Assembly: GCA_029858565.1 (NCBI GenBank)
Contig: JAOUEV010000012.1
Span: 278-64,277 of the forward strand
DNA from: Nitrospirota bacterium
GTDB lineage: Bacteria > Nitrospirota > UBA9217
Length of the DNA stretch: 64,000 nt
Reading direction: 5' to 3'
Part shown: piece after piece, positions 1 to 64,000 of the stretch
Layout of the letters: every line of letters begins with the position of its first letter
How positions within the stretch are numbered: position 1 is the stretch's first letter
Program-made: the position numbers and the translations under genes
The notes under the pieces: model-generated
Seen by the model: the letters and a program-made list of their open reading frames with translations, nothing else
Told to the model about the DNA's origin: nothing
The model's database searches: none

Positions 1-725
1 ACATTGCTCTTGCTGTAGAGCGGCGTTTCGGGCGAATTCAGGTACTTGGGCAGCGAGTCGTCCATGACCCTGCCGCCGAAGGCGATCACATTGCCGCTGA
101 TGTCCCTGATCGGGAAGATGATCCTGCCGCGAAAGCGGTCGTAGTGACCTTCTCCCTCGCTCCGCTTCACCACCAGCCCTGCCTTTTCGAGCACCTGCGC
201 TGAATGGCCTTTCTGCTTGAGGTGACGCAGGAGCCCGTCCCACTCCGGCCGCGACCAGCCGATGCCGAACTCCGCGACAATGGCATCGCTCACCCCGCGC
301 TTCGCGAGATAGGCCCGGGCTGCGCTGCCGGCCGGCCCCTCCAGCTCGCGCCGGAAGTAGGCGCCGGCCTCGGCCATGACCGCGAGCAGCTTTTTCCGCT
401 CCTCATCGTGCTGCTTATTCTCGGCCCGCGGCCGGTTCTCGGGAAGGGTGATGCCTGCGCGGTCCGCCAGCTTTTTCACTGCTTCGGGAAAGTTCAGCCC
501 TTCCTGCAGCTCCAGGAACTTGAAGGCGTCCCCGCCCACGCCGCAGCCGAAGCAGTGAAAGATCTGCTTGTCCGGGTTCACGCTGAAGGACGGCGTCTTC
601 TCGTTGTGAAACGGGCAAAGGCCGGTCCAGTTCTTCCCCGTCCGCTTGAGCGTGACATACCCGGAGATCAGGTCCTGGATATCGACACTGTCCCGCACAC
701 GGCCTATGACGTCATCGGTATACAT
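1..725 (-). CDS. dnaG: DNA primase DnaG, N-terminal part (gene continues beyond window start)
   Basis: Reverse-strand translation from ATG at 725-723 reads MYTDDVIGRVRDSVDIQDLISGYVTLKRTGKNWTGLCPFHNEKTPSFSVNPDKQIFHCFGCGVGGDAFKFL..., i.e. a CHC2 zinc finger followed by the start of a TOPRIM domain. No stop before position 1. It is absent from the ORF track because it runs off the window. Confidence 0.85.
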   Translation of the reverse strand, partial: MYTDDVIGRVRDSVDIQDLISGYVTLKRTGKNWTGLCPFHNEKTPSFSVNPDKQIFHCFGCGVGGDAFKFLELQEGLNFPEAVKKLADRAGITLPENRPRAENKQHDEERKKLLAVMAEAGAYFRRELEGPAGSAARAYLAKRGVSDAIVAEFGIGWSRPEWDGLLRHLKQKGHSAQVLEKAGLVVKRSEGEGHYDRFRGRIIFPIRDISGNVIAFGGRVMDDSLPKYLNSPETPLYSKSN

Positions 726-726
726 C

Positions 727-3162
727 TTACTTCTTCAGCTCCGCCACCGTGGCGCCCGCGCCGCCCTCGGCAGGCTCGGCCGGCCGGATGGAGGACACGA
801 GCGGATGGCCCTTGAGGAACGCTGTCACCGCGGCCTTGAGCGCGCCGGTGCCCAGGCCGTGCACCACGAGCACCTGGCCGAATCCCTGCATGCTCGATCG
901 ATCGATGAAGCGGGCTGTTTCTTCGAGGGCCTCGTCCACACGCATGCCGAGCAACATCACTTTGTCGGGCAGGCCTTCGCGTTCCTGGAGCTCGGCTTTC
1001 CACCCGGAAGCAACAGCGGCTGCCGGCGAACCCTGTTTCGCCTGTTCAACAGGAACGACCGCTGCGAGCGGCAGCTTCAGCTTCATGCCGTTGCTGTCGA
1101 CCTCGACCGCGTCCTTGTGCAGGAAGAGCACGGTCCCGGTCCTGTTCAGTCGCGGCATGCGCACGCGGTCGCCCGCATGGAGGGCATGGCTGACCGCGCT
1201 GGCAGTCTCGAAGAGCGCTTCTTCCGCAGGTTCGAGCTGCCTGCTCAGCTCATTGATCCCTGACCGTTCCGCTTGAATATCTGACGGGGTCATGGATGCC
1301 GTGCGCGAAAATTCCTTCAGCTTCGTCCGGAGGCTTGACAGCACTTCCCTCGCGTCCTGACGGGCCTTGGAACGGGCTGTGCGCGCTTCCTCGGCAGCTG
1401 CTTTTGCGGAAGCCTCGGCGTCCGCCTTGAGAACCGCCGCTGTCCGCCGGTCCGCTTCCGCCTGCTCCCGCTCGGCCCGAAGCCTGCGCGAATCATCCTC
1501 CAGCTGCTCCAGAAGCCGGTCGAGACCGGCTTCGCCTCCGCTGATCCTCGACCGCGCGTCATGAATGACGCTGTCAGGAATGCCGAGCCGCTTGGCCAGG
1601 TCAAGACCGTAGCTCCGTCCCGGCCTGCCGGGAATGAACCGATAGGTCGGCTTCAGCGTCTCGGGATCGAACTCCATGGCCGCGTTCACCGCGCCGGCCG
1701 TGCGCGCTCCGAAGAGCTTCAGGCTTCCGTGGTGCGTCGTCACCACGGTCATGCATCCCCGCTCCAGGAGCTTTGCCAGGACCGAGGAACCGAGAGCCGC
1801 GCCCTCGGAGGGGTCGGTGCCCGTGCCGAGCTCATCAAGCAGCACCAGGGAGCCTGCATCCGCTTCCCGGAGGATCTCCGCGATCCGGCTGATGTGCGAG
1901 GAGAACGTGCTCAGGTCCTGCTCCAGGTCCTGCTCGTCCCCGATATCCGCGAAGAGGTCTTTGAACACCGGGACTTCGCTGCCCTCCGCCGCGGTCACCG
2001 GCATGCCGGCCTGGGCCATGAGGCTGAGCAATCCGACCGTCTTCAGGATCACGGTCTTGCCGCCGGCATTCGGCCCGCTGATGATGAGCGCTCGCCGGTC
2101 TTCAGCGAGTTCCACGTCGTTCGGCATGACGTCGAATGCAGCAGGCGCGGTCTTCCGTTTCCAGACCAGCAGCGGATGGCGCGCTTCCCGGAGCAGGAGA
2201 CGGTTCGCCGGGCTGATCGCGGGGATCGTCGCTCCGCATTCCTTCGCGAACCGGCCGCGGGCGTGGACCTCGTCAAGCCCGGTCACCGCATCAAACGTTC
2301 CCGCGATCTCCCCGGCATGCCCCGCCAGAAGCGACGTAAGCTCCCGGAGAATGCGCTCCACCTCGTCGCGCTCATCCATGCGCAGTTCGGCAAGGCGGTT
2401 GTTCTGTTCCAGCACATCGATCGGTTCCACAAAAAGCGTGGCCCGGGAACCCGAGTGGCCATGCACCACGCCGGTCAGCCCCTGCCGGAAGTTCGGCTTG
2501 AGCGGGATAACGTAGCGGTCGTCACGGACCGTGACCACCTGTTCCTGCACGATGTTCTGCGAATCGGCCTGGCGCAGGATCTTGCCCATCCGGTCAAGGA
2601 TGTCGTCCCGCGTCCTGGCGATCAGCTTGCGCAAGCGCCGCAGCTCCGGGCTCGCGGAATCCTTCACCTCGCCTGTCTCGTCCACCGTCGCCGAGATCCG
2701 GTCCTCGATGTCCTTGAGAACGACGATGCGGCCTGCGCGGGAGCAGAGGAGAGACGCCCGCTGCTGTGATCCGGCCGATGGCGCGTCTTCTATCCTCCGG
2801 AAGAAGGCCTTGATCCTCCGGGCAGCGCCGAGCGTGGAGCCGAGCGCAAGAAGTTCCGCAGGCTGCAGGATCGTCCCGGCCACGGACATCCTTTCGAGGG
2901 ACTGCCCGATGGCCTGCACTCCGTCAAAGGGCGGCTGTTCACCTTCCTGGAGGATCTGCAGGAACTCAGCCGCTTCCCCGAGCCGTTCCCCGACAACAGC
3001 ACGCTCGGTCGAGGGCTGCGCGCTTTGGGCCCGGTCCCTGCCCGGCTCGGTTGCAGCAAAACGGGCTACGATCTCCCGCGCTCTATCGTATTCCAGGACC
3101 CGCAGTGCGTGATCGTTCATGTGCCTGATCATCCCCGCTTCACGCGCGTGAACCCGGAACAT
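727..3162 (-). CDS. mutS2: Endonuclease MutS2 (MutS domain + C-terminal Smr domain)
   Basis: 811-aa ORF with Walker A LIISGPNAGGKTVILKTVGLLSLMAQAGMPV and a C-terminal Smr-like VLVVHGLGTGALKAAV segment. The true start is probably the internal Met at ~3120 (MNDHALRVLEYD), which would remove the overlap with the upstream gene. Confidence 0.9.
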   Translation of the reverse strand: MFRVHAREAGMIRHMNDHALRVLEYDRAREIVARFAATEPGRDRAQSAQPSTERAVVGERLGEAAEFLQILQEGEQPPFDGVQAIGQSLERMSVAGTILQPAELLALGSTLGAARRIKAFFRRIEDAPSAGSQQRASLLCSRAGRIVVLKDIEDRISATVDETGEVKDSASPELRRLRKLIARTRDDILDRMGKILRQADSQNIVQEQVVTVRDDRYVIPLKPNFRQGLTGVVHGHSGSRATLFVEPIDVLEQNNRLAELRMDERDEVERILRELTSLLAGHAGEIAGTFDAVTGLDEVHARGRFAKECGATIPAISPANRLLLREARHPLLVWKRKTAPAAFDVMPNDVELAEDRRALIISGPNAGGKTVILKTVGLLSLMAQAGMPVTAAEGSEVPVFKDLFADIGDEQDLEQDLSTFSSHISRIAEILREADAGSLVLLDELGTGTDPSEGAALGSSVLAKLLERGCMTVVTTHHGSLKLFGARTAGAVNAAMEFDPETLKPTYRFIPGRPGRSYGLDLAKRLGIPDSVIHDARSRISGGEAGLDRLLEQLEDDSRRLRAEREQAEADRRTAAVLKADAEASAKAAAEEARTARSKARQDAREVLSSLRTKLKEFSRTASMTPSDIQAERSGINELSRQLEPAEEALFETASAVSHALHAGDRVRMPRLNRTGTVLFLHKDAVEVDSNGMKLKLPLAAVVPVEQAKQGSPAAAVASGWKAELQEREGLPDKVMLLGMRVDEALEETARFIDRSSMQGFGQVLVVHGLGTGALKAAVTAFLKGHPLVSSIRPAEPAEGGAGATVAELKK

Positions 3163-4094
3163 TCCAGAACCTCGAAGCTCTGCTGCTTCTGCACCGCATC
3201 GAGCAGAAGGTTCAGCCCCAGCGTATCGCTCGAAATGTGACCGGCTATGACCACCCGGAGGTGATGCTTCTCCGCCTCCTTGCGGTGGTCATCGGGGAGA
3301 TGCATGCAGACCATGGTGCCGATCCCTGCCTGTGACATCCGCTCGATCGTGTCCTTGGACCCCGAGGTTCCGCCGGTCATTTTCACGAATATCTTCCCGC
3401 ACCGATGCTCCTCGGCGCCGACAAGGATGCGCGGGCCGGCATTCTGACGCTCAGCCTCCTGGTACTCGGGGATGGCCCGGAGCAGGGCCAGCAGGTCGCG
3501 CAGTTTCTCGGGCTGCGCGCGATCGAACAGCGACTGGATAAAACCCTGGACCATGTTGTCCGCCGGCGAATGCAGACAGGCAAAGGGGAGATCAAGGAGC
3601 CGCGCGGCATCCACCGGCCTCCGGTGGTTCGCCGGAAGCACGCTTCGCTCCACTTCCCGCATCCGGTCGGCGATCTGCGATTCTGCGACCGTGATCGGCA
3701 CGCCGAACCGGTGCAGGATGTCGGCCTGCATCTTCATGACCTCGTAGAAGTTCGCGTAGGCCCTTCCTTCGGGATGATGGGCCAGCACCAGGTCGATGCC
3801 TGCGCCCTTCTCGTTCAGGCGGTCGGCAAGCAGCAGTTCCGGGGTCTCGATATCGATGCCTGCGAGGATCTTGCGTAACGGCCGGTCAGGATCTCCATGA
3901 AGGATCCTGCTGTCGGCGTAGGGGTTGGTCAGTTTGTCGCGGTCAAAGGCCCCGGCATCGCCGGGCTGTGTCTTTTCCTGAGCCTTCCGCGCCTCCGTCA
4001 GGTCGCGCTCGGCCGCGGCCCGGCCTCGCGGATCCGCGTCCATGCCCGCGCGGAGGGCGTGCTCGAAGAACTCTCCAATGGTCAATGCGTTCAC
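3129..4094 (-). CDS. Nif3-like dinuclear metal center protein (GTP cyclohydrolase 1 type 2 / YqfO family)
   Basis: 321-aa ORF. Length and conserved His/Asp-rich segments (LVLAHHPEGRAY, VVIAGHISSD) match the NIF3 family. Confidence 0.7.
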   Translation of the reverse strand: MNALTIGEFFEHALRAGMDADPRGRAAAERDLTEARKAQEKTQPGDAGAFDRDKLTNPYADSRILHGDPDRPLRKILAGIDIETPELLLADRLNEKGAGIDLVLAHHPEGRAYANFYEVMKMQADILHRFGVPITVAESQIADRMREVERSVLPANHRRPVDAARLLDLPFACLHSPADNMVQGFIQSLFDRAQPEKLRDLLALLRAIPEYQEAERQNAGPRILVGAEEHRCGKIFVKMTGGTSGSKDTIERMSQAGIGTMVCMHLPDDHRKEAEKHHLRVVIAGHISSDTLGLNLLLDAVQKQQSFEVLECSGFTRVKRG

Positions 4095-4097
4095 TCC

Positions 4098-4136
4098 AAA
4101 AAAAAACAGGGGGCCTCATGCATCAGGGGCCCCCTG
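4098..4136 (-). terminator. Rho-independent terminator after yqeY
   Basis: Perfect inverted repeat cagggggcc/ggccccctg with a 10-nt loop. On the minus strand it is followed by a run of 9 T, immediately 3' of the yqeY stop. Confidence 0.7.
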
Positions 4137-4183
4137 TCGTCGTAGCGGATCACGTATGCTGCTGTGGTCCATGCATCGTATGT

Positions 4184-4630
4184 TTATCCCAATGCATGCT
4201 TTACCAGCTCGCTCACCAGCTTATTGTCTGCCCGTCCGGCAATTACCGGCTGGACCGCTTTCATCACCTTACCCATGTCCTTGGCGCCCTGAGCTCCGGT
4301 CTGCGAAATAGCTTCGCGCACCATGCGCTCCACTTCCTCGCGAGGCAGCTGCTTGGGCAGGTAGACCTCGAGGAAAGCCGCCTCCGCGGTCTCCTTGTCC
4401 GCCAGGTCCTGGCGGCCGGCCTTGGTGAACTGATCGATGGAATCCCGGCGCTGCTTGATGAGCGAGCGGACCGTGTCCTGCACGTCACTGTCGGTCAGTT
4501 CAGCCGGCCGTTTTTCGATCATCTTGTTCTTGATCGCCGCGGACAGCATCCGGAGGGCCGAAACTTTGTCCTTGGCCCCGGACTTCATGGCATCCTTGAT
4601 GTCGCTATCGATCTGTTCCCGAAGTCCCAT
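4184..4630 (-). CDS. yqeY: GatB/YqeY domain protein
   Basis: 148-aa protein with a typical YqeY pattern (KDAMKSGAKDKVSALRMLSAAIKN ... GAKDMGKVMKAV). Lies directly downstream of rpsU, the common rpsU-yqeY arrangement. Confidence 0.85.
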   Translation of the reverse strand: MGLREQIDSDIKDAMKSGAKDKVSALRMLSAAIKNKMIEKRPAELTDSDVQDTVRSLIKQRRDSIDQFTKAGRQDLADKETAEAAFLEVYLPKQLPREEVERMVREAISQTGAQGAKDMGKVMKAVQPVIAGRADNKLVSELVKHALG

Positions 4631-4666
4631 GCACTCCCCTCGGCAATGCCTGATCTGACCCAGGAA

Positions 4667-4867
4667 CTAGCCGTTCCTGAACATACGCGCGGTCTTTGCC
4701 GCCTTCTTGCGCGCGGCGATCGCCTTCTTCTTCTTCTTCACGCTCGGCTTTTCGTAATGCTCGCGCTTCTTCACCTCGGAAAGGATGCCTTCCTTTTCGA
4801 TGCTCTTCTTGAACCTCCGAAGCGCTGCTTCAAAGGGCTCGTTGTCGCGTAATCTGATGCTCGGCAC
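4667..4867 (-). CDS. rpsU: 30S ribosomal protein S21
   Basis: [48 protein letters not shown]... matches S21. GTG start at 4867 is preceded by GGAGG 6-10 nt upstream on the minus strand. The longer track ORF (to 4945) has no RBS. Confidence 0.85.
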
Positions 4868-5075
4868 AGTAACCCACACCCCCCTCCCACAACAACTCAT
4901 TGATAATCCAACGAATTCCTGTCGTTTGTGATACAGGACTGTCATCCGACCTGGAATGTTGGGTATATACGAAGTGATAAATTAACAACTCCGCATCTGG
5001 TTGTCAAGCAGAATTTTCTGTTTTTTTAAGAGGTTCCGGCTCTTTTCAGACCGGACCTGCTTGCACGCGGACCAC

Positions 5076-6281
5076 TCAGCTCCGATAGGCTGCGTTGATC
5101 TTCACATACTCGTAGGAGAGATCGCAGGTCCAGACGGTTGCCTCGCCTTTTCCCTTGCGAAGATCGATCAGGATATGGACCTCCCGCTGCTTGAGCGAAG
5201 CGGTCGCCTCCTTGTCCGCTGCCTTGCCAAGGCCCACTCCCCGCTCAACGATCTTTGCTTTTCCGAAAGTGATGTCGGTCCGCGTCTCTTCCATATCAAC
5301 ACCGCAGCTCCCGAGCACGGCCATGATCCGGCCCCAGTTGGCATCCTCGCCAAAAAGCGCTGTTTTGACGAGGCTGGACGTCGCAACAGCTGTTGCAGCG
5401 CGCTTTGCCTCAGCGGGATTCTTGGCACCCTGCACCGTGATCTGCACCAGCTTCGTGGCGCCCTCGCCGTCCTTCACCACCTGCAGGGCAAGGGATTTCG
5501 TCACCGCGTCCAGGCAGGCCTGGAGTTTTTTCATGTCCTTGCTGCCCGGCGCCGGCTTCTTGTTCTCTGCTGCGCCGTTCGCCATGACCAGCACCATATC
5601 GTTGGTGCTCATGTCGCCGTCCACGGTGATCGCGTTGAACGAGCGCTCCGTGGCCGACTGCAGCATCTTCTTGAGCACCGGCGCCGCGACGGCCGCGTCG
5701 GTCACGATGAAGCACAGCATGGTCGCCATACCCGGGTGGATCATGCCTGAGCCCTTGGCGATACCGGCCATGGTGATGGTCTTCCCGTCGATCTGCTCCT
5801 GAACGGCGACTGTCTTGACAAAGAGGTCCGTGGTCATGATCGCTTCCGCGGCCTGGCTCCAGCCCGCCGGCGCAAGAAGCCCCCCGGCTGTGGCGATCCC
5901 GGTGCGGACCTTCTGCATGGGAAGCAGCTCGCCGATCACTCCGGTCGAGGCAACATACACCATATCGGGTTTCACACCCAGTTCCTGGGCAGCGATCTCG
6001 GCTGTCTCTTTGGCGTCAGCGAGCCCCTGCTTGCCGGTACACGCGTTGGCGCACCCGCTGTTCACCACGATCACCTGGCCTTTGCCGGATTTCGATTTTG
6101 CCATGCCGAGCACTATGGACGCTGCCTTGACCTTGTTCTGCGTGAACACGCCGGCAACGGCCGCCTCGCGATCGGAGGCGATGATCGCGAGGTCCTTTTT
6201 ATCGGTCTTCTTGATCCCGCAGTGGATGCCCCAGGTCTTGTAACCGGGGACGGTGAAGTTCTTTGCATCGAGATTTTTCAT
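5076..6281 (-). CDS. argJ: Bifunctional glutamate N-acetyltransferase / amino-acid acetyltransferase ArgJ
   Basis: 401-aa ORF with the self-cleavage ATML motif (GMATMLCFIVTDA) and overall ArgJ pattern. Confidence 0.9.
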   Translation of the reverse strand: MKNLDAKNFTVPGYKTWGIHCGIKKTDKKDLAIIASDREAAVAGVFTQNKVKAASIVLGMAKSKSGKGQVIVVNSGCANACTGKQGLADAKETAEIAAQELGVKPDMVYVASTGVIGELLPMQKVRTGIATAGGLLAPAGWSQAAEAIMTTDLFVKTVAVQEQIDGKTITMAGIAKGSGMIHPGMATMLCFIVTDAAVAAPVLKKMLQSATERSFNAITVDGDMSTNDMVLVMANGAAENKKPAPGSKDMKKLQACLDAVTKSLALQVVKDGEGATKLVQITVQGAKNPAEAKRAATAVATSSLVKTALFGEDANWGRIMAVLGSCGVDMEETRTDITFGKAKIVERGVGLGKAADKEATASLKQREVHILIDLRKGKGEATVWTCDLSYEYVKINAAYRS

Positions 6282-6361
6282 GGCCCTTCCTCTTATGAAA
6301 GAGTTGCCCCGAAGCGCCGCGTCCGGCTGATTCTCGGGGATTCACATCCTGTTCGCTTGTC

Positions 6362-7408
6362 TTACGGGAACAGCGCGGCAAACCGAAGGCCCGCTGTCTC
6401 CTCAAATCCCATCATGATGTTCATGTTCTGGACCGCCTGGCCTGACGCGCCCTTCACCAGGTTGTCGATGGCCGTCACAACAACGGCGCGGCCGGTCCGC
6501 GGATCGGCGTACACGCCGATGTCGCAGAAATTGGAACCCCGCACGTTCCGCACGTTCGGGAACTGCCCCAGGGGCAGCACGCGCACAAACGGCTCGTTCC
6601 TGTAGAACTCGTCGTAGATCCTGTGGAGCGCGCCGGTGTCCGCTTTCCCGGTCATGTTCGCATAGATCGTCGTCAGGATGCCGCGGTTCATCGGTACAAG
6701 ATGCGGCGTGAAATTGAGCGTCACCTGTTCGCCCGCGAGTATTGACAGCTCCTGCTCGATCTCGGGCGTGTGCCGGTGGGTGCCGATCTTGTACGCCATG
6801 AACGCTTCATTCGCCTCGGGATAATGGTAGGGAAGCGCGGGGCTTCTGCCTGCGCCGGACACTCCGGACTTGGAGTCGACCACGATCGTCCGATGGTCGA
6901 CCGCCTTGTTCCGGAGCAGCGGGGACAGTCCGAGGATAGCGCTCGTGGGATAGCACCCGGGATTGGCGATCAGCGATGCCTTTTTGATATCGTTCCGGTG
7001 CAGTTCGGGAAGACCATAGACAGCTGATTTGAGCAGATCGGGGTACTGATGGCAGTGCTCGTACCATTTCTCATAGACCGCGGGATCGGACAGCCGGTAG
7101 TCGGCGGAAAGGTCAACGACCTTGACCCCCAGCTTGTGGAATTGATAGCCTGCTTCCTGCGCGGTCACGTGAGGAAGCGCGAGAAAAGCGACGTCCGCTT
7201 TCTTCGCGATCCGTTCAGGATCAAGGGACTCGCAGACCAGGTCCGTGAGCTTGGCAAGATGGGGAAAGATGTCGGTGATCGGCTTGCCCGCGGACCGTTC
7301 CGACGTGATCGCGGTGACCTCGGCCGCCGGGTGATGAAGAAGGATGCGGAAGAGCTCCCCGCCCGTGTATCCGCTGGAGCCGACGATGGCTATTCTGAGT
7401 TTTTTCAT
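6362..7408 (-). CDS. argC: N-acetyl-gamma-glutamyl-phosphate reductase
   Basis: [24 protein letters not shown]-terminal Rossmann motif, catalytic Cys in ANPGCYPTS, 348 aa. Confidence 0.9.
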
Positions 7409-7584
7409 CTCTGATAGTATACCTGCAATTATCCGCTGCAGCCCGTCGAGAACACAAAAAAAGGGAAGGCATCATCACCTTCCCTTGTCGATCAGCAAGT
7501 ACTGCAGCATGTCTCCAATGTGGTTGTCTGCCCTTTCCGGTGTCGGCATTGGAGGCAGCCGCGCACCCAGCATGCAGTCCGCGA

Positions 7585-7983
7585 TTAACGCTTCGAGAAC
7601 TGGAACCGGGCCCGGGCGCCCTTCTGGCCGTACTTCTTGCGTTCCTTGGAACGGGGGTCGCGCGTCAGCAGGCCTTCCTTCCGCAGCTTGCCCTTTGCCT
7701 CGGTATCAACGGCAAGAAGCGCCTTGGAGATCCCGTGCCGGAGCGCGCCGGCCTGGCCTGTCTCACCGCCGCCCAGCACGGTCGCGAGCACATCGAACTT
7801 GTCCGTCGTACCCGTCACTTCAAAGGGCTGGCGAATGATCATCTTCAGAACATCGCGGCCGAAATACTGGTCCACGGGACGCTCATTGATCGTGATCTTG
7901 CCGCTTCCGGGCATCATCCACACCCGGGCGATCGAATTCTTCCGTTTTCCGGTCGCGTAGAACCGGGATACCGCTGCTGACAT
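7585..7983 (-). CDS. rpsI: 30S ribosomal protein S9
   Basis: [13 protein letters not shown]...[19 protein letters not shown]...[17 protein letters not shown]. Confidence 0.95.
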
Positions 7984-8049
7984 GCACGTTCCTCCGTATG
8001 CCGCCGCTCCCCTGGCAGGGACCGGCGTTTGAACCGAATGCTCCGGTTG

Positions 8050-8481
8050 TTAGAACTTCATTTCCACGGGCATCTGCGCCGCGTGGGGGTGTTTCTCGCC
8101 GGCATAGACCTTCAGCTTCGAGAGCATGGACTTGCCCAGCTGGGTCTTGGGCAGCATGCCCTGCACAGCCATCTGGATCACCCGCTCGGGCTTGGTCTTG
8201 AGAAGCTTGCCAGCGGTGATCGACTTGAGGCCGCCGGGATAGCCGGAATGGCTATAGTAGGTCTTCTGAGCCAGCTTGTCACCGGTCAGGTGGATCTTTT
8301 CCGCGTTCACGATGATCACGAAATCACCGGTGTCAACGTGGGTGGTATAAATCGGCTTGGTCTTGCCCTTGAGCACAGCGGCGACCTGGCTTGCGAGCCT
8401 GCCGAGGGTCTTGCCGTTAGCATCGACAATGAACCAGCTTCTTTTAACATCCGCTGCTTTTGCTGAATAAGTAGTAGCCAT
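8050..8481 (-). CDS. rplM: 50S ribosomal protein L13
   Basis: [31 protein letters not shown]...[12 protein letters not shown], 143 aa, upstream of rpsI. Confidence 0.95.
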
Positions 8482-9027
8482 AACTCCCGCCTTACGGAAA
8501 AAATGTGTTAAGAACAGCGAATATAAACAATTTGTTCTTGGAAGTCAAGCCTTTTTCAACTTCCATTGGCAAAATTTTCCGATATTCCTGCAACCCTATC
8601 AGCGCAATGCAAAGTTAGGCTTAAATAACAGCAAGTTAGCAGGAAACCGCCCTGCCCAGACTGTTTGAGGGCTCATGAAACCCTGCCTCTTTCCTTACAA
8701 ACTGGATGCGCCGGGGCACAAGCCGTGAGCAGTTATTGCGAAAAAACGGTGCAAGCTGCCTGTCTGCGGAGCACGAGGTTGCATTTTTGCCGGTCGCCAG
8801 CATAGGGCCTTGGCACGCTAAAGAGCCATGATTATTTATGGTAAATACCGCATCTTTTCCCTTGAACCAAAAGACTGAATATGGTAGTCTATGGGTCGCC
8901 TTTCAATAGGAAGGGCGAATTTCAAATCCACACGCATTCGGGACCTGTTGCAGGGTGTCCTGTCCACACGACAGGATCTGCTTTGGGGATGATCGGATGC
9001 GGAGGGACAACCTGAAGGAGGGACATC

Positions 9028-9816
9028 ATGTCCACGATCACGATGAAGGAGTTGCTGGAAGCGGGGGTTCACTTCGGCCATCAGGCCAAGCGCTGGAATC
9101 CCAAGATGAAGAAGTACATTTTTGGCGAGCGGAACGGGATCTATATCATCGATCTTCAGAAGACGCTCAAGCTTTTCAAGGAAGCCTACGATTTCGTCCG
9201 GGATTCCGCGGCCCAGGGCAAGGACATCCTGTTCATCGGGACCAAGAAGCAGGCCCAGGACGCGATCACCGAGGAAGCCAAGCGCTGCGGCATGTACTTT
9301 GTGTCGAGCCGCTGGCTTGGCGGCATGCTGACCAACTACGCAACAGTCAAGAAGAGCATCGACCGCCTCAAGAAGATCGAAAAAATGAAGGAAGACGGCA
9401 CCTACGACAAGCTCACCAAGAAAGAGGTCGCGGGCCTCGAAAAAGAGCGCACCAAGCTCGAAAAAATCCTGTGCGGGATCAAGACCATGCCCGCCCTTCC
9501 GTCGGTCATTTTCGTGATCGATCCCCGGAACGAGGCGATCGCGGTGCATGAGGCGAACAAGCTCGGCATTCCCGTGGTCGCGGTGGTGGACACGAACTGC
9601 GATCCCGACAACATCGACTACGTTATTCCCGGCAATGACGACGCCATCCGCGCCATCCGCCTCATGGCTTCCAAGGTCGCCGATGCGGTGATCGAGGGAC
9701 GCCAGGCGATCGCCAAGGAATCGGGCGAGGCAATGGAAGCGGCCAAGGCCGCGGGCGCGACCGTGCCTTCGGAAGTCCCGGCTGAAGCAGAGGGTGACAC
9801 GGCGGAAGAGGCGTAA
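9028..9816 (+). CDS. rpsB: 30S ribosomal protein S2
   Basis: [52 protein letters not shown] at 9014-9021. Confidence 0.95.
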
Positions 9817-9884
9817 ACCCGCATCCGGACCGGACCTAACCCGGTCGGGAGTTAGGATAATCACGAAAGGGGTTTTTGCATATC

Positions 9885-10754
9885 ATGGCTACGATTTCAG
9901 CATCTGCAGTCAAGGACCTGCGCGAGAAGACCGGCGTAGGCATGATGGAAGCGAAAAAAGCGCTTGAAGAGGCCGGCGGCGATTTTGAGAAGGCCGTCGA
10001 CATTCTGCGCAAGAAGGGGCTTTCCGCGGCCGCGAAAAAGGCAACGCGCGTGGCATCCGAAGGCATGATCGCGTCAGCGGTCCAGGGACCGGTGGGCGTG
10101 CTTATCGAAGTGAACAGCGAGACCGACTTTGTCGCGAAGAATCCCGAGTTCCAGCAGTTCGCCAAGGGGCTGGCCGAGCTTACTGCGGCCAAGGCCCCGG
10201 CCGATGTCTCGGCGCTTTCCCAGCTCACGCTGGACAATGAGAACGTCGAGGCGCGGCGCAACAGCCTGGTCCAGAAGATCGGCGAGAACATCTCGATCCG
10301 CAGGTTCGTACGCTACGACAATGCCGGGAATCTGGCGATCTACCTGCACGGAACCCGCATCGGCGTCATGGTGGACCTTGCTGGCGGCGACGAGCAGCTC
10401 GGCAGGGATATCGCAATGCATATCGCGGCGGCAAACCCGCCCTATCTTTCCCGGGAAACGGTTCCCGCCGACTCGGTCAGCCGCGAACGGGCGATCTACG
10501 AGGACCAGGCCAAGCAGACCGGCAAGCCGGCCGCCGTCATCTCCAAGATCGTGGACGGCAAGATGGAGAAGTTCTACAGCGACAACTGTCTCGTCGAGCA
10601 GATCTACATCAAGGACCCCGAGGGAAAGCAGAAGGTCAAGAACATCCTGAAGGGCGCTGAAATCAAGCGGTTCGTCCGCTTCCAGCTCGGCGAAGGCATC
10701 GAGAAGAAGAAGGAAGACTTCGCGGCCGAAGTCGCCGCACAGCTGAAGCAGTAA
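9885..10754 (+). CDS. tsf: Elongation factor Ts
   Basis: MATISASAVKDLREKTGVGMMEAKKALEEAGGDFEKAVDILRKKG (UBA-like N-terminus) plus the dimerisation domain. ATG at 9885; the track start 9876 is TTG. Confidence 0.95.
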   Translation: MATISASAVKDLREKTGVGMMEAKKALEEAGGDFEKAVDILRKKGLSAAAKKATRVASEGMIASAVQGPVGVLIEVNSETDFVAKNPEFQQFAKGLAELTAAKAPADVSALSQLTLDNENVEARRNSLVQKIGENISIRRFVRYDNAGNLAIYLHGTRIGVMVDLAGGDEQLGRDIAMHIAAANPPYLSRETVPADSVSRERAIYEDQAKQTGKPAAVISKIVDGKMEKFYSDNCLVEQIYIKDPEGKQKVKNILKGAEIKRFVRFQLGEGIEKKKEDFAAEVAAQLKQ

Positions 10755-10763
10755 GGTACCAAC

Positions 10764-11480
10764 ATGCCGTCACCCTATAAACGCATTTTGCTCAAACTGT
10801 CCGGCGAGGCCCTCATGGGCTCCCAGGGACATGGCATCGACCTCGCGGTGATCGACAAGATCGCTTCGGAGATCAAGGAGATCCACGAGCACGGCATCGA
10901 GATCGCGATCGTGATCGGCGGCGGCAACATCTTCCGGGGCCTTTCAGCCGCGGCAAAAGGCATGGAGCGCGCCAGCGCGGACTACATGGGCATGCTGGCC
11001 ACGGTGCTGAACGCCCTGGCGCTCCAGAACACCCTGGAAAACAAGGGCGTGGCGACCCGGGTCCAGACCGCCATCGAGATGCGCGAGCTCGCCGAGACCT
11101 ACATACGCCGCCGCGCCGTGCGGCACCTTGAGAAGAAGCGCATCGTCATCTTTGCCGCGGGCACGGGCAATCCTTATTTCACCACCGACACAGCCGCGGC
11201 GCTCCGCGCCATGGAGATCAACGCCAACGTGATCATGAAGGCGACCAAGGTGGACGGCGTGTACAGCGCCGACCCGGTGAAGGACCCGACGGCGGTCAAA
11301 TACGATCACCTGACCTATCTCGATGTGCTCCAGAAGAACCTGAAGGTCATGGATGCCGCCGCCATTTCACTCTGCATGGACAACAATCTTCCTATTATCG
11401 TGTTCAATCTCAACGTTCCCGGCAACATCAAGAAGATCGTCGCGGGCGAGTCGCTGGGAACGATTGTTTCCGGGAGATAA
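10764..11480 (+). CDS. pyrH: UMP kinase
   Basis: [15 protein letters not shown]...[11 protein letters not shown], 238 aa, in the conserved rpsB-tsf-pyrH-frr block. Confidence 0.95.
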
Positions 11481-11483
11481 GCT

Positions 11484-12047
11484 ATGGCCAATGAGCTGGT
11501 AAAAAAAGCCGATGACAAGATGCACAAGGCCCACGAGGTCCTGAAGAAGGAGTTCGCCGCTATCCGTACCGGCAGAGCGTCCCTGGGCATTCTGGACAAC
11601 ATCATCGTGGATTATTACGGAACGCCGACCCCTCTGAACCAGGTCGCCAACCTCTCTGTGCCTGATCCCCGGACCATCGCCATCCAGCCCTGGGAGGCCA
11701 AGATGCTCGGCGCGATCGAAAAGGCCATCCTGGCATCCGACGTGGGCGTCACGCCGACCAACGACGGCAAGAATATCCGCCTCTCCATGCCGCCGCTCAC
11801 CGAAGAGCGAAGACTGCAGATCGTGAAGCACGCGAAAAAGCTCGCCGAGGACACGAAGGTGGCCTGCAGGAACATCCGGCATGATGCGAACAACGATCTG
11901 AAGAAGAAAAGCAAGGACAAGGACGCCCACATCTCCGAGGACGAGGTAAAGAAGCTGCAGGATGAGATCCAGAAGCTCACGGACAACCACATCAAGAAGA
12001 TCGACGAACTCCTTGCCCATAAGGAGAAAGAGATCATGACCGTCTAG
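11484..12047 (+). CDS. frr: Ribosome recycling factor
   Basis: 187 aa; LKKEFAAIRTGRASLGILDNIIVDYYGTPTPLNQVANLSVPDPRTIAIQPWE. Confidence 0.95.
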   Translation: MANELVKKADDKMHKAHEVLKKEFAAIRTGRASLGILDNIIVDYYGTPTPLNQVANLSVPDPRTIAIQPWEAKMLGAIEKAILASDVGVTPTNDGKNIRLSMPPLTEERRLQIVKHAKKLAEDTKVACRNIRHDANNDLKKKSKDKDAHISEDEVKKLQDEIQKLTDNHIKKIDELLAHKEKEIMTV

Positions 12048-12079
12048 GCCCGGGGACTTTCCGGCCAAAGGAGCGGAAC

Positions 12080-12460
12080 ATGCTGAAAGTTCTTTTCCGT
12101 AAAAGTCTTTGTTGTTACCTTGCCCTCGCCCTTTTCGCACTATCCCTCCCCGCAACGGGATGGGCCATGTTCCTGCCTGCTGATACCGCGACCCTTCGGA
12201 CCGAGGACCTGTCCACGGTCCGAACGACCCTTGAATCGAATATCGTCAAACAGCGCCTTCTGGATTACGGCCTGACCGCCGAGCAGGTATCCGCTTCCGT
12301 GGACCGGCTCTCGGACGAGCAGCTTCACCGGCTTGCCACGAACATCGATTCTGTCCAGGCGGGCGGTGACGGTCTGGGAGGGGTGATCTTCATTTTGCTG
12401 GTCGTCATCATCGTCATTGTCGTGCTCGAAGCCACGGGGCATCATATCGTTGTCAAGTAA
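12080..12460 (+). CDS. Small secreted protein, PA2779-like family (paralog 1): signal peptide, ~60-aa domain, GG motif, C-terminal TM anchor with short basic tail
   Basis: Signal peptide ending ATGWA; conserved core KQRLLDYGLTAEQVSASVDRLSDEQLHRLATNIDSVQAGGDG, then GVIFILLVVIIVIVVL-EATGHHIVVK. Confidence 0.6.
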   Translation: MLKVLFRKSLCCYLALALFALSLPATGWAMFLPADTATLRTEDLSTVRTTLESNIVKQRLLDYGLTAEQVSASVDRLSDEQLHRLATNIDSVQAGGDGLGGVIFILLVVIIVIVVLEATGHHIVVK

Positions 12461-12504
12461 TGATCAGACGACCAGGTTGCTTTTTTAGACAAAGGAGACT
12501 TGTC

Positions 12505-12915
12505 ATGCAGTCCATCAGGAGAGCGTTCTACACAAAACCGCTGGCGATCTATCTGGTGCTGGCCCTGATCGCCATTTCAACTGCCGCGGGTCCGGCCGAA
12601 GCCATGTACATTCCTTCCGCGCCTGGCTCCGGGATCGCGCCAGCCCTCGACCGCGCCGCGGACCTGGCAGTCATTCAAAAGGCCCTGGAAACAAAGACCG
12701 TGCAGCAGCGCCTGGTGGACTACGGGCTCACTCCCGATGAGGCCATGGCCAAGCTGAACAACCTGCCTGACGACCAGCTGCACAAGCTCGCCACGAATAT
12801 TGACGAGGTCCAGGCAGGCGGCGACGTGGTCGGCACGCTGTTCGCTCTGATCATCATTGCGGCCCTCGTGGTATTTATCATCTTCCTGCTCGAGGGCAGG
12901 ATCCAGATCCGGTGA
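12505..12915 (+). CDS. Small secreted protein, PA2779-like family (paralog 2)
   Basis: AAGGAG RBS then ATG at 12505. Signal peptide ending GPAEA; core QQRLVDYGLTPDEAMAKLNNLPDDQLHKLATNIDEVQAGGDV, then TM LFALIIIAALVVFIIFLL-EGRIQIR. Clear paralog of the 12080 gene. Confidence 0.6.
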   Translation: MQSIRRAFYTKPLAIYLVLALIAISTAAGPAEAMYIPSAPGSGIAPALDRAADLAVIQKALETKTVQQRLVDYGLTPDEAMAKLNNLPDDQLHKLATNIDEVQAGGDVVGTLFALIIIAALVVFIIFLLEGRIQIR

Positions 12916-13508
12916 CCCTTTTCCCGAAATGTCGCAGAGCCGTGAGCAGCTATCCTGTTCACGGCTTTTTTTTCCTTCTCACGCTTCTTATCCTTGCCGG
13001 ATGCGCTGCGCCGGACTTCGAGTCCCTTCGACCGGGCATGGGCGACCATGGCCGGTACATCGACAACGTGCCCTTCTTCCGTCAGGGCGAGGCCGCCTGC
13101 GGACCGGCGGCACTTGCCGGAGTTCTGGAATATCGAGGGAAGCCGCGGCAGCTGGAGGAGATCACCCGGGCGGTCTATACGCCGAAGCTTGGCGGAACCC
13201 TGCCCATGGACATGGAGCGCTATGCAGGCGAGACAGGACTTGCGGCCAGTTCCCGCTCCGGGACCGTTGATGCGCTCAAGTCATTGATCAGGGATTCTTC
13301 CCCCGTGATCTGCCTGCTGGATCTGGGTTTTTGGGTCTACCGCCAACCCCACTATGTTCTGGTCATAGGCTACGATGACGCAAAACGCATGCTCATCATG
13401 CATGACGGCGCCACCCCGAACAGGATCATGGACGTTGATGCCTTTGACCGTGCCTGGTCCCGGGCAGGCCGGTGGATGCTGATCGTCAAGCCCGGGAAGG
13501 GATCATGA
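12912..13508 (+). CDS. Lipoprotein with peptidase C39-like (papain-fold cysteine peptidase) domain, PA2778-like
   Basis: Lipobox LAGC. Putative catalytic Cys in FRQGEAACGPAALAGVLEY and His in QPHYVLVIGYDD, spaced as in C39/bacteriocin-processing peptidase domains. Start overlaps the stop of the upstream small-protein gene. Confidence 0.6.
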   Translation: MTLFPKCRRAVSSYPVHGFFFLLTLLILAGCAAPDFESLRPGMGDHGRYIDNVPFFRQGEAACGPAALAGVLEYRGKPRQLEEITRAVYTPKLGGTLPMDMERYAGETGLAASSRSGTVDALKSLIRDSSPVICLLDLGFWVYRQPHYVLVIGYDDAKRMLIMHDGATPNRIMDVDAFDRAWSRAGRWMLIVKPGKGS

Positions 13509-14140
13509 TGACTTCGCTCCGATCTTTAGCAGCCATCCTCCTGCTCCTTGGCACTTTCTCCGGCTGCTCCCTGCCGAAGATCGTATTCCTCCATGACCCA
13601 TTATCAGCGGACGAGCACACGCAGCTCGGCATTGCCTATGATTCCCAGCAAAAGCACGACCTTGCGCTGGACCAGTTCCGGCTGGCGATCAAGAAGGATA
13701 AGAAACACCTGGCCGCATGGAAGCTTCTGGCAGACCTTTCCTACCGCCTGAACGACCTCGACAGTGCTGTCTCGGCCCTTGAAAAGGCTATAGAACTGGA
13801 GCCGGCCTCAGGCGACAGCCGGAACAACCTGGCATGGGTGTATCTTAAGCAGGGAACGAACCTCAAGCAGGCCGCGACGATACTTGAGGAAGCGCTGATG
13901 CTTCACCCGGCGAACAGGCCTTATTACCTCGACACCCTGGGCATGGTCCTGCTGAAGCTCGGGAAAACGAAGGAGGCGGTCTCGGCGCTTGAGGAGTCGG
14001 CTCGCACCCTGCCCGCTGACAAACCAGAGGTACTGGCGGAAGCCTACGACCACCTTGCCCAGGCATACGACGCTGCGGGTAATAAAGATGGTCACGAGCG
14101 CTCGCTGATCAAGGCGCAGGTTCTTCGCAACAAAAAGTAA
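13505..14140 (+). CDS. TPR-repeat lipoprotein
   Basis: Signal/lipobox FSGC; 3-4 TPR-like repeats (LGIAYDSQQKHDLALDQFRLAIKKD, AWKLLADLSYRLNDLDSAVSALEKAIELEP, ...). ATGATGA overlap with the peptidase gene stop suggests translational coupling. Confidence 0.7.
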   Translation: MMTSLRSLAAILLLLGTFSGCSLPKIVFLHDPLSADEHTQLGIAYDSQQKHDLALDQFRLAIKKDKKHLAAWKLLADLSYRLNDLDSAVSALEKAIELEPASGDSRNNLAWVYLKQGTNLKQAATILEEALMLHPANRPYYLDTLGMVLLKLGKTKEAVSALEESARTLPADKPEVLAEAYDHLAQAYDAAGNKDGHERSLIKAQVLRNKK

Positions 14141-14219
14141 GGGGCTTTCGTATTTTAGTTGAAATTGCTTGATCCCCATGCACAAAAACAATCAATCCTG
14201 GAACAGTAACCCTTTTTTT

Positions 14220-14385
14220 CGCGCAAAGCCGCAAAGGCGCAAAGAAAGGCAATCCTGATACCGGTAACTATCTTAAACCGGCTGAAATATGCGAACATTT
14301 TGAAGTCTTCACATTTCCCACGGTATCTTTTCTTGAGCCTTTGACATTGTTTTCTTTGCGCGCTTTGCGGCTTTGCGCGAGACAG
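14220..14385. repeat. Small inverted-repeat element A (MITE/REP-like): triple 8-mer GCGCAAAG arrays in inverted orientation flanking a ~105-bp AT-richer core
   Basis: Left arm gcgcaaagccgcaaaggcgcaaag (14221-14244) matches the reverse complement of right arm ctttgcgcgctttgcggctttgcgc (14354-14378) with a 16-bp perfect core. Ends in gcgagacag. Sits in the atpB upstream intergenic region. Confidence 0.6.
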
Positions 14386-14576
14386 AAGTTAGCCATTGTT
14401 TTCAACTTTACTGCGAATGAACAAAAAGTAACCTCCTCCCAGCCCTCTTCATTAGCAAAAATATATATATTCATTAGGAAATTTAATGGTCCCTTTCCGG
14501 GTTTAGGCTTGACAAAAAAGTGGGGTTACTGTAGATTTTTTTACCTAGACCGTGTAACCGATAAAGGAGTGCCCCT

Positions 14577-15251
14577 ATGAAAGAAGGACCGGTAGTCCTC
14601 CATAACTCGCTTGTTGCCGACCATGTGTCCTACACCTGGTTCACCATGGCGATCCTGATCGGCCTGGCGCTGATCGCGCGGGCTTCTCTCAAGCGGGATG
14701 CGCCCACGGGCGTTCAGAACGTGTTCGAGGTGATCTTTGACGGCCTGAACGGCTATGTGGACGAGATCATGGGACCCCATGGTCACCAGTATTTCACCCT
14801 GGTCGGCACGCTCTTTCTGTTCATCCTTACGGCGAACATCATCGGTCTCATCCCCGGATTCAACTCGCCCACGGCGAACATCAACACCACCGCGGCTCTG
14901 GCGATCACGGTCTTTGCAGCGACCCATATCATCGGCGTTGCTAAGCACGGTCTCTCCTACTTCAAGCATTTCATGGGGCCTGTTTCCTGGCTCGCGCCGC
15001 TCATGATCCCCATCGAGGTCATCAGCCATCTGGCCCGGCCGGTATCCCTCTCGTTCCGTCTTTTCGGCAATATGGTGGCAAAACATGAACTCATGCTCGT
15101 GCTTGCGGCCCTGGCCCCGTTCCTGGCTCCGGTGCCGATCCTCGGCCTGGGCCTGTTCGTGGCCTTTGTGCAGGCCGGCGTGTTCACGCTCTTGACCATG
15201 CTCTACCTCGCGGGCTCCATCGAGGAAGCCCACGGCAGCGACCATCACTAA
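14577..15251 (+). CDS. atpB: F0F1 ATP synthase subunit a
   Basis: 224 aa, 5-6 TM; conserved Arg region [20 protein letters not shown]. Confidence 0.9.
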
Positions 15252-15262
15252 TTCGCAATTAC

Positions 15263-15300
15263 GGTAGGGGCAGGTTTAAAACCTGCCCCTACAAATTTTT
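15263..15300 (+). other. Perfect 14-bp palindrome hairpin between atpB and atpE followed by a short T-run
   Basis: gtaggggcaggttt/aaacctgcccctac then aaatttttaaacc. Possibly an attenuator or processing site for atpB:atpE stoichiometry. Confidence 0.4.
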
Positions 15301-15406
15301 AAACCTCGGAGGATGTCGTTCCCGCAGACGCGGGAGTCCCCGGGAGGTAGCGCCCCGGCATGATTCCGGACAAGATTTGCACTTTTGGAGAAAGGAGGAC
15401 AACCTC

Positions 15407-15727
15407 ATGAAAAAGCTTGCTCTTCTCGTTATGTCCCTCAGCATGGTCCTCGTTGCCGCAGCTGCATTCGCGAGCGAGGGCGCCGCAGCTCCTGCTGCAG
15501 CCGCTGCGTCCACCGGCATTTCCGCCGCGGTCGCCGCGCTCTTCGCCATCGCCATCGCGGCGTTCGGCGGCAGCATCGGCATGGGCCTCAGCATCAGCAA
15601 GGCCGTTGAAGGCATCGCCCGCAACCCCGAGGCGTCCGGCAAGATCATGACCACCATGATCATCGGTCTGGCGCTGATCGAGTCGCTGGCCATCTACACC
15701 CTGGTCATCATCTTCATCAAGGCCTAA
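15407..15727 (+). CDS. atpE: F0F1 ATP synthase subunit c with N-terminal signal-like extension
   Basis: RBS AAAGGAGG then ATG at 15407. C-terminal ~75 aa is a canonical c subunit ([45 protein letters not shown]). The N-terminal ~30 aa [25 protein letters not shown] is hydrophobic and signal-peptide-like. Confidence 0.9.
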
Positions 15728-15750
15728 GGGTAGATATCGCAGTTCAGAAA

Positions 15751-15779
15751 GGGGACGGTGAAAACCGTCCCCTTTTTTT
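15751..15779 (+). terminator. Rho-independent terminator after atpE
   Basis: ggggacgg-tgaaaa-ccgtcccc hairpin followed by TTTTTTT. Confidence 0.8.
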
Positions 15780-15798
15780 GTGCCTCATCCAGCCCCTC

Positions 15799-15827
15799 TT
15801 GACTTGTGTCACGTGACGCGTTACAAT
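15799..15827 (+). promoter_or_regulatory. Sigma70-like promoter (TTGACT-17-TACAAT) with a 10-bp palindrome gtcacgtgac in the spacer (likely HigA operator)
   Basis: TTGACT at 15799-15804, 17-nt spacer, TACAAT at 15822-15827. The higB GTG start lies 7 nt downstream, which would make the transcript leaderless. Confidence 0.6.
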
Positions 15828-15833
15828 TCCCCA

Positions 15834-16115
15834 GTGATCAGATCGTTCAAGGACAGACATACCGAGCAGCTCTACATGACCGGAAAATCCAAACGGCTGC
15901 CCGGCGACATCCTGCAACGCGCAAGACGTCGGCTTGAATATATCGACCTTGCAACCTGTCTTGACGACTTGAAAGTTCCGCCCAGCAATCGACTGCATGC
16001 GCTTACCCGTAATCGAACCGGACAACATTCGATTGCGGTGAATGATCAATGGAGAATTTGCTTTCGGTTCAAAAAGGGCGATGCATTCGACGTAGAGATC
16101 ACTGATTACCATTGA
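15834..16115 (+). CDS. higB: Type II toxin HigB (RelE/ParE superfamily)
   Basis: VIRSFKDRHTEQLY...NDQWRICFRFKKGDAFDVEITDYH closely follows the Rts1 HigB pattern (MIKSFKHKGLKLLF...ANWRITFQFINGDAYILNYEDYH). GTG start chosen by homology. Confidence 0.8.
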   Translation: MIRSFKDRHTEQLYMTGKSKRLPGDILQRARRRLEYIDLATCLDDLKVPPSNRLHALTRNRTGQHSIAVNDQWRICFRFKKGDAFDVEITDYH

Positions 16116-16131
16116 GCGGAGAGAGAAAACC

Positions 16132-16437
16132 ATGAAGACACGGGAAAGAGCAATACGTCCGGTCCATCCAGGAGAGATGTTGCGGGAAGATTTTCTGCCT
16201 GATTACAACATGTCCGCATCATCTTTTGCCGCCGCGCTGGGCGTATCCCGCCAGACGGCCAACGAGCTTCTGAACGAGCGTCGGTCGGTCACGCCCGTGA
16301 TGGCCCTGAGCCTGTCCCGCTTATTCGGCAATACGCCTCTGTTCTGGCTGAACGCCCAGGCGGCCGTTGACCTATGGGAAGCCCAACGACGCAGCAAGGC
16401 CAAGCTGGCCCGCATACGACCGCTGACCGCTGCGTGA
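16132..16437 (+). CDS. higA: Antitoxin HigA (HTH XRE family)
   Basis: IRPVHPGEMLREDFLPDYNMSASSFAAALGVSRQTANELLNERRSVTPVMALSLSRLFGNTPLFWLNAQAAVDLWEA; toxin-upstream gene order typical of higBA. Confidence 0.85.
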   Translation: MKTRERAIRPVHPGEMLREDFLPDYNMSASSFAAALGVSRQTANELLNERRSVTPVMALSLSRLFGNTPLFWLNAQAAVDLWEAQRRSKAKLARIRPLTAA

Positions 16438-16442
16438 ACCAA

Positions 16443-16490
16443 GCCATAGCCATTTACACCCTGGTCATCATCTTATCAACGCAAGCCTGA
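16443..16490 (+). repeat. Decayed direct-repeat copy of the atpE 3' end, including a stop codon
   Basis: gccatagccatttacaccctggtcatcatcttatcaacgcaagcctga versus atpE 15689-15727 gccatctacaccctggtcatcatcttcatcaaggcctaa; 19 bp are identical (acaccctggtcatcatctt). Together they flank the higBA cassette. Confidence 0.75.
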
Positions 16491-16650
16491 TGAGCAAAGT
16501 GTCTTCGTGCCTGTTTTGTGAGAAATGGTTTTCTTTACGTTTACTTGTGTCTAGGGCAATGACTAATCTTTTTTCCCTTTTTCTCCCCATTCACCTGCGG
16601 TATAATAGCCCCTCGATATCATTGCTGAACAAAAGGAGTTGTTTCGAATT

Positions 16651-18093
16651 ATGAGTAATGTTCGCGTTCGTTTTGCCCCCTCCCCGACGGGCGCCCTGCA
16701 TATCGGCGGAGTCCGCACCGCCCTGTTCAACTGGCTCTTCGCCCGTCACCACAAGGGAACCTTCATCCTGCGCATCGAAGATACGGACCAGCAGCGGTCA
16801 ACCGACGAATCCATCCGTATCATCATCGACGGCATGAAATGGCTCGGCATGGACTGGGAAGAGGGACCGACCGTGCAGGCCGACGGAACGGTCAAGGGAT
16901 TTCGCCAGACCGAGCGCATGGACATCTACCGCGAGTATGCGGACCGGCTGCTGAAGGAAGGCAAAGCCTACTACTGCTACTGTTCGCCCGAGGAACTCGA
17001 CAGCCGCAGAAAAGCAGCCATGGCCGCTGGCAAACCGCCCAAGTACGACCGCACCTGCTTCGGCCGCAAGGAGCCCGTTTCCGGCAGGACCCCGGTGCTT
17101 CGTTTCCATTCGATCGACGAAGGACAGACCATTGTGCGCGACACGATCCGCGGCGCGGTCACTTTCGAGAACCAGCAGCTCGACGACCTGATCATCATGC
17201 GGTCCGACGGTTTTCCGACCTATAACTTCGCTGTTGTCGTGGACGACGTGACCATGAAGATCTCCCATGTGATCCGCGGTGACGACCACCTGAACAACAC
17301 GCCGCGCCAGATCCAGATCTACCGCGCTCTCGGGTTCGAACCGCCCGAGTTCGCCCATCTGCCCATGATCCTGGGTTCCGACAAGACCAAGCTGTCCAAG
17401 CGCCACGGCGCGACCGCAGTGACCGAATACAAGGACCTTGGTTACCTGCCCGAGGCCTTGATGAACTATCTCGCGCGGCTCGGCTGGTCCCATGGCGATC
17501 AGGAGGTCTTCTCCATTGCCGAACTGATCGAGAAGTTCACCCTCGACAACATCGGCAAAGCGCCCGCAGTGTTCAATCCGGAGAAGCTCGTCTGGCTGAA
17601 CCACCACTACATCCAGCAGTCTGACCCTGAGCGGCTTTCCGGCCTGGTGCTCGATCTCCTGAAAAAGGACGGCGTGGTTCAGGAAGGCAAGGAGCCCGAC
17701 GCAACATGGATGAACAAGCTCGTGAAGATCCTGACCGAACGGAGCCACACGCTGGTTGAGATGAAGACCTCGTCCCTGCCATTTCTCCAGGACAGCATCA
17801 CCATGGACGAAAAGGCCAGGGCCAAGCATCTGACGCCTGACGTGAAGCCGCTGCTTGAGGAACTTGCCGGGAAGCTCAAGTCGCTCGAACCTTGTTCCCA
17901 CGACGCAATCGAGAAGCTATTCAACGATATCGTGACGCCCAAGGGTGTGAAACTCGGCAAGCTGGCCCAACCGGTGCGCGTGGCCCTGACCGGCGGGACT
18001 GTCAGTCCGGGCATCTTCGACGTCATCGAGGTCATGGGGAAAGACCGGACCGTTGACCGCATCAACGCGGCGATCAAGATGATCAGCACATAG
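16651..18093 (+). CDS. gltX: Glutamate--tRNA ligase
   Basis: MSNVRVRFAPSPTGALHIGGVRTALFNWLFARHHKG (HIGH motif), KLSKRHG (KMSKS); 480 aa. AGGAG RBS; ATG at 16651 (the track start 16639 is TTG). A TATAAT -10 at 16603. Confidence 0.95.
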   Translation: MSNVRVRFAPSPTGALHIGGVRTALFNWLFARHHKGTFILRIEDTDQQRSTDESIRIIIDGMKWLGMDWEEGPTVQADGTVKGFRQTERMDIYREYADRLLKEGKAYYCYCSPEELDSRRKAAMAAGKPPKYDRTCFGRKEPVSGRTPVLRFHSIDEGQTIVRDTIRGAVTFENQQLDDLIIMRSDGFPTYNFAVVVDDVTMKISHVIRGDDHLNNTPRQIQIYRALGFEPPEFAHLPMILGSDKTKLSKRHGATAVTEYKDLGYLPEALMNYLARLGWSHGDQEVFSIAELIEKFTLDNIGKAPAVFNPEKLVWLNHHYIQQSDPERLSGLVLDLLKKDGVVQEGKEPDATWMNKLVKILTERSHTLVEMKTSSLPFLQDSITMDEKARAKHLTPDVKPLLEELAGKLKSLEPCSHDAIEKLFNDIVTPKGVKLGKLAQPVRVALTGGTVSPGIFDVIEVMGKDRTVDRINAAIKMIST

Positions 18094-18117
18094 ACCACCT
18101 GTTCACGGACCAATCAA

Positions 18118-19608
18118 TTGAACTATCGTATTCTTATCAGCGCAATTTTTTACACAGCTCTTTTCCTTGTCCTGCCGCTTTCGGCTTCGGCATCCACGAC
18201 CTATATCCCGGTTGGCGACGAGATCTATCCCCTGCTTGACCGGCTCGAAGCAGAAGGGGTCATCACGTCCGGGCTTCTCAATACCCGGCCGATCAGCCGG
18301 GCTGAAGCGGAACGCCTGTACCGGGAAGCGGAGGGGAATTCCGCCGGAAGCACCCTTTTTGTTAAGGACCTCGTCGGGTCCCTGCGGCGCAGACTTGGAT
18401 CTTCCACAACAGACCCTTCGAAGATCGGATACGGCGCTGCTGCCTATATCAGGTACATCCGCACTGATACAACGCTTCAGGCACTCCAGTACAATAACGA
18501 CGGAGACAAACCCGCGAAAGGTTCAAACCTGCGTGTTGGCGCTGACCTGCGGCTGGAGAATGCCGGTCCCTTTGCGCTGGACCTGAACCCGGAGTTTCTC
18601 GACACCGGCCCCGAGCGCGAAAATATCATGCATCACGGCTATGCCGTTGTCGGCATTGCAAGGTTCGATATGGTGCTCGGCAAGGACGCGCAATGGTGGG
18701 GCCCGGGGCGTCACGGAGCGCTCCTGCTCTCGAACAATGCCGATCCGTTCACCATGGTCCGGCTCACCAATCCCGAGCCCATAGTCCTTCCCTGGGTGTT
18801 CAAGCACTTGGGCGATTTTCGGTTCAGCTTCTTTATCACGCAGCTTGAACGGGACCGCGACTTTCCCGAACCCTACCTCTGGGGCATGCGGTTCGACTTC
18901 AAACCAGGCCGAACCTTCGAGGTCGGCATTCACCGGACCGCGATCCTCGGCGGAGAAGGCCGTCCCAACGATTCATCGATCTGGGGCAAAAGCCTCTTTC
19001 CCTTCTTCGACGCCGAGAACACCGGAACGATCAAGGAGCCGGGAGACCAGCGAGCAGGCTTTGATCTGACCTGGAGCATACCTGCCGGCCGCCAGCCCGT
19101 TCAACTATACCTTGAGATGGACGGCGAGGATGAAAAAAATAACCTGCCGAATATCTGGGCATGGATCGGCGGTGTGTATCTGCCCCGCATCGGCTCATGG
19201 GAACGGCTTGGTTTTCGCTTTGAGGTCGGTTCGACCATGGGCAGGCCCCTCGCGCCCTCGGTCTGGTACAATCACAGCATCTACACCTCGGGGTATACTT
19301 ATAACGGCAGGATCATCGGTCATCATATCGGGACCGATACCCGCGATCTGTATTTCGAACTCTCCTATCACCTGCCTGAGCGCGACAGCCGGTTCTTGAT
19401 CGCCTACGACCGACACGAGCACAATATGCGCGGCCCGGGAAGCAGCGAGATCGATCACGAAGCCATTGCGGGGGCCGACATGGCGCTATCCGATCACATC
19501 GGCCTGAAAGCTTTCTACAACCACGCCTGGGTCAGAAATTTCGGCAACCAGTTCGCGCCGATGCAGGAGATAGGCAGCTTTACCTGCGTGGTCAGCTATA
19601 CCTTTTAA
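18118..19608 (+). CDS. Capsule assembly Wzi-family outer-membrane protein
   Basis: Signal peptide, ~490 aa, beta-barrel-like composition ending in aromatic residues; overall resemblance to the Wzi family. Start codon uncertain (TTG at 18118). Confidence 0.55.
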   Translation: MNYRILISAIFYTALFLVLPLSASASTTYIPVGDEIYPLLDRLEAEGVITSGLLNTRPISRAEAERLYREAEGNSAGSTLFVKDLVGSLRRRLGSSTTDPSKIGYGAAAYIRYIRTDTTLQALQYNNDGDKPAKGSNLRVGADLRLENAGPFALDLNPEFLDTGPERENIMHHGYAVVGIARFDMVLGKDAQWWGPGRHGALLLSNNADPFTMVRLTNPEPIVLPWVFKHLGDFRFSFFITQLERDRDFPEPYLWGMRFDFKPGRTFEVGIHRTAILGGEGRPNDSSIWGKSLFPFFDAENTGTIKEPGDQRAGFDLTWSIPAGRQPVQLYLEMDGEDEKNNLPNIWAWIGGVYLPRIGSWERLGFRFEVGSTMGRPLAPSVWYNHSIYTSGYTYNGRIIGHHIGTDTRDLYFELSYHLPERDSRFLIAYDRHEHNMRGPGSSEIDHEAIAGADMALSDHIGLKAFYNHAWVRNFGNQFAPMQEIGSFTCVVSYTF

Positions 19609-19623
19609 CCGTTGCTCACTCGT

Positions 19624-20511
19624 ATGCAGCAGGTCATATCCGCAAGCCGCCGCACCGACATCCCCGCGTTCTACGGCGAATGGTTCCTCCATCGTCTTGC
19701 TGAGGGCTTCTGCGACGTCCTCCATCCCTATACAAAGAAGTGGTTCCGGGTCTCGCTCCGGCGGGAAGATGTCGGGGCTATTGTCTTCTGGTCCAAGAAC
19801 TACGCACCCCTCCTGCCGAAGCTTGACAGCGTCGAACGCACGACCAGGAACCTTTTCTTTCACTTCACCATAACGGGAAACCGCGACCTTGAGCTGCGGG
19901 TCCCGGATTTTCGCGAATCGATCGGGGACTATCTCTATCTCACCCGACGTTACTCCCCCGATCACCTCATCTGGCGTTTTGATCCCATCTGCATTACCGA
20001 TAAGCTTTCATACGTAACCTATGAGGAGCGCTTTGTTGCCTGTGCCGAGCTTCTCCAGGGCCATGCATCATCCTGCACCATCAGCTTTGCCCATCCCTAC
20101 CGCAAGATGATCAACAACGTCAGAAAGTATTCTTCCCATGTCCCTGTCGAGACATCCCCTGAGCAGCAGAAAGCATTTGCGGAGCGTCTCGCGCAGCGCG
20201 CGGAAACGTACGGCATCCGCCTCCTTGCCTGCTGCAACGACCACCTGCTCTCGGACCGGATCGGCAAGGCCCGGTGCGTCGACGGTAGAAGACTTTCCCT
20301 GCTTTTTTCGACATCACTGGAGACCCGGGCCGCGGCGTCCCGCAAAGGATGCGGCTGCACCAGAAGCGTCGACATCGGTGCCTACGACACCTGCGGCCAT
20401 GGTTGCTTATATTGCTATGCGAACAGGGACCAGGAAAAAGCGCGCAGCGCGCAGGGATTGATCGAACAGAACAGTACCGCGCTGACGCCAAAGCGCTCTC
20501 CAGGAACGTGA
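19624..20511 (+). CDS. DUF1848 domain protein (Cys-rich C-terminus CGCTRSVDIGAYDTCGHGCLYCYAN)
   Basis: ORF with ATG at 19624; conserved N-terminus ISASRRTDIPAFYGEWF and a C-terminal cysteine cluster typical of DUF1848. Confidence 0.5.
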   Translation: MQQVISASRRTDIPAFYGEWFLHRLAEGFCDVLHPYTKKWFRVSLRREDVGAIVFWSKNYAPLLPKLDSVERTTRNLFFHFTITGNRDLELRVPDFRESIGDYLYLTRRYSPDHLIWRFDPICITDKLSYVTYEERFVACAELLQGHASSCTISFAHPYRKMINNVRKYSSHVPVETSPEQQKAFAERLAQRAETYGIRLLACCNDHLLSDRIGKARCVDGRRLSLLFSTSLETRAAASRKGCGCTRSVDIGAYDTCGHGCLYCYANRDQEKARSAQGLIEQNSTALTPKRSPGT

Positions 20512-20513
20512 TC

Positions 20514-20984
20514 ATGCCGATCTGTATTGAAAGAAAACACCTCCTCACCGGATCCGTCCATACCTACCAATGCGAGCTGATCCACTTCGAGCCGGGTTTC
20601 GGCATCTTGAAGTACGTCATTGACCGGGAATATGTAATTGCCAATCACAGGCTCGCTCCCGGCGATATCACCTGCGCGCTCTATTGGGAAGACCGCCCCT
20701 ACACACTGTATATATGGAAGCTCGCGGACGCATCGGTTCTCCACTATTTCAATATCGCTGACCATGTGTCCCTCGCTGCAAACGAGTTCATCTGGCGCGA
20801 CCTGGTTATTGATATTCTGGTCGATCAGGGCGGCACCTCGCATGTCCTGGATGCCAACGAACTGCCGCAAGAACTGGACAAGGACCTGTTGACCTACATC
20901 CGCACTGCCCAGCAGCATGTCCTTTCAACGTACCCGTTGATCATGGAAGAGTCCCGCTCATTGCTCCAGCGCCACGGTTGCTGA
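20514..20984 (+). CDS. DUF402-like protein (possible nucleoside tri/diphosphatase family)
   Basis: 156-aa ORF starting at ATG 20514, right after the upstream stop. Motifs YTLYIWKLADASVLHYFNIADH and DILVDQGGTSHVLDANEL resemble DUF402. Confidence 0.4.
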   Translation: MPICIERKHLLTGSVHTYQCELIHFEPGFGILKYVIDREYVIANHRLAPGDITCALYWEDRPYTLYIWKLADASVLHYFNIADHVSLAANEFIWRDLVIDILVDQGGTSHVLDANELPQELDKDLLTYIRTAQQHVLSTYPLIMEESRSLLQRHGC

Positions 20985-21002
20985 CCCCGCATCTCCCGTA
21001 CG

Positions 21003-21726
21003 TTGTGTTATACTTTCTCCGGGAGACCGCTCATGCAACCAGACAACCTGCATCCACGCCTTAAGGAGATGGCCGCGAGCTATCCCGACAAGTTCGCTCC
21101 TGAGAACGTCATATTTTCCCACATCCATCCCGGCAACAGGATCTTCATCGGCACCGGCTGCGGCGAACCGCAAAGCCTTGTCCGGTCCCTGATCACCTAC
21201 GTCCAGTCCCACCCCAAGGCTTTTGTGGACACGGAGCTGCTCCAGGTCTGGGCACTTGGCGTGGCGCCTTATGCGGACGCCAAGTTCAAGGATAATTTCC
21301 GGTACAATTCCTTCTTTAGCTGAGCGGATCGGCAATTACGTGGCCCGCATTGTACAGGACGGGGACACCATCCAGGTCGGGTATGGAAGCATCCCCAATG
21401 CGATCCTCGGCCAACTCGCGGAGAAGAAGCATCTGGGCGTCCACACCGAGCTGCTGACCGACGGCATCGTTGACCTCATGAAGCGCGGCGTGATAGACAA
21501 CTCGCAAAAGGACCTGAACCGCGGCAAGACCGTTGCGGCCTTTTCCATGGGCAGGCGGGAGACCTACCGGTATCTTCATGACAATCCGGCCATCGAGTTC
21601 CGCCAGGTGAACTACACGAACAACCCCACGGCAAGAACGTGCGCGAACGCGCCATGGACCTCATTGCCATCGCTCATCCGAAGTTCCGGCCCGGCCTTAT
21701 CGAAGAAGCGAAGCGCAGGCACCTGA
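21003..21726 (+). pseudogene. Degraded acetyl-CoA hydrolase/transferase-family gene (4-hydroxybutyrate CoA-transferase-like): three collinear fragments in different frames with two internal ~100-aa deletions
   Basis: Frame A (21033-21323) matches the N-terminal ~90 aa (GNRIFIGTGCGEPQSLV...KFKDNFRYNSFF). Frame B (~21316-21630) matches the central IGxYVA..DGxTLQxGxGxIP segment (ERIGNYVARIVQDGDTIQVGYGSIPNAILGQL...VNYTNNP). Frame C (21639-) resumes at the family C-terminus (RERAMDLIAIAHPKFRPGLIEEAKRRHLI). About 110 aa are missing at each junction. Confidence 0.6.
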
Positions 21727-22301
21727 TCTACAAGGACCAGGCCTACGTTACCGGCACAGGAGGCGAGTACCCCGAGCATCTCGAAGCGTGGCGCACCACG
21801 CGGATCGGCGTTACCCTCCTTCTCCGGCCGGTCCGGATGAATGACGAACAGATGCTGAAGGATTTTTTCTACCACCTTACCACGGACAGCATGTATCACC
21901 GGTTCATTTCCACACGTACCGACATGCCCCACGAACGGCTCCAGAAGTTCGTGGCCATAGACTACAGCAGGGAGATGGTGATCCTGGCGGTCATGCGGGA
22001 AGAGGGCAAGGACGTGGTAGCGGGCATGGGCCAGTACATGATCGACGAGAAGTCACATACCGCGGAAGTGGCTTTTGTGGTGCGAGACGTGTACCAGGGA
22101 AAGGGTATCGGATTGACGCTGCTGACCTATCTGACCTTCCTGGCAAAGAAACAGGGCCTGCTCGGCTTCTCCGCGGTCGTGCTGCAGGACAACAAGCCCA
22201 TGCTGCATCTGTTCGAAAGCATGGGTTTCGTGGTGGAGAAGCGGCTTGACGCGGGGGTGTACGAACTGATGATGTCATTCAAGGAAACAGGGGAGGGATA
22301 A
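21639..22301 (+). CDS. GNAT-family N-acetyltransferase domain ORF (C-terminal part of the former hydrolase-GNAT fusion)
   Basis: The C-terminal 150 aa carry the GNAT acetyl-CoA-binding pattern (VRDVYQGKGIGLTLLTYLTFLAKKQGL). First in-frame ATG is at 21654. Intact ORF, but expression is uncertain because the upstream part is degraded. Confidence 0.55.
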   Translation: MRERAMDLIAIAHPKFRPGLIEEAKRRHLIYKDQAYVTGTGGEYPEHLEAWRTTRIGVTLLLRPVRMNDEQMLKDFFYHLTTDSMYHRFISTRTDMPHERLQKFVAIDYSREMVILAVMREEGKDVVAGMGQYMIDEKSHTAEVAFVVRDVYQGKGIGLTLLTYLTFLAKKQGLLGFSAVVLQDNKPMLHLFESMGFVVEKRLDAGVYELMMSFKETGEG

Positions 22302-22316
22302 AAAGGACCGCATTTT

Positions 22317-22491
22317 CCCGCACGAAGCCACGAAGGCACGAAGAGATCGTTAATTCATAAGACCGGCACCTTCAGGGAAAACGTGTTTTGACGCGCCATG
22401 TAATAATCAATTGGCCGGTGCGCAAACGTTGACTTTCTGAATTTCGAATTAGCCAGTTTTCTTCGCGGCTTCGTGCCTTCGTGCGAGACAG
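22317..22491. repeat. Small inverted-repeat element B, related to element A (triple 8-mer CACGAAG arrays, ends gcgagacag)
   Basis: Left arm cgcacgaagccacgaaggcacgaagag, right arm cttcgcggcttcgtgccttcgtgcgagacag. Same architecture and same terminal gttttctt(c/t)gcg...gcgagacag as element A at 14220-14385. Confidence 0.6.
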
Positions 22492-22524
22492 GTTTGCTTT
22501 TTCGTTATTAGCGTTGAGTAGCTA

Positions 22525-23745
22525 TCACTTCCACCGCCGCGGATCGTAATCTCCCGTCATCACCCGACGCACCGCCTGCCAGAGCATCTGACGGCCCCAG
22601 GAGAACCGGCCCCAGGGCGCAAGGAACTTCGCGGTATCCTTCAGCACGATCATCTTTTCCCGCATGCTCCGCTTGGCCAGGGTGCCCATGAAATCCGCCT
22701 CATGGGGACGGCCGAAGAGGATCTTCATGATGTTCCACTGGTCCGAGCAGCGCCGGACCTCGCTCGCGATCATGGACCGGTAGATCTCCTGGACCGGCCT
22801 GTTCCCGCGGAAGGCCTCGATCGCTGCCTCACCGGCGATCGCTCCCGAATGGAGCGCCGCGGACATTCCCTCGGCGATCATGTTCAGGAATCCCGCTGCC
22901 TGGCCGGTGACCAGAATATTTCCGCGGCCGAACACGTAGCGGTTGATGAGCGACAAGCCGAAGTTGTTCACGCTCGTCTCGCGCAGATCGCAGGGCCCCA
23001 GCCGTACGCCGTGCCGCTCCTCAAGATACGTCAGGGTCCTGGCGTGGCGCTCGGCCAGGTCAGTTCCTGCCTCGTAGCCCACGCCCACGATCTGGCGGCC
23101 GCTCCGCTGATGGCTCCAGGTATAGAACCCGAGGCCGGGATGGAACCAGAAATGGAAGTATTCGGGATCGAGCGGGCAGTCGATGATCTCGTGGAGATGC
23201 TGCTTGACCGTGAACCAGGCAATGGCATCACGATATCCGGGATAGAGCCCTCGCACCACCTGGGAGTTCGGGCCGTCAGCGCCGATCACGTAGCGAGCCC
23301 GGTAGTGCTGCTCCCCGTCGTCGTGGTTCCGGGCGATCACGTCCACATGGGTCCCGTGGTCAACGGCGCTGTGGAAACGCAGGTTGTCGTGCACGGTCAC
23401 GCCGCTCCGCTTGATCGCCCAATAGTCCGAGTAGGTGCGGTTCAGATGGGGCGTGGTGCCTCCGTCAAAGTCCATGGGCAGATCAACGCCGCCGGGAAAG
23501 TAAAAGGTCACGCCGCGGCAGGCAGTGGGATCGTGCAGTACTTCTTTTGGCAGGGGGCCGAAGTTCTCGATCAGGAACCGGTGGCCCCGGGGAGAGATGA
23601 TCCCGCTGCAAGGCTTGTTCCGCGGCAGGGGAAAGCGTTCCAGCGCGATGGTCTCGTAGCCAGCGTCAACAAGCCGCTTTGCTACCGCGGCAGCCGACAG
23701 GCTCGCGCCCACAATGATCACGTCAGCGGTCCTGCGCCGGCTCAT
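22525..23745 (-). CDS. FAD-dependent oxidoreductase (geranylgeranyl reductase-like / FixC-like family)
   Basis: N-terminal ADVIIVGASLSAAAVAKRLVDAGYETIALER dinucleotide-binding motif; 406 aa. Stop overlaps the upstream gene start (operon). Confidence 0.7.
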   Translation of the reverse strand: MSRRRTADVIIVGASLSAAAVAKRLVDAGYETIALERFPLPRNKPCSGIISPRGHRFLIENFGPLPKEVLHDPTACRGVTFYFPGGVDLPMDFDGGTTPHLNRTYSDYWAIKRSGVTVHDNLRFHSAVDHGTHVDVIARNHDDGEQHYRARYVIGADGPNSQVVRGLYPGYRDAIAWFTVKQHLHEIIDCPLDPEYFHFWFHPGLGFYTWSHQRSGRQIVGVGYEAGTDLAERHARTLTYLEERHGVRLGPCDLRETSVNNFGLSLINRYVFGRGNILVTGQAAGFLNMIAEGMSAALHSGAIAGEAAIEAFRGNRPVQEIYRSMIASEVRRCSDQWNIMKILFGRPHEADFMGTLAKRSMREKMIVLKDTAKFLAPWGRFSWGRQMLWQAVRRVMTGDYDPRRWK

Positions 23746-24683
23746 GGCTCAGCCACCTCCGCAAGATGCACCACCGGGAGCGATGTGTGCTTCCGGAAAG
23801 CCGCGCCGTCCTCAAGATGCTCCACCACGATGCGCTCGGCGCTCCGCCCTTCCAGGAGCCATTTGATCTGCGCCTCGACCGAAACCAGAGCCTGATGGTT
23901 CATGCGGTATTGCGCGCTCATGGCGCCGGTCGGCGTCGCGACCCGGTGAAGGTCCAGGTTCATGAAACACCCGGTCTTCTGCCTGAGCGATTCATACTGC
24001 ATCACCAGTTCCCCTCGCCGGCCGTTGAATGTCCTTGTTTCGATTATATAGAGGTCCGTGCGCTTGATACCTCTGCGCACCTGCGCGCTCTCCAGGAGCG
24101 CCTGGCCCAGGCCGCGCACGCGGACCTTCGGTCCGAGCAGGGTGGACAGGAAATTCACCATCATGCCGTCCGACGCGATGATCTCCCGCGCATCCCGCAG
24201 CGGAGCGAGAAAATCCTCGAGCCGCTTGTCATCGATCTCCGTGCCGCACTCCAGATCATGGCAAATGTCGGTCCCGTCGTCGGCCGCGCACAGGACCCTG
24301 TTGCCCAGAAGCCGCTCACATTGCTCGAGGACCGGCTTGTGATCGCGGAGTGTCTGACCCGGCAGGAACAGCGCCTCCGACCGGACCTGGCCGGTCTGAC
24401 GGGACCGATGGTGCGTGCCGATGACCTGAAGCAGTCCGCGTTTTACCAGCTGCTGGCGCAGGGAAAGCGTCGCGCGCTGGGTATCCATGCCCCGGGGACA
24501 AAGGGGCTCGCAGGACCCGCAGAGAATGCAGGCCTGTGCTGATTCCGCCAGGTCCTCTTCTGCCGCGCCGTTCGCGATCAACCGCGCCCGTCCGCACATG
24601 GTCAATGCCTGGGTGTGGCTCTGCTGCCAGACGGGGCAGGAGAGCATGCAGACCCCGCAGCCGTTGCAATCATTGTGACTCAA
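23742..24683 (-). CDS. (Fe-S)-binding protein, GlcF/LutA-like (two CxxCxxCxxxCP ferredoxin motifs + CCG-like domain)
   Basis: CNGCGVCMLSCPVWQ and CILCGSCEPLCPRGMD motifs followed by a Cys-containing C-terminal domain; 313 aa. Confidence 0.7.
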   Translation of the reverse strand: MSHNDCNGCGVCMLSCPVWQQSHTQALTMCGRARLIANGAAEEDLAESAQACILCGSCEPLCPRGMDTQRATLSLRQQLVKRGLLQVIGTHHRSRQTGQVRSEALFLPGQTLRDHKPVLEQCERLLGNRVLCAADDGTDICHDLECGTEIDDKRLEDFLAPLRDAREIIASDGMMVNFLSTLLGPKVRVRGLGQALLESAQVRRGIKRTDLYIIETRTFNGRRGELVMQYESLRQKTGCFMNLDLHRVATPTGAMSAQYRMNHQALVSVEAQIKWLLEGRSAERIVVEHLEDGAAFRKHTSLPVVHLAEVAEP

Positions 24684-26290
24684 AATATCACATCCCGGTT
24701 CAGGATCATCGCGGGATCCACTTCGCGCTTCATGGCCAGATGCTTGTCCACCAGTTCATCGCCGAACACACGCCGTATGTAGCCCTTCATCATGCCGCCG
24801 AAGCGGTAATAGCTCGTGCCCATCTGCACGCCGATGTCGTAGATCTCGTTCTTGAAAGCCTGGATATGGTCGCGGCTGTAGGTCTTTCCCTCCAGCATGG
24901 GTTCGAACTCGCATCCGTAAGCAATGTCCTCGGCGTCAGGCGGGATGCAGGAAAGCTCGTACCGTTCTTTCGGTCCGATCAGCTTGATGCCCACGCAGTA
25001 GAGCGTGTAGTGGGGAAAATACTTCCTGCATACTTCGTTGCCGCGGAGCACCGCTTCAATGAACTTCCCACGGCTCGTTGCAAGGTCCGGGATGACCATC
25101 TGCCTGCCGCCCCAGAACTTCCAGACCGCCTGGGAAAAGACCACGGTCCGGTCCACGATCCTGTTGTCCCGGAGATGGTGGCTGGGCTTGAGCGCAGGAA
25201 GGAGCGTCCGCTTCCGGTTCAGCAGATAGAGAGCCTCGCGGAACTTCCAGGGCCGGAGCAGGTAATGCATGCCCAGGGTCAATGCGAAGCGCGCTTCGCC
25301 GAACCCCCGGAGACGGGGCCGCCATTTGCGGAAGAATTCCTTTTCCCGCTCCTCGGAGTCGAACGCGACGAGCAGGTTCACGGCCCGGTCGAGCATGGTC
25401 AGGATACCCATGTAGTCCGCCGCGTCCTCCTCGCTCACCATGACCAGGTCCTCCATGGCCTGTTTCAGGTCCTGGTAGTAGAAATAGTGCATGGTGATGG
25501 GTGTGAACGGACGGATGCGCAGCGTAGCTTCGGTGATGATACCGAACTGGCCGTAGCCGAGCAGGACCCGGTTGAACCACCAGGGGTTCTCGTTCTCCGA
25601 GCACCGAAGGATCTCACCCGTTGGCGTGACGATCGTGAGCGCCAGCGCCTGGTCCGCGCTGCACCCGAGCCGCGGGGAGTTGATGTCAATGCCGCCGACG
25701 CCGAGCGTGCCGCCGACGGAAGAGGTCATGTTCAAGGGCGCGGAAAGGTAGTCCAGCCCCTGCCGCCGGAGGGATTCCGCAAGGGAATGCCAGTAGATCC
25801 CGGCTTCGCACCGCACGGTCAGCTTTGACGCATCGATCTCCAGTACCCGGCTCATGCCGCGCATATCGAGCTGAAGCCCGCCGAAAGAAACGGTCTCGCC
25901 CTCGGTAGTGAGACCTCCCCCGCGTACGGTCACGGGCACGCGGTGCTGCTGCGCAGCCGCGAGGATCCCGGCCACCACTTCAGTCGAACGCGCCACCACC
26001 ACGCCATGAGGCAGGCCGTGGGCAATGCCTCCGGCGTCGGATTGATAGAGCGTGCGGGCAGACCGCCGCTCGTCAACCGCGATGCCCCTGTTTACGAGGT
26101 CCGTTACAAAAGACTGCCAGCCCTCGCCCTGCCATCTGCAGGGGTTGGTCTGCTGGCGCGGGATGCCGATAAGGGAATCGGAAGCGACATTGCAGGGAGG
26201 GATGACGCCTGGGCCGGGAGCTTGGATCGCGATAGGCTGTGGTTTGAACCTGGTTTGCATAGGCATTTTTCTTTCGATGAACAGCCTCAC
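24680..26290 (-). CDS. FAD-linked oxidase (PCMH-type FAD-binding domain, GlcD / D-lactate dehydrogenase-like)
   Basis: FAD-binding segment HGVVVARSTEVVAGILAAAQQHRVPVTVRGGGLTTEGETV...GVGGIDINSPRLG. First of three overlapping minus-strand genes. Exact start uncertain (alternative Met at ~26266). Confidence 0.7.
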   Translation of the reverse strand: MRLFIERKMPMQTRFKPQPIAIQAPGPGVIPPCNVASDSLIGIPRQQTNPCRWQGEGWQSFVTDLVNRGIAVDERRSARTLYQSDAGGIAHGLPHGVVVARSTEVVAGILAAAQQHRVPVTVRGGGLTTEGETVSFGGLQLDMRGMSRVLEIDASKLTVRCEAGIYWHSLAESLRRQGLDYLSAPLNMTSSVGGTLGVGGIDINSPRLGCSADQALALTIVTPTGEILRCSENENPWWFNRVLLGYGQFGIITEATLRIRPFTPITMHYFYYQDLKQAMEDLVMVSEEDAADYMGILTMLDRAVNLLVAFDSEEREKEFFRKWRPRLRGFGEARFALTLGMHYLLRPWKFREALYLLNRKRTLLPALKPSHHLRDNRIVDRTVVFSQAVWKFWGGRQMVIPDLATSRGKFIEAVLRGNEVCRKYFPHYTLYCVGIKLIGPKERYELSCIPPDAEDIAYGCEFEPMLEGKTYSRDHIQAFKNEIYDIGVQMGTSYYRFGGMMKGYIRRVFGDELVDKHLAMKREVDPAMILNRDVIF

Positions 26291-26386
26291 CCTGCGAATA
26301 TCAATGTACTTCCCCGATCAGGATCCGCTGTCCTGCAGGAGACGCATAATATACGATTTCCAGGCATATTTATCAAGGCGCTAGAA

Positions 26387-26491
26387 GACGTCAAGGACGA
26401 GCAAACCCACGCTCCTGTTGTTCAGGAGCATGGGCTTCGTGGTGGACAGGCGGATCGATGCGGGGGTCTACGACCTGATGATGTTGTTCAC
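26387..26491 (+). pseudogene. Remnant of a GNAT gene 3' end (direct repeat of 22186-22301, ~75-80% nt identity), with retained stop codon
   Basis: Translates ...SMGFVVDRRIDAGVYDLMMLFTEE* versus the intact gene's ...SMGFVVEKRLDAGVYELMMSFKETGEG*. Upstream similarity continues out of frame (KPTLLLFRS vs KPMLHLFES). Confidence 0.6.
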
Positions 26492-26504
26492 GGAAGAGTA
26501 GCAG

Positions 26505-28700
26505 TTATTCCTGGGAAGGCTGGAACCACCCATGGGTGATCCCCCATATCCCTGGATCATGACAATTGATGGCGCATGACGTGGGGTAACTCCCAAGAGT
26601 CACCGCAGCCCCAATAAGGCTGTACTGATCTCCGCCGATCCCGGCGTAATGGTCATACAGCATAGAATCATGCACCCAGCCCCATTGCGTGTTCGAACCG
26701 TGCACTTCGTGACAGGAATTGCAGACGATCGATGATAAGATCGACCCACGATACTTCCATCCGTCGGGTTCCGTCTGCAGGTGCAGCATGTGAAGATTGA
26801 TATAGGTTCCGAAGAGCGGCAAGTCATCGTAAGCCTTCCCCGTGATCCCAAGGTTCACATCTCGGAACCGAGTCTTTATGTTGGGAATCGTATACGCAGG
26901 TAATGCACCAGAGGTGTTGAAAAGGTCCACCGCATAGTTCCCGCCAGCCTGCATTCCCAGAATAGCCTCCTTCGACACGGCGCCGTACGCTGCGTGGCAC
27001 GCAAAGCACAGATCATAATCGCTCTCATCAGCAGTGGTGAAATAAGTTGTCTTCGTGCTCGGCAGCGTCAGATTCCTGGCCAGCAGACCGACATTCGCGG
27101 TTCCATGCCCGTTCCCGTGGCATCCGGTGTTCACGCTTCCGTTCCCCACACAGGTCAGCCCCTTTAGCTTATGACCGAAGCTCTTGCTCCAGTTCGCGCT
27201 GATCTCGGCGCTGGCCCTGTAGGGCGCTATCCCGATCGTCGAGCCGTCGTTGAACGGTGCTGTAGACGTACCGCCGGTGATGAACGTCGAGGTCGCGCCA
27301 GAGGCATCATGGCAGCTCAAACAGAATGGTTCAAGTGTCGATGCTGTTGAGTAAGCTATTGTTGCTCCCGTATCCCCGTTCCGGAGACGCACGGTCCCGC
27401 CCATATGTATGGACATGTCGTGACACACGAGGCACTGTTCGGTCAATGGATCGTTCCCCGGTCCACGCGTCACGTGGTGCGATTTATTCGCGGCATTCGC
27501 CCCAAAGTCCCCGCTCGCGCCCATTACCGGCCGACGCGTGCCCATGGCGTTCACATGGCAGAGCCAACAGGCCGGAGCACTCACGCCTGCGGTGCCGTAC
27601 CACGCCGGTGTCTCTCCGGCGTGACAGTCCGTTGTAGCGCACGCACCGGTCTCCTGGCCTGTGTCCGCGGTCCAGGTGCCGCTTGTATTCGTGCTGTCGA
27701 AGTAGACGAGCAGCACCGTCGGGTCAGGTGTGTCGAGCACACCGCTGGCATGGGATGGACGGCTAGGATAGTTCAGGTGACATTTGGAACAGGAGAAACC
27801 TATGCTCCCCACATGCTTGCTGTGCTTGCCCGCAACGCCGCTCCCGTTCGTGAGCAGTGGATCGAGGACCGTCGAGTAGGCAGCCGTGTGACAGGTCGTG
27901 CAGGTCGCCGGTAGCGCCCAGGTTCCGCTCCCGTACCACGACAGCGTATCCGCCCCGTGGCAGGAGATCGTAGCGCACTGGCCGGTGCGGGCTCCGGTAT
28001 CGTTCGTCCAGGTGCCGGTAGTCGCTACGATATTGAAGATCACCAGGTTTTTTGAAGGATCGGCAGTATCCAGCTGGCCGTTCGCATGGGTCGTTTGACC
28101 GGGATACTGATAGTGGCATCGTTCGCAATCGATGGCGCGTGAGGTCACATGTTTGACATGCCGTCCTGCTGGAGCTGTACCGTTTATTACTGCCGGATCG
28201 AGCTCCCGGGAAAAAGTGGAGCTGTGGCAGGTCGTGCAAGCAGGCATCGTCCAGGTGGAGCCGTACCAGTTCACCGTGGCGTTCCCATGGCACGCGACGC
28301 CTGCGCAGCTGCCTGTACCCGGGCCAGTGTCGTTCACCCATGCACCCGAGGGGCCGACAACGCTGAGAGAAACGAGGCTCACCGTCGGGTCACCGGTATC
28401 AAGGGTCCCGTTCATGTGCGTGGCGGTGTTCATATACCCGCTGTGGCAGCGCTCGCAAGGGATCTGACGTTCGCTGAAATGCTTCACATGCCTGCCGTAA
28501 GTGCCGGATCCGTTCGTGACCAGGGGATCAAGGGCAGCAGAGTTCGTGCTGCTGTGGCAACGGACGCACTCCGAGAACGGCTCGCTGGAATGGGGCTGCC
28601 GTGCGAACAGGGAGTCCGGACCGTGGCCTGAATTGCAGCCTGCCGCGATCAACAGCAGGACCGCTGAAAGTAATGCGCGATACGCGTTCATCGGAAACAC
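26505..28700 (-). CDS. Large multiheme c-type cytochrome lipoprotein (OmcB-like extracellular cytochrome), ~11 CxxCH + 4 CX3-4CH motifs, three ~95-aa tandem repeat modules
   Basis: Lipobox LIAAGC. CxxCH motifs: CVRCH, CERCH, CTTCH, CERCH, CTTCH, CSKCH, CWLCH, CLVCH, CLSCH, CFACH, CNSCH. CX4CH in each repeat (CAGVACH, CATISCH, CATTDCH) and CAINCH. Repeat unit CxxCHS..LDP..NG..G.HVKH...CxxCH..TH.NG.LDT.DP...W.NDTG..TG.CAxxxCHG..WYG. Confidence 0.8.
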   Translation of the reverse strand: MFPMNAYRALLSAVLLLIAAGCNSGHGPDSLFARQPHSSEPFSECVRCHSSTNSAALDPLVTNGSGTYGRHVKHFSERQIPCERCHSGYMNTATHMNGTLDTGDPTVSLVSLSVVGPSGAWVNDTGPGTGSCAGVACHGNATVNWYGSTWTMPACTTCHSSTFSRELDPAVINGTAPAGRHVKHVTSRAIDCERCHYQYPGQTTHANGQLDTADPSKNLVIFNIVATTGTWTNDTGARTGQCATISCHGADTLSWYGSGTWALPATCTTCHTAAYSTVLDPLLTNGSGVAGKHSKHVGSIGFSCSKCHLNYPSRPSHASGVLDTPDPTVLLVYFDSTNTSGTWTADTGQETGACATTDCHAGETPAWYGTAGVSAPACWLCHVNAMGTRRPVMGASGDFGANAANKSHHVTRGPGNDPLTEQCLVCHDMSIHMGGTVRLRNGDTGATIAYSTASTLEPFCLSCHDASGATSTFITGGTSTAPFNDGSTIGIAPYRASAEISANWSKSFGHKLKGLTCVGNGSVNTGCHGNGHGTANVGLLARNLTLPSTKTTYFTTADESDYDLCFACHAAYGAVSKEAILGMQAGGNYAVDLFNTSGALPAYTIPNIKTRFRDVNLGITGKAYDDLPLFGTYINLHMLHLQTEPDGWKYRGSILSSIVCNSCHEVHGSNTQWGWVHDSMLYDHYAGIGGDQYSLIGAAVTLGSYPTSCAINCHDPGIWGITHGWFQPSQE

Positions 28701-28712
28701 TCTCCTCCTGTC

Positions 28713-29267
28713 CTACTTATGACAGTGACTGCAGTCAACGGCCGGATTCACCGGATGAGGCGCGGAAACATGGAGCGCCCGTTTGTGACAGACATTGCAG
28801 TTGTCCGCCGGGACCGAATTCGAGGCGAAATGGCACCCTCCGCAGTGCCTGCTGCGCCAGCTCGCGGTATGGGTGCGCGGCGCGGTCTCGCTGTGGCACC
28901 GGACACAGTAGTCCTGTCGGTGGCAGGCAAGGCAGCGGTCACGGTTCCCTGATGCGGAGAGACCGTGGCCCCGAGTGCGCCAGAAGTTCCCGTGGTCCCG
29001 CGGAGCCTGCATGGTATGGCAGGCTGTGCAGTCGTTCCGTTCATGGCAGGTGGTACACTCCGTGCCGGGGCGATTTGCGCTCATGCCCAGAGCCGCCACT
29101 TCCCTGCCGTGATATTCGAGCCATTTAGCCCTGTGAGACTCCGGCTTCGGAAAAGGGATCCTCGTGTCGTTGCCCGGACCCTGTTCTCCTGCGGTTGCGG
29201 CACCGGAAAGAGCGGCAAACAGCAGCACCATCATCCATGGTTTGGCAAGGCACCTGTTAAAAGTCAT
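28713..29267 (-). CDS. Periplasmic heptaheme c-type cytochrome (OmaB-like)
   Basis: Signal peptide then seven CxxCH motifs (CTTCH, CTACH, CLACH, CVRCH, CGGCH, CNVCH, CSHCH) in ~185 aa. Sits between the barrel and lipoprotein-cytochrome genes. Confidence 0.8.
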   Translation of the reverse strand: MTFNRCLAKPWMMVLLFAALSGAATAGEQGPGNDTRIPFPKPESHRAKWLEYHGREVAALGMSANRPGTECTTCHERNDCTACHTMQAPRDHGNFWRTRGHGLSASGNRDRCLACHRQDYCVRCHSETAPRTHTASWRSRHCGGCHFASNSVPADNCNVCHKRALHVSAPHPVNPAVDCSHCHK

Positions 29268-30657
29268 AGCGCATCCCCAGCCGCAGGGTATCGTAGTTCT
29301 CGATACCATGCTCATGTTCGAACGTCGCGTTCGCGGAAAGCTCCGGTACGAAGGGATACTGGGCCGAACAATAATATGCGCGCACCTGCTCCCGGGCGCC
29401 CAGCGTAAGGTAGTAATCGTAGCGGTAGAGGCTGTATGCGCTTCCGACGCTGATCCTGGCCTCCCGTTTATTGATCTTTTTCAGCACATAGGACAGATCC
29501 GTGCTCGTTGTATGGAACTTCCTTGTCCCGCTTTCCCACTCCTCCGCGGTCAGGGTCCAGGACAATCCCGCGAGCCCCAGGTCCGACACTTCCACGCCGA
29601 GGTATTTCCTTGAGTATTCCCGATCAAAGGGTCCCTGGTCAGCCGGCGCGTCCAACAACGCCCGCTTGAAATACCCCAGGTCCGCGGAGATCCATTCGGT
29701 GAAATGCTTCCGCAGCCGGATATCATAGGACTGGTACGGAGCGCTCTGACCCAGCACATCGTAGAACGGTGATAGTTCGTTGCTCCGGACCTCCTGCGTG
29801 CGGAATTGCCGGAAGTAGCTGACCAAAGCCTCGCCACCCTCTTCCGACGAGGCTGCGAACGCCTTGAGCGTAATATCGCGGGGTTCGCTGTTCTGGAGCC
29901 GGTACTTTGCCGACACATTGCCCATCGATGAGATCCTCTGCCAGGCCTTGAACGATACCAGGCTGTCATGGACGGTCCCGTTGTCAGCAGGCAGCTCCTG
30001 TTCATCATCGACCACCATGATGTCGGCGCTCATGCCGGTCCCGGGCAGCGGCTTGAGGTCGATGCCCGCTCCCTGCACCCTGTCCGTTCCGTAATGGCCG
30101 TTCACTTCAGAGAAATGGGCCGCGGTCCCCAGATAGAGCGAGAGGTTCACCTTCTCGCCGGCAAGGTCCATGTCCGCGGCTATGCCGTCGAAGAACACCT
30201 GCTCGTCACGATTGCCCGCCTGCCTGCCGATCCGCATGCTCGTGTCCGGACGCACCTGGTCGCTCAGGAGAACGTAAGCCTCATACACGGTGCTGGTGGT
30301 ACGGCGATCATGGGTGTTGTTGATGTCCTCGAAGGGAGAATAGAACGCCACGGTCTGGTTCCCGTCCAGGTCCGAACGGCTCGCGCCGAGGAAATGGAAC
30401 TCCGGCGAGCCGCTGGTCGGCCGCTTGACATCCAGCCGTAGGTCCGCGAACACGTCGCGGTCCGCGTACTGCGCGGCTGGATCATCGGTTGATCGTGAGA
30501 TGTATTTGGTGGAAAAGGAACCGTTCACCTGGTAGGAGAGCGGGGCGGGAACAACTTCTTCGGCATAAGCGGCCGCAGGAAGCAGCATGGCCGCGAACGC
30601 AAGCGCGCGGAACCACGCGCGCAGACAGCCCCCCCTTGTGATGCCGCGACTCACCAC
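29257..30657 (-). CDS. Outer-membrane beta-barrel (porin-like) protein of a porin-cytochrome conduit (OmbB-like)
   Basis: Signal peptide (AFAAMLLPAAAYA-EE), 466 aa, alternating beta-strand pattern, C-terminal ...LRLGMRYDF with terminal aromatic. Operonic with the two cytochrome genes. Confidence 0.65.
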   Translation of the reverse strand: MVSRGITRGGCLRAWFRALAFAAMLLPAAAYAEEVVPAPLSYQVNGSFSTKYISRSTDDPAAQYADRDVFADLRLDVKRPTSGSPEFHFLGASRSDLDGNQTVAFYSPFEDINNTHDRRTTSTVYEAYVLLSDQVRPDTSMRIGRQAGNRDEQVFFDGIAADMDLAGEKVNLSLYLGTAAHFSEVNGHYGTDRVQGAGIDLKPLPGTGMSADIMVVDDEQELPADNGTVHDSLVSFKAWQRISSMGNVSAKYRLQNSEPRDITLKAFAASSEEGGEALVSYFRQFRTQEVRSNELSPFYDVLGQSAPYQSYDIRLRKHFTEWISADLGYFKRALLDAPADQGPFDREYSRKYLGVEVSDLGLAGLSWTLTAEEWESGTRKFHTTSTDLSYVLKKINKREARISVGSAYSLYRYDYYLTLGAREQVRAYYCSAQYPFVPELSANATFEHEHGIENYDTLRLGMRYDF

Positions 30658-30811
30658 GATGTCCCCCCCGTAGTGAGGATAATAGTATGAGCGCTCCTGC
30701 TTGTCAATGAAAGAGTCGCTGCCGAACGTTGCATTTTGAAGCGGGCAAACTTTATTCGCGCTTCTCCGATTTCCTGTTGAATTCAGCAGGCAAGTCCGCT
30801 ACAATCGGGCC

Positions 30812-31396
30812 ATGCGTCAATACATGCTTCTTGCCGTCACGATCCTTATATACATCGCTGGTACCGCAGCAGGCCAGCAGGAACCCTGTCTTGACTGCCA
30901 TCCTGACAAGCAGGAAGGAAAGGTCGTGCACGCGGCCATATCCATGGGCTGCGCTTCATGCCATAGCGGCACCCATTCAGGCGAAAAACCCGCGCCCAAG
31001 CTGATCTCAGCAGTGCCCGATCTCTGCTTCTCCTGCCATGACAGCGCCATGGTATCCGGAACCGTTCCCCATCCTCCGGCAAAGGACGGTCAGTGCACCT
31101 TCTGCCACTCGCCTCACAGCTCGGACCAGCCCGCGCTTCTGTCCCAGCCTGCCCCCGCGCTCTGCGGCAGCTGTCATGATAAACAAGCGACAGGCAGACA
31201 TGTGATGTCGCGTTTTGGCCCGAATGATTCCCATCCCATCTCGGGCAAGCCTGATCCGTCGCGCATTGGCAAGACGCTTTCCTGCGCAAGCTGCCACCAG
31301 CCCCATGGCGGAAACCTCAAGAGGCTCTTTCCCGCTGCTTCCGCCAACGGCCTGCCCTGCATGACATGCCACACAAAGATCTCGGCAGCTCCGTGA
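30812..31396 (+). CDS. Heptaheme c-type cytochrome (divergently transcribed from the conduit operon)
   Basis: Signal peptide; CLDCH, CASCH, CFSCH, CTFCH, CGSCH, CASCH, CMTCH. Confidence 0.8.
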   Translation: MRQYMLLAVTILIYIAGTAAGQQEPCLDCHPDKQEGKVVHAAISMGCASCHSGTHSGEKPAPKLISAVPDLCFSCHDSAMVSGTVPHPPAKDGQCTFCHSPHSSDQPALLSQPAPALCGSCHDKQATGRHVMSRFGPNDSHPISGKPDPSRIGKTLSCASCHQPHGGNLKRLFPAASANGLPCMTCHTKISAAP

Positions 31397-31438
31397 GACG
31401 GTGCGACCGTCTCCCGTCTGCGGCGCAAGGAGTTCGAA

Positions 31439-31909
31439 ATGCGGTCATCCATCCTGTTGCTCTACACGCTCACGCTTTCGCTCTGGGTCGGCGGCATCAC
31501 GATCTTCACTTTCATTGTCACCCCCGCGATCTTCCGGTCCTACAACCGCGACATGGCAGGCGAGATCGTTGGCAGGCTTTTTCCCGGCTACTTCACCTAC
31601 ACGCTCGCGCTCTCTGCCCTGGCATTGCTCCTCTTCTTCCTGCTCGGCGCTGACCGCTCAACGAAAGCGTTCCAGCTTTCCCTTGCTCTTCTGACCCTCG
31701 CGCTCCTGGCGAATGCCTATGTCAGCTTCAAGCTCCATCCCGACACCGTCCGGATCAAGCAGCAGGTGACATCCTTTGAACGCGAACCGTCTGACTCTCC
31801 GGCGCGCAGGGAGTTCCGCCGTCTCCATGCCATCAGCGCGGTGGTGAACCTGTTCGTGCTCGCTGACGGCGTAACGTTGCTGGTCCTGAGCAAAAGACTG
31901 ATAAACTGA
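31439..31909 (+). CDS. DUF4149-like integral membrane protein
   Basis: 156 aa, 4 predicted TM helices, pattern LWVGGITIFTFIVTPAIFRSYNRDMAGEIVGRLFPGYF typical of DUF4149/TMEM205-like proteins. Confidence 0.5.
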   Translation: MRSSILLLYTLTLSLWVGGITIFTFIVTPAIFRSYNRDMAGEIVGRLFPGYFTYTLALSALALLLFFLLGADRSTKAFQLSLALLTLALLANAYVSFKLHPDTVRIKQQVTSFEREPSDSPARREFRRLHAISAVVNLFVLADGVTLLVLSKRLIN

Positions 31910-32351
31910 CCATGCGGCGCATTCACTACGGAAAAGCGGGCTTCACCGGCGTGATGGCCCTCTACGGCATCCTCTGCGCCTATCCGTGTACGTGAAGGAC
32001 GCGCAGGCCATGGCACTGCCGCTTGTATCCGTGGGCGGAGGAGAGGATGTCATCCACGACTGGAACTTTCTTCTCTCGCATATCGGGCTGCTGCGCTGGG
32101 ATCAGCAGGTCGGCACGTTCCTGTACCTTCTCGGCCTGATCATTATTCTCACGTCGGTCGTCGCCGCGGGGTATTGGTCCGTTGATCAACAGGAGGATGC
32201 CGCTCCCTGAGCCGGACATACCGGCCCTGCTTGCGCGTCCCGCTCCCCGGACCGGCCTTTCCTGTCCACTTCACCCCATTCCGCGTTCCGAATCCTTCAT
32301 TCCCCATGGCTTCACCTTGACCTTCCCTTGCTCCTCGTCTACACTTGACTC

Positions 32352-34478
32352 ATGCTCTCCAATCTGTTCAATCCGCGGTCCATTGCGGTCATCGGCGCGT
32401 CGCAGGACCAGAAAAAGGTCGGTCACGCGGTCTTAAACAACCTTATCCGGTTCAACTATCAAGGCGCGCTCTACCCCGTCAATCCTTCGGCAGGCGATAT
32501 TCTTGGCAGGAAAGCCTGTGCCGGGATCACGGAGATCGGCGAACCCGTGGACCTCGCGGTTATCGCCATTCCCGCGAAGTTCGTTCTCGATTCATTGCGC
32601 CAATGCGCAGCCGCGGGGATCAAAGCGGCGATCATCCTGTCAGCTGGATTCAAGGAAGCAGGCGCGCAAGGGACGCTGCTCGAGGAGGAGCTCAAGACCG
32701 TCTGCAGCCAGACCGGCATCAGGGTCCTCGGACCGAATTGCCTGGGACTTATCAACACCGCGAACAGCATGAACGCTACTTTTGCCGCGGGCATGCTGCC
32801 CAAAGGCCGCATCGCCTTCTTCTCCCAGTCCGGCGCACTGGGTATCGCGATCCTGGACTGGGCCATCGGAAATGAGATCGGGTTTTCGTCGTTCGTGAGC
32901 CTCGGGAACAAGGCGGACATTTCGGAGATCGACTGCATCCGCTACTTTGCCCAGGACGACAACACGGACATCATCCTGGGTTACATCGAGGATGTGGTGA
33001 GCGGCGAGCAGTTCCTGAAGGCGGCGTCCGCTGCAACGAAGCAGAAACCCATCGTACTGCTCAAGTCCGGCGGCACGGAGGCCGGCGCGCGGGCCGCGTC
33101 GTCGCACACCGGCGCGCTCGCGGGATCGGACACTGCGTTCAATGCGGCCTTCCGCCAGTCCGGTGTGATCCGCGCGAGCGGCGTGGAGGAGCTCTTTGAC
33201 ACGGCCCTCACCTTCTCCGGCAGAAAGCTGCCCAAGGGCAACAGGCTCCTGATCGTGACCAACGCCGGTGGTCCGGGCATTCTCGCGGCAGACACCGCGG
33301 AGCGGCTCGGGATCAAACTGCCGCAGCTTACCAAGGAAACGGCCGAGGATCTCAGGCCGAAACTGCCGCCCAGCGCCTCGGTCTTTAATCCCGTTGACCT
33401 GATCGGGGACGCCACATCGGAGCGTTATGCCGTGGCGCTCGAAGCGGGCGCGAAAGATCCGAACGTGGACGGCATGCTCGTGATCCTGACGCCCCAGGCC
33501 ATGACCGATGTGGATGCCACGGCCGGCCATGTGCTCCGGGTCTCACAAGCAACGGACAAGCCCGTGCTCGCCTCCTTCATGGGCGCGCTTCGCGTCAAGA
33601 ACGCGGTCGAGCAGTTCAAGCGGGCATCGCTTCCGAACTTCTCGTATCCCGAGACCGCCGTGCGGGCCTTCAAAAAGCTGGTGGATTATGCCGCTATCCG
33701 CGATTTGCAGGAGGATGAGGTCTACCGGGGCTGGCATAACGAGGAAGCGGTGCAGGACCTGATCGACTCGCTCCTGAACCGCGGCATCACCCAGGTGGGC
33801 GAGGAAGAAGCCATGGCGCTTCTTTCCTACTACGGATTCACCTTCCCGAAGCGCGGACTTGCGCGCACCTCCCGGGAGGCCGGCGCGCTCGCGAGCCGTA
33901 TCGGCTTTCCGGTGGTCATGAAGATCTCTTCACCGGAGATCCTGCACAAGACCGACGTGGGCGGCGTGCGGGTGGGAGTAAAATCAGCCGGGGAAGCTGA
34001 GGAAGCATTCCTGGACATTACGACCAATGCGCGCAGAAGCATGCCCAATGCTTTCATCAAGGGCGTCATGGTCTACGAGATGGTCCGCGGCGGCAAGGAA
34101 GTGATCCTCGGCGTTACCGTGGACAGGACCTTCGGCCCCATGGTGATGTTCGGTCTGGGCGGCATCTATGTCGAGGTGCTGAAGGACGTGGCTTTCCGTA
34201 TCGCGCCGGTCACCCGGCGGGAGGCGCTTGCCATGGTGAACGAGATCCGCACCGTTGCCTTGCTCAAGGGCGCCAGGGGAGAAAAGCCGGCGGACCTGGA
34301 CGCCATCGCCGACACGATCGTGCGTCTTTCGGTCCTGGTCACGGATTTCCCCGAGATCCAGGAGCTGGACATCAATCCGCTCGTGGTCATGGAAAGAGGC
34401 GCGGTCGCGCTCGATGCCAGGATCATTTTCAGGCACTGGGAAGGCAGCAAGGCGAGCAGAACCGCTGCTCGAACGTGA
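32352..34478 (+). CDS. Acetate--CoA ligase (ADP-forming), fused alpha/beta (CoA-binding + succinyl-CoA-synthetase-like + ATP-grasp domains)
   Basis: N-terminal CoA-binding PRSIAVIGASQDQKKVGHAVLNNL, 708 aa, C-terminal ATP-grasp (PVVMKISSPEILHKTDVGGVRVGV). Confidence 0.85.
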   Translation: MLSNLFNPRSIAVIGASQDQKKVGHAVLNNLIRFNYQGALYPVNPSAGDILGRKACAGITEIGEPVDLAVIAIPAKFVLDSLRQCAAAGIKAAIILSAGFKEAGAQGTLLEEELKTVCSQTGIRVLGPNCLGLINTANSMNATFAAGMLPKGRIAFFSQSGALGIAILDWAIGNEIGFSSFVSLGNKADISEIDCIRYFAQDDNTDIILGYIEDVVSGEQFLKAASAATKQKPIVLLKSGGTEAGARAASSHTGALAGSDTAFNAAFRQSGVIRASGVEELFDTALTFSGRKLPKGNRLLIVTNAGGPGILAADTAERLGIKLPQLTKETAEDLRPKLPPSASVFNPVDLIGDATSERYAVALEAGAKDPNVDGMLVILTPQAMTDVDATAGHVLRVSQATDKPVLASFMGALRVKNAVEQFKRASLPNFSYPETAVRAFKKLVDYAAIRDLQEDEVYRGWHNEEAVQDLIDSLLNRGITQVGEEEAMALLSYYGFTFPKRGLARTSREAGALASRIGFPVVMKISSPEILHKTDVGGVRVGVKSAGEAEEAFLDITTNARRSMPNAFIKGVMVYEMVRGGKEVILGVTVDRTFGPMVMFGLGGIYVEVLKDVAFRIAPVTRREALAMVNEIRTVALLKGARGEKPADLDAIADTIVRLSVLVTDFPEIQELDINPLVVMERGAVALDARIIFRHWEGSKASRTAART

Positions 34479-34535
34479 AACCGTTGCATTCAAGATATTC
34501 TTGCTTTATAGTGTATAAACGCAAGGAGGAATTTC

Positions 34536-35597
34536 ATGATCGCCATCATTGTCGCATCCAGCACACCCTATGCCGGCCGGACCTTTCTGTCCCTGAGCCT
34601 GGTAAAAAAACTCCGGGAAATGGACTTTGACGCCGGTTACATCAAACCTCTCGGCACTGTGCCGGTGAGATCGGGCAAGGACGTCCATGACGCAGACGCT
34701 ATCTTTGCCAAAGAGGTCCTCGGCCTTGCCGAACCGCTGGAGGTCATCTCGCCCTTTGTCCTGGACTACGAGAACCAATCAAAGCTTCTGGCAGGCGAGT
34801 TGAAGGATATCCGGAAGCAGGTCCTGTCCGCGTTCCAAAAGCTCAAGAAAAAGGATTTCGTGATCGTGGCGGGCGCCAACGATCTGTTCGAAGGTTCTCT
34901 CGCAGGCCTTGATGCGCTTTCGCTTGCAGCGGACATGAAAGCCTACACTCTTTTTGTGGAGCCCTGGCGAGGCGACATCTCCGCGGACGCAATCCACGGA
35001 AGTTCCCGCCTTTTCGGCGAGCGGTTCTGCGGCGCGATCCTGAACAAGGTGCCTGAGGCGGCGGTGAACCATGTGAAGCAGGATATAAAACCCTTTCTCC
35101 TGAAGAAGGGGCTCTCCGTTTTCGGCGTCTTTCCCAAGGACCGGTTCCTCGAGTCCGTGACCGTGCGTCAGCTGACCGAGATCCTGAACGGCAAACTCCA
35201 ATGCTGCGAGGACAAGCAGGACGAGCATGTGGAGAATTTCCTCGTCGGCGCCATGGACGTGGACAGCGCTCTCACCTATTTCCGCAAGACCCCGAACAAG
35301 GCCGTGATCACCGGCGCCCACCGGTCGGACATCCAGCTCGCTGCCATGGAGACCTCGACCAGGTGCATCATCATCACCGGCGGGCTCCAGACGAACGATG
35401 TGGTGCTGGGCAAGGCCAAGGCAACAGGCACGCCGATCCTGTCGGTGCCTGATGATACCTTCAGCACCATCGACAAGATCGAGATGCGCGTGGGCAAAAC
35501 GACCATCCGCGAACCGCGGAAGGTGGAGCGGGCAAAGCAGATCATGGATGTGGAGTTCGATATGTTCGGGTTTTTGAAGAAGCTGAATAAGGTGTAA
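34536..35597 (+). CDS. Phosphotransacetylase N-terminal-like protein (P-loop-like + DRTGG domain)
   Basis: 353 aa; resembles the N-terminal regulatory half of large Pta proteins (DRTGG domain: ...VITGAHRSDIQLAAMETSTRCIIITGG). Adjacent to the ADP-forming acetyl-CoA synthetase. Confidence 0.6.
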   Translation: MIAIIVASSTPYAGRTFLSLSLVKKLREMDFDAGYIKPLGTVPVRSGKDVHDADAIFAKEVLGLAEPLEVISPFVLDYENQSKLLAGELKDIRKQVLSAFQKLKKKDFVIVAGANDLFEGSLAGLDALSLAADMKAYTLFVEPWRGDISADAIHGSSRLFGERFCGAILNKVPEAAVNHVKQDIKPFLLKKGLSVFGVFPKDRFLESVTVRQLTEILNGKLQCCEDKQDEHVENFLVGAMDVDSALTYFRKTPNKAVITGAHRSDIQLAAMETSTRCIIITGGLQTNDVVLGKAKATGTPILSVPDDTFSTIDKIEMRVGKTTIREPRKVERAKQIMDVEFDMFGFLKKLNKV

Positions 35598-35813
35598 GGG
35601 AAAGGAAGCATCGAAGGCTGGATACCGGTTCCCAAGGCAGTCGGCATGCGTCTCCAGATGAGCAAGTCCCTGCCCGGCCTTGACCGGTTCTATATGGCAG
35701 GCCAGTGGGTGGAACCGGGCGGGGGCATTCAGATCGTTGCCCTGTCAGGCCGTAATGTGATACAGCTGATCTGCAGGGACGAGAAAATGAAGTTCAAGAC
35801 AACGATGCCCTGA
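35598..35813 (+). pseudogene. Orphan C-terminal fragment of a phytoene-desaturase/amine-oxidase-family (CrtI-like) FAD oxidoreductase
   Basis: In frame directly after the DRTGG gene TAA: GKEASKAGIPVPKAVGMRLQMSKSLPGLDRFYMAGQWVEPGGGIQIVALSGRNVIQLICRDEK. This matches the conserved C-terminal PGLYxxGxxxxPGGGxPxxxxSGR signature. No N-terminal part is present. Confidence 0.45.
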
Positions 35814-35990
35814 GACAGTTCTTTTATAACTCCTCTAACAGCTGCGCAATCTTCACACTTTTCAGCGGACCGAAATACCAATACGCCTGTGCTGATTTGT
35901 AATTTTCACACATTCCCTTTGCGCAGGAACAAGGCTAATTTTGCTTTCCAGGAATCCTTTCCCCCGCCTCTTTCCTGATATAATTCGCTC

Positions 35991-36785
35991 ATGACCACTC
36001 CTGTTGTTCAGGTCGACGCATTCACGGACAAACCCTTTTGCGGCAATCCCGCCGCGGTCTGCATTCTCGAGGAACTGAAGGACGATGCCTGGATGCAGAA
36101 CGTTGCCCGGGAGATGAACCTCTCGGAGACCGCTTTTCTGATCAAGAATCCTGACACCTACGATCTGCGCTGGTTCACGCCTGCGGCAGAGGTGGACCTC
36201 TGCGGCCACGCCACGCTCGCGTCGGCCCATGTGCTCTGGGAGAACGGACAGGTCGACCGCGGCCAGGCGATCAGGTTCATGACGAAAAGCGGGCTTCTCA
36301 CCTGCGCATGGAAAGACGGATGGATCGAGATGGACTTCCCCGCGGAACCGGAGCATCACGACGTTCCCCCGCGGGAACTTATAGACGCGTTGGGTGTCAC
36401 ACCGGTCTACACTGGCAGGAACCGTTTGAACGACTGGCTTGTTGAGATAGAATCGGAAACGGTCCTGCGCCGTCTTGCCCCGGATTTCTCTCTTCTCGCG
36501 GCGGTTCCCATGCGCGGCGTCATGGTGACCGCCCGGTCCGTTACCCGGGGCTATGATTTCATTTCCCGGTTCTTCGCTCCCCGCGTCAACATCGCTGAGG
36601 ACCCGGTCACCGGCTCGGCGCATTGCTGTCTCGGACCGTATTGGCAAAAGCGATTGAAAAGGTATGCGTTCTATGCCTGGCAGGCATCCGCCCGGGGCGG
36701 TGAGGTCCACGTCCGTGTTGCAGAAGAGCGGGTTCTTCTTTCCGGAAAAGCGATCACGGTCATGGTCGGCACCCTTCAAGTGTGA
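35991..36785 (+). CDS. PhzF-family phenazine-biosynthesis-like isomerase
   Basis: MTTPVVQVDAFTDKPFCGNPAAVCIL...ETAFL...DLCGHATLA pattern of the PhzF/YddE family, 264 aa. Confidence 0.85.
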   Translation: MTTPVVQVDAFTDKPFCGNPAAVCILEELKDDAWMQNVAREMNLSETAFLIKNPDTYDLRWFTPAAEVDLCGHATLASAHVLWENGQVDRGQAIRFMTKSGLLTCAWKDGWIEMDFPAEPEHHDVPPRELIDALGVTPVYTGRNRLNDWLVEIESETVLRRLAPDFSLLAAVPMRGVMVTARSVTRGYDFISRFFAPRVNIAEDPVTGSAHCCLGPYWQKRLKRYAFYAWQASARGGEVHVRVAEERVLLSGKAITVMVGTLQV

Positions 36786-36892
36786 TACAATAGTCTCAGC
36801 AAAAGTCCTTTTCGATCCAACCTATGTTGCAATTTTGGATCTGCCGGCGATGATAGGCAGCGATTGTTCTTCAACAGAATCCCTCGGAATAA

Positions 36893-39800
36893 TTGATGAA
36901 AGACGCCCCCAAACCAAAAAAAACCCTGAAGAAACGAACCGGTGCGCCGCGGTCCGCAGGCCGCAGGCCTGCAATGCAGGACGATCGTCTCGACGACCAG
37001 CTCCTGCACGAGCAATCCCGCGTACTGTTCGAAACCATGTCGCAGGGCGTCGTGTTCCGCGATCACGAGGCAAGGATCGTTGCCGCCAATCCTGCGGCTG
37101 AGCGTATCTTCGGCAGGAGCCTCAAGGACCTCGCGGGAAAGACCAGCGCCGAAGTGCATTTGAACGCGCTCGGCGAGGACGGGAAACCGCTTGCACCCGA
37201 CCAGTTTCCCGCGGAGACCGCGCTCCGTACCGGGAAACCGGTGACCGACTTTATCCTTACGATCCAGAATCCCGGAGATGTTCGGCGTCGCTGGATCAAG
37301 GTGAACGCCATTCCTTTTTCCCTGCGTGATTCACCGAAGCCGCTGGTTTACGTCCTGTTCGAGGACATCACAGAACGCCGCCAGATGGCGCTGGAACTGG
37401 AAAAGGCCCGCGATCATCTGGAGCAGGAGGTCCAGCAGCGCACCAGGGAGCTGATGAACGCCAACGAGGCGCTCGGCACGGAGATCGCGGTCCGTGAACG
37501 CGCCGAGTCTGCATTGCGGGACAGTGAAGAACGCTTCCGCAGGCTTGCGGAGAATGCCCAGGACCTGATCTATGTCTATCGTCTCGTTCCGGACCGTCGG
37601 TTCGAATTCGTAAGCCCCTCCTCGACCGCGGTCACCGGTTACACCCCCGAGGAGCACTACGCCGATCCCGACCTGGGCATGAAGATCGTGCACACCGATG
37701 ACCGCCGGAAGCTGCTTGATATGGCAAAGATCGCCGCGATCCCCTCTGAGCCCCTGGTCCTGCGCTGGGTGCGCAAGGACGGCCGGATCATCTGGACCGA
37801 GCAGCGCAATATTCCCATCACCGATGCCGCGGGCAGGACCGTGGCCATCCAGGGCATTGCCCGGGACATCACCGACCGGATCAGGATGGAGGAGAAGCTT
37901 CAGGCGAACGAGCGCTTCCTGCAGACGATCATCGAATCGGAGCCCGACTGCGTCAAACTCCTGGCACGGGACGGCACGCTCCTTATGATGAACCGGGCGG
38001 GTCTCGCCATGATCGGCGCGAAGTCCATCGATATGGTGCAAGGCAGATCGGTCTATGGGATCATCCTTCCTGAATACCGGCCCGGCTTCATAGCTCTCAC
38101 GGAATCGGTGTTCGACGGCAAGTCAGGGACTCTGGAGTTCGAAGCCGTGGGATTCAAAGGACGCCACATCTGGCTAGAAACCCACGCCGTCCCGCTCCGG
38201 GATGAGCAGAACGAGATCATTGCGGCACTCGGCCTCACCCGGGACATCACGGAGCGAAAGCGGATGCAGGAAAAGCTCCGGGAAAGCGCGGAAAGCCTGC
38301 AGGAAGCCCAGCGCCTGGCTGCCATCGGCAGCTGGGAATGGCTTCCCCGCACCGGAGAGTTTCGCTGGTCGCTCGAAACCTGCAGGATCCTGGGAATTGC
38401 CCCGTCCGCGGAACCGGCCTACGAAACATTTCTGCACGCTGTTCACGATCAGGACCGCGAGAGCGTGACCCGGGCGCTCGACGCCGCGCTCCGGCGCAAA
38501 CAGCCCATCGACATAGAGCACCGGGTCATCCGTCAGGACGGGAGTGTTCGCATTGTTCACTCACGCGGCCAGATCACCTGCGACCCCACCGGGGAGCCGG
38601 TCCATATTCTCGGCACATTGCAGGACCTCACCGAGCGGCGACGCGCCGAGGACCTGCTGCCGCGCATAGCCCAGCAGATATCGGAAAAGACCGGGGACGA
38701 CTATCTTCGCGCTGTTGCTGAGTTCACGGCAAGGGAACTGGGAACCGACATCGCCTTCATAGGCGAGATACCCGGTCCCGGCAAGCTTGTGCGCACGGTC
38801 ACGGTCTACGCACAGGGACGGTTTGTCGAAAACTTTGAATACGATCTCCAGAACACACCCTGCGACAACGTCGTGGGGAAAACCGTATGCTTCTATCCCG
38901 ACCGCATCCAAGCCATCTTTCCGAAGGATACCATGCTCGTTGACAGGGGTATGCACAGCTTCGCGGGGATACCGCTTTTCTCGTCCGAAGGAGATCCGGT
39001 GGGCCTTCTTGCAACGCTCGGTTCGCGGCCGATGCAGCCGGGCGATCGGGACCGCATCGTCACGCTCCTCCGGATATTCGCGGGCCGCGCATCCGCCGAA
39101 CTCGAACGCAGGCGTTCGGAAAAAGCGCTCCAGGAGAGCGAAAAGCGCTATCGTCAACTGCTCGAGTCGGTCACCAGTTACATTTACACGGTCACGATCG
39201 AGCAGGGCAGGGCGGTCTCTACCGTCCATGGCTCGGCCTGCGCCGCTGTCACCGGTTACACATCAGCCGAATACGCCGCGGATCCCTTCCTGTGGTACCA
39301 AATGGTCCATGATCCGGACAAGCCCGCTGTTCTGGCCCAGGCGGCCCACGTCATGGCCGGAGGAAAACCCGAACCCCTGGAACACCGTGTTCGCCACAAG
39401 AACGGAAAGCTGGTCTGGATCCGGAATTCCGTGGTGCCCCGGTACGACGACAAGGGCCGGCTTACCTCCTATGACGGCCTGATCGTGGATATCACGGAGC
39501 GCAAGCGGACCGAGGATTTTGTGCGGAACATCCTGGATGCCGTTGATGAAGGCTTCATTGTGATCGACCGCGATTACACGATCATTGCAGCGAACCGAGC
39601 CTATTGCGGACAGATAGGCCTTCCCGCGGGGGATGTCGTGGGAAAGAAGTGCTATGCCGTTTCCCACAAGATCTCCGGCCCCTGCTATCAGCATGGAGAG
39701 GAGTGCGCGGTGCGCACGGCCTTCGAAACCGGCAGGCCTCACAGCGTCGACCACACCCACCATGGCGGTGAAGGAAGGCCTCTTGTTGTCGAGACGAAGG

Positions 39801-41029
39801 CGTTCCCGCTGAAGGACGAATCAGGGAACATTTTCGCCGCTATCGAGATCGTGAACAATATGACCGACCGCCATCGCCTCGAGGACCAGCTTCGCCACGC
39901 CCAGAAGATGGAGGCTGTCGGACTGCTTGCAGGCGGCGTTGCACACGACTTCAACAATATCCTCACGGCGATCGTGGGATACGGAAATCTCCTGAAGATG
40001 AAGACCGCCGGTGACGATCCGCGGCAGACCTACATAGACCAGGTGCTGGGATCGGCTTCGCGGGCTGCGAACCTTACCCAGAGCCTGCTCGCCTTCAGCC
40101 GCAAGCAGATGATCTATCCCCAGCCCATGGACCTGAACGACACGATTCGCAGGGTAGAACGTCTGCTCCAGCGCGTCATTGGAGAGGACATCGATCTTCG
40201 CACCGAGCTCTTTTCCAGCGCGGTCACGATCCTGGCAGACTCAAGCCAGATCGAGCAGGTCCTGATGAACCTTGCTACGAACGCGCGGGATGCGATGCCC
40301 CGCGGCGGCAAGCTCACGATCAGCACCGACACCGCTGTCATTGATGACACCTTCAAGCGGCACCATGGATTCGGGATTCCCGGCACCTATGCCCGCATCA
40401 CCGTTGCCGACTCCGGCGCAGGCATGGACGAGGCTACGCGCGGCCGCATCTTTGATCCTTTTTTCACCACCAAGGAGATGGGAAAGGGTACCGGTCTGGG
40501 GCTTGCGATCGTCTATGGTATCATGAAGCAGAACAGCGGTTACATCACCGTGGAAAGCGAACCCGGCAAAGGCTCGTCCTTCCGCCTCTATTTTCCACTG
40601 ATCGCGGAAGCAGCAAAGGAGACACCGGCCGCCGAGCAGGCGACCTACCAGGAGGGACACGAAACCGTGCTCGTTGCCGAGGATGACACTGCCCTCAGGC
40701 AGTTGACCAGGACCATGATGACCGAGTTCGGGTATACGGTCATCGAGGCTGTTGACGGCGAGGATGCGGTGAGGAAGTTCCGGGAGAACCAGGAGCGCGT
40801 TCAGCTGGTGATCCTTGACGTGGTCATGCCGAAGAAGAACGGCCGCGAGGTACGCGACGAGATCCGGGCGATCCGGCCCGATGCCAAGGTGCTGTTCATC
40901 AGCGGCTACGGCGCCGACATCCTCGCATCCAAGGGGCTGGGCGAAGGGACTGATGAGTATCTGCTCAAGCCGGTCTCGCCTATGGACCTGCTCCGCAAGG
41001 TGCGCAAGGTCCTTGACAGCGCCAAATGA
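36893..41029 (+). CDS. Hybrid sensor histidine kinase: multiple PAS domains (+GAF-like region), HisKA, HATPase_c, C-terminal receiver
   Basis: 1378 aa. Repeated PAS signatures; H-box [17 protein letters not shown]; G-boxes [22 protein letters not shown]...GTGLGLAIV; receiver [13 protein letters not shown]...[11 protein letters not shown]...KVLFISGY. One PAS region has a Cys-rich insert ([19 protein letters not shown]). Confidence 0.9.
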
Positions 41030-41094
41030 CCGTCAGGAACCGCCCCGCCCCCAATCCCGCTTGACAGCGCCCGCGGACCATGCTACGTTTCGGT

Positions 41095-41952
41095 ATGCTG
41101 GTCTATGTGAACGGGAAGTTCGTACCAAAAGAAGAGGCCCTGGTCTCGGTCTTTGACCACGGCTACCTCTACGGCGACGGCATCTACGAGACCCTCCGCG
41201 CCTATAACGGAAAGATATTCCTGCTGAGCAAGCATCTGGCACGCCTGAAGTTGTCCGCTGAAGCCATTGGACTCAACCTTCCGCTTACGCTCGACAAGAT
41301 CGGGGACGCGCTCCGTGAGGCGCTCACGGTCAACAAGCTGCGGGAAGCCTATATGCGCATCCAGGTCAGCCGGGGGACCGGAGATATCGGCCTGGACCCT
41401 GCGCTCTGTCCGGCTCCCTCCATGGTGATCATCACCAAGCCCTTCAAGGACTATCCCGAAGACCTCTATGCAAAAGGCGTCGAGGTCTCGATCGTGAATA
41501 CCCGCCGGAACCATCCCGCATCGCTCAGTCCCTCTATCAAGAGCACGAACTTTCTGAACAACATCCTGGCTAAGATCGAATCTCTCAAAGCGGGCTCCTA
41601 CGAAGGGATCCTGCTGAACTGGGAGGGATACGTTGCTGAAGGGACCATCAGCAACATCTTCCATGTTAAAAAAGGCGTGCTGTACACGCCGGACCTGAAG
41701 ACCGGAATACTCGAAGGGGTCACCCGTGACCTGGTCATGCACCTGGCGCGGAAGGAAAGGATCCCGGTAAAAGAGGCGCAGATCAAACCCAGGGAGCTCG
41801 CCGATGCCGATGAATGCTTTCTGACCAACACGACCGTGGAGGTCCTACCGGTGACCAGGATCGACGGCAAGGACGTCGGCGCGGGAACTCCCGGCGCCAT
41901 CACCGCCCGGCTCATGGCGGCCTACCGCGATGAGGTGACAAAGCATGTTTGA
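41095..41952 (+). CDS. Class IV (fold type IV) aminotransferase: branched-chain amino acid or D-amino-acid aminotransferase
   Basis: LVYVNGKFVPKEEALVSVFDHGYLYGDGIYETLRAYNG, 285 aa. A TTGACA-17-TACGTT promoter-like site sits at 41061-41089. Confidence 0.8.
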   Translation: MLVYVNGKFVPKEEALVSVFDHGYLYGDGIYETLRAYNGKIFLLSKHLARLKLSAEAIGLNLPLTLDKIGDALREALTVNKLREAYMRIQVSRGTGDIGLDPALCPAPSMVIITKPFKDYPEDLYAKGVEVSIVNTRRNHPASLSPSIKSTNFLNNILAKIESLKAGSYEGILLNWEGYVAEGTISNIFHVKKGVLYTPDLKTGILEGVTRDLVMHLARKERIPVKEAQIKPRELADADECFLTNTTVEVLPVTRIDGKDVGAGTPGAITARLMAAYRDEVTKHV

Positions 41953-42619
41953 GAGCGCGGCCGTACTCGCCGGCCTGATCGATCACACCCTGGTGCGGCC
42001 TGACGCGAGCCTCGAGGAGCTGGACGCGGCCTGCAGCGATGCGCGCACCCACGGTTTCGCCGCGCTGATCGTGAACGGCTGGCAGGTTGCCCGGGCAAAG
42101 GAAGCGCTAAAGGGCTCGAGCGTGCGCGTCGGAGCGGTGATCGGATTCCCCCACGGCACCTGCACCACCACGGTCAAGATCATGGAAGCCATGGAAGCCA
42201 TGCGGAACGGCGCCGAAGAACTCGATATCGTCATGAACCTCGGCATGTTCCGGTCCGGCAAGCCCGAGATGTTCGAGATCGATATCAAGAACGTCGTTAC
42301 CATGACCAAGGGCCTGACGCACAAGATCATCATCGAGACCAGCGCCCTGCGCGACGGCGAGTTGGACGACATATGCAGGATCGTGGTGCGCTCAGGCGCC
42401 ACGTTCGTGAAGACCTCGACCGGTTACGGGGCCCGCGGCGCGTCGGTTGACGATATCCGGTCGATCCGCGCGGCCGTCGGGACCACCTGCCTCATCAAGG
42501 CGTCAGGCGGCATCAAGGACCTCTCCTCGGTCGTCGCCATGGTCGCTGCCGGCGCTGACCGCATCGGCACCAGCGCCGGCCCCGCCATCATGGCAGAATA
42601 CCTCCGCAGCAGGCAGTAG
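41945..42619 (+). CDS. deoC: Deoxyribose-phosphate aldolase
   Basis: LIDHTLVRPDAS...FVKTSTGY...IKASGGI pattern with the Schiff-base lysine context; 224 aa. Confidence 0.85.
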   Translation: MFESAAVLAGLIDHTLVRPDASLEELDAACSDARTHGFAALIVNGWQVARAKEALKGSSVRVGAVIGFPHGTCTTTVKIMEAMEAMRNGAEELDIVMNLGMFRSGKPEMFEIDIKNVVTMTKGLTHKIIIETSALRDGELDDICRIVVRSGATFVKTSTGYGARGASVDDIRSIRAAVGTTCLIKASGGIKDLSSVVAMVAAGADRIGTSAGPAIMAEYLRSRQ

Positions 42620-42766
42620 GCGTACTTACATCCCGCTTGCAAAATCCAAAACGTCGCTACGGACAAATGAGTGGCCGATCGACTCCTGCCATCATCACTT
42701 GATCGCTATACCGTGAGAACAGTGGGTACGTTCTAGAGGTTGATCTTTTACCATTCGAAAAGAAAA

Positions 42767-42800
42767 ACCGGCCGCGACTTGGCGTCGCGGCCGGTTCTGC
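42767..42800. terminator. Probable bidirectional terminator between convergent deoC and lpxC
   Basis: 11-bp perfect stem ccggccgcgac-ttgg-cgtcgcggccgg flanked by an A-rich 5' side (gaaaagaaaaa) and a T-containing 3' side (ttctgcgtt). Confidence 0.55.
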
Positions 42801-42882
42801 GTTCCCACCTGGTCAGGTTGGAGTCTAATATCTTCCTTCGTTCATTACATACGAGATTGCTTCGTTTTGTTCACTGTGGCAA

Positions 42883-43794
42883 CTAGATGGCAACGGACGG
42901 CTGCATGACCAGCGGCTCCCGTCTTGGCGCCACTGTCGGGATCTCGCCCACATGGACCCAGTTCAGCGGCTCCTGCAGGACCTTTGCGACCAGTTGCGAG
43001 TTGAGGCTGTGGCCGGACTTGCGCGCCACCACATGACCGATGATCGGCATGCCGGCGAGCGACAGGTCACCGATGATGTCCAGAACCTTGTGACGCACGA
43101 ACTCATCGCGATATCTGAGCCCTTCTTTGTTCAGCACGGTCTCGGCATCGAGCACCACCGCGTTTTCGAGCGACCCGCCCCGGGCAAGGCCCGCAGCCTG
43201 CAGGGCCTGCACATCGCGCAGGAACCCGAAGGTCCGGGCATCAGCGACCTCACGGATAAAGCTTTCTTCCGAAATACTGTAGCTCAGGCTCTGCTCGCGA
43301 AGCAGCGGATGGTCAAAATCAATGAAGTAGGAAATGCTCGAGGTCTCAGCGGGCCAGATGGCGGCCTGCTTGTCGCCATCAGCCACGAACACCGGCCGGG
43401 TCACCTTCAGGACCGGCTGGACCTTCCTCTGCGTCTGAATGCCCGCCTCGGTGATCATCCTGATGAAGGGACCCGCGCTGCCGTCCATGATCGGCACTTC
43501 CTCCGCATCGATCTCCGCCTGGACATTGCTGATGCCGAGTCCGGCAAGAGCCGCCAGAAGATGTTCCACGGTCTGCACAGTCGCGTTGTTCCTGCGCAGG
43601 GTGGTTGCGTAGTTCGTTGCCGATGTATTGGCCGCGGATGCCTTGATCTCGACACCGCCCAGGTCCTTGCGCAGGAACACCACACCGGCATCAACAGCCG
43701 CCGGTCGCAGGGTCAAGGTAACAGCCTTGCCGGAATGCAGGCCCATGCCCTTGCAGGAGATGGAGTTCTTTATGGTCCGCTGGTATCTGATCAT
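42883..43794 (-). CDS. lpxC: UDP-3-O-acyl-N-acetylglucosamine deacetylase
   Basis: MIRYQRTIKNSISCKGMGLHSGKAVTLTLRPA...TVEHLLAAL...HKVLDIIGDL pattern; ~304 aa from the internal Met. The track ORF is extended 5' without support. Confidence 0.9.
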   Translation of the reverse strand: MIRYQRTIKNSISCKGMGLHSGKAVTLTLRPAAVDAGVVFLRKDLGGVEIKASAANTSATNYATTLRRNNATVQTVEHLLAALAGLGISNVQAEIDAEEVPIMDGSAGPFIRMITEAGIQTQRKVQPVLKVTRPVFVADGDKQAAIWPAETSSISYFIDFDHPLLREQSLSYSISEESFIREVADARTFGFLRDVQALQAAGLARGGSLENAVVLDAETVLNKEGLRYRDEFVRHKVLDIIGDLSLAGMPIIGHVVARKSGHSLNSQLVAKVLQEPLNWVHVGEIPTVAPRREPLVMQPSVAI

Positions 43795-44256
43795 ATTGTC
43801 CTCGATTCTGACAATATATAAAGCAATCAATGTGCCAGGATGGCACACCAAAATAGCCCGGCTAATCAGAGAGATAAGCCGGAGAATCACCTCCCGATAT
43901 GTGGTAATTCTTCCACAGGACCGGCTTTTGTTGATTTGCTGCAACAGACCCGAGACAATTACCAGCCGGTCCTGTTCCAGAACCGACAATCTCATCGGAA
44001 CGGTCAGGCCGGGTGTCTTATCGATTGCAGAGTATCGTCATCACCAACCTGGTCAGGAATCTCGAAATATACATCAATAATTCCGGATACCAGCTTTTGC
44101 AGGAATAACGGGTTTCGTGGATTTTCCGTTACAGATCAAGGGAATCTCTTCGGGCTAATATTGGTTTTACGTTGACACACCGTAAGTGAATATGCTACAT
44201 TTTCGTAGGTTTTGCAGGATCGAACCTGGCTGGCCCGACATAATCATGGAGGCAAC

Positions 44257-44964
44257 ATGGCAGCGACCCTTGACGAACTGTACGAGCAGGGCATGGATGC
44301 TTTCAGCCGGAGTGATTACACCCTCGCGGAGAATCTTTTTCACCGGATCCTGGGCGTCAATCCCCGTTTTGCCGATATCCTCAACAAGATGGGGCTCATT
44401 TACAGCCAGACCAACCGCCCGGATCTTGCGGCAAAGTCCTTTGAACAGGCTCTTGCGATCAACCCGGGATACACCGAGGCATCCCTCAACCTCGCCATCA
44501 CCTACCATGCCCTGAACCAGTATGACAAGGCCCGGGAGGTCTTTGAGCGGGCCGCGCGTATCAGCCGGGAAGGATCATCGGATATCGACCCTTTTATCAA
44601 GGGCAAGCTCGCGAACGAGCATCTCAAGATCGGCAACATCTACGCAAACCTCGGCAAGTTCCCCGACGCAATTGACGAGTATGAAAAGGCGCTCCGTCTT
44701 GCTCCGAACTTCGCCGATATCATCACCCAGCTCGGCATCGCCCTTCGTGAAACAGGCCAGTACGACGAGGCGCTCAAACAATTCAACCGCGCCAAGGAGG
44801 CGAATGCCAATTTCATCCCGGCCCGTCTCCATCTGGGCATCACCTACTATTCCCGCGGATTCTACGGCCTTGCCGAGGAGGAATGGCAGGCCGCACTCAA
44901 GATCGATCCCAAGAACCTCGCGGTCAAGACCTACCTGAACTTTGTCAAACCGCCGCAGTCCTGA
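44257..44964 (+). CDS. TPR-repeat protein
   Basis: GGAGG RBS then ATG at 44257; about 6 TPR repeats (e.g. ADILNKMGLIYSQTNRPDLAAKSFEQALAINP). Confidence 0.75.
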   Translation: MAATLDELYEQGMDAFSRSDYTLAENLFHRILGVNPRFADILNKMGLIYSQTNRPDLAAKSFEQALAINPGYTEASLNLAITYHALNQYDKAREVFERAARISREGSSDIDPFIKGKLANEHLKIGNIYANLGKFPDAIDEYEKALRLAPNFADIITQLGIALRETGQYDEALKQFNRAKEANANFIPARLHLGITYYSRGFYGLAEEEWQAALKIDPKNLAVKTYLNFVKPPQS

Positions 44965-44974
44965 GGAGCACCGC

Positions 44975-45934
44975 GTGCATCTACTGGAAATAGCGGGGCT
45001 CTCCACCTCCTTCAACACGCCGACCGGCGACGTTCGCGCCGTCAACAACCTCCATCTGACGGCGCCCGGGGGCCGCGTTCTCGGCCTGGTCGGAGAGAGC
45101 GGATGCGGCAAGACCGTCACGGCCCTTTCCATCCTGAACCTCGTTCCCCCGCCCGGCAGGATCACCGCGGGTCGCATTCTTTTCGAAGGCACGGACCTCC
45201 TGACGCTTCCTGAGCAGGAAATGCGCCGGATCCGCGGCAGCCGCATCTCCATGGTCTTCCAGGAGCCCATGACCGCGCTCAATCCGGTCTTCACCGTGGG
45301 CAACCAGATCGGCGAGGTTCTGACCACGCACCTTTCCCTGACAAGGAAGGATGCTGAGGACCGATCGGTGGAGCTCTTGCGCTCCGTGGGCATTCCGTCC
45401 CCGGAAAAGCGGGTGCACGAATATCCGCACCAGCTCTCGGGCGGCATGCGTCAGCGGGTGATCATTGCCATGGCGATCGCGTGCAAGCCGTCGCTGATCC
45501 TTGCCGACGAGCCCACCACGGCCCTCGACGTTACCATTCAGGCGCATATCCTCGAGCTGCTGTCAAATATCCAGGCTGAGATGGGCATGGCCATGATCCT
45601 GGTGACCCATGACCTCGGCCTGATCGCGGAACGGGCCCATGAAGTGGCAGTGATGTACGCGGGCAGGATCGTGGAGCAGACGGCTGCGAGCGGGCTCTTT
45701 GCCGACCCGCGCCATCCCTATACCCGGGGACTCATGGCCTCCATCCCCCGGCCCGGCGAGACCAAGCGCTCCCGTCTCAGAACGATCGCGGGTTCGGTAC
45801 CCCGGTTGAGCGATCTGCCCGCAGGATGCGCATTCGGTCCGCGATGCGAGAAGAAGACCGAAGCCTGCGAAGCACATCCTGACCTGTTGGAGATCAAGCC
45901 GGGACATTTTGTGCGGTGCTGGAATGCATTATGA
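44975..45934 (+). CDS. Oligopeptide/dipeptide ABC transporter ATP-binding protein (OppD/DppD-like)
   Basis: Walker A GESGCGKT, signature LSGGMRQR, C-terminal oligopeptide-transporter extension with CxxC...C. GTG start at 44975 after GAGGAG. Confidence 0.85.
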   Translation: MHLLEIAGLSTSFNTPTGDVRAVNNLHLTAPGGRVLGLVGESGCGKTVTALSILNLVPPPGRITAGRILFEGTDLLTLPEQEMRRIRGSRISMVFQEPMTALNPVFTVGNQIGEVLTTHLSLTRKDAEDRSVELLRSVGIPSPEKRVHEYPHQLSGGMRQRVIIAMAIACKPSLILADEPTTALDVTIQAHILELLSNIQAEMGMAMILVTHDLGLIAERAHEVAVMYAGRIVEQTAASGLFADPRHPYTRGLMASIPRPGETKRSRLRTIAGSVPRLSDLPAGCAFGPRCEKKTEACEAHPDLLEIKPGHFVRCWNAL

Positions 45935-46893
45935 CCGAACCGATCCTCCAGATAGAGAACCTTCATAAGACCTTCTCGGTCAAGACCGGATTCGGCAAGA
46001 CCGCGCACGCGGTCGCCGTGGACGGCGTTGACCTGACCGTGGGAAAAGGCGAGGTCGTGGGTCTGGTCGGCGAGAGCGGGTGCGGCAAATCCACGCTCGG
46101 CAGACTGGCGCTGGGATTGCTCTCTCCCACTTCCGGCAGGGTGCTCTTCGGCAGCCAGGATATCACGTCCATCGGCAAAAAAGCGCTGCGCAGCCTCCGC
46201 AAGGACATGCAGATCATTTTTCAGGACCCGTTCGCATCGCTTAATCCGCGCATGCGGGTACGCGATATCGTGACCGAACCGCTGGTGATCCACAAACTGG
46301 CCGGACAAAGGGACCAAGAGCAGCACGCCGCGTCACTGCTGGAGAAGGTCGGACTGAACGCCGATGCGCTCGCGCGATATCCCCACGAATTCTCCGGCGG
46401 TCAGCGTCAGCGCATCGGCATCGCCCGCGCGCTCGCGAGCAGGCCTTCTTTTATCGTTGCCGACGAGCCGGTCTCGGCCCTCGACGTCTCGGTCCAGGCC
46501 CAGATCATCAACCTGCTGGGCGATCTGCAGCAGGAGATGGGTTTGTCCTTCCTGTTCATCGCCCACGACCTGAACGTGGTGCGCTATTTTTCCGACCGCG
46601 TGGCGGTCATGTACCTTGGCCGGATCGTGGAACTCGCGCCGGCAGACGAGATCTACAGCAGGCCTTCCCATCCCTATACTGAAGCATTGCTCGCGGACAT
46701 CCCGGTCGCGGACCCGACAATGAAGAAGAAGCACATCCTCTTGAAAGGCGATATCCCCAGTCCCACCCAGATACCGCAGGGCTGCCGCTTCCATACCCGC
46801 TGCATCCACCGGTTTGAGCCCTGCGACAAGGTCGCGCCGAAGATCACGGACCTCGGCAACGGCCATTTTGTGGAATGCCATCTCCGGGGATAA
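45931..46893 (+). CDS. Oligopeptide/dipeptide ABC transporter ATP-binding protein (OppF/DppF-like)
   Basis: Walker A GESGCGKST, signature FSGGQRQR, C-terminal ...GCRFHTRCIHRFEPCD. Overlaps the upstream ATPase gene by 4 nt. Confidence 0.85.
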   Translation: MTEPILQIENLHKTFSVKTGFGKTAHAVAVDGVDLTVGKGEVVGLVGESGCGKSTLGRLALGLLSPTSGRVLFGSQDITSIGKKALRSLRKDMQIIFQDPFASLNPRMRVRDIVTEPLVIHKLAGQRDQEQHAASLLEKVGLNADALARYPHEFSGGQRQRIGIARALASRPSFIVADEPVSALDVSVQAQIINLLGDLQQEMGLSFLFIAHDLNVVRYFSDRVAVMYLGRIVELAPADEIYSRPSHPYTEALLADIPVADPTMKKKHILLKGDIPSPTQIPQGCRFHTRCIHRFEPCDKVAPKITDLGNGHFVECHLRG

Positions 46894-47039
46894 TCCCTTT
46901 CTATCGAGCAACTGCGCTTCCGCCTTCTTTGCGCACTGCCGGCAACATGTCTCCTGTTGATTTCAGCATACATACGAATTATCATTAGCCAGCAGGTGTC
47001 CTGCACATCCTGTTCTGGCATCTGTTCTTCTGCAACAGA

Positions 47040-48287
47040 GTGTCGTGTTTAATGAATATGCCCTTAGCGCGCGAACGAAAGCTCTACAGGACCTTTATGG
47101 TGACCGTCAGTCTGGTCATCACCCTGGCCCTGTCTGCGGTCTTTCTCGGTATGGCGATCAGGACGCGCCAGCTGATCAGCGAGGAAAACGTGGTGCGGGC
47201 CCGCTCGCTTTTCAACAGCATCATCCTTGCGCGCGAATGGAACGCTCATTACGGCGGCGTATTCGTGGAGAAAAAGGCGGGCGTGTCGTCCAATCCCTAT
47301 CTCAGGAATCCGGACATCCGGACCAGTGACGGCAAGACATACACAAAGCGGAACCCGGCCCTGATGACCCGGGAGATCTCCGAACTGGCTGCGCGAAAAG
47401 GGCTGTTTACCTTCCATATCACCAGCCTCAAACCCCTCAACCCGGCGAATACCGCAGATGCCTTTGAGCAATCGGCGCTGAAAAATTTCGAAACAGGATC
47501 TGCCGAGCAATTCATGACTGATAGGGCCGGCGGAGCGTTGTTCCGCTACATGGCGCCGCTCTTTGTGGAGCGTCCCTGCCTGCAGTGTCATGAACACCAG
47601 GGCTACCGGATCGGCGACGTGCGGGGCGGTATCAGCGTCAGCTTCGACGTGCAGGACGTTGCCGCCAAGATACGGAACAATACCCTCGCCATCATCTTCT
47701 TCTCTTTCCTTACCATCCTGTCGCTGCTGGGACTGATCTACTACTTCTCCATGCGGCTGATCAAGAAGATGTACGAGGCGAGGCGGCATATCGAACGCCT
47801 GGCCACGATCGACGGGCTGACGGGAGTGTTCAACCGGCGCCACCTGGTTTCCCGGTTCGTCGTCGAATTCGCGCGCGGCCGGAGGCACAAGAAACCCCTG
47901 GGCTGCATCATCCTGGACCTCGACCGCTTCAAGAACGTCAACGACACCCACGGGCATCTTACCGGCGATAAGGTGCTGAAGGAGGTTGCCCTGCGCCTCT
48001 CTACGTCGGTCCGTGATTATGACATCCTGGGCCGCTACGGGGGCGAGGAATTCCTCGTGGTGCTGCCGGAGACCGGGGTCGCGGAATGCACGCGGCTGGC
48101 AGAGCGGATCAGGTCCGTCATTAAGGAACAGCCGATCGAGGGCATCACGGTCACAGCCAGCCTGGGTGCGACCGTCTCTTCAGACCGGGACGAAACCATC
48201 GACGACATGGTCAAGCGGGCTGATGATGCCCTGTACCGCGCCAAGGACGAAGGCCGGGACCGGGTGATCTTTACCTCGCCGGCATAG
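47040..48287 (+). CDS. Diguanylate cyclase (GGDEF) with periplasmic heme-c (CxxCH) sensor domain, DUF3365-like
   Basis: TM - periplasmic ~180 aa containing CLQCHEHQ - TM - GGDEF domain (LDLDRFKNVNDTHGHLTGD, RYGGEEF). Start could be one of the Met residues at 47040-47058. Confidence 0.8.
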   Translation: MSCLMNMPLARERKLYRTFMVTVSLVITLALSAVFLGMAIRTRQLISEENVVRARSLFNSIILAREWNAHYGGVFVEKKAGVSSNPYLRNPDIRTSDGKTYTKRNPALMTREISELAARKGLFTFHITSLKPLNPANTADAFEQSALKNFETGSAEQFMTDRAGGALFRYMAPLFVERPCLQCHEHQGYRIGDVRGGISVSFDVQDVAAKIRNNTLAIIFFSFLTILSLLGLIYYFSMRLIKKMYEARRHIERLATIDGLTGVFNRRHLVSRFVVEFARGRRHKKPLGCIILDLDRFKNVNDTHGHLTGDKVLKEVALRLSTSVRDYDILGRYGGEEFLVVLPETGVAECTRLAERIRSVIKEQPIEGITVTASLGATVSSDRDETIDDMVKRADDALYRAKDEGRDRVIFTSPA

Positions 48288-48505
48288 CCCGGCGCGCGCG
48301 CCTGAGAGATGACCGCTCGACCCTTAGCCTTGCTTCTTTCCCCTGCGAACATTTTCCCTGCAAACACCTTGTGGCAGCCGAACTTTAGTGCTATAGTTGC
48401 AATTGACGCGCACTGCTGCAGCTGAAACTCCTGACAGACTTGGTTCCGTCTGCGGTATAATCATTTTTCCAGTGTAATTACTTCGCCTGATCACGAGGTT
48501 CATGC

Positions 48506-50941
48506 ATGGAAAATGAGATTCCAGAACAAGCTCCCGCGCCGGAATCCTCCGAGCCGGCGAAGGGATACCGGAAGCAGCCCAAAAAGGAACAGAAATCCGC
48601 CCCCCCTGCTGACAAGCCGAAGAAGGCCTATACCCCTCCCAAACCCTCCATCACTGTGCAGAAATGGCCCGCGCTGCTCGAAGCGATCAACAGCGGGAAC
48701 ATCGATACCCTCAGACAGCTGATCGCCGATGGCGTGAACGTGAATACGGTCCGCGAGGGATTCTCGCCTCTCATGATCGCATCGACCGCCGGCCAGGTCG
48801 AGACCGCCAGGTTCCTCCTGCAGGCAGGGGTAAACGTCAATGACACGGACGATGACGGTAACACCGCCTTTCATCGGGCCGCGTCTTATCAGTCCGGCAC
48901 AGCTATTATCGAGCTTTTGCTGGAGTCAGGCATCAACGTGAACGCGAGGAACCGCTTCAAGAAGACCGCGCTGATGCTCGCGGAGGAACTGGGCCATAAG
49001 GACATCGTCCGCTCCATCCAGGCGCATCTCGATCGGGCGGCCATAGACGAGCAGGAGTGGCAGGCCTTTCTGAACACTCCCGAGGGCGAGCCCTATAAAC
49101 GCAGGAGACAACTTGACCTTTTGAACCGGTATGCGGAGTTCATCTGGGCGCCTCCTGTGGGCCTTGCCTTTGCCGGACTTCTCCTGGGAGCCCTGTTCGG
49201 CGCGGCCATGCTCACCGCCTTCATCGGACTGGTCCTGGGAAGTCTTGGTATCGCGGCAGGCGTGCATCAGACGCGGACCCTGACCGCCTATTTCGACTCC
49301 CTGGAACCGCTGCCGCACCTCGACATTCACATCGTCCGCGCAAAGCGAAAGGCCCGCGAACCGCTCCCCCCGGTGCAGAAGAAGAAACCTGCTGAGCCTG
49401 CCTTTGCCGTTCCGGCGGCGCCGCCAGCTGCTGCGCCGCCTGCTTCTCCGGTCGTCGTTGCTGCATCGGAAAAAGCGGCTCCCTCTGTTCCGGCCGTCAC
49501 TCCTGGATCCGGGGACGCGGAAGCTGCTGATGCTATCCTCGTTACGGAAGAAAAAGCGGCTCCTGCCTCTTCCGCAGCTGTTCCTATTCTCGAAGAGGCG
49601 AGGGCCGCTGCACCCCTTGTCGCGCCCGCTCCTCCAAAGCCCGCGCCAGAACCGGTTAAAACCAGGGAACCTCATATTGATCCCGTTCTTCCAAAACCCG
49701 CATCTGCAGCTTCTGTCGTTGTTCGCACTCCTGCGGCGCCGGCTTCGGCCGCCGCAAGAGCGGGCCGACCCAAAGCAACGCCTGCACCTTCCGGCCGATC
49801 CTTTGAAATGCCTGACAAGCGGGTATTGATCATCGCCGCGGCCGCGCTTCTCGTGATCGCGCTCCTGGGGACGGCATTCATGTTACGGCGCGACCTGGAG
49901 CGTTGGTATTTCGCAAAGCAGCTCCGGTCACGGGGATTCGACACCTCCCCTCATGCTGTTCCGGAGGCTGCCGAGAAAAATGACCTGGAGAGCATTGACC
50001 TGTTCATCAGGGCAGGCGTTTCCCTTGACGCGGCCGATGGCAAGGGAAGGACCGCGCTGATGATCGCAGCTGAAAAAGGCCGCGCGGACATGCTCGCGAA
50101 GCTCATCGAGAAGGGTGCGAATGTCAACTTCACCGCGCCGGCGAAGAAAGGTCCGGTCTCGGCGCTCCAGGCGGTCCTGTCGGTCCCTGACCTCAGCGAA
50201 GCTCACCTGCGGGTCCTGCAATATCTGCTCGATCACGGCGCCGATGTCAAGGCCCGCGACTCGTCAGGCCGGACCGCTCTGTTCTTCGCAGCGGAGCGGG
50301 GCCGCGAGCAGGTTGCCGCGCTGCTGCTGGACCACGGAGCGGAGGTGAATGCGACGGATGTGCGCGGCGACTTTCCGCTTCTTTCCGCCGCGTGCGGCGG
50401 GCATACCGGCGTTGCCAGACTGCTCCTGGACAGGGGGGCCGACGTAAAGCAAACGATGCACGACCAGACCCCGTTCCTGTGCGCGGTTGAAGAAGGCCAT
50501 CTTGGCACTATGAAGCTGCTTCTCGAACGGGGAGCGGATGTCAACACGCAGACCGCGGGCGGCGTGACGGTCCTGACCATTGCATCGGGGCTGGAGAACC
50601 TTGCCGCGGTCACCCTGCTGCTCGAAAAAGGGGCCGATCCCGCGAGCGGCTATCTCCCCGCGCCGTTCCTGGCGCTTTCGGGACGCAAGGTCTCGATCCG
50701 GGCGGCGAACAGCAGGATTAGCGCGGTGCTTCGTCAGGTGGCAAAGGCTGCTGCACGCGATGGCTATACGATCACCCTGGATGCTGTTGAGGACCGGAAG
50801 GTGACGCTCAGGACAAAGGATTCCTGGAACAGGGTCCTGCATAAGCTTGCCGTGAACAACAATCTGCTGCTGCTCGTCAAGGACAGGGAAGTTGTCGTTC
50901 TGTCCTACGATCCCGCCGCTGTTAAAAAGACGCCTTTCTGA
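48506..50941 (+). CDS. Membrane protein with N-terminal ankyrin repeats, TM hairpin, Pro/Ala-rich linker, third TM, second ankyrin array and C-terminal STN-like (secretin/TonB N-terminal-like) domain
   Basis: Ankyrin consensus repeats (GFSPLMIASTAGQVETARFLLQAGVNVN, ...TALMIAAEKGRADMLAKLIEKGANVN, ...TALFFAAERGREQVAALLLDHGAEVN). Hydrophobic segments at ~aa 215-260 and ~aa 440-460. Linker is low-complexity (PAPPAAAPPASP...). C-terminal ~90 aa ISAVLRQVAKAAARDGYTITLD...WNRVLHKLAVNNNL resemble an STN domain. Confidence 0.75.
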   Translation: MENEIPEQAPAPESSEPAKGYRKQPKKEQKSAPPADKPKKAYTPPKPSITVQKWPALLEAINSGNIDTLRQLIADGVNVNTVREGFSPLMIASTAGQVETARFLLQAGVNVNDTDDDGNTAFHRAASYQSGTAIIELLLESGINVNARNRFKKTALMLAEELGHKDIVRSIQAHLDRAAIDEQEWQAFLNTPEGEPYKRRRQLDLLNRYAEFIWAPPVGLAFAGLLLGALFGAAMLTAFIGLVLGSLGIAAGVHQTRTLTAYFDSLEPLPHLDIHIVRAKRKAREPLPPVQKKKPAEPAFAVPAAPPAAAPPASPVVVAASEKAAPSVPAVTPGSGDAEAADAILVTEEKAAPASSAAVPILEEARAAAPLVAPAPPKPAPEPVKTREPHIDPVLPKPASAASVVVRTPAAPASAAARAGRPKATPAPSGRSFEMPDKRVLIIAAAALLVIALLGTAFMLRRDLERWYFAKQLRSRGFDTSPHAVPEAAEKNDLESIDLFIRAGVSLDAADGKGRTALMIAAEKGRADMLAKLIEKGANVNFTAPAKKGPVSALQAVLSVPDLSEAHLRVLQYLLDHGADVKARDSSGRTALFFAAERGREQVAALLLDHGAEVNATDVRGDFPLLSAACGGHTGVARLLLDRGADVKQTMHDQTPFLCAVEEGHLGTMKLLLERGADVNTQTAGGVTVLTIASGLENLAAVTLLLEKGADPASGYLPAPFLALSGRKVSIRAANSRISAVLRQVAKAAARDGYTITLDAVEDRKVTLRTKDSWNRVLHKLAVNNNLLLLVKDREVVVLSYDPAAVKKTPF

Positions 50942-51062
50942 CGCCCCTGTTCCCGCCTAGCCCGTGCACGGTTGACAACGAGACCAGGTACCGCTTTCAT
51001 CTGTCTATTTGACGGGGTCGGGACGCGTGGTTCACCCCGGGCTGACTGTCGGCTCGAAAAAA

Positions 51063-51100
51063 AACGAGGCGCCCCCATTCGGCGCCTCGTTCAGTAGTTT
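51063..51100 (-). terminator. Rho-independent terminator downstream of the minus-strand lipoprotein gene
   Basis: 11-bp perfect stem aacgaggcgcc/ggcgcctcgtt; on the minus strand it is followed by TTTTTTTT. May also terminate the plus-strand ankyrin gene. Confidence 0.7.
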
Positions 51101-51132
51101 GCTATGACCTGCCGGGCCGGACCCGGCGCACC

Positions 51133-51753
51133 TCACTTCTTCAGCATTCCCATCTTCTCGCCTATCTCCTTTGCAACATACTCGGAGGTCTCATCAATCG
51201 CATTGGCCTTGTCCTTGTCATCGGGCTTCGGCACAAGGCAGCACCCGCCGACCCTACCCGCGGTCGCCGCGTATTTGCCATGGCCGACCTCCTTTGCCCC
51301 AGGCCCTTCGAACATCTGGGCAATGACATGGAGCTGATGGATCGTGCCCTGGGTGACCGTTGCCGTGGGCGTCCAGACCACATAGAGGTAGTCCGCGCCC
51401 ACCTTCTGCTGAATGTCCTTGATCTTTTTCTTGTCCGTGTTGTTGTAATCCTCTTCGATCTCAAGATAGGCCGAGGAGTAGGGCCCCTTGATCTTGACCG
51501 GATAGTTCGGTATGGCCTGGGCCGCCTGCTTGTGCGGCATGACCTGGAAGCGCGTGTTCTTGCGCAGCGCTTCGGTCATGCGCTGGGCCATGACCACATT
51601 GGCTTCGCTGTCCAGACCGGCGATCACCGCAATGCTCTTTCCTTTCGGCCGGTAGTCCGTTTCAATGAGCGAAAACGTGTCGAAACACCCTGCAAGCAGT
51701 ATCGTCACTGCGAGTATGAACGCCATGCGGATCGATTGTCCCATCCCTGCCAC
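51133..51753 (-). CDS. Lipoprotein, paralog pair member 1 (TolB-N/CsgG/LpoB-like fold suspected)
   Basis: Lipobox LLAGC; 206 aa; shares with the upstream gene the pattern G.IAV..G.D..A.V..A...T..L......V...YPV.IK...DY..VVW and a KK C-terminus. Confidence 0.6.
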   Translation of the reverse strand: MAGMGQSIRMAFILAVTILLAGCFDTFSLIETDYRPKGKSIAVIAGLDSEANVVMAQRMTEALRKNTRFQVMPHKQAAQAIPNYPVKIKGPYSSAYLEIEEDYNNTDKKKIKDIQQKVGADYLYVVWTPTATVTQGTIHQLHVIAQMFEGPGAKEVGHGKYAATAGRVGGCCLVPKPDDKDKANAIDETSEYVAKEIGEKMGMLKK

Positions 51754-51769
51754 CTCTTTCTTAAGGAGA

Positions 51770-52402
51770 TTATTTCTTAGCGGTCTTTGTCCTGTCCGCG
51801 AGGTCCTCGGCCAGGTCCTCCGCTGACCCCCGCAGCAGCGCGTCGATGTCCTTGCCCTCCGATCCTCCGAAGAGGAAGCAGGACTGGCTGCGGCTTCTTC
51901 CGAAATCGCTGTATCCCACGATTTTGCCCGGCGGGTATTCGAACAGGTTCCCGATGATCGACGCGCCGTAGCTCACGCTGTTCCGGGAGGAGTAACGGGA
52001 AAGACCGGCGACCCAGACGACCAGGACATAGTCCGTCTTGAGCGCGCCATGCATGGCGTCCACCTTGGCCTTCTCGCCCTGCGCGGGCCAGACCGGCTTG
52101 CCGCTGTCCTTGGGCTCAGCGGTCTTGATGTTCACGGGATACTTCCCGACGCGCCGGTCCACTTCGGCCTGGCTCAGGACCTTGAGGGTGCTCTTTTCCT
52201 GCAGGCTTTTGGTGACGTATTCGGCGAACTTGACGTCCGCGTCGTCCGTACCGCCGCTCACTACCGCGATCGAGCCGGTCCGCGGCTTGTATCCTTCCTG
52301 AAAAAAGTCAAAGGGCACATTCGTGGCGCAGCCCGTTGCCAGGGCAAGGACCGCCAGAAACAAAAAAGGGGCCATCAGCCGCACACATCTGCTGGTGATC
52401 AC
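51770..52402 (-). CDS. Lipoprotein, paralog pair member 2
   Basis: Lipobox LATGC. Probable GTG start at 52402 preceded by AGGAGG (an alternative ATG at 52375 would give too short a signal peptide). Paralogous to the 51133 gene. Confidence 0.55.
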   Translation of the reverse strand: MITSRCVRLMAPFLFLAVLALATGCATNVPFDFFQEGYKPRTGSIAVVSGGTDDADVKFAEYVTKSLQEKSTLKVLSQAEVDRRVGKYPVNIKTAEPKDSGKPVWPAQGEKAKVDAMHGALKTDYVLVVWVAGLSRYSSRNSVSYGASIIGNLFEYPPGKIVGYSDFGRSRSQSCFLFGGSEGKDIDALLRGSAEDLAEDLADRTKTAKK

Positions 52403-52928
52403 ATGATCCTCCTGAACAAATGGATTTTGGTCGAACTCCGGCCCGTTGATCTGCGCCGGTGGCGTTGGCTTTCGGTTCTGCTTGTTTTGTATGATCGGGG
52501 AAAGAGGGTTGCATGCCGGCGTTTTCCTGCGACGGATGATAATTGCCAATGCCCGCAACCCATCAGAACGGTACTACAAAAGGACTATCTTGTCAATTGG
52601 GCAATTTTTAGGGGAGAACTGCGAACAGTACCAGGCATTCCGGGACCGCTGTTCGTTCGCCCGTGCGAAGACCGCCTCGGTCCCGGCAGAACGCCGGCGA
52701 TGCTGACATTCTTCATGTTTGTGCGTGGGATCTCGCAACTTCAACTGAAATACGAAAGACCCTGAACCTTTCTGTTCACTTCTTTCGCATTTCAACCAAT
52801 GCAAATCGGCTTTTTTGCAAAGATGCAAATCAGAATGACCCGCCATCTTTAAGAATATCAATCACTTGCGTTTTGGCATGGCATCTGCAATATACAGGGC
52901 AGAAGTGAACGTTAAGGAGGAATGGATC

Positions 52929-53249
52929 ATGAAGAGCGTATCAGCAAAAAAAGGTGCATATATCGGCGCAGGAGCAGGACTGGTGCTCTTCGCTGTTTTC
53001 GGACTTCTTCCAGGAAGCCTGCTTGGCGGAGCAGCAGGGATCAAGGTGGCGGGAATGCTGTTCGGCCTCCCTCTTGAGCCGGGCATCCTCTCACGGGCGA
53101 TCGTGCTGATCTCGATGCTCGTGGGCGTCCTGGTCGCGGGCATCGTGATCGTGACCGCAACATCGACCATCGGCTGGCTGGCCGGCAGGATGATGGAAGG
53201 CGCTGCGGAAAAGGGCGCTGGGAAGGCAGAACAGGGACTAAAAAGCTAA
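52929..53249 (+). CDS. Small glycine-rich membrane protein, tandem paralog 1
   Basis: AGGAGG RBS then ATG at 52929; 106 aa, two hydrophobic Gly/Ala-rich helices (GAGAGLVLFAVFGLLPGSLLGGAAG...). Confidence 0.5.
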   Translation: MKSVSAKKGAYIGAGAGLVLFAVFGLLPGSLLGGAAGIKVAGMLFGLPLEPGILSRAIVLISMLVGVLVAGIVIVTATSTIGWLAGRMMEGAAEKGAGKAEQGLKS

Positions 53250-53313
53250 AGTCGTAAGTGATAGGCAGGCTGGAAAAACTTAATTCCAAATTCTGACTCA
53301 AAAGGAGATTACC

Positions 53314-53628
53314 ATGAAGAACGAAACAGTAAAGACGGGAATGAAGATCGGTGCAATGGTTGGCGGGATCCTCTGGGTGGTGTTCGGTATTATGGCAGGC
53401 TTCTACTTCGGCAGCTACGGCACGCTGTTCATCCTGCAGAAGCTCATGGGCGGCACGGTCGAGCCCACGCTCTTTGTCCGCGCGGCGGTTGTAGCGGGCA
53501 TCGGCGTCGGCATCGCGGCAACGGCGGCAGTGAGCATCGTGGTCGGCGGCCTGGCAGGAACGGTCCTCGGCTTCATCGTCTCCCCCAGGAAATCCCTGGA
53601 AGAGGCAAAGGCAGAGTCGAAGGCGTAA
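53314..53628 (+). CDS. Small glycine-rich membrane protein, tandem paralog 2
   Basis: AAAGGAG RBS; 104 aa; same two-helix Gly-rich architecture (GAMVGGILWVVFGIMAGFYFG ... VVAGIGVGIAATAAVSIVVGG) and the same C-terminal ...AEKGAG/...EEAKAESKA. Confidence 0.5.
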   Translation: MKNETVKTGMKIGAMVGGILWVVFGIMAGFYFGSYGTLFILQKLMGGTVEPTLFVRAAVVAGIGVGIAATAAVSIVVGGLAGTVLGFIVSPRKSLEEAKAESKA

Positions 53629-53679
53629 GAGCCATTACAACAGACGCTCGTAGGTAGCCAGGCAGTGCAAAAACCAGTA

Positions 53680-53714
53680 AGGCGGTGAGGATCATCCTCA
53701 CCGCCTTTTCTTTT
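53680..53714 (+). terminator. Rho-independent terminator after the small membrane protein pair
   Basis: aggcggtgagg-atcat-cctcaccgcct followed by tttcttttcc. Confidence 0.65.
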
Positions 53715-53736
53715 CCTGATCTGTCGAAAGTTGTTT

Positions 53737-54603
53737 TCAATCGAACTGCGGATAGTTCCTGCTGATCGCCGGCCGGTCCATGACCCGCTGGTCCTGGGGC
53801 CGGTCCTTACGGTACGAGCGCACCAGGCCAAGCTTCCATGTATAGACCCTCCCGCACTTCTCACAGGAAACGCCCGCAAGCGCCTCGCCGCAGGATGCGC
53901 AATAGATGACATACTGACGCGAAAGCAGCCGATCGTGTTCCTTGAGATCCACCTGTTTGCCGCAGCATTTCAGTTCACCCGAAAGGTCCGCTCCGCAGAG
54001 ACAGCGGCGGTCCTGGGGCCACGGCAGCATGTCCTCGAGCTTGTAAATGGCCCGCGCGAGGAGGTCCATGAGCTGGTCCTCGGTCGCGTCGCCGAAAAAA
54101 GACTCGGTCAGCCGTTCGCGGATATCGATCATGAGCGGGTCTTCCTTCAGGAAGTGCAGGACCTTCCGCGTCCACCCCTCGCCAGTACCGAGCCGCGAAA
54201 GGCCGCGGAGGTTCTTGTTGGCACGGTAATGCTCCTGAAGGTAGAGCAGCGTCCAGAGCTGCGTCATATCATAGAAGAACTCCAGGATGGGATAGTACCC
54301 GTACTTCGCCTGGATGGAGGCCTCCACCGAGCCGCGGCTCTCGGGGATCCGCGGGAACACGGCGAGCAGCAGGCCCTCCTCGAAATCCTCGTAAAAGAAC
54401 GGGGTCTCCGCCTGCTGCCGGCAGCCGCAGTGGGTGCAGACGATCATGTTGAATTCCCAGCGCAGCAGTGTCTGTTTCACCTGCGGCGTGCGAGACGCAT
54501 CCACCCACGTGATGACCTTTGCTTCGTACTCGCGGTTGCAGCTTGCACAGAGGAAGGCCTCCTGGCTGTAGGACTCGGCCTGATTTATGTGAATCCCTTT
54601 CAT
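53737..54603 (-). CDS. Cysteine-rich zinc-ribbon protein (CpXC-like motifs)
   Basis: Paired Cys motifs CASC...CTHCGC and CLCG...CCGK...CASCGE...CEKCG. ATG at 54603 lies 7 nt after a TATAAT box, possibly leaderless. Confidence 0.45.
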   Translation of the reverse strand: MKGIHINQAESYSQEAFLCASCNREYEAKVITWVDASRTPQVKQTLLRWEFNMIVCTHCGCRQQAETPFFYEDFEEGLLLAVFPRIPESRGSVEASIQAKYGYYPILEFFYDMTQLWTLLYLQEHYRANKNLRGLSRLGTGEGWTRKVLHFLKEDPLMIDIRERLTESFFGDATEDQLMDLLARAIYKLEDMLPWPQDRRCLCGADLSGELKCCGKQVDLKEHDRLLSRQYVIYCASCGEALAGVSCEKCGRVYTWKLGLVRSYRKDRPQDQRVMDRPAISRNYPQFD

Positions 54604-54776
54604 GAATCTATTATACACGAGTGACAGCAAAAAAACACACTTTGAAAATCACCGGCTCTTTGTGGTAGAATGCTGACCCGTAGTGAACAAAAACGCGCTC
54701 TTTTGCCGTTCAACGGCCATAAACTGCACGACCCTGCTGCTTGCAGGTGTGATTAATTATTGCACAAGGAGCACTC

Positions 54777-57050
54777 ATGGCAACCAAGGAAGATTCCATA
54801 CTGACCACGGCACTCCACTCCGAGGTCGAGAACAGATTCCTGACATATGCGCTCTCGACCATCGTATCAAGGTCCCTGCCTGATGTGCGCGACGGACTGA
54901 AGCCCGTTCACCGCAGGATCCTTTTCGCCATGTGGGAGATGGGGCTGGGGCCCACGGCAAAGTTCAGGAAGAGCGCTGCCGTGGTCGGCGAAGTGCTTGG
55001 CAAGTTCCATCCCCACGGCGACCAGGCTGCCTACGACGCCATGGTGCGCATGGCCCAAGACTTCTCGCTCCGCTACCCGCTCGTGGAAGGTTCGGGCAAC
55101 TTCGGCAGCCTTGACGGCGATCCTGCGGCGGCCATGCGGTATACCGAGGCGCGGCTCTCCCAGCTTGCCGAGGAACTGCTCGTCGAGATCGACAAGGACA
55201 CCGTGGGATTCCGGCCGAACTACGACAACTCGCTCAAGGAGCCCATGGTCCTGCCCGCCCGGTTCCCCCAGCTCCTGGTGAACGGCACCTCGGGCATCGC
55301 GGTCGGAATGAGCTGCTCCTTTCCCCCCCATAATATCGGAGAGGTGATCGACGGGCTCACCGCGCTCATCGACAATTCGAACATAGACCTGAAGGACATC
55401 CTGAAGCTCATCAAGGGCCCGGACTTCCCCACTGCCGGCCAGATCCTGAACACCAAGAAGGAGCTGAAGGACATCTACCAGACCGGCAGCGGCGCAATCC
55501 GCGTGCGCGGCGAGTACGCGATCGAGGACCTTCCCCGGGGCAAACAGGCCATTGTGTTCACCTCCATTCCCTACCAGGTGAACAAGGCTAAGCTCATCGA
55601 AAAGCTCGTGGGCCTCATGGACGACAAGAAGCTGCCCCAGGTCACCGCGGTGCGCGACGAGTCCACGGACATTGTGCGCGTGGTTCTGGAGCTCAAGGCC
55701 GAGACAAATCCGGAGCTTGTGACCGCCTACTTGTTCAAGCACACGGACCTGGAGTCGAGCTTCCCGGTAAACTTCACGGCGCTCAAGCCTTCCATGGAGC
55801 CGGAGCGCTTGTCGCTCAAGGAAGTGATGCGCTACTTCCTCGACTTCCGGCTGGAGATCACCACCAAGCGATTGAACTACGACCTCCGGCTGCTGAAGGC
55901 GCGGCTGCATATCCTGAAGGCCTTCGAGATGCTCTACGATGATCTCGACACGGCCATCAAGCTGATCCGCAAGTCCAAGTCCAAGGAGGAGGCCGGCGAG
56001 AAGCTGAAGAAGCATTTCCGGTTCGACGATGAGCAGACCAAGGCCATCCTCGAAATGCAGTTGTACAAGCTCGCCGGGCTCGAGATCGAGCGGATACTGA
56101 AGGAGAAAGCCGAGAAGACCAAGCAGAAGAAGGACATCGAGGCGATCCTGGCAAGCCAGAAGAAGATCTGGGGCCTGATAAAGTCCGAACTCCAGGAGAT
56201 CAAGGACAAATACGGTGACAAGAGGCGGTCGGTGATGAAGGCGGCCGAGGATGTGGAGTTCTCCCAGGAGGACTTCATCGTTCACGAGGATGTGACCGTG
56301 ATCATGACCAGGATGGGCTGGATCCGCCGTGTCAAGACCGTTGGCGAGAACCTGCGTTTCAAGGAAGGCGACGACCTCCTGGCGCTCCTGCCCGCGAACA
56401 CCCGTGACAACATCGCCGTGTTCTCGTCCGCAGGCAAGGTCTATGTGATCAAGGCCTTCGATCTGCCCTCCGGATCGGGCTTTGGCGAGCCGGTCCAGCA
56501 TCTCTTCAAGTTCGGCGACGGTGAGCGGCCCATCGCGACCATGAACTTCTCGACCGTGCTGAGCAACACCGCGGCAGGCGAGGGCGAGGATGAGCAGCCC
56601 AAGGCAAAGCAGGCGGAACTTTCACTCTCCGGCGGAACCGTGATCGCGATCTCGGTCTCGTCCAAGGGAATCGGCTTCAAATTCGACCTGTCCCAGTTCA
56701 ACAGCGTCACCACCCGGGCGGGCAAGAAGTTCGCCGGCGTGAAGGAAGGCGACAACATCATGGCTGTCGAGATCCTGGACCGCCTGAACGTGCTGTTCCT
56801 GACCACCGAAGGCAAGGCCGTAGTCGTTGCGGAGAAGGAGATCCCGCTCCTGACCGGCGCGGGCAAGGGCGTGAAGCTCGTGAACGTAAAGAACGGAGAC
56901 GTGGCCCTGGTGCGGGCCGTGAACAAGGGCGAGCAGGTGAAGGTGATCGACGACAAGGGCAAGGAGAAGACTCTGGAGCTCAAGAACTTCGGCGTCATGA
57001 CGCGGGGCTCAGTGGGGCTCAAAGCGGTAAAGGCGGTCAGGTTCGTATAA
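54777..57050 (+). CDS. Type IIA topoisomerase subunit A (ParC/GyrA-like; length favours topoisomerase IV subunit A)
   Basis: [20 protein letters not shown], active-site [10 protein letters not shown] region, 757 aa with a short C-terminal beta-pinwheel region. Confidence 0.85.
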
Positions 57051-57123
57051 TGGCCTGGGGCAAGTGTTGAGGCACGGTCATAGCACAGGATAAGTAAACG
57101 CGGGGCATCCAAGGAGTGAGGAT

Positions 57124-57549
57124 ATGAAGATGGCACAAAACATGCCTGTTGTCATCATACTGGCGTTATCGTTTGTTTTTGCAGCCGCGTTAGCGACAGC
57201 GGAAGTGGGCGCGGAAGCAAAGGGCGGCGAAAAGCCTGCTCTGCCGCCGGACACCGGTATTGGCGATCTCAGCAGCAGCAAACTCACGACGGCGATCACC
57301 GGCACCTGGACGTGGATATCGGACATGACGGTAATCGTCAGAGAAGATAATTCGCTCGAGGTCATTGACGACCTGAGTCACGAGAAGATCAACGAGGGGA
57401 AGTGGGAACTCGTGGACCAGACCTCCCGTACGTACCGTTTTGTCTATCAGAACGGTAACTGGATCGACACCCTCACGCTGAGCCCCGATGGACGGATCCT
57501 TGATGGCACCAACAACGAGGGATTGTCCATTCGCGGCACCAAACGGTGA
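57124..57549 (+). CDS. Secreted protein of unknown function
   Basis: Signal peptide [20 protein letters not shown]; 141 aa; no recognisable domain. Confidence 0.45.
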
Positions 57550-57622
57550 TGACCGGCGGCCTTCCGATGCTCCTCTAACCATCCGGAATAATGTGCTTCG
57601 CATTGTGGTTTCAAGGATCTTC

Positions 57623-58039
57623 ATGAAATCCTTCCGCAAAGAACTCTGGTTCAACACTCCCGGCCGCCGGGCCTTCATCAACATCACGCCCCGGGTGGAG
57701 GAATGCTTGCGTGAGAGCGGCATCAGCGAAGGCATGGTGCTCGTGAATGCCATGCACATAACCGCGTCGGTCTTCATCAACGACAACGAACGCGGCTTGT
57801 TCCATGACTTCGACGTCTGGCTTGAGAAGCTCGCGCCCCACGAGCCGGTCTCCCAGTATCAGCACAACTCCGGCGAGGAGAACGCAGACGCACATCTCAA
57901 ACGCTCGATCATGGGCCGCGAGGTGGTTGTCGCGATCACGAACGCCAGGCTTGACTTCGGCCCCTGGGAACAGATATTCTATGGTGAGTTCGACGGCGGA
58001 CGAAAGAAACGGGTCCTCGTCAAGATCATCGGGGAGTAG
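57623..58039 (+). CDS. YjbQ/UPF0047 family protein (secondary thiamine-phosphate synthase-like)
   Basis: [53 protein letters not shown]...[37 protein letters not shown]. Confidence 0.8.
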
Positions 58040-58284
58040 CTGTTCCCGTTTCCCCCATCGATTACAGCTTGCCGCAGTGTTTAGATAATATCCATCGACG
58101 ACTGTACACCTAACCCGGACAATTCGGAGCAATCTTCGAACCGCCAGACGCGAAGGTCGCGGGGAAATCCTGAAGGTCCTTGCATTACCGGTTATTTTTG
58201 ACCTCCTCGCGCCATCGCGGTGAAAATATTCTTGCCCTTTTGAGAAGCATTCATTCGTAACTGACGCACCCCGGGAGAACCGTC

Positions 58285-59136
58285 ATGCGAAAATCAATAT
58301 ACGTCGGCCTGGCTCTTGTTTTGCTTCTCAGCTCAACTGCCTTTGCCGATACCATCTACCTCAAGAACGGCAAGATCCTCCGCGGAAAGATCAGCCAGGA
58401 GGACCTGCGGTCCTTTGTTGTCGAATCCGGCGATACCTGGCAGAGGATCCAGCGGGATGATGTGGAAATGATCAGAACGGACGATACGCCTGCGCAAGCT
58501 TCCGGACAGGTCGAGAAGTCTGAACCTGCTGTTGCACCGGCGGACGGGGAATCAGTTCCGGTGCGGCGAAAGGACGCCTCCGTGGAGATGCGGCTCAAGG
58601 TCGGAAGCGCGCCGGGGATCGATGAATGGAAGGTCGGCAGTGCCTCGCCGGCAGCGGTCACCCCCGACGGCGGGGGGAACCTGCAATTCGACTTCGTGCT
58701 CGGCTTTTACCGGGACTCGTCAGTTGCGCTGCTCATGAGCGGCGGCGTCTTCGCACGGTCCCATCAGGGGAAAACGCCGCTCAGCAAGATCGATTATGAC
58801 GCTTCCGGTCTTGCCTTTGCCGGCGGTGTGCGCTTCAACACAAGCGACCATCTGCACTTCGAAGGCAAGCTCGAGATGGACCTCGGCTCAGGCATGCCCA
58901 AGCCTGAGACCCTCGGCATCACCGGGAGCTACGTCGAGGCCGGCAGCTACGCAGCGGCGTCGCTCATTATCGGCGGCTACTATACTTTTTCCACACCGGG
59001 CATCCAACTCGGCCTTGAGCTCGGCAGCCAGGCCTTTAAGGGGAGCTTCAGGACCCTCAGCACAGGCCTCTGGATCGACCAGAACGTATCGGGCGGCGAC
59101 GGTATCGTGAACCTTGTCGCAGGATACCGGTTCTAA
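58285..59136 (+). CDS. Outer-membrane beta-barrel protein (OmpA-like/porin-like small barrel)
   Basis: Signal peptide ending AFA-D, alternating hydrophobic strands, C-terminal ...LVAGYRF. Confidence 0.6.
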   Translation: MRKSIYVGLALVLLLSSTAFADTIYLKNGKILRGKISQEDLRSFVVESGDTWQRIQRDDVEMIRTDDTPAQASGQVEKSEPAVAPADGESVPVRRKDASVEMRLKVGSAPGIDEWKVGSASPAAVTPDGGGNLQFDFVLGFYRDSSVALLMSGGVFARSHQGKTPLSKIDYDASGLAFAGGVRFNTSDHLHFEGKLEMDLGSGMPKPETLGITGSYVEAGSYAAASLIIGGYYTFSTPGIQLGLELGSQAFKGSFRTLSTGLWIDQNVSGGDGIVNLVAGYRF

Positions 59137-59383
59137 GGTTCCTCTTGCCCCCTTCTGCTCACGGCAGTCTTCATTTCGCCCTTAGTTACCCGCTGAAGTC
59201 TCGCCTGCTGTTGCTTCATGCCGGCAGTTGAGAGATTCGGCAACTCATTGAAATAACAGGGTAGAGGCGCGGGGTATGAGACAATAGAGAGGATGTTCTG
59301 CGCAAGGTATTGTGATCCTTATAAGGCAATCGGCACTTGTATTGGCTGTTGTCCAATGGTAATATGCATCGCTTTGCATATTA

Positions 59384-60565
59384 TTGAAAATCATGTCACA
59401 TCGCTCATCACATAACAATGCGCAGTCCCCGTCCAGAGGCGAGAAAGAAGACCTGCTGTTGCGTCTTGCCCTGACCGAACGGAAGCTTTCCCTCACCACA
59501 CAGAAGCTGGAAGCCAGGAATCAGGAGCTTTCGGCCATTTATCGTCTTTCCGAGACCATTGGCAGCGAGCATCATATCAACCGTCTTTGCGAAAAGACCG
59601 TTGAGGAGATCCAGCACACCCTTGGAGCCGGCACGGTCTCGATCCTTCTTCGCGACCATCACACCGGCGATCTGGTAACAGCAGCCACCACCGGCAGGTC
59701 CGGTGAAAGCCTGACCCGGCCCCGCATCAAGCCCGGCGACGGGCTGCTCTGGCAGGTGGTGAAGACCGGCAAGCCGCTTCTGCTTCCCAGCGTCCGGACA
59801 GTGAAAGCATCAGGCGCCAGGACGAGTCCGGCGGGGATCGCGGCTCCGATCAAGACCAAGGATAAGACGCTCGGCGTGATCTACGCTCTGGGCAAACAGA
59901 ATGACCAGGAGTTCACCGCGCGCGAGCGCGACCTTCTGAGCGGCATCGCCAACCAGGCCGCAGTGGCCCTGGACAACGCCACGCTCTACCACGATCTCGA
60001 GAACGTCTTCGTGGGCATCGCCTGGTCCTTTGCATCGGCGCTGGACGCCAAGTCGCCCTGGACCGCGGGCCATTCCAAGCGGGTCACGCAGTATTCCGTT
60101 TCCATTGCCGAGGAACTGAACTATCCGGCAGAATTCCTGCACTCGATCAGGACCTGCGGCCTGCTGCACGACATCGGCAAGATCGGGATCTCAGAGAAGA
60201 TCCTGGACAAGCCCGGCGCCATCACCCGGGCGGAGCACAAGACAATTGCCGAGCACGCCATCCAGGGCGCAAAGATACTTGAGCATATCGACACCTTCCA
60301 GCCTCTCCTGCCGGGCATCCGGCACCACCATGAACGATGGGACGGACGCGGCTTTCCCGACGGCCTGCGGAACGAGGATATTCCGGTGCTGGCCCGGGTG
60401 CTCGCTGTCGCGGACTCCTACGACGCCATCACCTCGGACCGGCCCTACCGCAAGAAACGGAGCCGCGCCGACGCGATCGCGGAGATCAAGCGCTGTTCAG
60501 GCACCCAGTTCGACCCCCTGGTCGTGGAAGCCTTTGTCGCTGTTTCTGCCCACGAAGCGTTTTAA
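59384..60565 (+). CDS. GAF + HD-GYP domain protein (c-di-GMP phosphodiesterase)
   Basis: GAF region (~aa 60-200) then HD-GYP: HSKRV...CGLLHDIGKIGI...HHERWDGRGFPDGL. Promoter-like TTGTAT-17-TAATAT at 59339-59367 and an ATATGCA/TGCATAT inverted repeat just downstream of it. Confidence 0.85.
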   Translation: MKIMSHRSSHNNAQSPSRGEKEDLLLRLALTERKLSLTTQKLEARNQELSAIYRLSETIGSEHHINRLCEKTVEEIQHTLGAGTVSILLRDHHTGDLVTAATTGRSGESLTRPRIKPGDGLLWQVVKTGKPLLLPSVRTVKASGARTSPAGIAAPIKTKDKTLGVIYALGKQNDQEFTARERDLLSGIANQAAVALDNATLYHDLENVFVGIAWSFASALDAKSPWTAGHSKRVTQYSVSIAEELNYPAEFLHSIRTCGLLHDIGKIGISEKILDKPGAITRAEHKTIAEHAIQGAKILEHIDTFQPLLPGIRHHHERWDGRGFPDGLRNEDIPVLARVLAVADSYDAITSDRPYRKKRSRADAIAEIKRCSGTQFDPLVVEAFVAVSAHEAF

Positions 60566-60800
60566 GCCCGTCCTGCCTTTTCGAGTTTCGTCTTGACTAA
60601 TCCCCTGCCCTGCGTGATAATCGCTCCACTTCACACGAAAGACCCCGGCACCCTTTGCCACAGGGGTCACCGCGTGCTCCGAGAAGGCGTCAGACTTTGA
60701 AAAGACCGCTCTCTGCGCACGCTCTGTACCCGATAGCAAAGTGATCCGCTGTTGTCTTGCGGCATTATCGAGGATCCGAACCGTGCGCAGATCGAACAAC

Positions 60801-62825
60801 ATGCCGACGAAACGAAAAAAATCCTCCTCTTCCTGGCAGTCCGATGTCCGGCGTGTTGCAGCGGGCATCAGAAAACGCGTGCTGGAACACACGATCAGGA
60901 ATAACGGAGGCTACCTGTCCCAGGCCTGTTCATCAGCCGAGATCTTCGCATCGCTCTATGTGAAGACCATGAAACTCGGTGCGACGGACCGCCCGCTGGT
61001 GCCCAAGCCCTTCCCCGGCGTCCCGGGCCCGGACAATCCCGATTATTTCACCGGTGCGGAGTTCAACGGAGCGAAAGCGCCGGACCTTGACCGGTTCTTT
61101 CTTTCCCCTGCCCAATACGCGCTGGTGCTCTACGCGGCGCTGATCGAGACAGGCCGCATGGCCGAGGAAGGTCTTTCCCAGTTCAACAAGGACGGCAGCT
61201 CGGTCGAGATGATCGGCGCGGAACACTCGCCGGGCATGGAGACCATGACCGGGTCGCTGGGCCAGGGTATTTCCCAGGCAGCGGGCGTTGCCATGGCGCG
61301 GAAGCGGCAGGGCGACTCCGGCAGGGTCTTCCTGTTCATGTCAGACGGCGAGTTCCAGATCGGCCAGACCTGGGAGGCCATCCAGGCAATGGCCTTTCAC
61401 CATCTTGATAATGTGATCATCTATGTGGACGTGAACGGCTTCCAGTGCGATGGAGCGATGGAAACGGTGATGAACATCGAGCCCCTGGACAAGCGGCTCG
61501 CGAGCTTCGGCTGCAGGGTGATGCGGATAAAGGGACATGACATTGAGCGGCTCGCAAAGGCGGGAAGCTTAAAGCCCGACGGCAGGCCTCTTGTAGTGCT
61601 GTGCGATACCGACGCATGCAAAGGCATCAGGGTTCTGAAAAAGCGTATGCCCAAGATGCATTACGTGCGCTTTGCCTCGCCTGAGGAAAAGAGCTGGTAT
61701 GCAGCGGTATTGAACGAGCTATGTGCTACCGATCCGCCCCCTGCAGAGACGAGAGACGAGAGACAAGGGGATAAGAACGATACCACTCGTCACTCGTCGC
61801 TTGTCGCTGGTGTTCCACAAGGCCCCGAGATCCTGTCGCGGGTCCACGCAAAGAATCTGGTGAAATGGGCAGCTGACAAGCCGAAGGTACTGGTGCTGTC
61901 CGCTGACCTCACAAGCTCCACGGAGATCGACCTCTTCCGCGCGACCTATCCCGACCGGTTCCTGTCCATGGGCATCGCGGAGCAAAATATGCTGAGCTGG
62001 GCCAGCGGCCTGGCGCGCGAAGGATTTTTACCCTTTGTGCATACATTCGCGGTCTTCATCTATCGCCGCGCCTATGACCAGATCGCCATGTCCGTGGCCT
62101 ATTCCAACCTTCCGGTCCGCATGATCGGGTTCCTGCCGGGCATCATGACCCCCGGCGGCGCGACCCATCAGGCCATCGAGGATGTGGCGCTCATGCGCAG
62201 CCTCCCGAACATGACCGTGCTCGACTGCGGGGACGCCACCGAGGTGGAGTCCGTGCTCAAAGTGATGGAAAAGATAAACGGCCCGGTGTACGTGCGCATG
62301 CTGCGCGGCGAGATCCCGCGGCTCTTTGCGACCCCCATGGAGTTCGGCAGGGCGCGGGTATTGACCGAAGGCGATGACGTGACCATCCTCTCATCAGGCA
62401 TCATGACCGAGGAGGCCATGCGGGCCGTGCAGGTACTGCAGAAGCGCGGGATCTCGGTCCAGCACATGCATGTTTCGACCTTGAAGCCCTTTAACGACGA
62501 ATCGGTGATCGCGGCCATCAAACGGTCTAAGCACGGTGTGATCACCATGGAGAACCACACCATCATCGGCGGCCTGGGTTCGATCATCGCGGAGCATATG
62601 GCGGAGCGCGGCATGGCAAAGAAGCTTGTGCGCATCGGGCTCAGGGACAAGTTCGCCCATGGTGCGAGCAAAGGCTATCTTATGCGGAAATACCACATGG
62701 ACGCCATGGCACTGATAACCGAGATCGAGGCGCTCACCGGAAGGAAGCTCGGCATCACCGAGGGTGAGTTGAAAGAGACCTATATCGCGGCAGTACACAG
62801 CCTTGCCAAGGCGGAAGCGCTGTAA
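60801..62825 (+). CDS. Transketolase-family protein: N-terminal (TPP-binding) and C-terminal (pyrimidine-binding + C-terminal domain) sections fused in one ORF with ~60-aa linker
   Basis: N-half matches split-transketolase N-terminal subunits (GGYLSQACSSAEIFASLY..., GHSPGMETMTGSLGQGIS, DGEFQIGQTWEAIQ). C-half matches C-terminal subunits (GIAEQNMLSWASGLAREGFLPFVHTFAVF...). Start assumed at MPTKRKK; the track ORF begins 60 nt upstream. Confidence 0.75.
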   Translation: MPTKRKKSSSSWQSDVRRVAAGIRKRVLEHTIRNNGGYLSQACSSAEIFASLYVKTMKLGATDRPLVPKPFPGVPGPDNPDYFTGAEFNGAKAPDLDRFFLSPAQYALVLYAALIETGRMAEEGLSQFNKDGSSVEMIGAEHSPGMETMTGSLGQGISQAAGVAMARKRQGDSGRVFLFMSDGEFQIGQTWEAIQAMAFHHLDNVIIYVDVNGFQCDGAMETVMNIEPLDKRLASFGCRVMRIKGHDIERLAKAGSLKPDGRPLVVLCDTDACKGIRVLKKRMPKMHYVRFASPEEKSWYAAVLNELCATDPPPAETRDERQGDKNDTTRHSSLVAGVPQGPEILSRVHAKNLVKWAADKPKVLVLSADLTSSTEIDLFRATYPDRFLSMGIAEQNMLSWASGLAREGFLPFVHTFAVFIYRRAYDQIAMSVAYSNLPVRMIGFLPGIMTPGGATHQAIEDVALMRSLPNMTVLDCGDATEVESVLKVMEKINGPVYVRMLRGEIPRLFATPMEFGRARVLTEGDDVTILSSGIMTEEAMRAVQVLQKRGISVQHMHVSTLKPFNDESVIAAIKRSKHGVITMENHTIIGGLGSIIAEHMAERGMAKKLVRIGLRDKFAHGASKGYLMRKYHMDAMALITEIEALTGRKLGITEGELKETYIAAVHSLAKAEAL

Positions 62826-62940
62826 AAAAAAGAGCGCGGGCAGAAACCCGAATAGAGATTCGGCACTTGTGCTTCAGAGCAAATAAAGAAAGGCAGGACG
62901 GTTGACCCGTCCTGCCTTTGTCATTCTCACGTACGTGAGT

Positions 62941-64000
62941 TTAGGCTGTCACAGCTTCTTCTGTGCACTCCGCCTTGCTCTTGTTCCAGCAAGGACCGAG
63001 GATCGTTTCGAGGTCCTCATCAGCTGTTGCCGCAATAGGCTTGATGTCGAAGTTCTTGACCAGCACATCGAGCACGTTCGGCGTGATGAATGCCGGAAGC
63101 GTCGGTCCGAGCCGGATATCCTTGATGCCCAGGGACAGCAGGGAGAGCAGGATGGCCACGGCCTTCTGCTCGTACCAGGAGAGGACCAGCGAGAGCGGCA
63201 GATCGTTCACCGGAAGATTGAATGCCTTGGACAGGGCAAGGGCGATCTGGATCGCCGAGTAGGCGTCGTTGCACTGGCCGATGTCAAGCAGCCGCGGGAT
63301 GCCGCCGATGTCTCCCAGGTTCTTGTCAAAGAAGCGGAACTTTCCGCAGGCCAGGGTCATCACGACCGTGTCCTTTGGCGCTTTTTCCACGAACTCCGTA
63401 TAGTAGTTCCTGCCCGGCTTCGCTCCGTCGCATCCGCCCACGAGGAAGAAGTGGCGGATGTCGCCGCTTTTCACCGCGTCGATCACCTTGTCAGCCACGC
63501 CGAGCACCGCGTTTCGCGCGAATCCCGAGAGAACCTCCTTGCCCGGCGCGTCTTCGGCATATCCCGGAAGTGCCAGGGCCTTTTCGATGACCGGCGCGAA
63601 GTTTCCGTCGGATATGTGCTTCACCTCGGGCCAGCCCACCAGTCCGCAGGTGAAGAGGTTGTCCTTGTAGGACGCCAGCGGCTTCTGGATGCAGTTCGTG
63701 GTCATAACGATGGCCCCGGGGAAGTGAGCGAACTCCTTGTGCTGGTTCTGCCAGGCCGTGCCGTAATGTCCGTAGAAGTGCGCATACTTCTTGAGGCTCG
63801 GATAGCCGTGGGCAGGCAGCATCTCGCCGTGCGTATACACGTTGATCCCCTTGCCTTCGCTCTGCTTCAGGATCATCTCCAGGTCCTTCAGGTCATGGCC
63901 CGAGACAAGGATGGCTTTGCCCTTTTTCGCGCCGAGCGGAACCGTGGTCGGCACCGGGTGGCCGTAGGCGCCGGTGTTGCCGCTGTCGAGGATCTCCATG
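62941..64000 (-). CDS. hcp: Hydroxylamine reductase / hybrid-cluster protein, C-terminal part (gene continues beyond window end)
   Basis: ...[38 protein letters not shown]...[19 protein letters not shown]...[14 protein letters not shown] matches the Hcp C-terminal hybrid-cluster domain. No start within the window. Confidence 0.8.

Follow-up and report, generated by a model that had tools for sequence, protein, structure and literature searches.

Small proteins with a Gly-Gly hinge encoded beside a C39-type cysteine peptidase and a TPR lipoprotein: a widespread PA2779/PA2778 module with a possible processing function

Introduction

In a bacterium of the phylum Nitrospirota, two small, apparently secreted proteins that end in a Gly-Gly motif, a hydrophobic stretch and a short charged tail are encoded immediately ahead of a lipoprotein with a C39-type peptidase domain. 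This arrangement raises the question whether the small proteins are substrates of the peptidase and, if so, where they are cut and what becomes of the products. An earlier note on this DNA had likened the C-termini of the small proteins to the sorting signals of the GlyGly-CTERM/rhombosortase and PEP-CTERM/exosortase systems and had envisaged an undescribed sorting system. Here we analyze the locus within the window, i.e., the complete 64,000-nucleotide stretch of contig JAOUEV010000012.1, together with related loci from genomes and metagenomes. The results point to a self-contained three-part envelope module, consisting of the small proteins (S), the peptidase (P) and a TPR lipoprotein (T), in which the small proteins are most likely the peptidase's own substrates.

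Gene organization and family assignment

Four genes that form a co-transcribed group lie 3' of frr (11484-12047), all on the frr strand. They are tightly packed and partly overlapping, as originally described: the GTG start codon of P overlaps the stop codon of S-B by 4 nt, and the ATG start codon of T overlaps the stop codon of P to the same extent. The features of the locus are as follows.

12080..12460, + strand: S-A, 126-aa small protein of the PA2779 family/DUF6627 (list of open reading frames; NF033919 and DUF6627 matches)
12505..12915, + strand: S-B, 136-aa paralogue of the PA2779 family (gene call on the source contig, the mechanical open reading frame beginning at 12460; NF033919 match)
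12912..13508, + strand: P, 198-aa stand-alone C39-type cysteine-peptidase lipoprotein (PF13529, PF03412 and NF033920 matches)
13505..14140, + strand: T, 211-aa TPR lipoprotein (TPR Pfam matches and NF033920)
12362..12370, + strand: hinge G95-G96-D97 of S-A, proposed scissile region (column frequencies and a helix break in the AF2 model)
12817-12825, + strand: hinge of S-B, counterpart of the S-A hinge
12936..12976, + strand: terminator-like hairpin, proposed attenuator (fold energy, covariation and junction count)

Both small proteins exceed the cutoffs of the NCBIfam model NF033919 'PA2779 family protein' (S-A 84.9 bits, S-B 76 bits; cutoff 40) and of the Pfam model DUF6627 (PF20332; 40.5 and 35.8 bits, respectively; cutoff 27), and the same models are matched by each of 38 diverse S sequences taken from related loci. 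The features expected of the PA2779 type, namely small size (about 120-145 aa), a signal-like N-terminus, a C-terminal hydrophobic helix and an adjoining PA2778-type gene, also appear to be present in S-A and S-B. The product of the third gene scores above the gathering thresholds of both PF13529 (Peptidase_C39_2, 49.8 bits) and PF03412 (Peptidase_C39, 37.1 bits), in agreement with its initial classification as a C39-like peptidase, and matches NF033920 'PA2778 family cysteine peptidase' with 127.8 bits over model positions 2-146 of 255. The PA2779/PA2778 families, which the earlier note had named, are thus the correct ones. By itself, P falls below the equivalog cutoff of the latter model (150 bits) and does not qualify as a single-protein PA2778 peptidase; the TPR-rich T protein matches positions 164-254 (34.1 bits), and homologues in which the C39 and TPR parts are fused reach 163-327 bits across positions 1-255. 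Judging by this coverage, P and T are a split version of the single-chain PA2778 peptidase, with orthologous content distributed over two polypeptides.

The small proteins and their Gly-Gly hinge

S-A and S-B are, as anticipated, paralogous proteins of a secreted type (42% identity, BLASTP E = 4e-31) and reflect a duplication that gave rise to an A and a B subtype, both of them old. Both seem to share one order of elements: a signal-peptide-like segment, a conserved core, the motif QAGGD, a hydrophobic stretch of 17-20 residues and a short charged tail. In S-A, residues 1-29 resemble a signal peptide (GWA|M), the core is helical, GGD occupies positions 95-97, and the predicted anchor (100-116) is followed by the tail EATGHHIVVK; the equivalent elements of S-B are residues 1-33 (AEA|M), GGD at 105-107, an anchor at 110-129 and the tail EGRIQIR. 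Homologues retain either the 'A-type' tail of S-A or the 'B-type' tail (LLEGRIEIKKK) of S-B, and the anchor, like the tail, is conserved subfamily by subfamily. Clustered at 50% identity, the family falls into about 2,755 groups, with every representative being a single-domain protein of ~100-170 aa, and the sole strictly invariant residue in a 38-sequence cross-phylum alignment is G64, located in a 'YGL' turn. AF2 modeled S with low confidence (pLDDT 58), and a search of solved structures at E up to 5 yielded no relatives. When the 912 open reading frames of the window were scanned by HMM and by pattern, S-A and S-B alone were retrieved, i.e., no other cargo with an S-type tail.

Just ahead of the membrane anchor, the family displays a hinge with the profile [G88%/A]-[G89%/A/S]-[D]. 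Among 150 representatives of 50%-identity clusters, position 95 is occupied by G in 132 and by A in 18, position 96 by G in 134, A in 7, S in 5 and other residues in 4, and position 97 by D in 102. The Gly-Gly pair, previously called invariant, does precede the anchor and is near-invariant, with 18/150 sequences carrying A at position 95 and 16/150 a residue other than G at position 96. In the low-confidence AF2 model of S, the helix breaks at the hinge (residues 91-96, pLDDT <50). The A and S replacements are those tolerated at double-glycine sites; moreover, aliphatic residues recur at positions 92, 89, 85 and 82, outlining an amphipathic helix with a terminal GG in the manner of double-glycine leaders, with a hydrophobic spacing one off from the canonical -4/-7/-12/-15 whichever Gly is taken as P1. 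Double-glycine, Nif11 and NHLP leader HMMs were absent from the matches listed for the 38 S proteins (E up to 10; listing limited to the 25 families matched most often). Homology to such leaders, suggested for the S ectodomain by an 'LSDEQL...AGG' look-alike, was dropped for want of HMM support, and the resemblance is treated here as a motif-level analogy.

The peptidase and its TPR partner

Lipoboxes are present in P (LAG-C31) and T (FSG-C21), in line with the earlier description of both as lipoproteins. Across 57 homologues of P, the position that follows the lipobox Cys (+2) is in no case occupied by Asp. Some P homologues possess plain signal peptides.

Four residues of P, the oxyanion-hole Gln58 (13083-13085), the catalytic Cys63 (13098-13100) and His147 (13350-13352), and Asp165 (13404-13406) as the third catalytic residue, are invariant across 30 homologues. 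Among these, C63 and H147, which had been singled out by eye as the catalytic pair (QGEAAC63GPAAL and PH147YVLVIGYDD), align with Cys17 and His96 of ComA, with the Asp displaced by two positions within a loop. A Foldseek search with the AF2 model of P (pLDDT 84.6) recovered PCAT1, ComA and LahT150 (E 1e-8 to 1e-7), and also PeiR, as putative structural relatives, the first three being the closest; the modeled fold compares with LahT150 at TM 0.83 and 25% identity. Other fold neighbours include staphopain-staphostatin, 9l5u, CdiA-CT/CdiI and the transpeptidase phytochelatin synthase. Given the invariant Gln/Cys/His/Asp set, the alignment with ComA and the predicted double-glycine-peptidase fold, P looks catalytically competent.

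The fold and the catalytic residues are thus common to P and the peptidases ComA, PCAT1 and LahT/LahT150 (PDB 3k8u, 4ry2/6v9z, 6mpz), and the module further resembles these systems in that the helix of the putative substrate ends in G-[G/A/S] and that tandem precursor-like genes precede the enzyme gene. Unlike these enzymes, P is not a cytoplasmic domain of an exporter but a Sec-exported periplasmic lipoprotein with a TPR partner. Membership among the peptidase-containing ABC transporters (PCAT/AMS) was rejected: P is a 198-aa lipoprotein precursor, it matches TIGR03796 across the peptidase domain only (22.7 bits vs. a cutoff of 853), and no ABC transporter is conserved beside the module in the 80 loci compared. 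The parallel with double-glycine precursors likewise has bounds, since in S the 'leader' would comprise both the signal peptide and a folded domain of 65 residues, and the 'core', a membrane helix, would not leave the producing cell.

The T protein corresponds to the C-terminal TPR half of the single-chain PA2778 proteins and is encoded directly 3' of P, or fused to it, in nearly all loci; the two are a single polypeptide in Gammaproteobacteria, Betaproteobacteria, Omnitrophota and Planctomycetia. T also weakly resembles NlpI-type TPR lipoproteins. The NlpI-Prc and LbcA-CtpA pairs combine a TPR lipoprotein adaptor with a periplasmic protease, the Prc/CtpA-type partners being serine C-terminal-processing proteases that act on peptidoglycan hydrolases. 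The coupling of a TPR lipoprotein to a periplasmic protease is shared with these pairs, whereas P is a C39 cysteine peptidase that is TPR-fused in many lineages and tied to a dedicated small protein.

Linkage and phyletic distribution

The co-occurrence of the small proteins with the peptidase, proposed from this single locus, extends across bacteria. In 74 of the 76 genome loci ascertained through P, from more than 10 phyla, an S gene lies directly upstream on the same strand, and in a 75th locus S is truncated. Conversely, P is found downstream in 41 of 46 metagenome loci ascertained through S, with no P within reach in the remaining five; this count is biased toward relatives that carry the SDEQxHxLA motif, because the metagenome scan used a narrower query alignment, the cross-phylum one being too diverse. 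One to three tandem S copies precede a single enzyme gene. Clustering of the neighbours in 80 loci yielded no fourth conserved gene, so that the conserved set consists of S, P and T, and linkage to frr is limited to 16 of these loci. The module is represented in Nitrospirota, Omnitrophota and Elusimicrobia as well as in cultured Pseudomonas, Azoarcus, Thiorhodospira and Desulfobulbus.

A conserved RNA hairpin at the start of the peptidase gene

About 20 nt past the S-B stop codon, within codons 9-22 of P, the transcript contains a hairpin with a 14-bp stem and a 5-nt loop, followed by U8 (free energy -22.5 kcal/mol, z = -4.2). In 19 Nitrospirota loci, 7 of the 12 pairs show compensatory changes. 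Of 76 loci, 32 carry a terminator-like hairpin at their S-P junction, a roughly 5-fold excess over the background density; none was found at the S-P loci of two betaproteobacterial isolates, and a search for a corresponding Rfam family gave no match at E up to 1. We propose that the hairpin is an attenuator that holds the expression of P and T below that of S. Furthermore, the S homologue of P. stutzeri ranks among the top 3% of transcripts in 4/4 samples, according to a source that provides rank lists only (PMC10155442). The location of the hairpin inside the 5' end of P, combined with this high expression, suggests that S is made in large excess over P and T. The covarying hairpin within the peptidase gene and the very high expression of the P. 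stutzeri homologue are new in this analysis.

Discussion

With the assignment to families, the fold and catalytic set of P, the linkage, the P-T fusion elsewhere, the hinge conservation and the conserved RNA hairpin taken as established, we infer a topology, a substrate, a cleavage position and a fate of the products along the following lines. S-A and S-B would be exported via Sec and lose the signal peptide, and the C-terminal helix would hold them in the inner membrane, with a helical domain of ~65 residues on the periplasmic side and a 7-10-residue tail on the cytoplasmic side. The lipoprotein P would act as a papain-like C39 cysteine peptidase and T as its substrate-binding partner; together they would recognize the last amphipathic helix of S (LSDEQxHxLAxxxDxL) and cut at the G-G|D hinge near the membrane, parting the ectodomain from the anchor peptide. 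S would be produced in large excess, with the attenuator at the 5' end of the P gene keeping P/T low.

Processing of S by P/T at the Gly-Gly hinge is the best reading of these data, one that we hold tentatively, at somewhat less than even chances. The near-obligate two-way linkage of S and P and the overlapping start and stop codons in the window favour S as the substrate; the conserved [G/A]-[G/A/S]-D hinge after an amphipathic helix provides a plausible site; and tandem S genes followed by one enzyme gene reproduce the layout of operons that encode precursors along with a processing enzyme. An abundant S and a scarce enzyme fit a substrate and its enzyme better than a 1:1 complex. There is, in addition, a periplasmic C39 precedent: FapD, encoded with the Fap amyloid of Pseudomonas, is a Sec-exported stand-alone C39 peptidase whose catalytic activity is required in the periplasm and whose substrate, presumed to be a product of the same operon, is unproven (PMC5557850). 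P is similarly a stand-alone, Sec-exported C39 peptidase, whereas fap genes are absent from the present locus, where the enzyme is accompanied by a TPR protein and by small membrane proteins of a different, dedicated family.

Several observations count against the processing reading. S has no leader HMM among its listed matches and its hydrophobic spacing is one off; some S loci (5/46) lack a nearby P, the model of S is poor, and the attenuator is seen in only 32/76 loci. The conservation of anchor and tail within subfamilies implies that the anchor is not merely discarded. Moreover, by the E. coli rule, which may not hold in these phyla, a residue other than Asp after the lipobox Cys would make P an outer-membrane lipoprotein, and a tether of ~17 residues would then leave it distant from a site at the surface of the inner membrane.

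The same conservation of the S anchor and tail by subfamily lends some weight to an alternative under which S is not a substrate but a membrane-anchored partner, i.e., a docking subunit, a substrate-mimicking inhibitor or an 'immunity' protein, that holds or silences P/T at the inner membrane while the enzyme cuts other envelope proteins. Tight linkage of S, P and T suits a complex as well as it does an enzyme-substrate pair, high expression is common for inhibitors and immunity proteins, several fold neighbours of P are papain-like proteases paired with an inhibitor or immunity protein of their own (staphopain-staphostatin, 9l5u, CdiA-CT/CdiI), and T is weakly similar to NlpI-type TPR lipoproteins. 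Docking, however, does not call for a conserved hinge of small residues in which G, A and S are tolerated exactly as at C39 sites; tandem S genes, an attenuator and expression in the top 3% seem excessive for a protein that pairs stoichiometrically with a scarce enzyme; and no alternative substrate candidate is conserved nearby in the 80 loci. We therefore regard this alternative as unlikely. Which of the two readings holds has a direct bearing on significance: as a substrate, S would give periplasmic stand-alone C39 peptidases their first defined class of substrates and would point to an unrecognized abundant envelope component, whereas as a docking partner only, it would reduce the finding to a correctly annotated conserved operon.

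If S is indeed the substrate, P could be more than a protease. The layout of S (signal peptide, motif, hydrophobic helix, basic tail) is that of the substrates of LPXTG/sortase, PEP-CTERM/exosortase and GlyGly-CTERM/rhombosortase, and cysteine peptidases form an acyl-enzyme from which transfer is possible, with phytochelatin synthase among the fold neighbours of P. In a stronger version of the earlier note's proposal, P might be a sortase-like transpeptidase of a diderm sorting or anchoring system, cutting S at G-G and attaching its ectodomain to peptidoglycan, a lipid or another acceptor in the envelope. The great abundance of S in P. stutzeri resembles that of structural envelope proteins, and lipoboxes without Asp at +2 suit action near the wall or the outer membrane. 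Nevertheless, P has a different fold from the sortases, exosortases and rhombosortases and is no integral membrane protein, and we know of no C39 member with transfer activity. Unlike C-terminal sorting signals that occur on varied cargo, the S tail is confined to one small single-domain family encoded next to the enzyme and is conserved by subfamily beyond the needs of a signal. Among the matches listed for the 38 diverse S proteins, there was no GlyGly-CTERM, PEP-CTERM or other sorting-signal HMM, and neither an acceptor-related gene nor a conserved sortase-like membrane enzyme is linked to the module in the 80 loci. Accordingly, we abandoned the assignment of S to the GlyGly-CTERM or PEP-CTERM systems, and with it the earlier view of a general sorting system; the interpretation put forward in that note is partly supported. 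The transpeptidase reading strikes us as quite improbable. The broader proposition, in which the C39 enzyme cuts the abundant S at G-G|D and either sheds the ectodomain, with a functional membrane peptide of 30 residues, or transfers it sortase-like to the wall or outer membrane, would amount to a new form of envelope processing in diderms from Nitrospirota to Pseudomonas aeruginosa, and in this full form we deem it improbable.

Associations with conflict systems were also considered. In a preprint, PA2778 figures among candidates for putative enzymatic toxins, without being followed up there, and the small gene beside it is reported from P. aeruginosa transposon data to be depleted in insertions when the H1-T6SS is active (bioRxiv 10.1101/733030); the peptidase could accordingly be a type VI secretion toxin and the adjoining small gene its immunity protein. 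We consider this highly implausible: P and T bear Sec/lipoprotein signals, unlike the cytoplasmically loaded T6SS effectors; neither T6SS genes nor any others are conserved near the module in the 80 loci; in the window, the module follows frr in a housekeeping context; it is also found in Nitrospirota, Omnitrophota and Elusimicrobia; and PADLOC offers no match in its favour. The PADLOC defence models gave none for S-A, S-B and P, for which reason an anti-phage defence system was dropped as a candidate, and T showed only weak TPR-type matches.

The locus shares its families and gene order with the PA2779/PA2778 pair, and P and T jointly span the whole PA2778 model; it differs in that the peptidase and TPR parts are separate overlapping genes, S is duplicated into A and B, and a hairpin lies inside the peptidase gene. 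The system is therefore undescribed in one respect only: in the literature searched, we found no functional study of either family, whereas the pair itself is already named and annotated. Both families are catalogued by NCBI and Pfam, and the module is widespread in Gram-negative bacteria; its reach across more than 10 phyla, the ~2,755 S clusters and the top-ranking expression in P. stutzeri mark its weight. PGAP annotates the PA2779/PA2778 pair in adjacent positions in Pseudomonas aeruginosa PAO1, Azoarcus sp. KH32C and Eleftheria terrae.

A conserved module of small, probably membrane-anchored proteins and a split C39 peptidase

On this Nitrospirota contig, assembled from a metagenome (ENA ERZ27296335, 117,779 bp), the gene run rpsB-tsf-pyrH-frr is followed, on the same strand, by four genes whose coordinates and description in the earlier note agree with the gene calls and open reading frames; the hairpin, obtained by computation, was absent from that note.

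12080-12460, + strand: S-A, small PA2779-family protein, 126 aa
12505-12915, + strand: S-B, its paralogue, 136 aa
12912-13508, + strand: P, C39-type cysteine-peptidase lipoprotein, 198 aa; its GTG start overlaps the S-B stop by 4 nt
12936-12976, + strand: terminator-like hairpin, 14-bp stem followed by eight U
13505-14140, + strand: T, TPR lipoprotein (lipobox FSG-C21), 211 aa; its ATG overlaps the P stop by 4 nt

S-A and S-B are 42% identical (E = 4e-31), and both match Pfam DUF6627 and the NCBIfam model NF033919, "PA2779 family protein" (84.9 and 76 bits, respectively; cutoff 40). The model of the partner family, NF033920 ("PA2778 family cysteine peptidase"; 255 positions, cutoff 150 bits), is covered at positions 2-146 by P, which at 127.8 bits falls under the cutoff, and at positions 164-254 by T. 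Single-protein homologues from Gammaproteobacteria, Omnitrophota and Planctomycetia span positions 1-255 with 163-327 bits. The PA2779/PA2778 pairing named earlier is thus borne out, with the window carrying a split PA2778 protein, and the fusion elsewhere shows that P and T act together.

Genomic linkage of S, P and T

Scanning the P alignment against one genome per species yielded 80 loci, distributed over Nitrospirota, Omnitrophota, several orders of Thermodesulfobacteriota/"Deltaproteobacteria", Gamma-, Beta- and Alphaproteobacteria, Elusimicrobia, Planctomycetia, Armatimonadota, Methylomirabilota and Nitrospinota, and including isolates such as Thiorhodospira sibirica and Desulfobulbus alkaliphilus. 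Upstream sequence of 450 nt or more is available for 76 loci, and in 74 of them a member of the S family lies directly upstream of P on the same strand (one copy in 49 loci, two in 23, three in 2); the exceptions are L061, with a truncated S, and L081, with none. T is fused to P or directly downstream of it almost everywhere. In the reverse direction, P is present in 41 of 46 metagenome contigs ascertained through S and with at least 300 nt downstream, a sample biased to relatives with the SDEQxHxLA motif. A tail-less B variant of S occurs on three of the five contigs without P. Co-occurrence of the small proteins and the peptidase, proposed earlier as a check, therefore holds in both directions. 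Clustering of all neighbouring ORFs over the loci revealed S, P and T as the only conserved components, with no conserved ABC transporter, membrane sortase or type VI secretion (T6SS) gene near the module. RefSeq also names an adjacent PA2779/PA2778 pair in Azoarcus sp. KH32C and Eleftheria terrae.

Small proteins and the Gly-Gly hinge

As read from the sequence, S-A and S-B begin with a basic segment and then a hydrophobic one that leads to an A-x-A-type site (GWA|M in S-A, AEA|M in S-B), followed by a predicted helical region of about 65 residues, Q-A-G-G-D, 17-20 aliphatic residues and a short charged tail. This order suggests a periplasmic domain, a C-terminal anchor in the inner membrane and a cytoplasmic tail. 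Comparison of homologues separates two old subtypes by their conserved tails, A with LEATGHH(V/I)(V/I)V(R/K) and B with LLEGRIEIKKK; both are usually present, A first, in close Nitrospirota relatives, and other phyla have a single copy with other tail types. Locus L021 has a third copy with a divergent tail. Metagenome contigs L127, L136 and L145 (e.g., L145 2049-2931) carry an A-type S and a tail-less B variant ending ...QAGGVGGSGLIIVLLLVIIILLLI, with no peptidase within 0.8-2.3 kb downstream.

A profile search covering 1.84 billion representatives retrieved 2,755 S clusters at E<=1e-3 (845 at E<=1e-10), and the best 150 of the 2,755 are all single-domain small proteins; no relatives of solved structure were found. 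The Gly-Gly, previously described as invariant, is strongly conserved, but A, S and other residues substitute for it.

Residues at the hinge in 150 representative S proteins
Position 95: G 132, A 18
Position 96: G 134, A 7, S 5, Q 2, E 1
Position 97: D 102, G 13, N 10

Within a 24-residue stretch ending 2 residues inside the hydrophobic core, 122 of 147 S proteins have a literal GG and 143 have [A/G]-G. The sole strictly invariant residue in a broad 38-sequence alignment is G64, in the "YGL" turn. Upstream of the GG, positions 92, 89, 85 and 82 are aliphatic and H83, A86, D79 and D90 are also highly conserved, indicating that the hinge follows a conserved amphipathic helix. In a low-confidence AlphaFold model (pLDDT 58), the helix breaks at the Gly-Gly (residues 91-96, pLDDT <50), separating the last ectodomain helix from the anchor helix. 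The A and S seen in S are the substitutions tolerated at C39 double-glycine sites. Such sites in the FapD study are GG and sometimes GA (PMC5557850). With either Gly as P1, the hydrophobic positions in S are shifted by one residue relative to the canonical -4/-7/-12/-15 pattern.

Peptidase P

The C39 domain with catalytic Cys and His noted earlier is confirmed by matches to Peptidase_C39_2 and Peptidase_C39. Across 30 homologues Q58, C63 (CGPAAL), H147 (PHY), D165 (HDG) and the lipobox Cys31 are invariant; a PDB profile search with P homologues found the ComA peptidase domain and LahT150, with C63 aligned to Cys17 and H147 to His96 of ComA; and the AlphaFold model (pLDDT 84.6) matches PCAT1, ComA, LahT150 (TM 0.83, 25% identity), the C39-like 3erv and the endoisopeptidase PeiR. 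Together these observations make it plausible that P is an active C39-type cysteine peptidase.

The lipoprotein signal LAG-C31 implies that P is exposed to the periplasm. In E. coli, lack of Asp after the lipobox Cys directs lipoproteins to the outer membrane. The residue at this position is A, S, T or G, never Asp, in 57 P homologues among loci L003-L082, and about 12 others have apparently plain, non-lipoprotein signal peptides; thus, enzyme localisation may differ between lineages. A precedent is offered by FapD, a C39 peptidase exported by Sec and working in the periplasm, whose presumed substrate is a product of its own operon (PMC5557850). The C39-like genes at L070, where S lies downstream of the TPR gene, and at L081, where S is absent, have NW-CGP instead of the usual Q-x4-CGP and probably represent a neighbouring C39-like subfamily.

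A hairpin at the S-P junction

The hairpin (-22.5 kcal/mol, z = -4.2) begins about 20 nt past the S-B stop, within codons 9-22 of P. In 32 of 76 loci a comparable hairpin with a T-run lies after the S stop and ahead of the catalytic Cys codon, a density of 2.1 per kb; the plus strand of these loci as a whole has 0.40 per kb. Most close relatives among the Nitrospirota have it, as do some Gammaproteobacteria and Omnitrophota, and it was not found in two betaproteobacterial isolates; Rfam has no match. Over 19 Nitrospirota loci the stem varies in sequence with pairing kept (compensatory changes in 7 of 12 pairs), and this covarying stem accounts for the odd "AV...VHGLF" conservation in the P signal peptide. 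We interpret the hairpin as a putative intrinsic terminator or attenuator, through which S would be transcribed far above P/T. Independent support comes from Pseudomonas stutzeri DSM4166, in which the PA2779-family gene is one of the 39 that rank within the top 3% by expression in each of four RNA-seq samples (PMC10155442). As an RNA feature in its own right, the hairpin occupies the S-P junction of L003-L031, L050, L052, L065 and L066.

Possible function and novelty

A dedicated enzyme-substrate module fits these data best, and we tentatively favour S as the putative substrate of P/T, processed at the Gly-Gly hinge. On this reading, one to three tandem genes would supply abundant precursor-like S proteins ahead of a C39 enzyme that is scarce and has a TPR module for binding, and the likely substrates would share the conserved amphipathic helix ending in the G-G-D hinge. 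Cleavage may release the ectodomain and leave a 30-residue peptide in the membrane; transfer of the ectodomain to an envelope acceptor is less likely than shedding and, on the whole, improbable. Compared with characterised C39 double-glycine processing, this would be a TPR-assisted variant in the periplasm with a membrane-anchored "substrate".

Several findings speak against such processing: the non-Asp lipoboxes, which by the E. coli rule place P at the outer membrane, away from the inner-membrane-proximal site; the conservation of the S anchor and tail by subfamily; the presence of S without P at some loci; and the double-glycine, Nif11 and NHLP leader HMMs, which 38 diverse S proteins failed to match at E<=10 among the matches listed. 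The main rival reading, with S as a docking or inhibitory partner of a P/T enzyme that cuts another target, appears rather unlikely but ranks well above ectodomain transfer. The broader proposal of a general sorting system like GlyGly-CTERM, PEP-CTERM or LPXTG is not supported. The role of T6SS toxin that has been suggested for PA2778 conflicts with the Sec/lipoprotein signals and the lack of T6SS linkage.

NCBI and Pfam already list both the gene families and their adjacency, and the locus itself is no discovery; what this window contributes is a split enzyme, a duplicated S and an embedded putative attenuator. We found no functional study of the PA2779/PA2778 families in the literature searched, and the case for the mechanism is circumstantial. 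The module occurs widely, is highly expressed, exists in model organisms and lends itself to direct testing.

Downstream of T, a 436-nt spacer, in which GC drops to 0.46 (region 14000-14580 of the window), precedes atpB and atpE, with a good sigma-70-like promoter match (TTGACA, 17 nt, TAGATT) at 14509-14537, directly 5' of atpB; these two genes are isolated from other ATP synthase genes within 9000-18000. Between atpE and gltX lie a HigB-like toxin ORF (15780-16115; PF05015, 62 bits), missing from the gene calls on the source contig, and, after it, a HigA-like HTH antitoxin (16132-16437).

Follow-up and report, generated by a model that had tools for sequence, protein, structure and literature searches.

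In REPIN-RAYT systems, a small nuclease-type gene is flanked by inverted copies of its own repeats. The inserts known as 23S rRNA intervening sequences have inverted repeats at their boundaries, which pair into a long stem, and occur both in an ORF-less form of ~100 nt and in a form of ~450–750 nt with an ORF of ~120 amino acids that encodes a four-helix-bundle (S23p) protein. Published ISL3 elements and their miniature derivatives (MITEs) have inverted repeats that open with GGCTCTTCG and are flanked by 8-bp direct repeats. Finally, paired tandem-repeat ‘global regulator binding sites’ have been catalogued in Geobacter metallireducens and divided into classes 1–3 (Aklujkar et al. 2009, PMC2700814); binding of IHF or HU was suggested for these sites, and IS110 and IS481 elements were described at a fixed distance from them.

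Here we describe two elements, A and B, in a stretch of DNA of 64,000 nucleotides (the whole of the sequence analysed, hereafter ‘the window’) that forms a section of a 118-kb metagenome contig. Both are gene-less members of a widespread, barely described, cross-phylum family of hairpin cassettes. The hallmark of that family is an inverted pair of arrays (‘arms’), each consisting of 3–4 tandem C-R-C-R-R-A-G octamers.

Like REPs and REPINs, the members of this family are short palindromic intergenic repeats in many copies, and as in REPIN-RAYT systems a gene is flanked by inverted repeats whose variant recurs in gene-less copies of that genome. Unlike a RAYT, which is an HUH Y1 transposase, the flanked GxxExxY protein (PF13366/TIGR04256) has a predicted PD-(D/E)XK (Cas4/RecB-like) fold; in place of a single REP with a GTAG head there are arms made of tandem octamers; and the GxxExxY gene, unlike that of REPIN-RAYT systems, is often multi-copy and inside operons. 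The family shares with the 23S intervening sequences the long stem formed by bounding inverted repeats and the occurrence of a short ORF-less and a longer ORF-bearing form, whereas its cargo is GxxExxY and all of its copies lie between protein-coding genes rather than in rRNA. The Geobacter sites, like A and B, consist of arrays of 3–5 tandem 7–9-mers each, on opposite strands and at a variable distance (~100 nt), and are found in intergenic spacers and also inside operons; the array architecture has therefore been seen previously in one genome. The units of A and B differ from the three published Geobacter consensus sequences, of which class 2 is the nearest: its unit, TCTCCGTS[Y], reads CACGGAGA on the opposite strand, in agreement with C-R-C-R-R-A-G. 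That catalogue covers one genome, draws no link to MITE ends, target duplications or GxxExxY, and describes neither of the variants CGCAAAG and CACGAAG nor the GAGACAGG tail. In the literature that we searched (which covered few subscription journals) the cross-phylum spread, the packaging in MITEs and the tie to GxxExxY are undescribed, arm strings returned unrelated primer matches alone, and publications on intervening-sequence proteins yielded nothing relevant. GxxExxY (PF13366) is itself listed as a family of unknown function with multiple transfers.

Two inverted array pairs in the window

Elements A and B each comprise an inverted repeat of ~180 bp without a gene. A is located between a TPR lipoprotein gene and atpB, and B where a GNAT gene and an FAD-binding gene converge, between their 3′ ends. 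Their inner features are:

14219–14247 (+): left octamer arm of A, TCGCGCAAAGCCGCAAAGGCGCAAAGAAA, three CGCAAAG units
14248–14350 (+): core of A, non-coding; homologous among subfamily-1 copies (see below) and poorly conserved
14351–14385 (+): right octamer arm of A, TTTCTTTGCGCGCTTTGCGGCTTTGCGCG, plus conserved GAGACAG tail
22316–22344 (+): left arm of B, three CACGAAG units; starts 15 nt past the GNAT stop codon
22345–22459 (+): core of B, non-coding; no relatives among 140 fetched loci
22460–22491 (+): right arm of B, CTTCGCG, CTTCGTG, CTTCGTG, plus GCGAGACAG tail

The left arm of both elements is laid out as CGC followed by three [RCRAAG+N] units, with junction bases C, G and A in each copy; the right arm is the inverse of the left, with GTTTTCTT before it and GCGAGACAG after it. 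The unit is GCAAAG in A and ACGAAG in B (corresponding to octamers CGCAAAG+N and CACGAAG+N), and the choice is identical on both arms of each element. The cores (103–115 nt) are unrelated to each other. Four tandem-8-mer arrays exist in the 64 kb, all of them arms of A or B, and the same four places account for every cluster of at least three CRCRRAG units in the window; 50 shuffles contained none, which bears out the architecture of inverted triple arrays that an earlier note on this DNA had ascribed to both copies. The two elements are predicted to fold into long hairpins (z = −5.7 and −4.4).

In the core of A, we detected no similarity to the GxxExxY gene, and its secondary structure is not conserved. 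Neither A, B nor the family matches Rfam at the gathering threshold or at E ≤ 1, and the window contains no rRNA. An intrinsic terminator was ruled out for both elements, there being no T-run after the hairpin on either strand, as was an integron attC site, for which the ends GTTTTCTT and AAGAAAAC do not fit the R''/R' core sites (RYYYAAC / GTTRRRY).

An independent assembly of the region (L002, Logan contig SRR7132115_163036) corresponds to window positions 14361–22255, beginning within the right arm of A and stopping ~60 nt short of B. These breakpoints fit A and B elements being repeated or polymorphic and breaking short-read assemblies.

Size and spread of the family

GTDB genomes were scanned with a 23-base right-arm pattern in which the variable octamer positions were left open, and metagenomes with a slightly relaxed, 21-base version of it. 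The former matched 10 loci, all in MAGs (Nitrospirota, Gammaproteobacteria, Anaerolineales, Lentisphaeria and one bin labelled Halobacteria), and the latter more than 118 metagenome contigs; the arm pattern was unmatched in viral contigs and plasmids. These further copies preserve the architecture and establish that A and B belong to a real family, as the earlier note had surmised. An arm profile delineated 99 convergent arm pairs of 93–829 bp, with size modes near 125, 175–190 and 475–515 bp and the arm consensus GGTTTTCTTTGCGCCTTTGCGGCTTTGCGCGAGACAGG. In most pairs the two ends differ, one being ...GCGCGAAAA and the other ...GCGCGAGACAGG. Across 128 loci, no recurring transposase turned up between or beside the arms.

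The right-arm type of B is also present at L132 8335–8434, L006 2858–2935 and L011 5868–5953. Close relatives of B were absent from the fetched loci, for which the scans used the A-type pattern.

Two of the MAG loci contain additional repeats. The locus labelled Halobacteria (L004) has GTCATTCCCGCGCAGGCGGGAATCC palindromes and CTCTGTG arrays of bacterial type together with an arm pair of gammaproteobacterial type, and its archaeal label may be a binning error. Positions 1–1260 of a Lentisphaeria locus (L012) are dense in other tandem oligomer arrays (GTGTCCAAAATG, GAAGTCAGGAG, three copies of a 24-mer, and GGCCCATAAG-like arrays), among which four same-strand copies of the right-arm motif are interleaved.

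Copy A is contained in a 283-bp MITE

The conserved unit around A spans 14141–14423 (283 bp, without an ORF) and reaches ~80 nt and ~40 nt beyond the octamer arms. Its outer features are:

14133–14140 (no strand): left target-site duplication AAAAGTAA, 8 bp; includes the TAA stop of the upstream TPR-lipoprotein gene
14141–14164 (+): left terminal inverted repeat GGGGCTTTCGTATTTTAGTTGAAA; family consensus GGCTCTTTCGTATTTTAGTTGAAA
14165–14218 (+): leader, from the terminal repeat to the left arm
14386–14399 (+): trailer, from the right arm to the right terminal repeat
14400–14423 (−): right terminal inverted repeat, TTTCAACTTTACTGCGAATGAACA on the + strand
14424–14431 (no strand): right target-site duplication AAAAGTAA, 8 bp

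By hand comparison, the terminal repeats of A (14141–14164 versus 14400–14423) are complementary at 16 of 24 positions, and those of the family consensus at 19 of 24. The last ~35 nt of the leader is common to other subfamilies (..AACAG.AATT..TCAA..AAACC.ATTTT).

Seventeen near-full-length copies, which we term subfamily 1, share the core and outer sequence of A, with both ends recognisable in 13. The conserved unit of this subfamily opens with GGCTCTTTCGTATTTTAGTTGAAA, closes with its inverse (...TTTCAACTTTATTACGAATGAACC) and measures 281–301 bp. The copies have different flanks (two are on a single contig, L038), and no atpB or TPR homologue is found beside any of the others, which rules out a conserved atpB leader. 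The 8-mers that flank the two ends are identical in three of the 13 copies (A itself, L034 and L018) and match at seven of eight positions in L060 and L076, so that at least 7/8 agree in five of 13, as compared with 0.6% (8/8) and 4.5% (at least 7/8) of mispaired-flank controls. A second subfamily has other outer repeats (GTAACTACTCAGG...) and displays 8-bp duplications in L052, L061 and L124.

The terminal repeats of A and its 8-bp duplication appear ISL3-like, as judged from their resemblance to the published ISL3 ends. Neither the window nor the fetched loci yielded an ISL3 transposase. In common with ISL3-family MITEs (such as a Microcystis MITE, PMC11448079), A and subfamily 1 have no transposase, 8-bp AT-rich target duplications, terminal repeats that open with GGCTCTT(T)CG, and copies in unrelated contexts; unlike those MITEs, they hold a large internal hairpin module that is also found without these ends. 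Because the duplications in A and in subfamily 2 flank separate outer repeats, the octamer arms are an internal module and not MITE ends. A is enclosed by ISL3-like terminal repeats with an 8-bp target duplication outside them, and was therefore placed by DDE-type transposition, through which it arrived just past the TPR stop codon and upstream of the atpB promoter.

These results revise one of the earlier readings of both elements, that of MITE-like units bounded by their arms. For A, the arms were located correctly, the element proves larger than proposed, and an exact 8/8 duplication (AAAAGTAA) stands at its borders; it is MITE-like, with its transposon ends being the outer, ISL3-like repeats rather than the arms. 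In B, neither an outer repeat nor a target-site duplication by which it could be classed as a MITE is recognisable, and it is a bare CACGAAG-type short form without recognisable borders. The role in the atpB promoter that had been suggested from a TTGACA hexamer in the core of A is not supported: no matching −10 element accompanies that hexamer, and the best sigma-70-like site (14509–14537) is downstream of A.

Elsewhere in the window, at 52739–52762 (− strand), one ISL3-like terminal repeat of the type that ends A (GGGTCTTTCGTATTTCAGTTGAAG) stands alone, without octamer arms and without a partner end within 600 nt. Possibly it is left over from another A-type MITE in the same genome.

Arm pairs of 470–520 bp enclose a GxxExxY gene

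All 13 arm pairs of 470–520 bp enclose a GxxExxY reading frame of ~125 codons. In nine of them this frame is intact, and in the other four (L047, L061, L062 and L068) it is truncated or frameshifted. The encoded protein matches TIGR04256 ‘GxxExxY protein’ (E 2e-42) and PF13366 PDDEXK_3 (E 1e-40). The upstream, purine-rich arm ends in AAAGAAAGGA (AAAGGA/GGAG), 6–12 nt before the start codon, and this end probably serves as the ribosome-binding site of the gene; roughly 0–50 nt separate the stop codon from the downstream arm. No GxxExxY gene is present in the 64-kb window.

A second set of GxxExxY genes was collected solely through the similarity of their proteins, a route that takes no account of the arms. 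Each one examined is flanked by inverted C-R-C-R-R-A-G arrays:

Contigs L111 (second cassette), L131, L132 and L142
Thioalkalivibrio sulfidiphilus and Endothiovibrio diazotrophicus, at the trpE–trpG site, as in L111
A Marinimicrobia MAG and a Fimbriiglobus MAG
Frigoriglobus tundricola, between argF and rph

Three cultured species are thus represented, with the cassette on megabase-scale replicons in the isolate genomes of T. sulfidiphilus and F. tundricola and on a 68-kb contig in that of E. diazotrophicus. We regard it as established that the octamer arms are a cis-element of GxxExxY cassettes. The unit variants of these cassettes (CGCAAAG, CGCAGAG, CGCGGAG, CGCGAAG and CACAAAG) are equal on both arms of one cassette and different between lineages. 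Every annotated gene cassette is co-oriented with both of its neighbours, often inside an operon (trpE–trpG, argF–rph).

Short forms were also found to coexist with gene forms that share their variant, a point that we likewise consider established. Gene-less pairs with the arm variant of a gene cassette lie no more than a few kb from it in L140 (5954–6051) and in L137 (339–446 and 4040–4121), the Endothiovibrio locus, where one such pair occupies each of two further trp-region spacers. In Fimbriiglobus the arms of a gene-less pair are almost identical to those of its own gene cassette. The variants may also be mixed: the short pair of L132 is of a different, B-type variant from its gene cassette, a B-type CACGAAG short pair being beside a CGCAAAG gene cassette in the Nitrospiraceae MAG. 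A derivation of the cores from GxxExxY by internal deletion finds no support, as short-form cores have no similarity to the gene at E ≤ 100.

The E. diazotrophicus locus (L137, 1–6378) reads rpe-gph-trpE-GxxExxY-trpG-trpD, with CGCAGAG/CGCGGAG array pairs in three intergenic spacers (339–446, 2930–3414 and 4040–4121). A cassette at one and the same trpE–trpG site in Endothiovibrio, T. sulfidiphilus and L111 has therefore been vertically inherited across genera. Two metagenome contigs close to T. sulfidiphilus (L134 and L135, ~3460–6378) carry, directly after the GxxExxY cassette, an island with a tyrosine integrase, LysR and TraI that starts ~25 nt into trpG.

Upstream of a gene starting MNVLIIS..., five contigs (L026, L027, L059, L069 and L094) share an orthologous site. 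All five keep the right arm with the ~30 nt that precede it; a left arm and a GxxExxY gene exist in L027 alone, and the corresponding sequence of the other four is unrelated. Evidently, the fate of cassettes is to decay to solo arms or to have their cargo replaced. At L066 (401–1229), an arm pair of 829 bp surrounds a 191-aa ORF that has no Pfam or NCBIfam match and therefore represents different cargo in the same arms.

Genes for four-helix-bundle / 23S_rRNA_IVP proteins (PF05635) were also observed between inverted tandem arrays, at three sites:

L132, 2000–2371 (−)
L005, ~6225–6482
L068, 8718–9050

Their array units (GAAGTAA, TGCAGAA and ACAAATA) are unrelated to CRCRRAG. The layout of a gene in a hairpin therefore seems general for small genes of this kind, and CRCRRAG is specific to GxxExxY.

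Constraint, co-variation and slippage of the arms

In nine gene-bearing copies the arms are 91% identical, as compared with 57% for third codon positions and 45% for the spacer between stop codon and arm; most loci were picked via the right-arm pattern, which inflates the arm value, and the set retrieved by protein alone is the fairer evidence that the arm sequence is constrained. In subfamily 1 the core and leader drift while the arms hardly vary, and the consensus fold consists of an outer stem and an arm stem and nothing else. That near-invariance accompanies an absence of compensatory pairs in the subfamily.

The earlier observation that the 8-mers change on both arms at once extends beyond A and B, in that arms co-vary within elements and, at the orthologous trpE–trpG site, in three genera. 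Where the two arms mismatch, the difference is mostly a transversion at the junction base, and wobble-compatible mismatches favour the sense strand (46 versus 22, p = 0.005). The number of units also slips: it differs between samples at a single locus in three cases (3 versus 2 in L046/L079, 3 versus 2 in L028/L129, and 3 versus 5 in L071/L088), which is direct evidence that unit number changes by slippage. We attribute the concerted change of both arms to slippage together with arm pairing. Short forms have no significant orientation bias relative to neighbouring genes, as assessed with crude ORF calls.

The GxxExxY protein

The structural model of GxxExxY (pLDDT 94.7) is nearest to the nuclease domains of Cas4, lambda-exonuclease-type enzymes and AddAB/AdnAB, in weak matches (E about 1e-3, TM about 0.5). 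On the strength of this model, GxxExxY is predicted to be a minimal Cas4/RecB-like PD-(D/E)XK nuclease. Sequence searches of solved structures found no homologue. A profile search returned 36,266 clusters at 50% identity (E ≤ 1e-3), two-domain forms included, and the top-scoring representative relatives (P0359–P0375) are proteins of ~240–295 aa that contain a tandem pair of GxxExxY domains. For the GxxExxY protein of L130, the closest homologues are mostly on contigs of 1–2 kb.

Discussion

The explanation that we favour, at a probability of about 0.5, is that A and B are short forms of GxxExxY hairpin cassettes and that the cassette is recognised via its arms. The full-length form would be that in which the arms directly bracket the ~125-aa GxxExxY gene, and the arms would be the sites of recognition. 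The most likely recogniser may be the cassette's own nuclease, acting on a DNA hairpin, a cruciform or the arrays themselves; of all the steps, this role of the nuclease at the DNA level is the one of which we are least sure. On this view the short forms would be non-autonomous derivatives that are spread in trans, as REPINs are by RAYTs, and in the lineage of A the hairpin module would additionally have been captured in an ISL3-type MITE. Those short forms that have target duplications bear DDE-type outer repeats, and the nuclease need not mobilise them. In a read-through transcript the arms could pair, sequester the ribosome-binding site and bracket the insert, a role that may hold alongside or instead of the spreading by the nuclease.

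That last role leads to the alternative to which we give the most weight, while still considering it doubtful as the whole account: that the arms act mainly in RNA, where a ~28-bp stem brackets the insert, hides the ribosome-binding site and is either cut by RNase III or stabilises the message, in the manner of 23S intervening sequences or REP/BIME elements. A and B would accordingly be transcript-processing or stabilising hairpins, or harmless relics, which is compatible with our favoured explanation. The placement of the ribosome-binding site inside the upstream arm, the position of the arms within about 50 nt of the ORF ends, the co-orientation of annotated gene cassettes with their (often operonic) neighbours, the excess of wobble-compatible mismatches on the sense strand, the strong folding of A and B and the co-variation at the trpE–trpG site all agree with it. 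Pairing alone, however, leaves unexplained why C-R-C-R-R-A-G stays constant across phyla and between proteins that are 50–60% identical, and the use of unrelated units by four-helix-bundle cassettes, the lack of compensatory pairs in subfamily 1, the lack of orientation bias of the short forms and the lack of an Rfam match all weigh in the same direction. A function of the octamer arms as MITE terminal inverted repeats, to which a DDE transposase binds at multiple subterminal sites, would account for some gammaproteobacterial copies that are near-symmetric (CCTGTCTCGCGC at both ends of L003) and for possible 8-bp duplications in L109. We think it unlikely, given that the duplications of A and subfamily 2 lie beyond separate outer repeats, that most pairs are asymmetric (..GCGCGAAAA versus ..GCGCGAGACAGG), and that no transposase was found between or beside the arms in the 128 loci.

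The hypothesis published for the Geobacter metallireducens pairs, in which the arrays are sites for a host nucleoid-associated or global regulator such as IHF or HU, would, if carried over to A, make it a modulator of atpB; it draws on the conserved unit and on a tandem 8-bp periodicity that suits cooperative binding. It strikes us as quite improbable for arrays that travel with one specific mobile gene and in MITEs with target duplications, that are also placed between convergent gene ends where no promoter exists (as for B), and whose unit variant changes between lineages and even within one genome; the promoter-like site of atpB, moreover, falls outside A. Chance low complexity, which the earlier note had named among the findings that would undo its proposal, or an assembly artefact can practically be dismissed: all 10 GTDB matches are indeed MAGs, but clusters are absent from the shuffles, the chance expectation of the 23-base pattern is far below 1, and the same architecture is present in the isolate genomes of T. 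sulfidiphilus, F. tundricola and E. diazotrophicus.

By analogy with REPIN-RAYT systems, we tentatively suggest a broader possibility, in which GxxExxY proteins are the nucleases of an unrecognised class of selfish hairpin cassettes, a PD-(D/E)XK counterpart of REPIN-RAYT. Each gene would be bracketed by cognate C-R-C-R-R-A-G arrays that are read by its own protein, and the protein would disseminate itself and gene-less pairs through the spacers and operons of many phyla, with A and B as non-autonomous offspring.

A very large protein family of no known function now has a concrete, testable cis-element attached to it, and the paired tandem-repeat sites of Geobacter, annotated as regulator-binding, are re-explained. 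The repeats may help to explain why the closest homologues of the cassette gene sit mostly on contigs of 1–2 kb. In many environmental phyla, these hairpins sit within essential operons (trp, arg and the upstream region of atp). If the link between nuclease and arrays is functional, it would represent a new type of bacterial mobile or selfish element, and would point to a new sequence- or structure-specific minimal nuclease.

Follow-up and report, generated by a model that had tools for sequence, protein, structure and literature searches.

In the window analysed here (a stretch of Nitrospirota DNA of 64,000 nucleotides), a higBA toxin-antitoxin operon lies between an intact atpE gene and a displaced, eroded copy of the atpE 3' end, in what looks like the scar of a recombination-driven insertion that made use of no dedicated integrase. 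In the reading that we favour, and to which we give an even chance, higBA entered together with a homology arm consisting of the atpE end and its terminator, through a single homologous crossover or a comparable one-ended event, and the arm was duplicated in the process. Such a scar would be a modest curiosity and no new kind of system. The finding leaves the knowledge of HigBA systems, and of integration mechanisms in general, unchanged.

The variable slot and its higBA operon

The slot is bounded on the left by two core genes. The atpB gene (F0 subunit a; 14577-15251, + strand; PF00119, 191 bits), with orthologues in 160+ loci, is followed by an intact atpE (F0 subunit c; 15407-15727, + strand; PF00137), whose C-terminal two thirds are nearly invariant across relatives. 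The intrinsic terminator of atpBE (15746-15782, + strand) consists of a 12-bp perfect inverted repeat and a T-run. Its stem (15748-15775) encloses a 4-nt loop and folds at -30.1 kcal/mol (z = -5.6), and the orthologous hairpin was found after atpE in L001, L087, L088, L089, L091, L093 and L175-184. Judged from these alignments, the terminator is native and orthologous, kept in all relatives, and in no simple sense the cargo of an element.

The right border is a conserved block upstream of gltX (TTTTTTCCCTTTTT...GCGGTATAAT; 16566-16650, + strand), which aligns to L001, L093, L165 and L180 directly 5' of their gltX. The right core gene is gltX itself (glutamyl-tRNA synthetase; 16651-18093, + strand), taken from the open reading frame list and supported by a Pfam tRNA-synt_1c match on the identical contig. 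An Rfam search of 14100-16800 returned sub-threshold terminator-like matches only.

Between terminator and cassette lies a junction spacer (15783-15798, + strand) that is homologous in the three lineages with atpE-linked higBA: the window, L165 and L174 have in common ...GCCC(C/T)TCTTGAC / TCGCCTTGAC 5' of the -35 box, which is absent from cassettes in unrelated contexts. The higBA promoter (15799-15827, + strand; 10/12 in the promoter scan) comprises a -35 box, TTGACT (15799-15804), a 17-nt gap and a -10 box, TACAAT (15822-15827), with an operator-like palindrome, GTCACGTGAC, between the two boxes (15808-15817). The palindrome is kept in eight independent contexts, and conservation of the promoter block starts exactly at the -35 box in L165, L168, L169, L172, L174, L185 and L186. 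The toxin gene higB comes first (93 aa, GTG start; 15834-16115, + strand; PF05015, 62.9 bits against a cutoff of 27, profile positions 2-91 of 91). It is followed after 16 nt, on the same strand and behind the same single promoter, by higA, encoding an antitoxin and HTH repressor (101 aa; 16132-16437, + strand; TIGR02607 equivalog, 99.6 bits against 47.7; PF01381, HTH_3). The higB GTG stands 5-6 nt past the -10 box in 7/7 contexts read there and 6 nt after it in the window, which indicates that the transcript is probably leaderless.

The higA product matches the solved structures 3cec (E 8.8e-21) and 6f8s_A (E 1.8e-19) and has 7854 homologues at E<=1e-10, whereas the higB product is nearer to GraT (6f8s_B, E 9.5e-24) than to Rts1 HigB (4mct_B, E 3.5e-12). 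On such matches the pair belongs to the family without being unusual in it, and is nearest to the solved GraTA of P. putida (6f8s) and HigBA of Proteus vulgaris/Rts1 (4mct). As in these systems, the toxin comes first and a RelE-fold, HigB-like protein is coupled to an HTH protein; the palindrome over the promoter, a predicted operator, recalls the autoregulated hig/gra operons. A toxin of this kind arrests growth through ribosome-dependent cleavage of mRNA and is neutralised by its antitoxin, an activity that would be predicted for the window pair too. This pair differs in being chromosomal in an uncultured Nitrospirota and in a higB start that suggests a leaderless transcript. A previous sequence-only reading of this DNA had called the pair Rts1-type, a label that is right at the family level and misses the nearest solved homologue, GraT/GraA. 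The genes, terminator, promoter and palindrome that it described were all recovered where it had placed them.

The second atpE end in the window

Beyond higA the end of atpE recurs. Copy 1, within the locus of the intact gene (15687-15740, + strand), comprises the last ~14 codons, the stop codon and the start of the spacer; copy 2 (16447-16500, + strand) is an eroded, non-coding version of the same 3' end, stop and spacer. The 26-nt cores of the two copies (15689-15714 and 16449-16474) are identical at 25/26 bases, including the 19-mer ACACCCTGGTCATCATCTT. This 19-mer occurs exactly twice in the 64-kb window, and 0/100 dinucleotide shuffles gave a match to it with 2 mismatches allowed. We have also compared both copies with a profile of the atpE end, spacer and terminator built from relatives only. 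The intact end gave a full match (15607-15785, E 9e-57) and copy 2 matched profile positions 82-138 (nhmmer, E 1.9e-7). Since the latter match covers 16447-16500, copy 2 is 54 bp long and contains, besides the final ~14 codons and the stop, ~12 nt of post-stop spacer. The duplicated atpE end noticed in the sequence-only reading is thus real, and slightly longer than the 48 bp given there. That the match to the relatives runs through the post-stop spacer further indicates that copy 2 was copied from the locus and not from the coding sequence alone. The repeat is the sole short-range direct repeat of such quality in the 64-kb window, and the identical structure is present in two independent assemblies (ENA ERZ27296335 and Logan SRR7132115).

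Outside ~35 bp, the pairwise similarity of copy 2 to the intact end is not significant. An extension of the repeat past 16500 was considered on the basis of a 12-mer (TTGACTTGTGTC / TTTACTTGTGTC) and a GTGCCT match, and was rejected (238/500 shuffles reached an equal score). Folding revealed no hairpin left 3' of copy 2: the stretch between this copy and the gltX promoter block (16501-16565, + strand) contains none (fold z = +0.8) and has no significant similarity to the post-terminator sequence of any relative. The near-perfect 26-nt core stands beside a strongly decayed flank, a pattern for which uniform decay does not account.

The L165 repeat and the distribution among relatives

L165, a related Nitrospirota lineage, carries the promoter and higBA at the same place as in the window, between the copies of a longer and fresher repeat. 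This direct repeat of 182 bp (4455-4636 and 5767-5947, ~94% identical uniformly) runs from atpE codon 64 to the stop and on through the spacer, the terminator hairpin and the T-run. The copies enclose a cargo of 1129 bp that includes a second higA, and the 182-bp version is present in three assemblies (L165, L166 and L167). The decayed larger element suggested by the sequence-only reading finds its counterpart in this longer form, with its terminator-containing repeat and additional higA, and in that sense only.

The right edge of the L165 repeat (TTTTTTTGTC) lies 3 nt past the T-run, which is where all related genomes stop aligning and where the alternative cargos of other loci start. A repeat set by homology between donor and recipient would end there, and hence the edge supports the homology reading. 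The sequence 3' of the right copy matches the sequence that follows the single terminator of the higBA-less L091, L178 and L175 (0/300 shuffles), whereas that 3' of the left copy matches no post-terminator sequence of higBA-less relatives. The right-copy flank is thus native in L165 and the left-copy flank is not, which defines the insertion as the repeat plus the cargo, 1311 bp in all. Both copies have spacer variants (GTATCAGCAGAG) that are specific to the lineage and missing in relatives, suggestive of a self-like arm and of no foreign attP, and the right copy shows decay only, in the form of one frameshift and six substitutions. Divergence between the two L165 copies amounts to only ~6%, as against a dS of 0.8-0.9 for higBA between the window and L165, a value near saturation that is not decisive on vertical versus horizontal history. 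Each of the two lineages may have gained its repeat separately, or gene conversion may have reset the repeats.

A search of 164 loci anchored on atpB, drawn from both genomes and metagenomes, found second atpE ends in the window and L165 lineages only, both of which bear higBA. The duplicated end is absent in ~25 higBA-less relatives, which ties it to the insertion, as the sequence-only reading had held. The remaining self-repeats in these loci, among them those of L001, L014 and L036, are intergenic and unrelated. The empty sites that an insertion implies were found in L001, L088, L089 and L180/L181, each with a single atpE end and no higBA. L089 is conspecific with L165, but its downstream DNA differs, and so it is not the product of precise excision. 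Identity between the two is 99.8% as far as the atpB stop and falls to ~85-93% beyond it, with different content; on this comparison, homologous exchange is visible across the atpB-atpE locus. In one other species, three alternative contents directly follow the T-run, which identifies the site as a hotspot.

The cassette is also found without the repeat. L174/L173 form a third lineage with atpE-linked higBA, in which the following 1.6 kb contain no second atpE end; thus, either the cassette can occupy the slot repeat-free or the repeat can disappear. No gene-end repeats were found around the same higBA cassette in L168, L169, L172 and L174. Of the short contigs that carry the closest HigA homologues (P0002-P0005, P0008, P0010, P0013 and P0017), most show the gene in other contexts, and none gave an intermediate state of the window copy.

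Possible origins of the cassette and the repeat

According to the single-crossover reading, the higBA operon would be an accessory insertion in a hypervariable slot between the atpE end with its terminator and the gltX promoter. The incoming segment would have consisted of the atpE 3' part, spacer, terminator, promoter, higB and higA, perhaps with more DNA behind. It could have entered as a circularised fragment that integrated in the Campbell manner, or by one homologous event at one end coupled to an illegitimate one, and neither route would need a dedicated integrase. The crossover would duplicate exactly the shared homology arm, leaving atpE intact on the left and a redundant copy beyond the cargo. 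In the window lineage, deletions would then have removed the left ~85 bp of the redundant copy, the DNA after higA and the terminator hairpin, reducing the copy to 54 bp; the window copy would accordingly descend from a longer repeat, its terminator being presumed lost. Type II toxin-antitoxin modules stabilise chromosomal islands, and for this reason HigBA addiction would be expected to counter-select deletion of the cassette from repeat to repeat.

We favour this reading because of the L165 repeat with its edge, native right flank and self-like copies, because window copy 2 matches the relatives into the spacer, because the window and L165 cargos contain no recombinase gene, because the second atpE end always occurs with higBA, and because both homologous exchange (L089 versus L165) and a hotspot are seen at the locus. 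Of the two mechanisms offered in the sequence-only reading, the entry of a circle with an atpE fragment by single crossover is the better fit to the comparative data. Against it count the repeat-free L174/L173, the mismatch in age between repeat and higBA, the window sequence after copy 2, which matches no native post-terminator DNA significantly, and the near-perfect core beside a decayed flank; moreover, neither a circular form or excision junction nor a precise empty site of this element was seen.

The other mechanism offered, an integrative element that targets and restores a gene end, we consider unlikely. The locus would then be the remnant of an integrase-dependent element (a decayed island, similar to a CIME) with its attB in the atpE 3' end, which supplied a replacement gene end and later lost its integrase and most of its cargo, so that attL, higBA and attR remain. 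The layout of intact gene end, cargo and displaced gene end is the classic one, and in both the window and L165 one of the direct repeats lies within the atpE 3' end. CIMEs by definition keep attL and attR and lose the integration genes (PMC5704250). The patchy occurrence among relatives, the hotspot and the continuity of the L165 right copy with native downstream DNA fit equally into this scheme, and the window core of 26 near-identical nucleotides with diverged flanks resembles an att core. However, neither a recombinase open reading frame nor a fragment of one was found in or beside the repeats of the window and L165, and the ~25 related loci retrieved have no recombinase downstream of atpE. 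The scanned viral and proviral contigs gave 0 matches to the atpE core, and the other cargos at the hotspot are not bordered by atpE repeats. The L165 repeat itself argues in the same direction: it is self-like and uniformly ~94% identical over its 182 bp, where an att site would show a short core with diverged, foreign arms, and it runs through the terminator to end where interspecies homology ends.

Insertion by a transposon or IS was rejected: there is no transposase open reading frame, no inverted repeats stand at the cassette ends, the repeat (54-182 bp) is not a short target duplication, and cassettes elsewhere are without flanking repeats.

We likewise regard as improbable a local rearrangement without any mobility, in which higBA was already located after the terminator and the atpE-end/terminator segment was duplicated downstream later, through a replication template switch, unequal sister-chromatid exchange or transformation-triggered merodiploidy, or in which copy 2 is the relic of a former tandem atpE. 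The old appearance of higBA at this site (from its dS), the terminator-promoter junction common to three lineages, the comparatively young L165 repeat and the presence of higBA without a repeat in L174/L173 would all agree with such a history, and transformation-induced, repeat-bordered duplications have been documented (PMC3784515). Yet a simple tandem duplication of arm and cargo would give two cargos, and one is present. Moreover, the DNA after the L165 repeat is the native post-terminator DNA of higBA-less relatives, which argues that arm and cargo came in one piece; a second atpE gene exists in 0 of ~25 relatives, and the L165 right copy begins in the middle of the gene, at codon 64.

That the similarity arose by chance or through misassembly can be regarded as refuted: the window copy is short and its similarity is confined to a small core in pairwise comparison, but the shuffling of the 19-mer, the independent profile, the two further assemblies of identical structure and the 182-bp version in three assemblies of another lineage all speak against it.

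The single-crossover reading can be carried further, to an [atpE 3' end + terminator + higBA] unit that would be a self-perpetuating, integrase-free mobile module; this we hold to be quite unlikely. Recombination between the two repeats would free a circle with one repeat, and the nearly invariant gene end and terminator would allow the circle to re-enter related genomes by a RecA-mediated single crossover that regenerates the repeats. The toxin-antitoxin pair would penalise cells losing the module, and the differently aged repeats of the two lineages would reflect repeated rounds of hitch-hiking on the homology arm.

Several known systems leave comparable structures. Elements such as e14 and phage 21, which integrate into icd, supply a substitute 3' end for an essential gene, the displaced end becoming a pseudo-fragment; they encode an integrase and have a diverged replacement end and a short crossover core. 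Here too the gene is kept intact and the displaced end lies at the other border, but no integrase is present and both copies are from the same lineage. CIMEs and decayed islands at gene 3' ends likewise have direct repeats, one inside a conserved gene 3' end, and lack integration and transfer genes at sites where other cargos accumulate (PMC5704250). The present case differs from them in that no cognate element with an integrase was found at the site, in its long repeat of 182 bp, which is uniform and derived from the lineage itself, and in the other hotspot cargos, which are without a repeat.

A likeness in mechanism would be to Campbell-type integration and to homology-facilitated illegitimate recombination (HFIR) during DNA uptake, in which a homology arm is also directly duplicated around the insert. 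Campbell-type products, too, need no element-encoded recombinase, have a repeat that ends where the homology ends, and can lose the insert again via recombination between the repeats. Most of what is known of such processes comes from work with suicide vectors and with transformation in the laboratory (for HFIR, PMC3240628). The structure described here differs in being natural and fixed in two lineages, where it is seen as a sequence footprint, and in having the end of a housekeeping gene with its terminator as the arm and a toxin-antitoxin module as the cargo.

If the single-crossover reading is true, host recombination and a conserved gene end as homology arm are all that is needed to place a small addiction module beside an essential gene. 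The resulting scar, in which a gene end is displaced and no integrase lies close by, could then help annotators to recognise gains through recombination in the genomes of uncultured bacteria. In addition, the region where the atpE terminator meets the gltX promoter is marked out as a hotspot of gene exchange in a clade of Nitrospirota.

The atpE 3′ end is repeated behind higBA

We analyzed the locus around atpE, in which all features lie on the + strand. In the window, atpB (14577-15251) and atpE (15407-15727) are followed by an intrinsic terminator (stem 15748-15775, then a T-run; fold of -30.1 kcal/mol, z = -5.6), a TTGACT-17-TACAAT promoter (15799-15827) with the palindrome GTCACGTGAC between -35 and -10, higB (15834-16115, GTG start) and higA (16132-16437). 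An 11-nt gap separates higA from another copy of the atpE 3′ end (copy 2, 16447-16500), and gltX starts ~150 nt downstream of it (16651). This confirmed the observation of the sequence-only reading that higBA lies behind atpE and is followed by a displaced atpE end.

The repeat itself proved real. Positions 15689-15714 and 16449-16474 are identical at 25/26 positions, and its 19-mer occurs twice in the 64 kb, which was matched by 0/100 dinucleotide shuffles with two mismatches permitted. No other short-range repeat in the window is of its class. A profile of the atpE end, spacer and terminator, built from relatives only, recognized the true atpE end (E 9e-57) and also 16447-16500 (E 1.9e-7, profile positions 82-138). 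Copy 2 spans the final ~14 codons, the stop codon and ~12 nt of the post-stop spacer; it is non-coding, with a 1-nt deletion and more indels past the core. Alignments beyond 16500 gave no significant similarity, and folding revealed no surviving hairpin past copy 2. The identical structure was present in two other independent assemblies, and therefore it is not a misassembly.

AtpB-anchored retrieval yielded 164 loci. The source organism belongs to a clade of uncultured Nitrospirota; one of the loci, L001, carries the label “uncultured Nitrospiraceae”. In six relatives without higBA (L001, L087, L088, L089, L091 and L093), the single atpE end has the same sequence and is followed, ~25 nt on, by an orthologous hairpin GAGGGGACGGTGAAAACCGTCCCCTC and T-run, so the window terminator is native and not part of the cargo. 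Across all genomes, alignability is lost within ~3 nt past the T-run and regained only ~85 nt upstream of gltX, at TTTTTTCCCTTTTT...GCGGTATAAT. The search for an empty atpE-gltX site gave a clean case in L001 (atpE, terminator, ~370 bp, gltX).

Upstream, AtpE residues 1-40 (15407-15530) form an Ala-rich, signal-peptide-like N-terminal extension of ~40 residues, very variable across lineages, whereas the remainder of the c subunit is almost invariant. A strong hairpin (15264-15292, 13 pairs) directly follows atpB. On its 3′ side lies a conserved block, GTTCCCGC..GCGGGA..GGGAGGTAGC..CCCGGCA (15318-15372), kept in L001, L002, L089 and L165 within an unalignable spacer. An Rfam search gave no match here; the block may function as a structured leader of atpE or as a processing element.

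A longer repeat in a related lineage and its possible origin

The closest HigA homologue (90% identity) is encoded in L165 (ENA ERZ27247852), a locus also recovered in L166 (JGI 3300027900) and L167 (Logan SRR5272222). There, atpB, atpE, the terminator, the same junction spacer and promoter as in the window, higB and higA are followed by an orphan HigA-family gene, a long second atpE 3′ copy, AT-rich genes and an XRE regulator, and gltX. The direct repeat (4455-4636 vs 5767-5947) is 182 bp long and ~94% identical; its left end lies at atpE codon 64, and it takes in the stop, the spacer, the hairpin and the T-run. The right copy has one frameshift and six substitutions in its ex-coding part, and its hairpin is intact (-32.5 kcal/mol). 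Both copies share the spacer variants GTATCAGCAGAG, absent from all relatives, so the repeat arm is self-like.

The sequence after the right copy resembles that directly after the single terminator of the higBA-less loci L091, L178 and L175 (0/300 shuffles); no such significant similarity was found for the left-copy flank. The right-copy flank is thus the native post-terminator sequence, and the ancestral order was atpE, terminator and this downstream sequence, into which a 1311-bp piece (one repeat plus cargo) was later inserted. The terminator-spacer-promoter-higBA arrangement aligns without interruption between the window (15318 to 16438) and L165, and the right repeat is down to 54 bp in the window, which looks like an eroded derivative of an L165-type structure.

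The sequence-only reading had proposed either an integrative element restoring a gene 3′ end or a single crossover of a circle carrying an atpE fragment. That interpretation held in part, with the single crossover fitting best. A piece [atpE 3′ part - terminator - cargo], either a circularised fragment or one entering by a one-ended homologous plus illegitimate event, could generate the L165 structure in one single homologous crossover. Such a crossover would duplicate the homology arm, leave atpE intact, put a redundant copy past the cargo and make the repeat end, on its right, precisely at the limit of donor-recipient homology, and this is the arrangement observed in L165. The piece may have been circularised or otherwise delivered, deletions may have shortened the window copy, and HigBA addiction might stabilise the structure against repeat-by-repeat loss.

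An integrase-dependent island at the atpE end, reduced to an element retaining attL and attR after losing its integration genes (CIME-like; definition in PMC5704250), is possible. Its footprint fits, including the “core plus decayed flank” pattern of the window, but no recombinase was found in the window cargo, the L165 cargo or ~25 related loci, which leaves the integrase proposal unsupported. No viral contig carried the repeat core. Transposition was excluded (no transposase, no terminal inverted repeats, a repeat 54-182 bp long). A plain tandem duplication would double the cargo, of which there is just one copy.

Between the window and L165, dS is near saturation for all genes compared (atpB 1.5, gltX 1.18, higB 0.90, higA 0.81), so higBA is either an old resident of the locus or the result of an ancient exchange. 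With only ~6% divergence, the L165 repeat is far younger. The two repeats either arose independently or were reset by conversion; independent origin, if true, would favour recurrent, module-like behaviour.

L165 also contains a second HigA-family antitoxin gene (5438-5740; TIGR02607, 88 bits) without a recognisable toxin partner, preceded only by a short unrelated ORF (5307-5437). This gene is probably what remains of a further TA module carried by the same insert. In L187 (ENA ERZ27227585), a strain of the same lineage, an internal deletion of ~170 bp (positions 192-200 relative to L165 4819-4989) truncates higB at its 3′ end but spares higA and the second higA; the toxin is lost and the antitoxins remain.

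Variable content between the atpE terminator and gltX

The atpE-terminator/gltX locus is a hotspot. Within one species, represented by 22 contigs that share an identical AtpE (10 places examined), three alternative sequences start directly after the T-run: a nucleotidyltransferase-type cargo, another cargo, or an empty site. None is accompanied by an extra atpE end. L089, an empty site, is conspecific with L165 (99.8% identical across the 1385 bp that end at the atpB stop; L089 1-1385 vs L165 2677-4061), and past that stop identity falls to about 85-93%, so homologous replacement of the segment was shown. The mosaic boundary is sharp and coincides with a gene end; beyond it, the atpB-atpE spacer is unalignable, atpE is ~85% identical (mainly its 5′ part diverging) and gltX ~93%. 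A third atpE-linked lineage, L174, has the terminator and then higBA, and in its longer relative L173 the 1.6 kb downstream contain no further atpE end. As an example of gain driven by recombination at a hotspot, the duplication scar is neat but modest.

A recurring imperfect palindrome, CATTGCGAGC(A/G)A(A/C)GC(G/A)AAGCAATCTC, sits close to the left border of several alternative cargos, immediately behind the atpE terminator (L175 ~3900-3935, L178 ~3925-3960, L091 ~1290-1320, L165 ~5985-6010). An intergenic repeat family flanks gltX in L001, where sequence upstream of the gene recurs downstream of it (7307-7448 vs 9133-9403; 98 bp at 84%, 36 bp at 94%). It contains short CATTCGTGCCATTCGT tandem units, also present before gltX in L089. 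In L014, a distant deltaproteobacterial MAG, a gapped, 80% identical repeat of ~112-128 nt (5886-5997 vs 7691-7818) begins directly after atpE and flanks a cardiolipin-synthase-like gene; since it excludes the atpE end, it is a different phenomenon.

The HigBA pair and its cassette

HigB matched PF05015 over its full length (62.9 bits, cutoff 27) and HigA belongs to the HigA equivalog family TIGR02607 (99.6 bits, cutoff 47.7). The nearest solved structures are GraT/GraA (6f8s; E 9.5e-24 for HigB and 1.8e-19 for HigA), whereas Proteus vulgaris/Rts1 HigB-HigA (4mct/4mcx) is more remote, and therefore the earlier designation “Rts1-type” holds at the family level only. With 7854 HigA homologues at E<=1e-10, the family is very large and this pair is an ordinary member of it.

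The promoter-to-stop block (15798-16437) was found again, at 75-77% nucleotide identity, in the unrelated contexts L168, L169, L172, L185 and L186, with homology beginning exactly at -35 and stopping at the higA stop. No flanking repeats surrounded the cassette in the four unrelated contexts tested or in atpE-linked L174, so the atpE-end duplication is a property of the atpE locus and not of higBA insertion generally.

In 7/7 contexts read at that position (window 15822-15836, L165 4694-4707, L168 ~4699-4713, L169 ~2800-2814, L174, L185 and L186), the higB GTG lies just 5-6 nt past the -10 and has no Shine-Dalgarno sequence, which suggests that the transcript is leaderless and its start codon is GUG. 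Gene-calling programs overlooked higB in the window contigs, L165, L169 and L171, and elsewhere stretched it upstream into the promoter (99-120 aa calls).

Follow-up and report, generated by a model that had tools for sequence, protein, structure and literature searches.

A porin-cytochrome module in an uncultured Nitrospirota bacterium, predicted to form a trans-outer-membrane electron conduit and related to the Pcc pair of anammox bacteria

Introduction

Porin-cytochrome (Pcc) systems pair an outer membrane barrel with multiheme cytochromes. In Geobacter sulfurreducens, the OmbB-OmaB-OmcB and OmbC-OmaC-OmcC modules each consist of a barrel of 18 to 22 strands, a small periplasmic cytochrome, and a large lipoprotein cytochrome (PMC4245776). 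The published pair of Ca. Kuenenia stuttgartiensis, kuste4024/kuste4025, has a cytochrome of 338 aa with 14 hemes; Shi et al. recovered Kuenenia-type loci with G. sulfurreducens OmbB/OmaB/OmcB queries and called them "distantly related to the rest" (PMC4245776). A Brocadia orthologue of this pair is expressed during electrode-dependent anammox (bioRxiv 10.1101/855817). Heme-rich variants have also been described from neutrophilic Fe(II) oxidisers, in which the PCC3 cytochromes have medians of 21 and 34 hemes and a five-helix inner-membrane protein bearing two HX13H motifs is conserved in PCC3/PCC4 (He et al. 2017, PMC5566968). Within the Nitrospirota, 'Ca. Manganitrophus' has porin-dodecaheme PCCs as candidate Mn(II) oxidases (PMC9040806).

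Here, we analyzed a 64,000-nt stretch of DNA (the window) from Nitrospirota bacterium GCA_029858565.1 (JAOUEV010000012.1:278-64277), in which a module at positions 26,505 to 31,396 had been read in an earlier note as an ombB-omaB-omcB-like conduit. We compared its genes with protein family and structure databases and with 73 related loci, found with a profile of the barrel, from Nitrospirota, Planctomycetota (including Kuenenia and Brocadia), SAR324, and Proteobacteria. The machine is of a known type and belongs to an uncharacterised family, which is also present in anammox bacteria.

Results

All five open reading frames were found at the coordinates named beforehand, and the minus-strand order proposed for three of them (barrel, 7-heme cytochrome, ~15-heme lipoprotein cytochrome) was borne out down to the heme motifs, whose densities cannot be a product of chance. 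The barrel gene (29257 to 30657, minus strand) encodes the expected 466 aa ending in RYDF (C terminus …GMRYDF). Its N terminus is signal-peptide-like (…LLPAAAYA followed by EE), and the protein has neither a heme motif nor a plug domain. Failure to be predicted as an outer membrane beta-barrel had been named as grounds for refutation; instead, a barrel of ~22 strands is predicted. The protein matched nothing in Pfam (E ≤ 0.1) or NCBIfam, including the MtrB_PioB and Ext-family models, and its profile retrieved nothing meaningful from PDB sequences. Its family comprises 744 clusters at 50% identity and lacks a Pfam or NCBIfam model. A sigma-70-like promoter match (TTGACA-17-TATTAT, 11/12 positions, a consensus match only) lies at 30679 to 30707 on the minus strand, 22 nt upstream of the start codon of the barrel gene; of the 11 promoter-like sites found (2.4 expected in shuffles), it scores best.

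Directly 3' of the barrel lies a gene for a periplasmic heptaheme cytochrome c (28713 to 29267, minus strand; 184 aa, 7 CXXCH). Although the reading frame extends to 29315, the ATG at 29267 is the likely true start; the resulting 11-nt overlap with the barrel stop (ATGACTTTTAA) recurs in 17 related loci, and a gene of the same length is called on a Logan contig. The N terminus is signal-peptide-like, and the mature protein of ~158 aa would carry one heme per ~23 residues. Its alignment to the 12- to 14-heme partner cytochromes in relatives covers their C-terminal half; PDB sequences returned only noise (E ~0.7).

The third minus-strand gene encodes a predicted outer membrane lipoprotein cytochrome (26505 to 28691; reading frame to 28700, 731 aa). 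Database calls begin at Met4, giving 728 aa. The ~15 hemes claimed earlier resolve into 15 motifs of three spacings (11 CXXCH, 3 CX4CH, and 1 CX3CH), and a CX9CH (C517…C527-H528), invariant in 39 homologues, may bring the total to 16. All 33 cysteines are then assigned, to 16 motifs and to lipobox Cys22, which is likewise invariant; 4 of the 16 motifs are both non-standard in spacing and invariant. Besides the lipobox, the protein has three tandem triheme repeats of ~112 aa (0 to 6 copies in homologues), a region resembling MtrC/MtrF domain II/IV (Pfam, E 6.5e-11), and a C-terminal domain. The protein also scores 29.4 bits (cut-off 27) against NCBIfam TIGR01904, the Geobacter-type CxxxxCH…CXXCH domain. 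PDB sequences yielded no match; the AF2 model is of low quality (pLDDT 62, pTM 0.41), and with it Foldseek found no structural match in the PDB.

Divergently upstream of the barrel, as in most Nitrospirota-type loci, is a gene for a periplasmic MtrA/DmsE-like cytochrome (30812 to 31396, plus strand) with 7 CXXCH in paired-CXXCH units (Pfam Paired_CXXCH_1, E 4e-29). It matches residues 206 to 324 of MtrA (6r2q_A, E 1.4e-10), falls below the cut-off of the DmsE family TIGR03508 (66 bits versus 192), and gives only partial matches of ~20 bits to ExtN/ExtO/ExtS (NCBIfam cut-offs 100 to 200). Relative to 9-heme orthologues, it is short of one 46-aa diheme unit. The gene and its seven hemes are thus as first described; the label "extra" does not hold, since this cytochrome is a conserved fourth component of Nitrospirota-type loci. 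Downstream, the DUF4149 integral membrane protein said to adjoin the cluster is present (31439 to 31909, plus strand; Pfam E 1.7e-19). This gene, whose product contains two His in total, occupies the same position in only 5 related loci and is a lineage-specific neighbor.

Conservation across the related loci delimits the module. A homologue of the small cytochrome lies directly 3' of the barrel in 69 of the 73 loci, the remaining four stopping at a contig edge, and this adjacency is kept across at least five phyla. Identities of barrel and small cytochrome to the window proteins co-vary strongly (Spearman 0.82, 64 loci), compared to 0.62 for barrel and large cytochrome. The small cytochrome is an obligate partner of the barrel. 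Around Nitrospirota-type barrels, conservation is limited to four families (barrel, small cytochrome, large lipoprotein cytochrome, and divergent MtrA-like cytochrome), and this four-gene unit travels as a block among otherwise unrelated neighborhoods. The complete module is found in Acidiferrobacterales, Betaproteobacteria, and Gammaproteobacteria MAGs as well (L026, L009, L073), and related barrels have 12-heme partners in SAR324 (L024, L027). The large cytochrome is missing or replaced in anammox and many Planctomycetota loci. Many hosts belong to Thermodesulfovibrionia-type sulfur-cycling lineages. A search starting at L070, the barrel farthest from that of the window, gave only 29 matches, in Desulfobacterales, Deltaproteobacteria, and Spirochaetota MAGs.

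The wider window encodes LpxC and a CcmH-type TPR protein, which fit a host that has an outer membrane and matures cytochromes c; the host is an uncultured, LPS-bearing Nitrospirota bacterium. Anaerobe-type genes are present (hcp, ADP-forming acetyl-CoA synthetase, and an adjoining FAD/FeS dehydrogenase), and no oxidase or carbon-fixation genes were found near the module in the window. An inner-membrane quinol dehydrogenase is neither in the module nor conserved beside the related loci. The downstream FAD/FeS genes (22525 to 26290) were considered as part of the module and rejected, as homologues occur in no related locus; the first of them has its own promoter-like site. Module GC (0.59 to 0.60) is close to that of the whole window (~0.59), a comparison that showed no compositional sign of recent transfer, and Rfam and tRNA scans of the 64 kb gave no matches. 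The earlier note had also suggested redox-responsive c-di-GMP control. The genes it cited are all real: a GGDEF protein with a Tll0287-like domain at 47040, a GAF plus HD-GYP-type protein (HD_5) at 59384, and a Prismane/hcp gene (62941 to 63999, minus strand) cut by the window end. However, they lie 16 to 32 kb away, beyond LpxC, an ABC transporter, gyrA, and other housekeeping genes, and none is conserved beside related loci. We therefore rejected control of the module by c-di-GMP or a redox sensor as unsupported.

We next compared the module with described systems. Every component type by which Shi et al. 2014 define a Pcc has a counterpart here: a porin-like barrel of about 18 to 22 transmembrane strands, an adjacent periplasmic multiheme cytochrome (5 to 14 hemes; here 7 CXXCH), and, in most cases, an adjacent outer membrane lipoprotein multiheme cytochrome (here predicted from Cys22 and 15 to 16 motifs). 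Their operational definition also asks for BLAST similarity (E < 0.01) to G. sulfurreducens OmbB/OmaB/OmcB, to which the module is linked indirectly, through the Kuenenia-type loci of its family. Homology ties the module to the anammox pair. Six Kuenenia/Brocadia MAG loci (L040, L046, L047, L056, L059, L060) were recovered by barrel-profile tblastn (E 2e-29 to 1e-22; local blastp 4e-30 to 1e-22), and their barrels belong to the same family as the window barrel, with 24 to 26% identity over most of the length (profile-guided tblastn, E 1e-22 to 5e-27). In the Kuenenia loci (L047/L059/L060), the barrel is followed by a 338-aa cytochrome with 14 CXXCH; from genus, length, and heme number, we infer these to be kuste4025 orthologues. 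The window small cytochrome is 36 to 40% identical to them (E ~1e-25) and aligns to their C-terminal seven heme sites. The anammox Pcc has the same order as the window, barrel then cytochrome directly 3', but its partner has 13 to 14 hemes, of which the 7 in the window represent the C-terminal half only. Absent synteny with known porin-cytochrome clusters, the other outcome named as refuting, is contradicted by this order, which is kept in related loci including Kuenenia. The Nitrospirota module adds the predicted 15- to 16-heme surface lipoprotein and the divergent MtrA-like cytochrome, both absent from anammox loci.

With Geobacter OmbB-OmaB-OmcB, the window shares three product types, their order, and the TIGR01904 domain of the large cytochrome. 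Heme numbers differ (7 versus 8 in OmaB; 15 to 16 versus 12 in OmcB), and unlike the Geobacter Pcc, the module has a conserved MtrA-like cytochrome and no adjoining OrfR/OrfS-type regulator. No Geobacter or Desulfuromonadales protein was among the listed relatives of the barrel or large cytochrome, in searches that give best matches or need shared words or motifs. The description "ombB-omaB-omcB-like" applies to architecture only. The module falls outside MtrCAB/MtoAB/PioAB, which have an MtrB/PioB barrel of 26 to 28 strands and a decaheme MtrA/DmsE partner: compared with these systems, the window barrel has ~22 strands rather than 26 and lies outside MtrB_PioB (Pfam), its coupled partner is not its MtrA-like protein (which has 7 hemes, not 10), and its large cytochrome differs from the decahemes of the OmcA/MtrC family. 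Nor were there NCBIfam equivalog matches to the Geobacter Ext clusters (ExtHIJKL and the selenite-tellurite operon models). By description, PCC3/PCC4 and the 'Ca. Manganitrophus' PCCs resemble the module in being context-defined sets of a porin with periplasmic (and sometimes extracellular) cytochromes, repeat-rich and heme-dense, and, like it, they are uncharacterised and come from uncultured lineages, Nitrospirota among them. The window cytochromes have far fewer hemes than those of PCC3, and, unlike in PCC3/4, the sole membrane neighbor is the DUF4149 protein, with its two His and its 5 loci. The DFE clusters of D. ferrophilus were rejected as the closest system, as they encode NHL beta-propeller proteins and no barrel (PMC5815863).

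Discussion

Taken together, these data suggest that the locus encodes a self-contained porin-cytochrome conduit across the outer membrane, a reading to which we assign a probability of roughly 0.8 on the basis of sequence, models, and genomic context. In predicted architecture, the module would work like Geobacter OmbB-OmaB-OmcB. Electrons from an inner-membrane quinol dehydrogenase encoded outside the module would first reach the MtrA-like cytochrome (30812 to 31396), a soluble heptaheme protein that may act as a periplasmic shuttle to the very heme-dense heptaheme cytochrome (28713 to 29267). Translational coupling would make the latter 1:1 with the ~22-strand barrel, through which it is probably threaded as an insulated heme wire. 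In MtrCAB (6R2Q), the multiheme MtrA sits inside MtrB, and the 22-strand barrel of TonB-dependent receptors houses a plug of ~150 residues; the similar size of the ~158-aa mature heptaheme protein was counted in favor of a barrel-embedded wire. The wire would touch the lipoprotein cytochrome (26505 to 28691) at its putative location on the cell surface, from which three triheme repeats and an MtrC-like core (15 to 16 hemes) could deliver electrons to an insoluble or macromolecular acceptor, with Fe(III)/Mn(IV) minerals, humics, or a partner cell as candidates.

For this conduit, outward flow is somewhat favored. The same machine could run inward, as MtoAB/PioAB do, with the surface cytochrome oxidising a donor outside the cell (Fe(II), Mn(II), reduced sulfur or minerals, a cathode, or a syntrophic partner) and passing its electrons through the barrel-embedded heptaheme wire and the MtrA-like cytochrome to the respiratory chain; we regard this as possible, if doubtful. 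Multiheme conduits are reversible in principle, as is established for Mtr/Mto. The Acidiferrobacterales, Betaproteobacteria, and Gammaproteobacteria often contain iron or sulfur oxidisers, and the full module in such MAGs counts in favor of inward flow, at least for some hosts. The 12-heme partners in SAR324 point the same way, as do the dodecaheme candidate Mn(II) oxidases of 'Ca. Manganitrophus' (PMC9040806). However, no oxidase or carbon-fixation genes were found near the module and the window carries anaerobe-type genes instead, the family's sole expression evidence, in anammox, comes from electrode-reducing and hence outward conditions (10.1101/855817), and large multi-repeat cytochromes at the surface typify reducers (MtrC, OmcB) and are missing from Mto/Pio (PMC4245776).

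In some enzymes, a non-standard motif is the mark of a catalytic heme, as with CX15CH in MccA and CXXCK in NrfA. The four invariant motifs of this kind in the large cytochrome, with their unusual CX3CH/CX4CH/CX9CH hemes, could indicate, in place of a mineral or electrode conduit, a redox enzyme system acting on substrates in solution or colloidal form (polysulfide/S0, selenite/tellurite, DMSO-like compounds, or humics), in which the large cytochrome is the catalytic reductase, possibly facing the periplasm, and the barrel mainly a substrate channel or anchor. The many sulfur-cycling hosts fit this proposal, as does Geobacter ExtI, a cytochrome-cluster porin linked to selenite uptake in work cited in PMC13510729. 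We nonetheless consider it improbable: the barrel is bound far tighter to the small cytochrome (gene overlap, rho 0.82) than to the large one (0.62) and has no NCBIfam Ext-family match, a triheme-repeat number varying from 0 to 6 is easier to reconcile with a wire or antenna than with an active site, and absence or replacement of the large cytochrome in anammox and many Planctomycetota places the conserved function in the barrel and wire. Least credible by far is fortuitous adjacency of an ordinary diffusion porin and unrelated periplasmic electron carriers, given an adjacency spanning at least five phyla in 73 loci, the shared 11-nt overlap, co-varying divergence, and movement of the four genes as a block between unrelated neighborhoods.

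More tentatively, the barrel and its coupled cytochrome might constitute a third, evolutionarily separate conduit lineage apart from Mtr and Geobacter Pcc, the Nitrospirota form having arisen when an ancestral 13- to 14-heme wire, reaching from periplasm to surface, was cut to its barrel-embedded seven-heme core and re-extended on both sides. Such a lineage would spread over Nitrospirota, Planctomycetota (including anammox bacteria), SAR324, Desulfobacterota-like, and Proteobacteria MAGs. Its recruited parts would be the MtrA-like periplasmic cytochrome and a surface lipoprotein with 0 to 6 triheme repeats and non-standard heme motifs. If true, it would give subsurface Nitrospirota a tunable mineral or interspecies electron route, possibly including electron uptake.

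The conduit reading overturns nothing; it carries an established mechanism into a lineage that has been little studied. Homology links the module to the anammox Pcc pair, the sole family member with expression data. Because the barrel family lacks a Pfam or NCBIfam model, HMM sets built on Geobacter and Shewanella and ordinary annotation may report only "hypothetical"; at ~4.9 kb, the module is a compact target for heterologous testing. Aquifers, deep fractures, sediments, and soils are rich in Thermodesulfovibrionia-type Nitrospirota, which are usually treated as sulfur and nitrogen cyclers. With a conserved, mobile conduit of four genes, they would be able to exchange electrons directly with Fe/Mn minerals, humics, electrodes, or partner cells, which bears on subsurface metal cycling and corrosion.

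Organization of the gene module

All five open reading frames (ORFs) listed in the earlier note were present exactly as described. On the minus strand, the order of transcription runs from the barrel gene (29257-30657; 466 aa, a signal-peptide-like N terminus, zero heme motifs, and a C terminus of …GMRYDF) through the small cytochrome (ORF 28713-29315; 7 CXXCH) to the large lipoprotein cytochrome (26505-28700; 731 aa, lipobox Cys22, 11 CXXCH plus three CX4CH and one CX3CH). The divergent cytochrome (30812-31396; 194 aa, 7 CXXCH) and a DUF4149 membrane protein (31439-31909; Pfam E = 1.7e-19) lie on the plus strand. For the small cytochrome, the ATG at 29267 is the most likely start codon (giving 184 aa); this ATG and the TAA stop of the barrel gene overlap within the 11-nt string ATGACTTTTAA, the commonest arrangement among related loci (17 loci). 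In database annotations the large cytochrome begins at Met4 (728 aa), and the NCBI protein OEW15_06370 from a Nitrospirota bacterium is identical to it. A strong sigma-70-like match to consensus (TTGACA-17-TATTAT) was found 22 nt upstream of the barrel start, together with a weaker sigma-70-like match oriented toward the divergent cytochrome. GC content over the 4.9-kb module showed no anomaly. LpxC and a CcmH-type TPR protein are also encoded within the window, which fits a diderm host that matures c-type cytochromes.

The same DNA was recovered at 99.98% on an ENA contig of 117.8 kb and a Logan contig of 7.1 kb. A small gene 3′ of DUF4149 (31912-32350, plus strand, in the window; 6262-6780 in L074) is intact on the ENA contig, where it encodes a 172-aa, membrane-like protein with a HEAGH motif and zero Pfam matches. 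At about 31982, 217 bp are missing from both the window and the Logan contig, which puts the gene out of frame there; either strain variation or a difference in assembly would account for this. Directly 3′ of the module, on the same strand, three oxidoreductase genes (22525-26290, minus strand; FAD_binding_4, 4Fe-4S dicluster, and FAD_binding_3) with their own promoter-like site at 26376-26348 look like a lactate/glycolate-dehydrogenase-type set. No homologues of these genes were conserved beside related modules.

The genes from which c-di-GMP control of the module had been proposed were indeed found: those for a GGDEF protein with a Tll0287-like domain of the heme-c sensor type (47040-48287) and a GAF-HD-GYP protein (59384-60565), and an hcp (Prismane) gene that runs off the end of the window (62941-63999). 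However, these genes lie 16-32 kb from the module, behind housekeeping genes, and no GGDEF/HD-GYP/hcp-type neighbors were conserved near related modules; the proposed control is therefore unsupported. The nearest regulatory gene, about 5 kb off (36893-41029, plus strand), encodes a 1,378-aa hybrid sensor kinase with many PAS domains and a receiver. The GGDEF gene is adjoined by a gene for an 811-aa protein consisting mostly of ankyrin repeats (48506-50941, plus strand), a composition unusual in bacteria.

The barrel belongs to an unannotated family with a conserved cytochrome partner

The barrel returned zero matches at E ≤ 0.1 against Pfam and NCBIfam, and its profile returned zero matches in a sequence search of the PDB. 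An AlphaFold2 model built from a 33-sequence alignment was confident (mean pLDDT 79, pTM 0.72). DSSP assigned about 22 antiparallel strands to this model, in keeping with the outer-membrane beta-barrel originally claimed; its periplasmic turns are very short and its outer loops modest. Since only about 10 residues precede strand 1 after the signal peptide, the predicted barrel lacks a plug domain. Searching 1.84 billion representative proteins with the barrel profile yielded 744 clusters at E ≤ 1e-3 and 347 at E ≤ 1e-30. Nearly all named matches were called "hypothetical protein"; the exceptions were one JGI entry labeled "predicted porin" and one labeled "opacity protein-like surface antigen." The barrel thus represents a real, sizeable, and unannotated family.

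Scanning one genome per species, we identified 73 loci with barrel relatives. Twenty-four are from Nitrospirota/Thermodesulfovibrionales-type metagenome-assembled genomes (MAGs; barrel identity 37-52%), and about 39 are from Planctomycetota, including "Ca. Kuenenia," Brocadia, and Anammoxibacter (24-30%). The rest are from MAGs of SAR324, Delta-, Beta-, and Gammaproteobacteria, Acidiferrobacterales, and Spirochaetes. A small-cytochrome homologue lies directly 3′ of the barrel in 69 of the 73 loci (E = 1e-18 to 1e-78); in the other four, the contig edge is reached downstream of the barrel. Identities of the barrel and its partner cytochrome to the window proteins co-vary (Spearman 0.82, n = 64). 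Homologues of the large cytochrome occur in 29 loci, comprising the Nitrospirota-type loci, one Spirochaetes MAG, and several Proteobacteria-labeled MAGs (two of these last matches are weak); the MtrA-like divergent cytochrome occurs in 24 loci and DUF4149 in 5. Clustering of neighbors within ±8 kb of the Nitrospirota-type loci recovered only four conserved families, those of the barrel and the small, large, and divergent cytochromes, indicating a self-contained four-gene module placed in otherwise unrelated neighborhoods.

In several cases, one MAG contains the whole module twice, as a pair of paralogues (L006/L018, L002/L020, and L003/L016). Within each pair, the MtrA-like protein has 9 hemes and the lipoprotein 15 motifs in one copy, against 7 hemes and 9-12 motifs in the other. 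Many Planctomycetota outside the anammox group have a different large cytochrome, of about 960-1,240 aa with 10 CXXCH motifs, after the barrel and its 13-heme partner (most clearly in L032, L036, L039, L042, L043, L055, L057, L062, and L065); no similarity between this cytochrome and the lipoprotein cytochrome of Nitrospirota was detectable. It would seem that the outer component can be exchanged.

Heme-binding architecture of the three cytochromes

The mature small cytochrome carries 7 hemes in about 158 aa, or about 23 residues per heme, and is denser in heme than MtrA (~33 residues per heme, as quoted in PMC5566968). This density is consistent with a bare heme wire that requires a protein sheath. 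The divergent cytochrome is made of paired-CXXCH units (Pfam E = 4e-29) and aligned with MtrA residues 206-324 (6r2q_A, E = 1.4e-10); its score against the DmsE-family model fell far under the cutoff. It lacks a 46-residue diheme unit found in 9-heme orthologues (L001, L004, L006, L007, and L010), and the 7-heme form recurs in the paralogous modules L016 and L018.

The large cytochrome contains three tandem triheme repeats of ~112 aa (CXXCH, CXXCH, CX4CH) with mutual identity of 46-54% (alignment scores 273-334 versus 32 ± 7 in shuffles); after the repeats come a segment similar to MtrC/MtrF domains II/IV (E = 6.5e-11) and a C-terminal domain. Across the 121 sequences compared, namely the window protein and homologues P0121-P0240 (n = 120), repeat copies range from 0 to 6, the commonest forms having 1 repeat (9 motifs) or 3 repeats (15 motifs). 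Repeat number differs even between close homologues: the L004 protein (508 aa, 61% identity) has a single repeat. These data suggest a modular surface wire of variable length. The ~15 hemes assigned to this lipoprotein in the earlier note agree with its 15 motifs, but the count may be one short. C517, C527, and H528, forming CX9CH, are invariant in an alignment of 39 homologues, and counting this motif takes up the last two unassigned of the 33 cysteines (16 motifs plus the lipobox). Because all 33 are then accounted for, a 16th heme with unusual spacing is possible, and CX9CH is a candidate site judging from sequence. The AlphaFold2 model of the large cytochrome was too poor for use, and no Foldseek-based fold match was found in the PDB.

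Relation to known porin-cytochrome conduits

In the definition of Shi et al. (PMC4245776), a porin-cytochrome (Pcc) cluster encodes a porin-like barrel of 18-22 predicted strands next to a periplasmic multiheme cytochrome with 5-14 hemes; in most cases an outer-membrane cytochrome is encoded as well. Among their clusters is a two-gene one from Kuenenia, termed "distantly related to the rest"; its cytochrome is quoted as 338-344 residues long, with 14 hemes (PMC4245776). Shaw et al. named this pair kuste4024/4025 and reported that its Brocadia orthologue is expressed in electrode-dependent anammox (bioRxiv 10.1101/855817). Our Kuenenia loci (L047, L059, and L060) show precisely this arrangement, a barrel and a 338-aa ORF with 14 CXXCH, and fit the published pair. 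The Kuenenia ORF is 36-40% identical to the window small cytochrome, which aligned with the seven heme sites at the C-terminal end of the 12-14-heme partners; unlike these, Nitrospirota-type small cytochromes lack the N-terminal six-heme extension. The module belongs to an uncharacterized barrel/cytochrome family, of which the anammox Pcc pair is also a member.

The description of the module as ombB-omaB-omcB-like holds for its architecture, but orthology with the Geobacter complex was not demonstrable. No Geobacter or Desulfuromonadales proteins were found among relatives in searches with the barrel or the large cytochrome, which report top-scoring matches or depend on shared words or motifs; the resemblance is therefore one of architecture. 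The sole support beyond architecture is a Geobacter-type CxxxxCH…CXXCH domain in the large cytochrome (TIGR01904, 29.4 versus a 27-bit cutoff).

Proposed electron route and direction

The locus is a genuine, well-formed porin-cytochrome module, and a conduit function is the best-supported reading. The heptaheme wire would be cotranslated with the 22-strand barrel and seated inside it, capped on the outer side by the lipoprotein cytochrome and fed from the periplasm by the MtrA-like cytochrome. Such seating is plausible because 22-strand barrels accommodate ~150-residue plugs and MtrA sits inside MtrB (6R2Q). No inner-membrane partner gene is present in the module. As to direction, flow from the cell to the exterior is favored by the anaerobe-type genes near the module and by the anammox expression data; inward flow is the less likely alternative, suggested by the occurrence of the module in lineages that often oxidize iron or sulfur.

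Pcc-type clusters are now commonly reported in MAG surveys (e.g., PMC13264449, PMC10732223, and PMC11475568). The useful, testable details here are the family-level link, the "half-wire" relation between the small cytochrome and its anammox counterpart, and the triheme array with its variable copy number.
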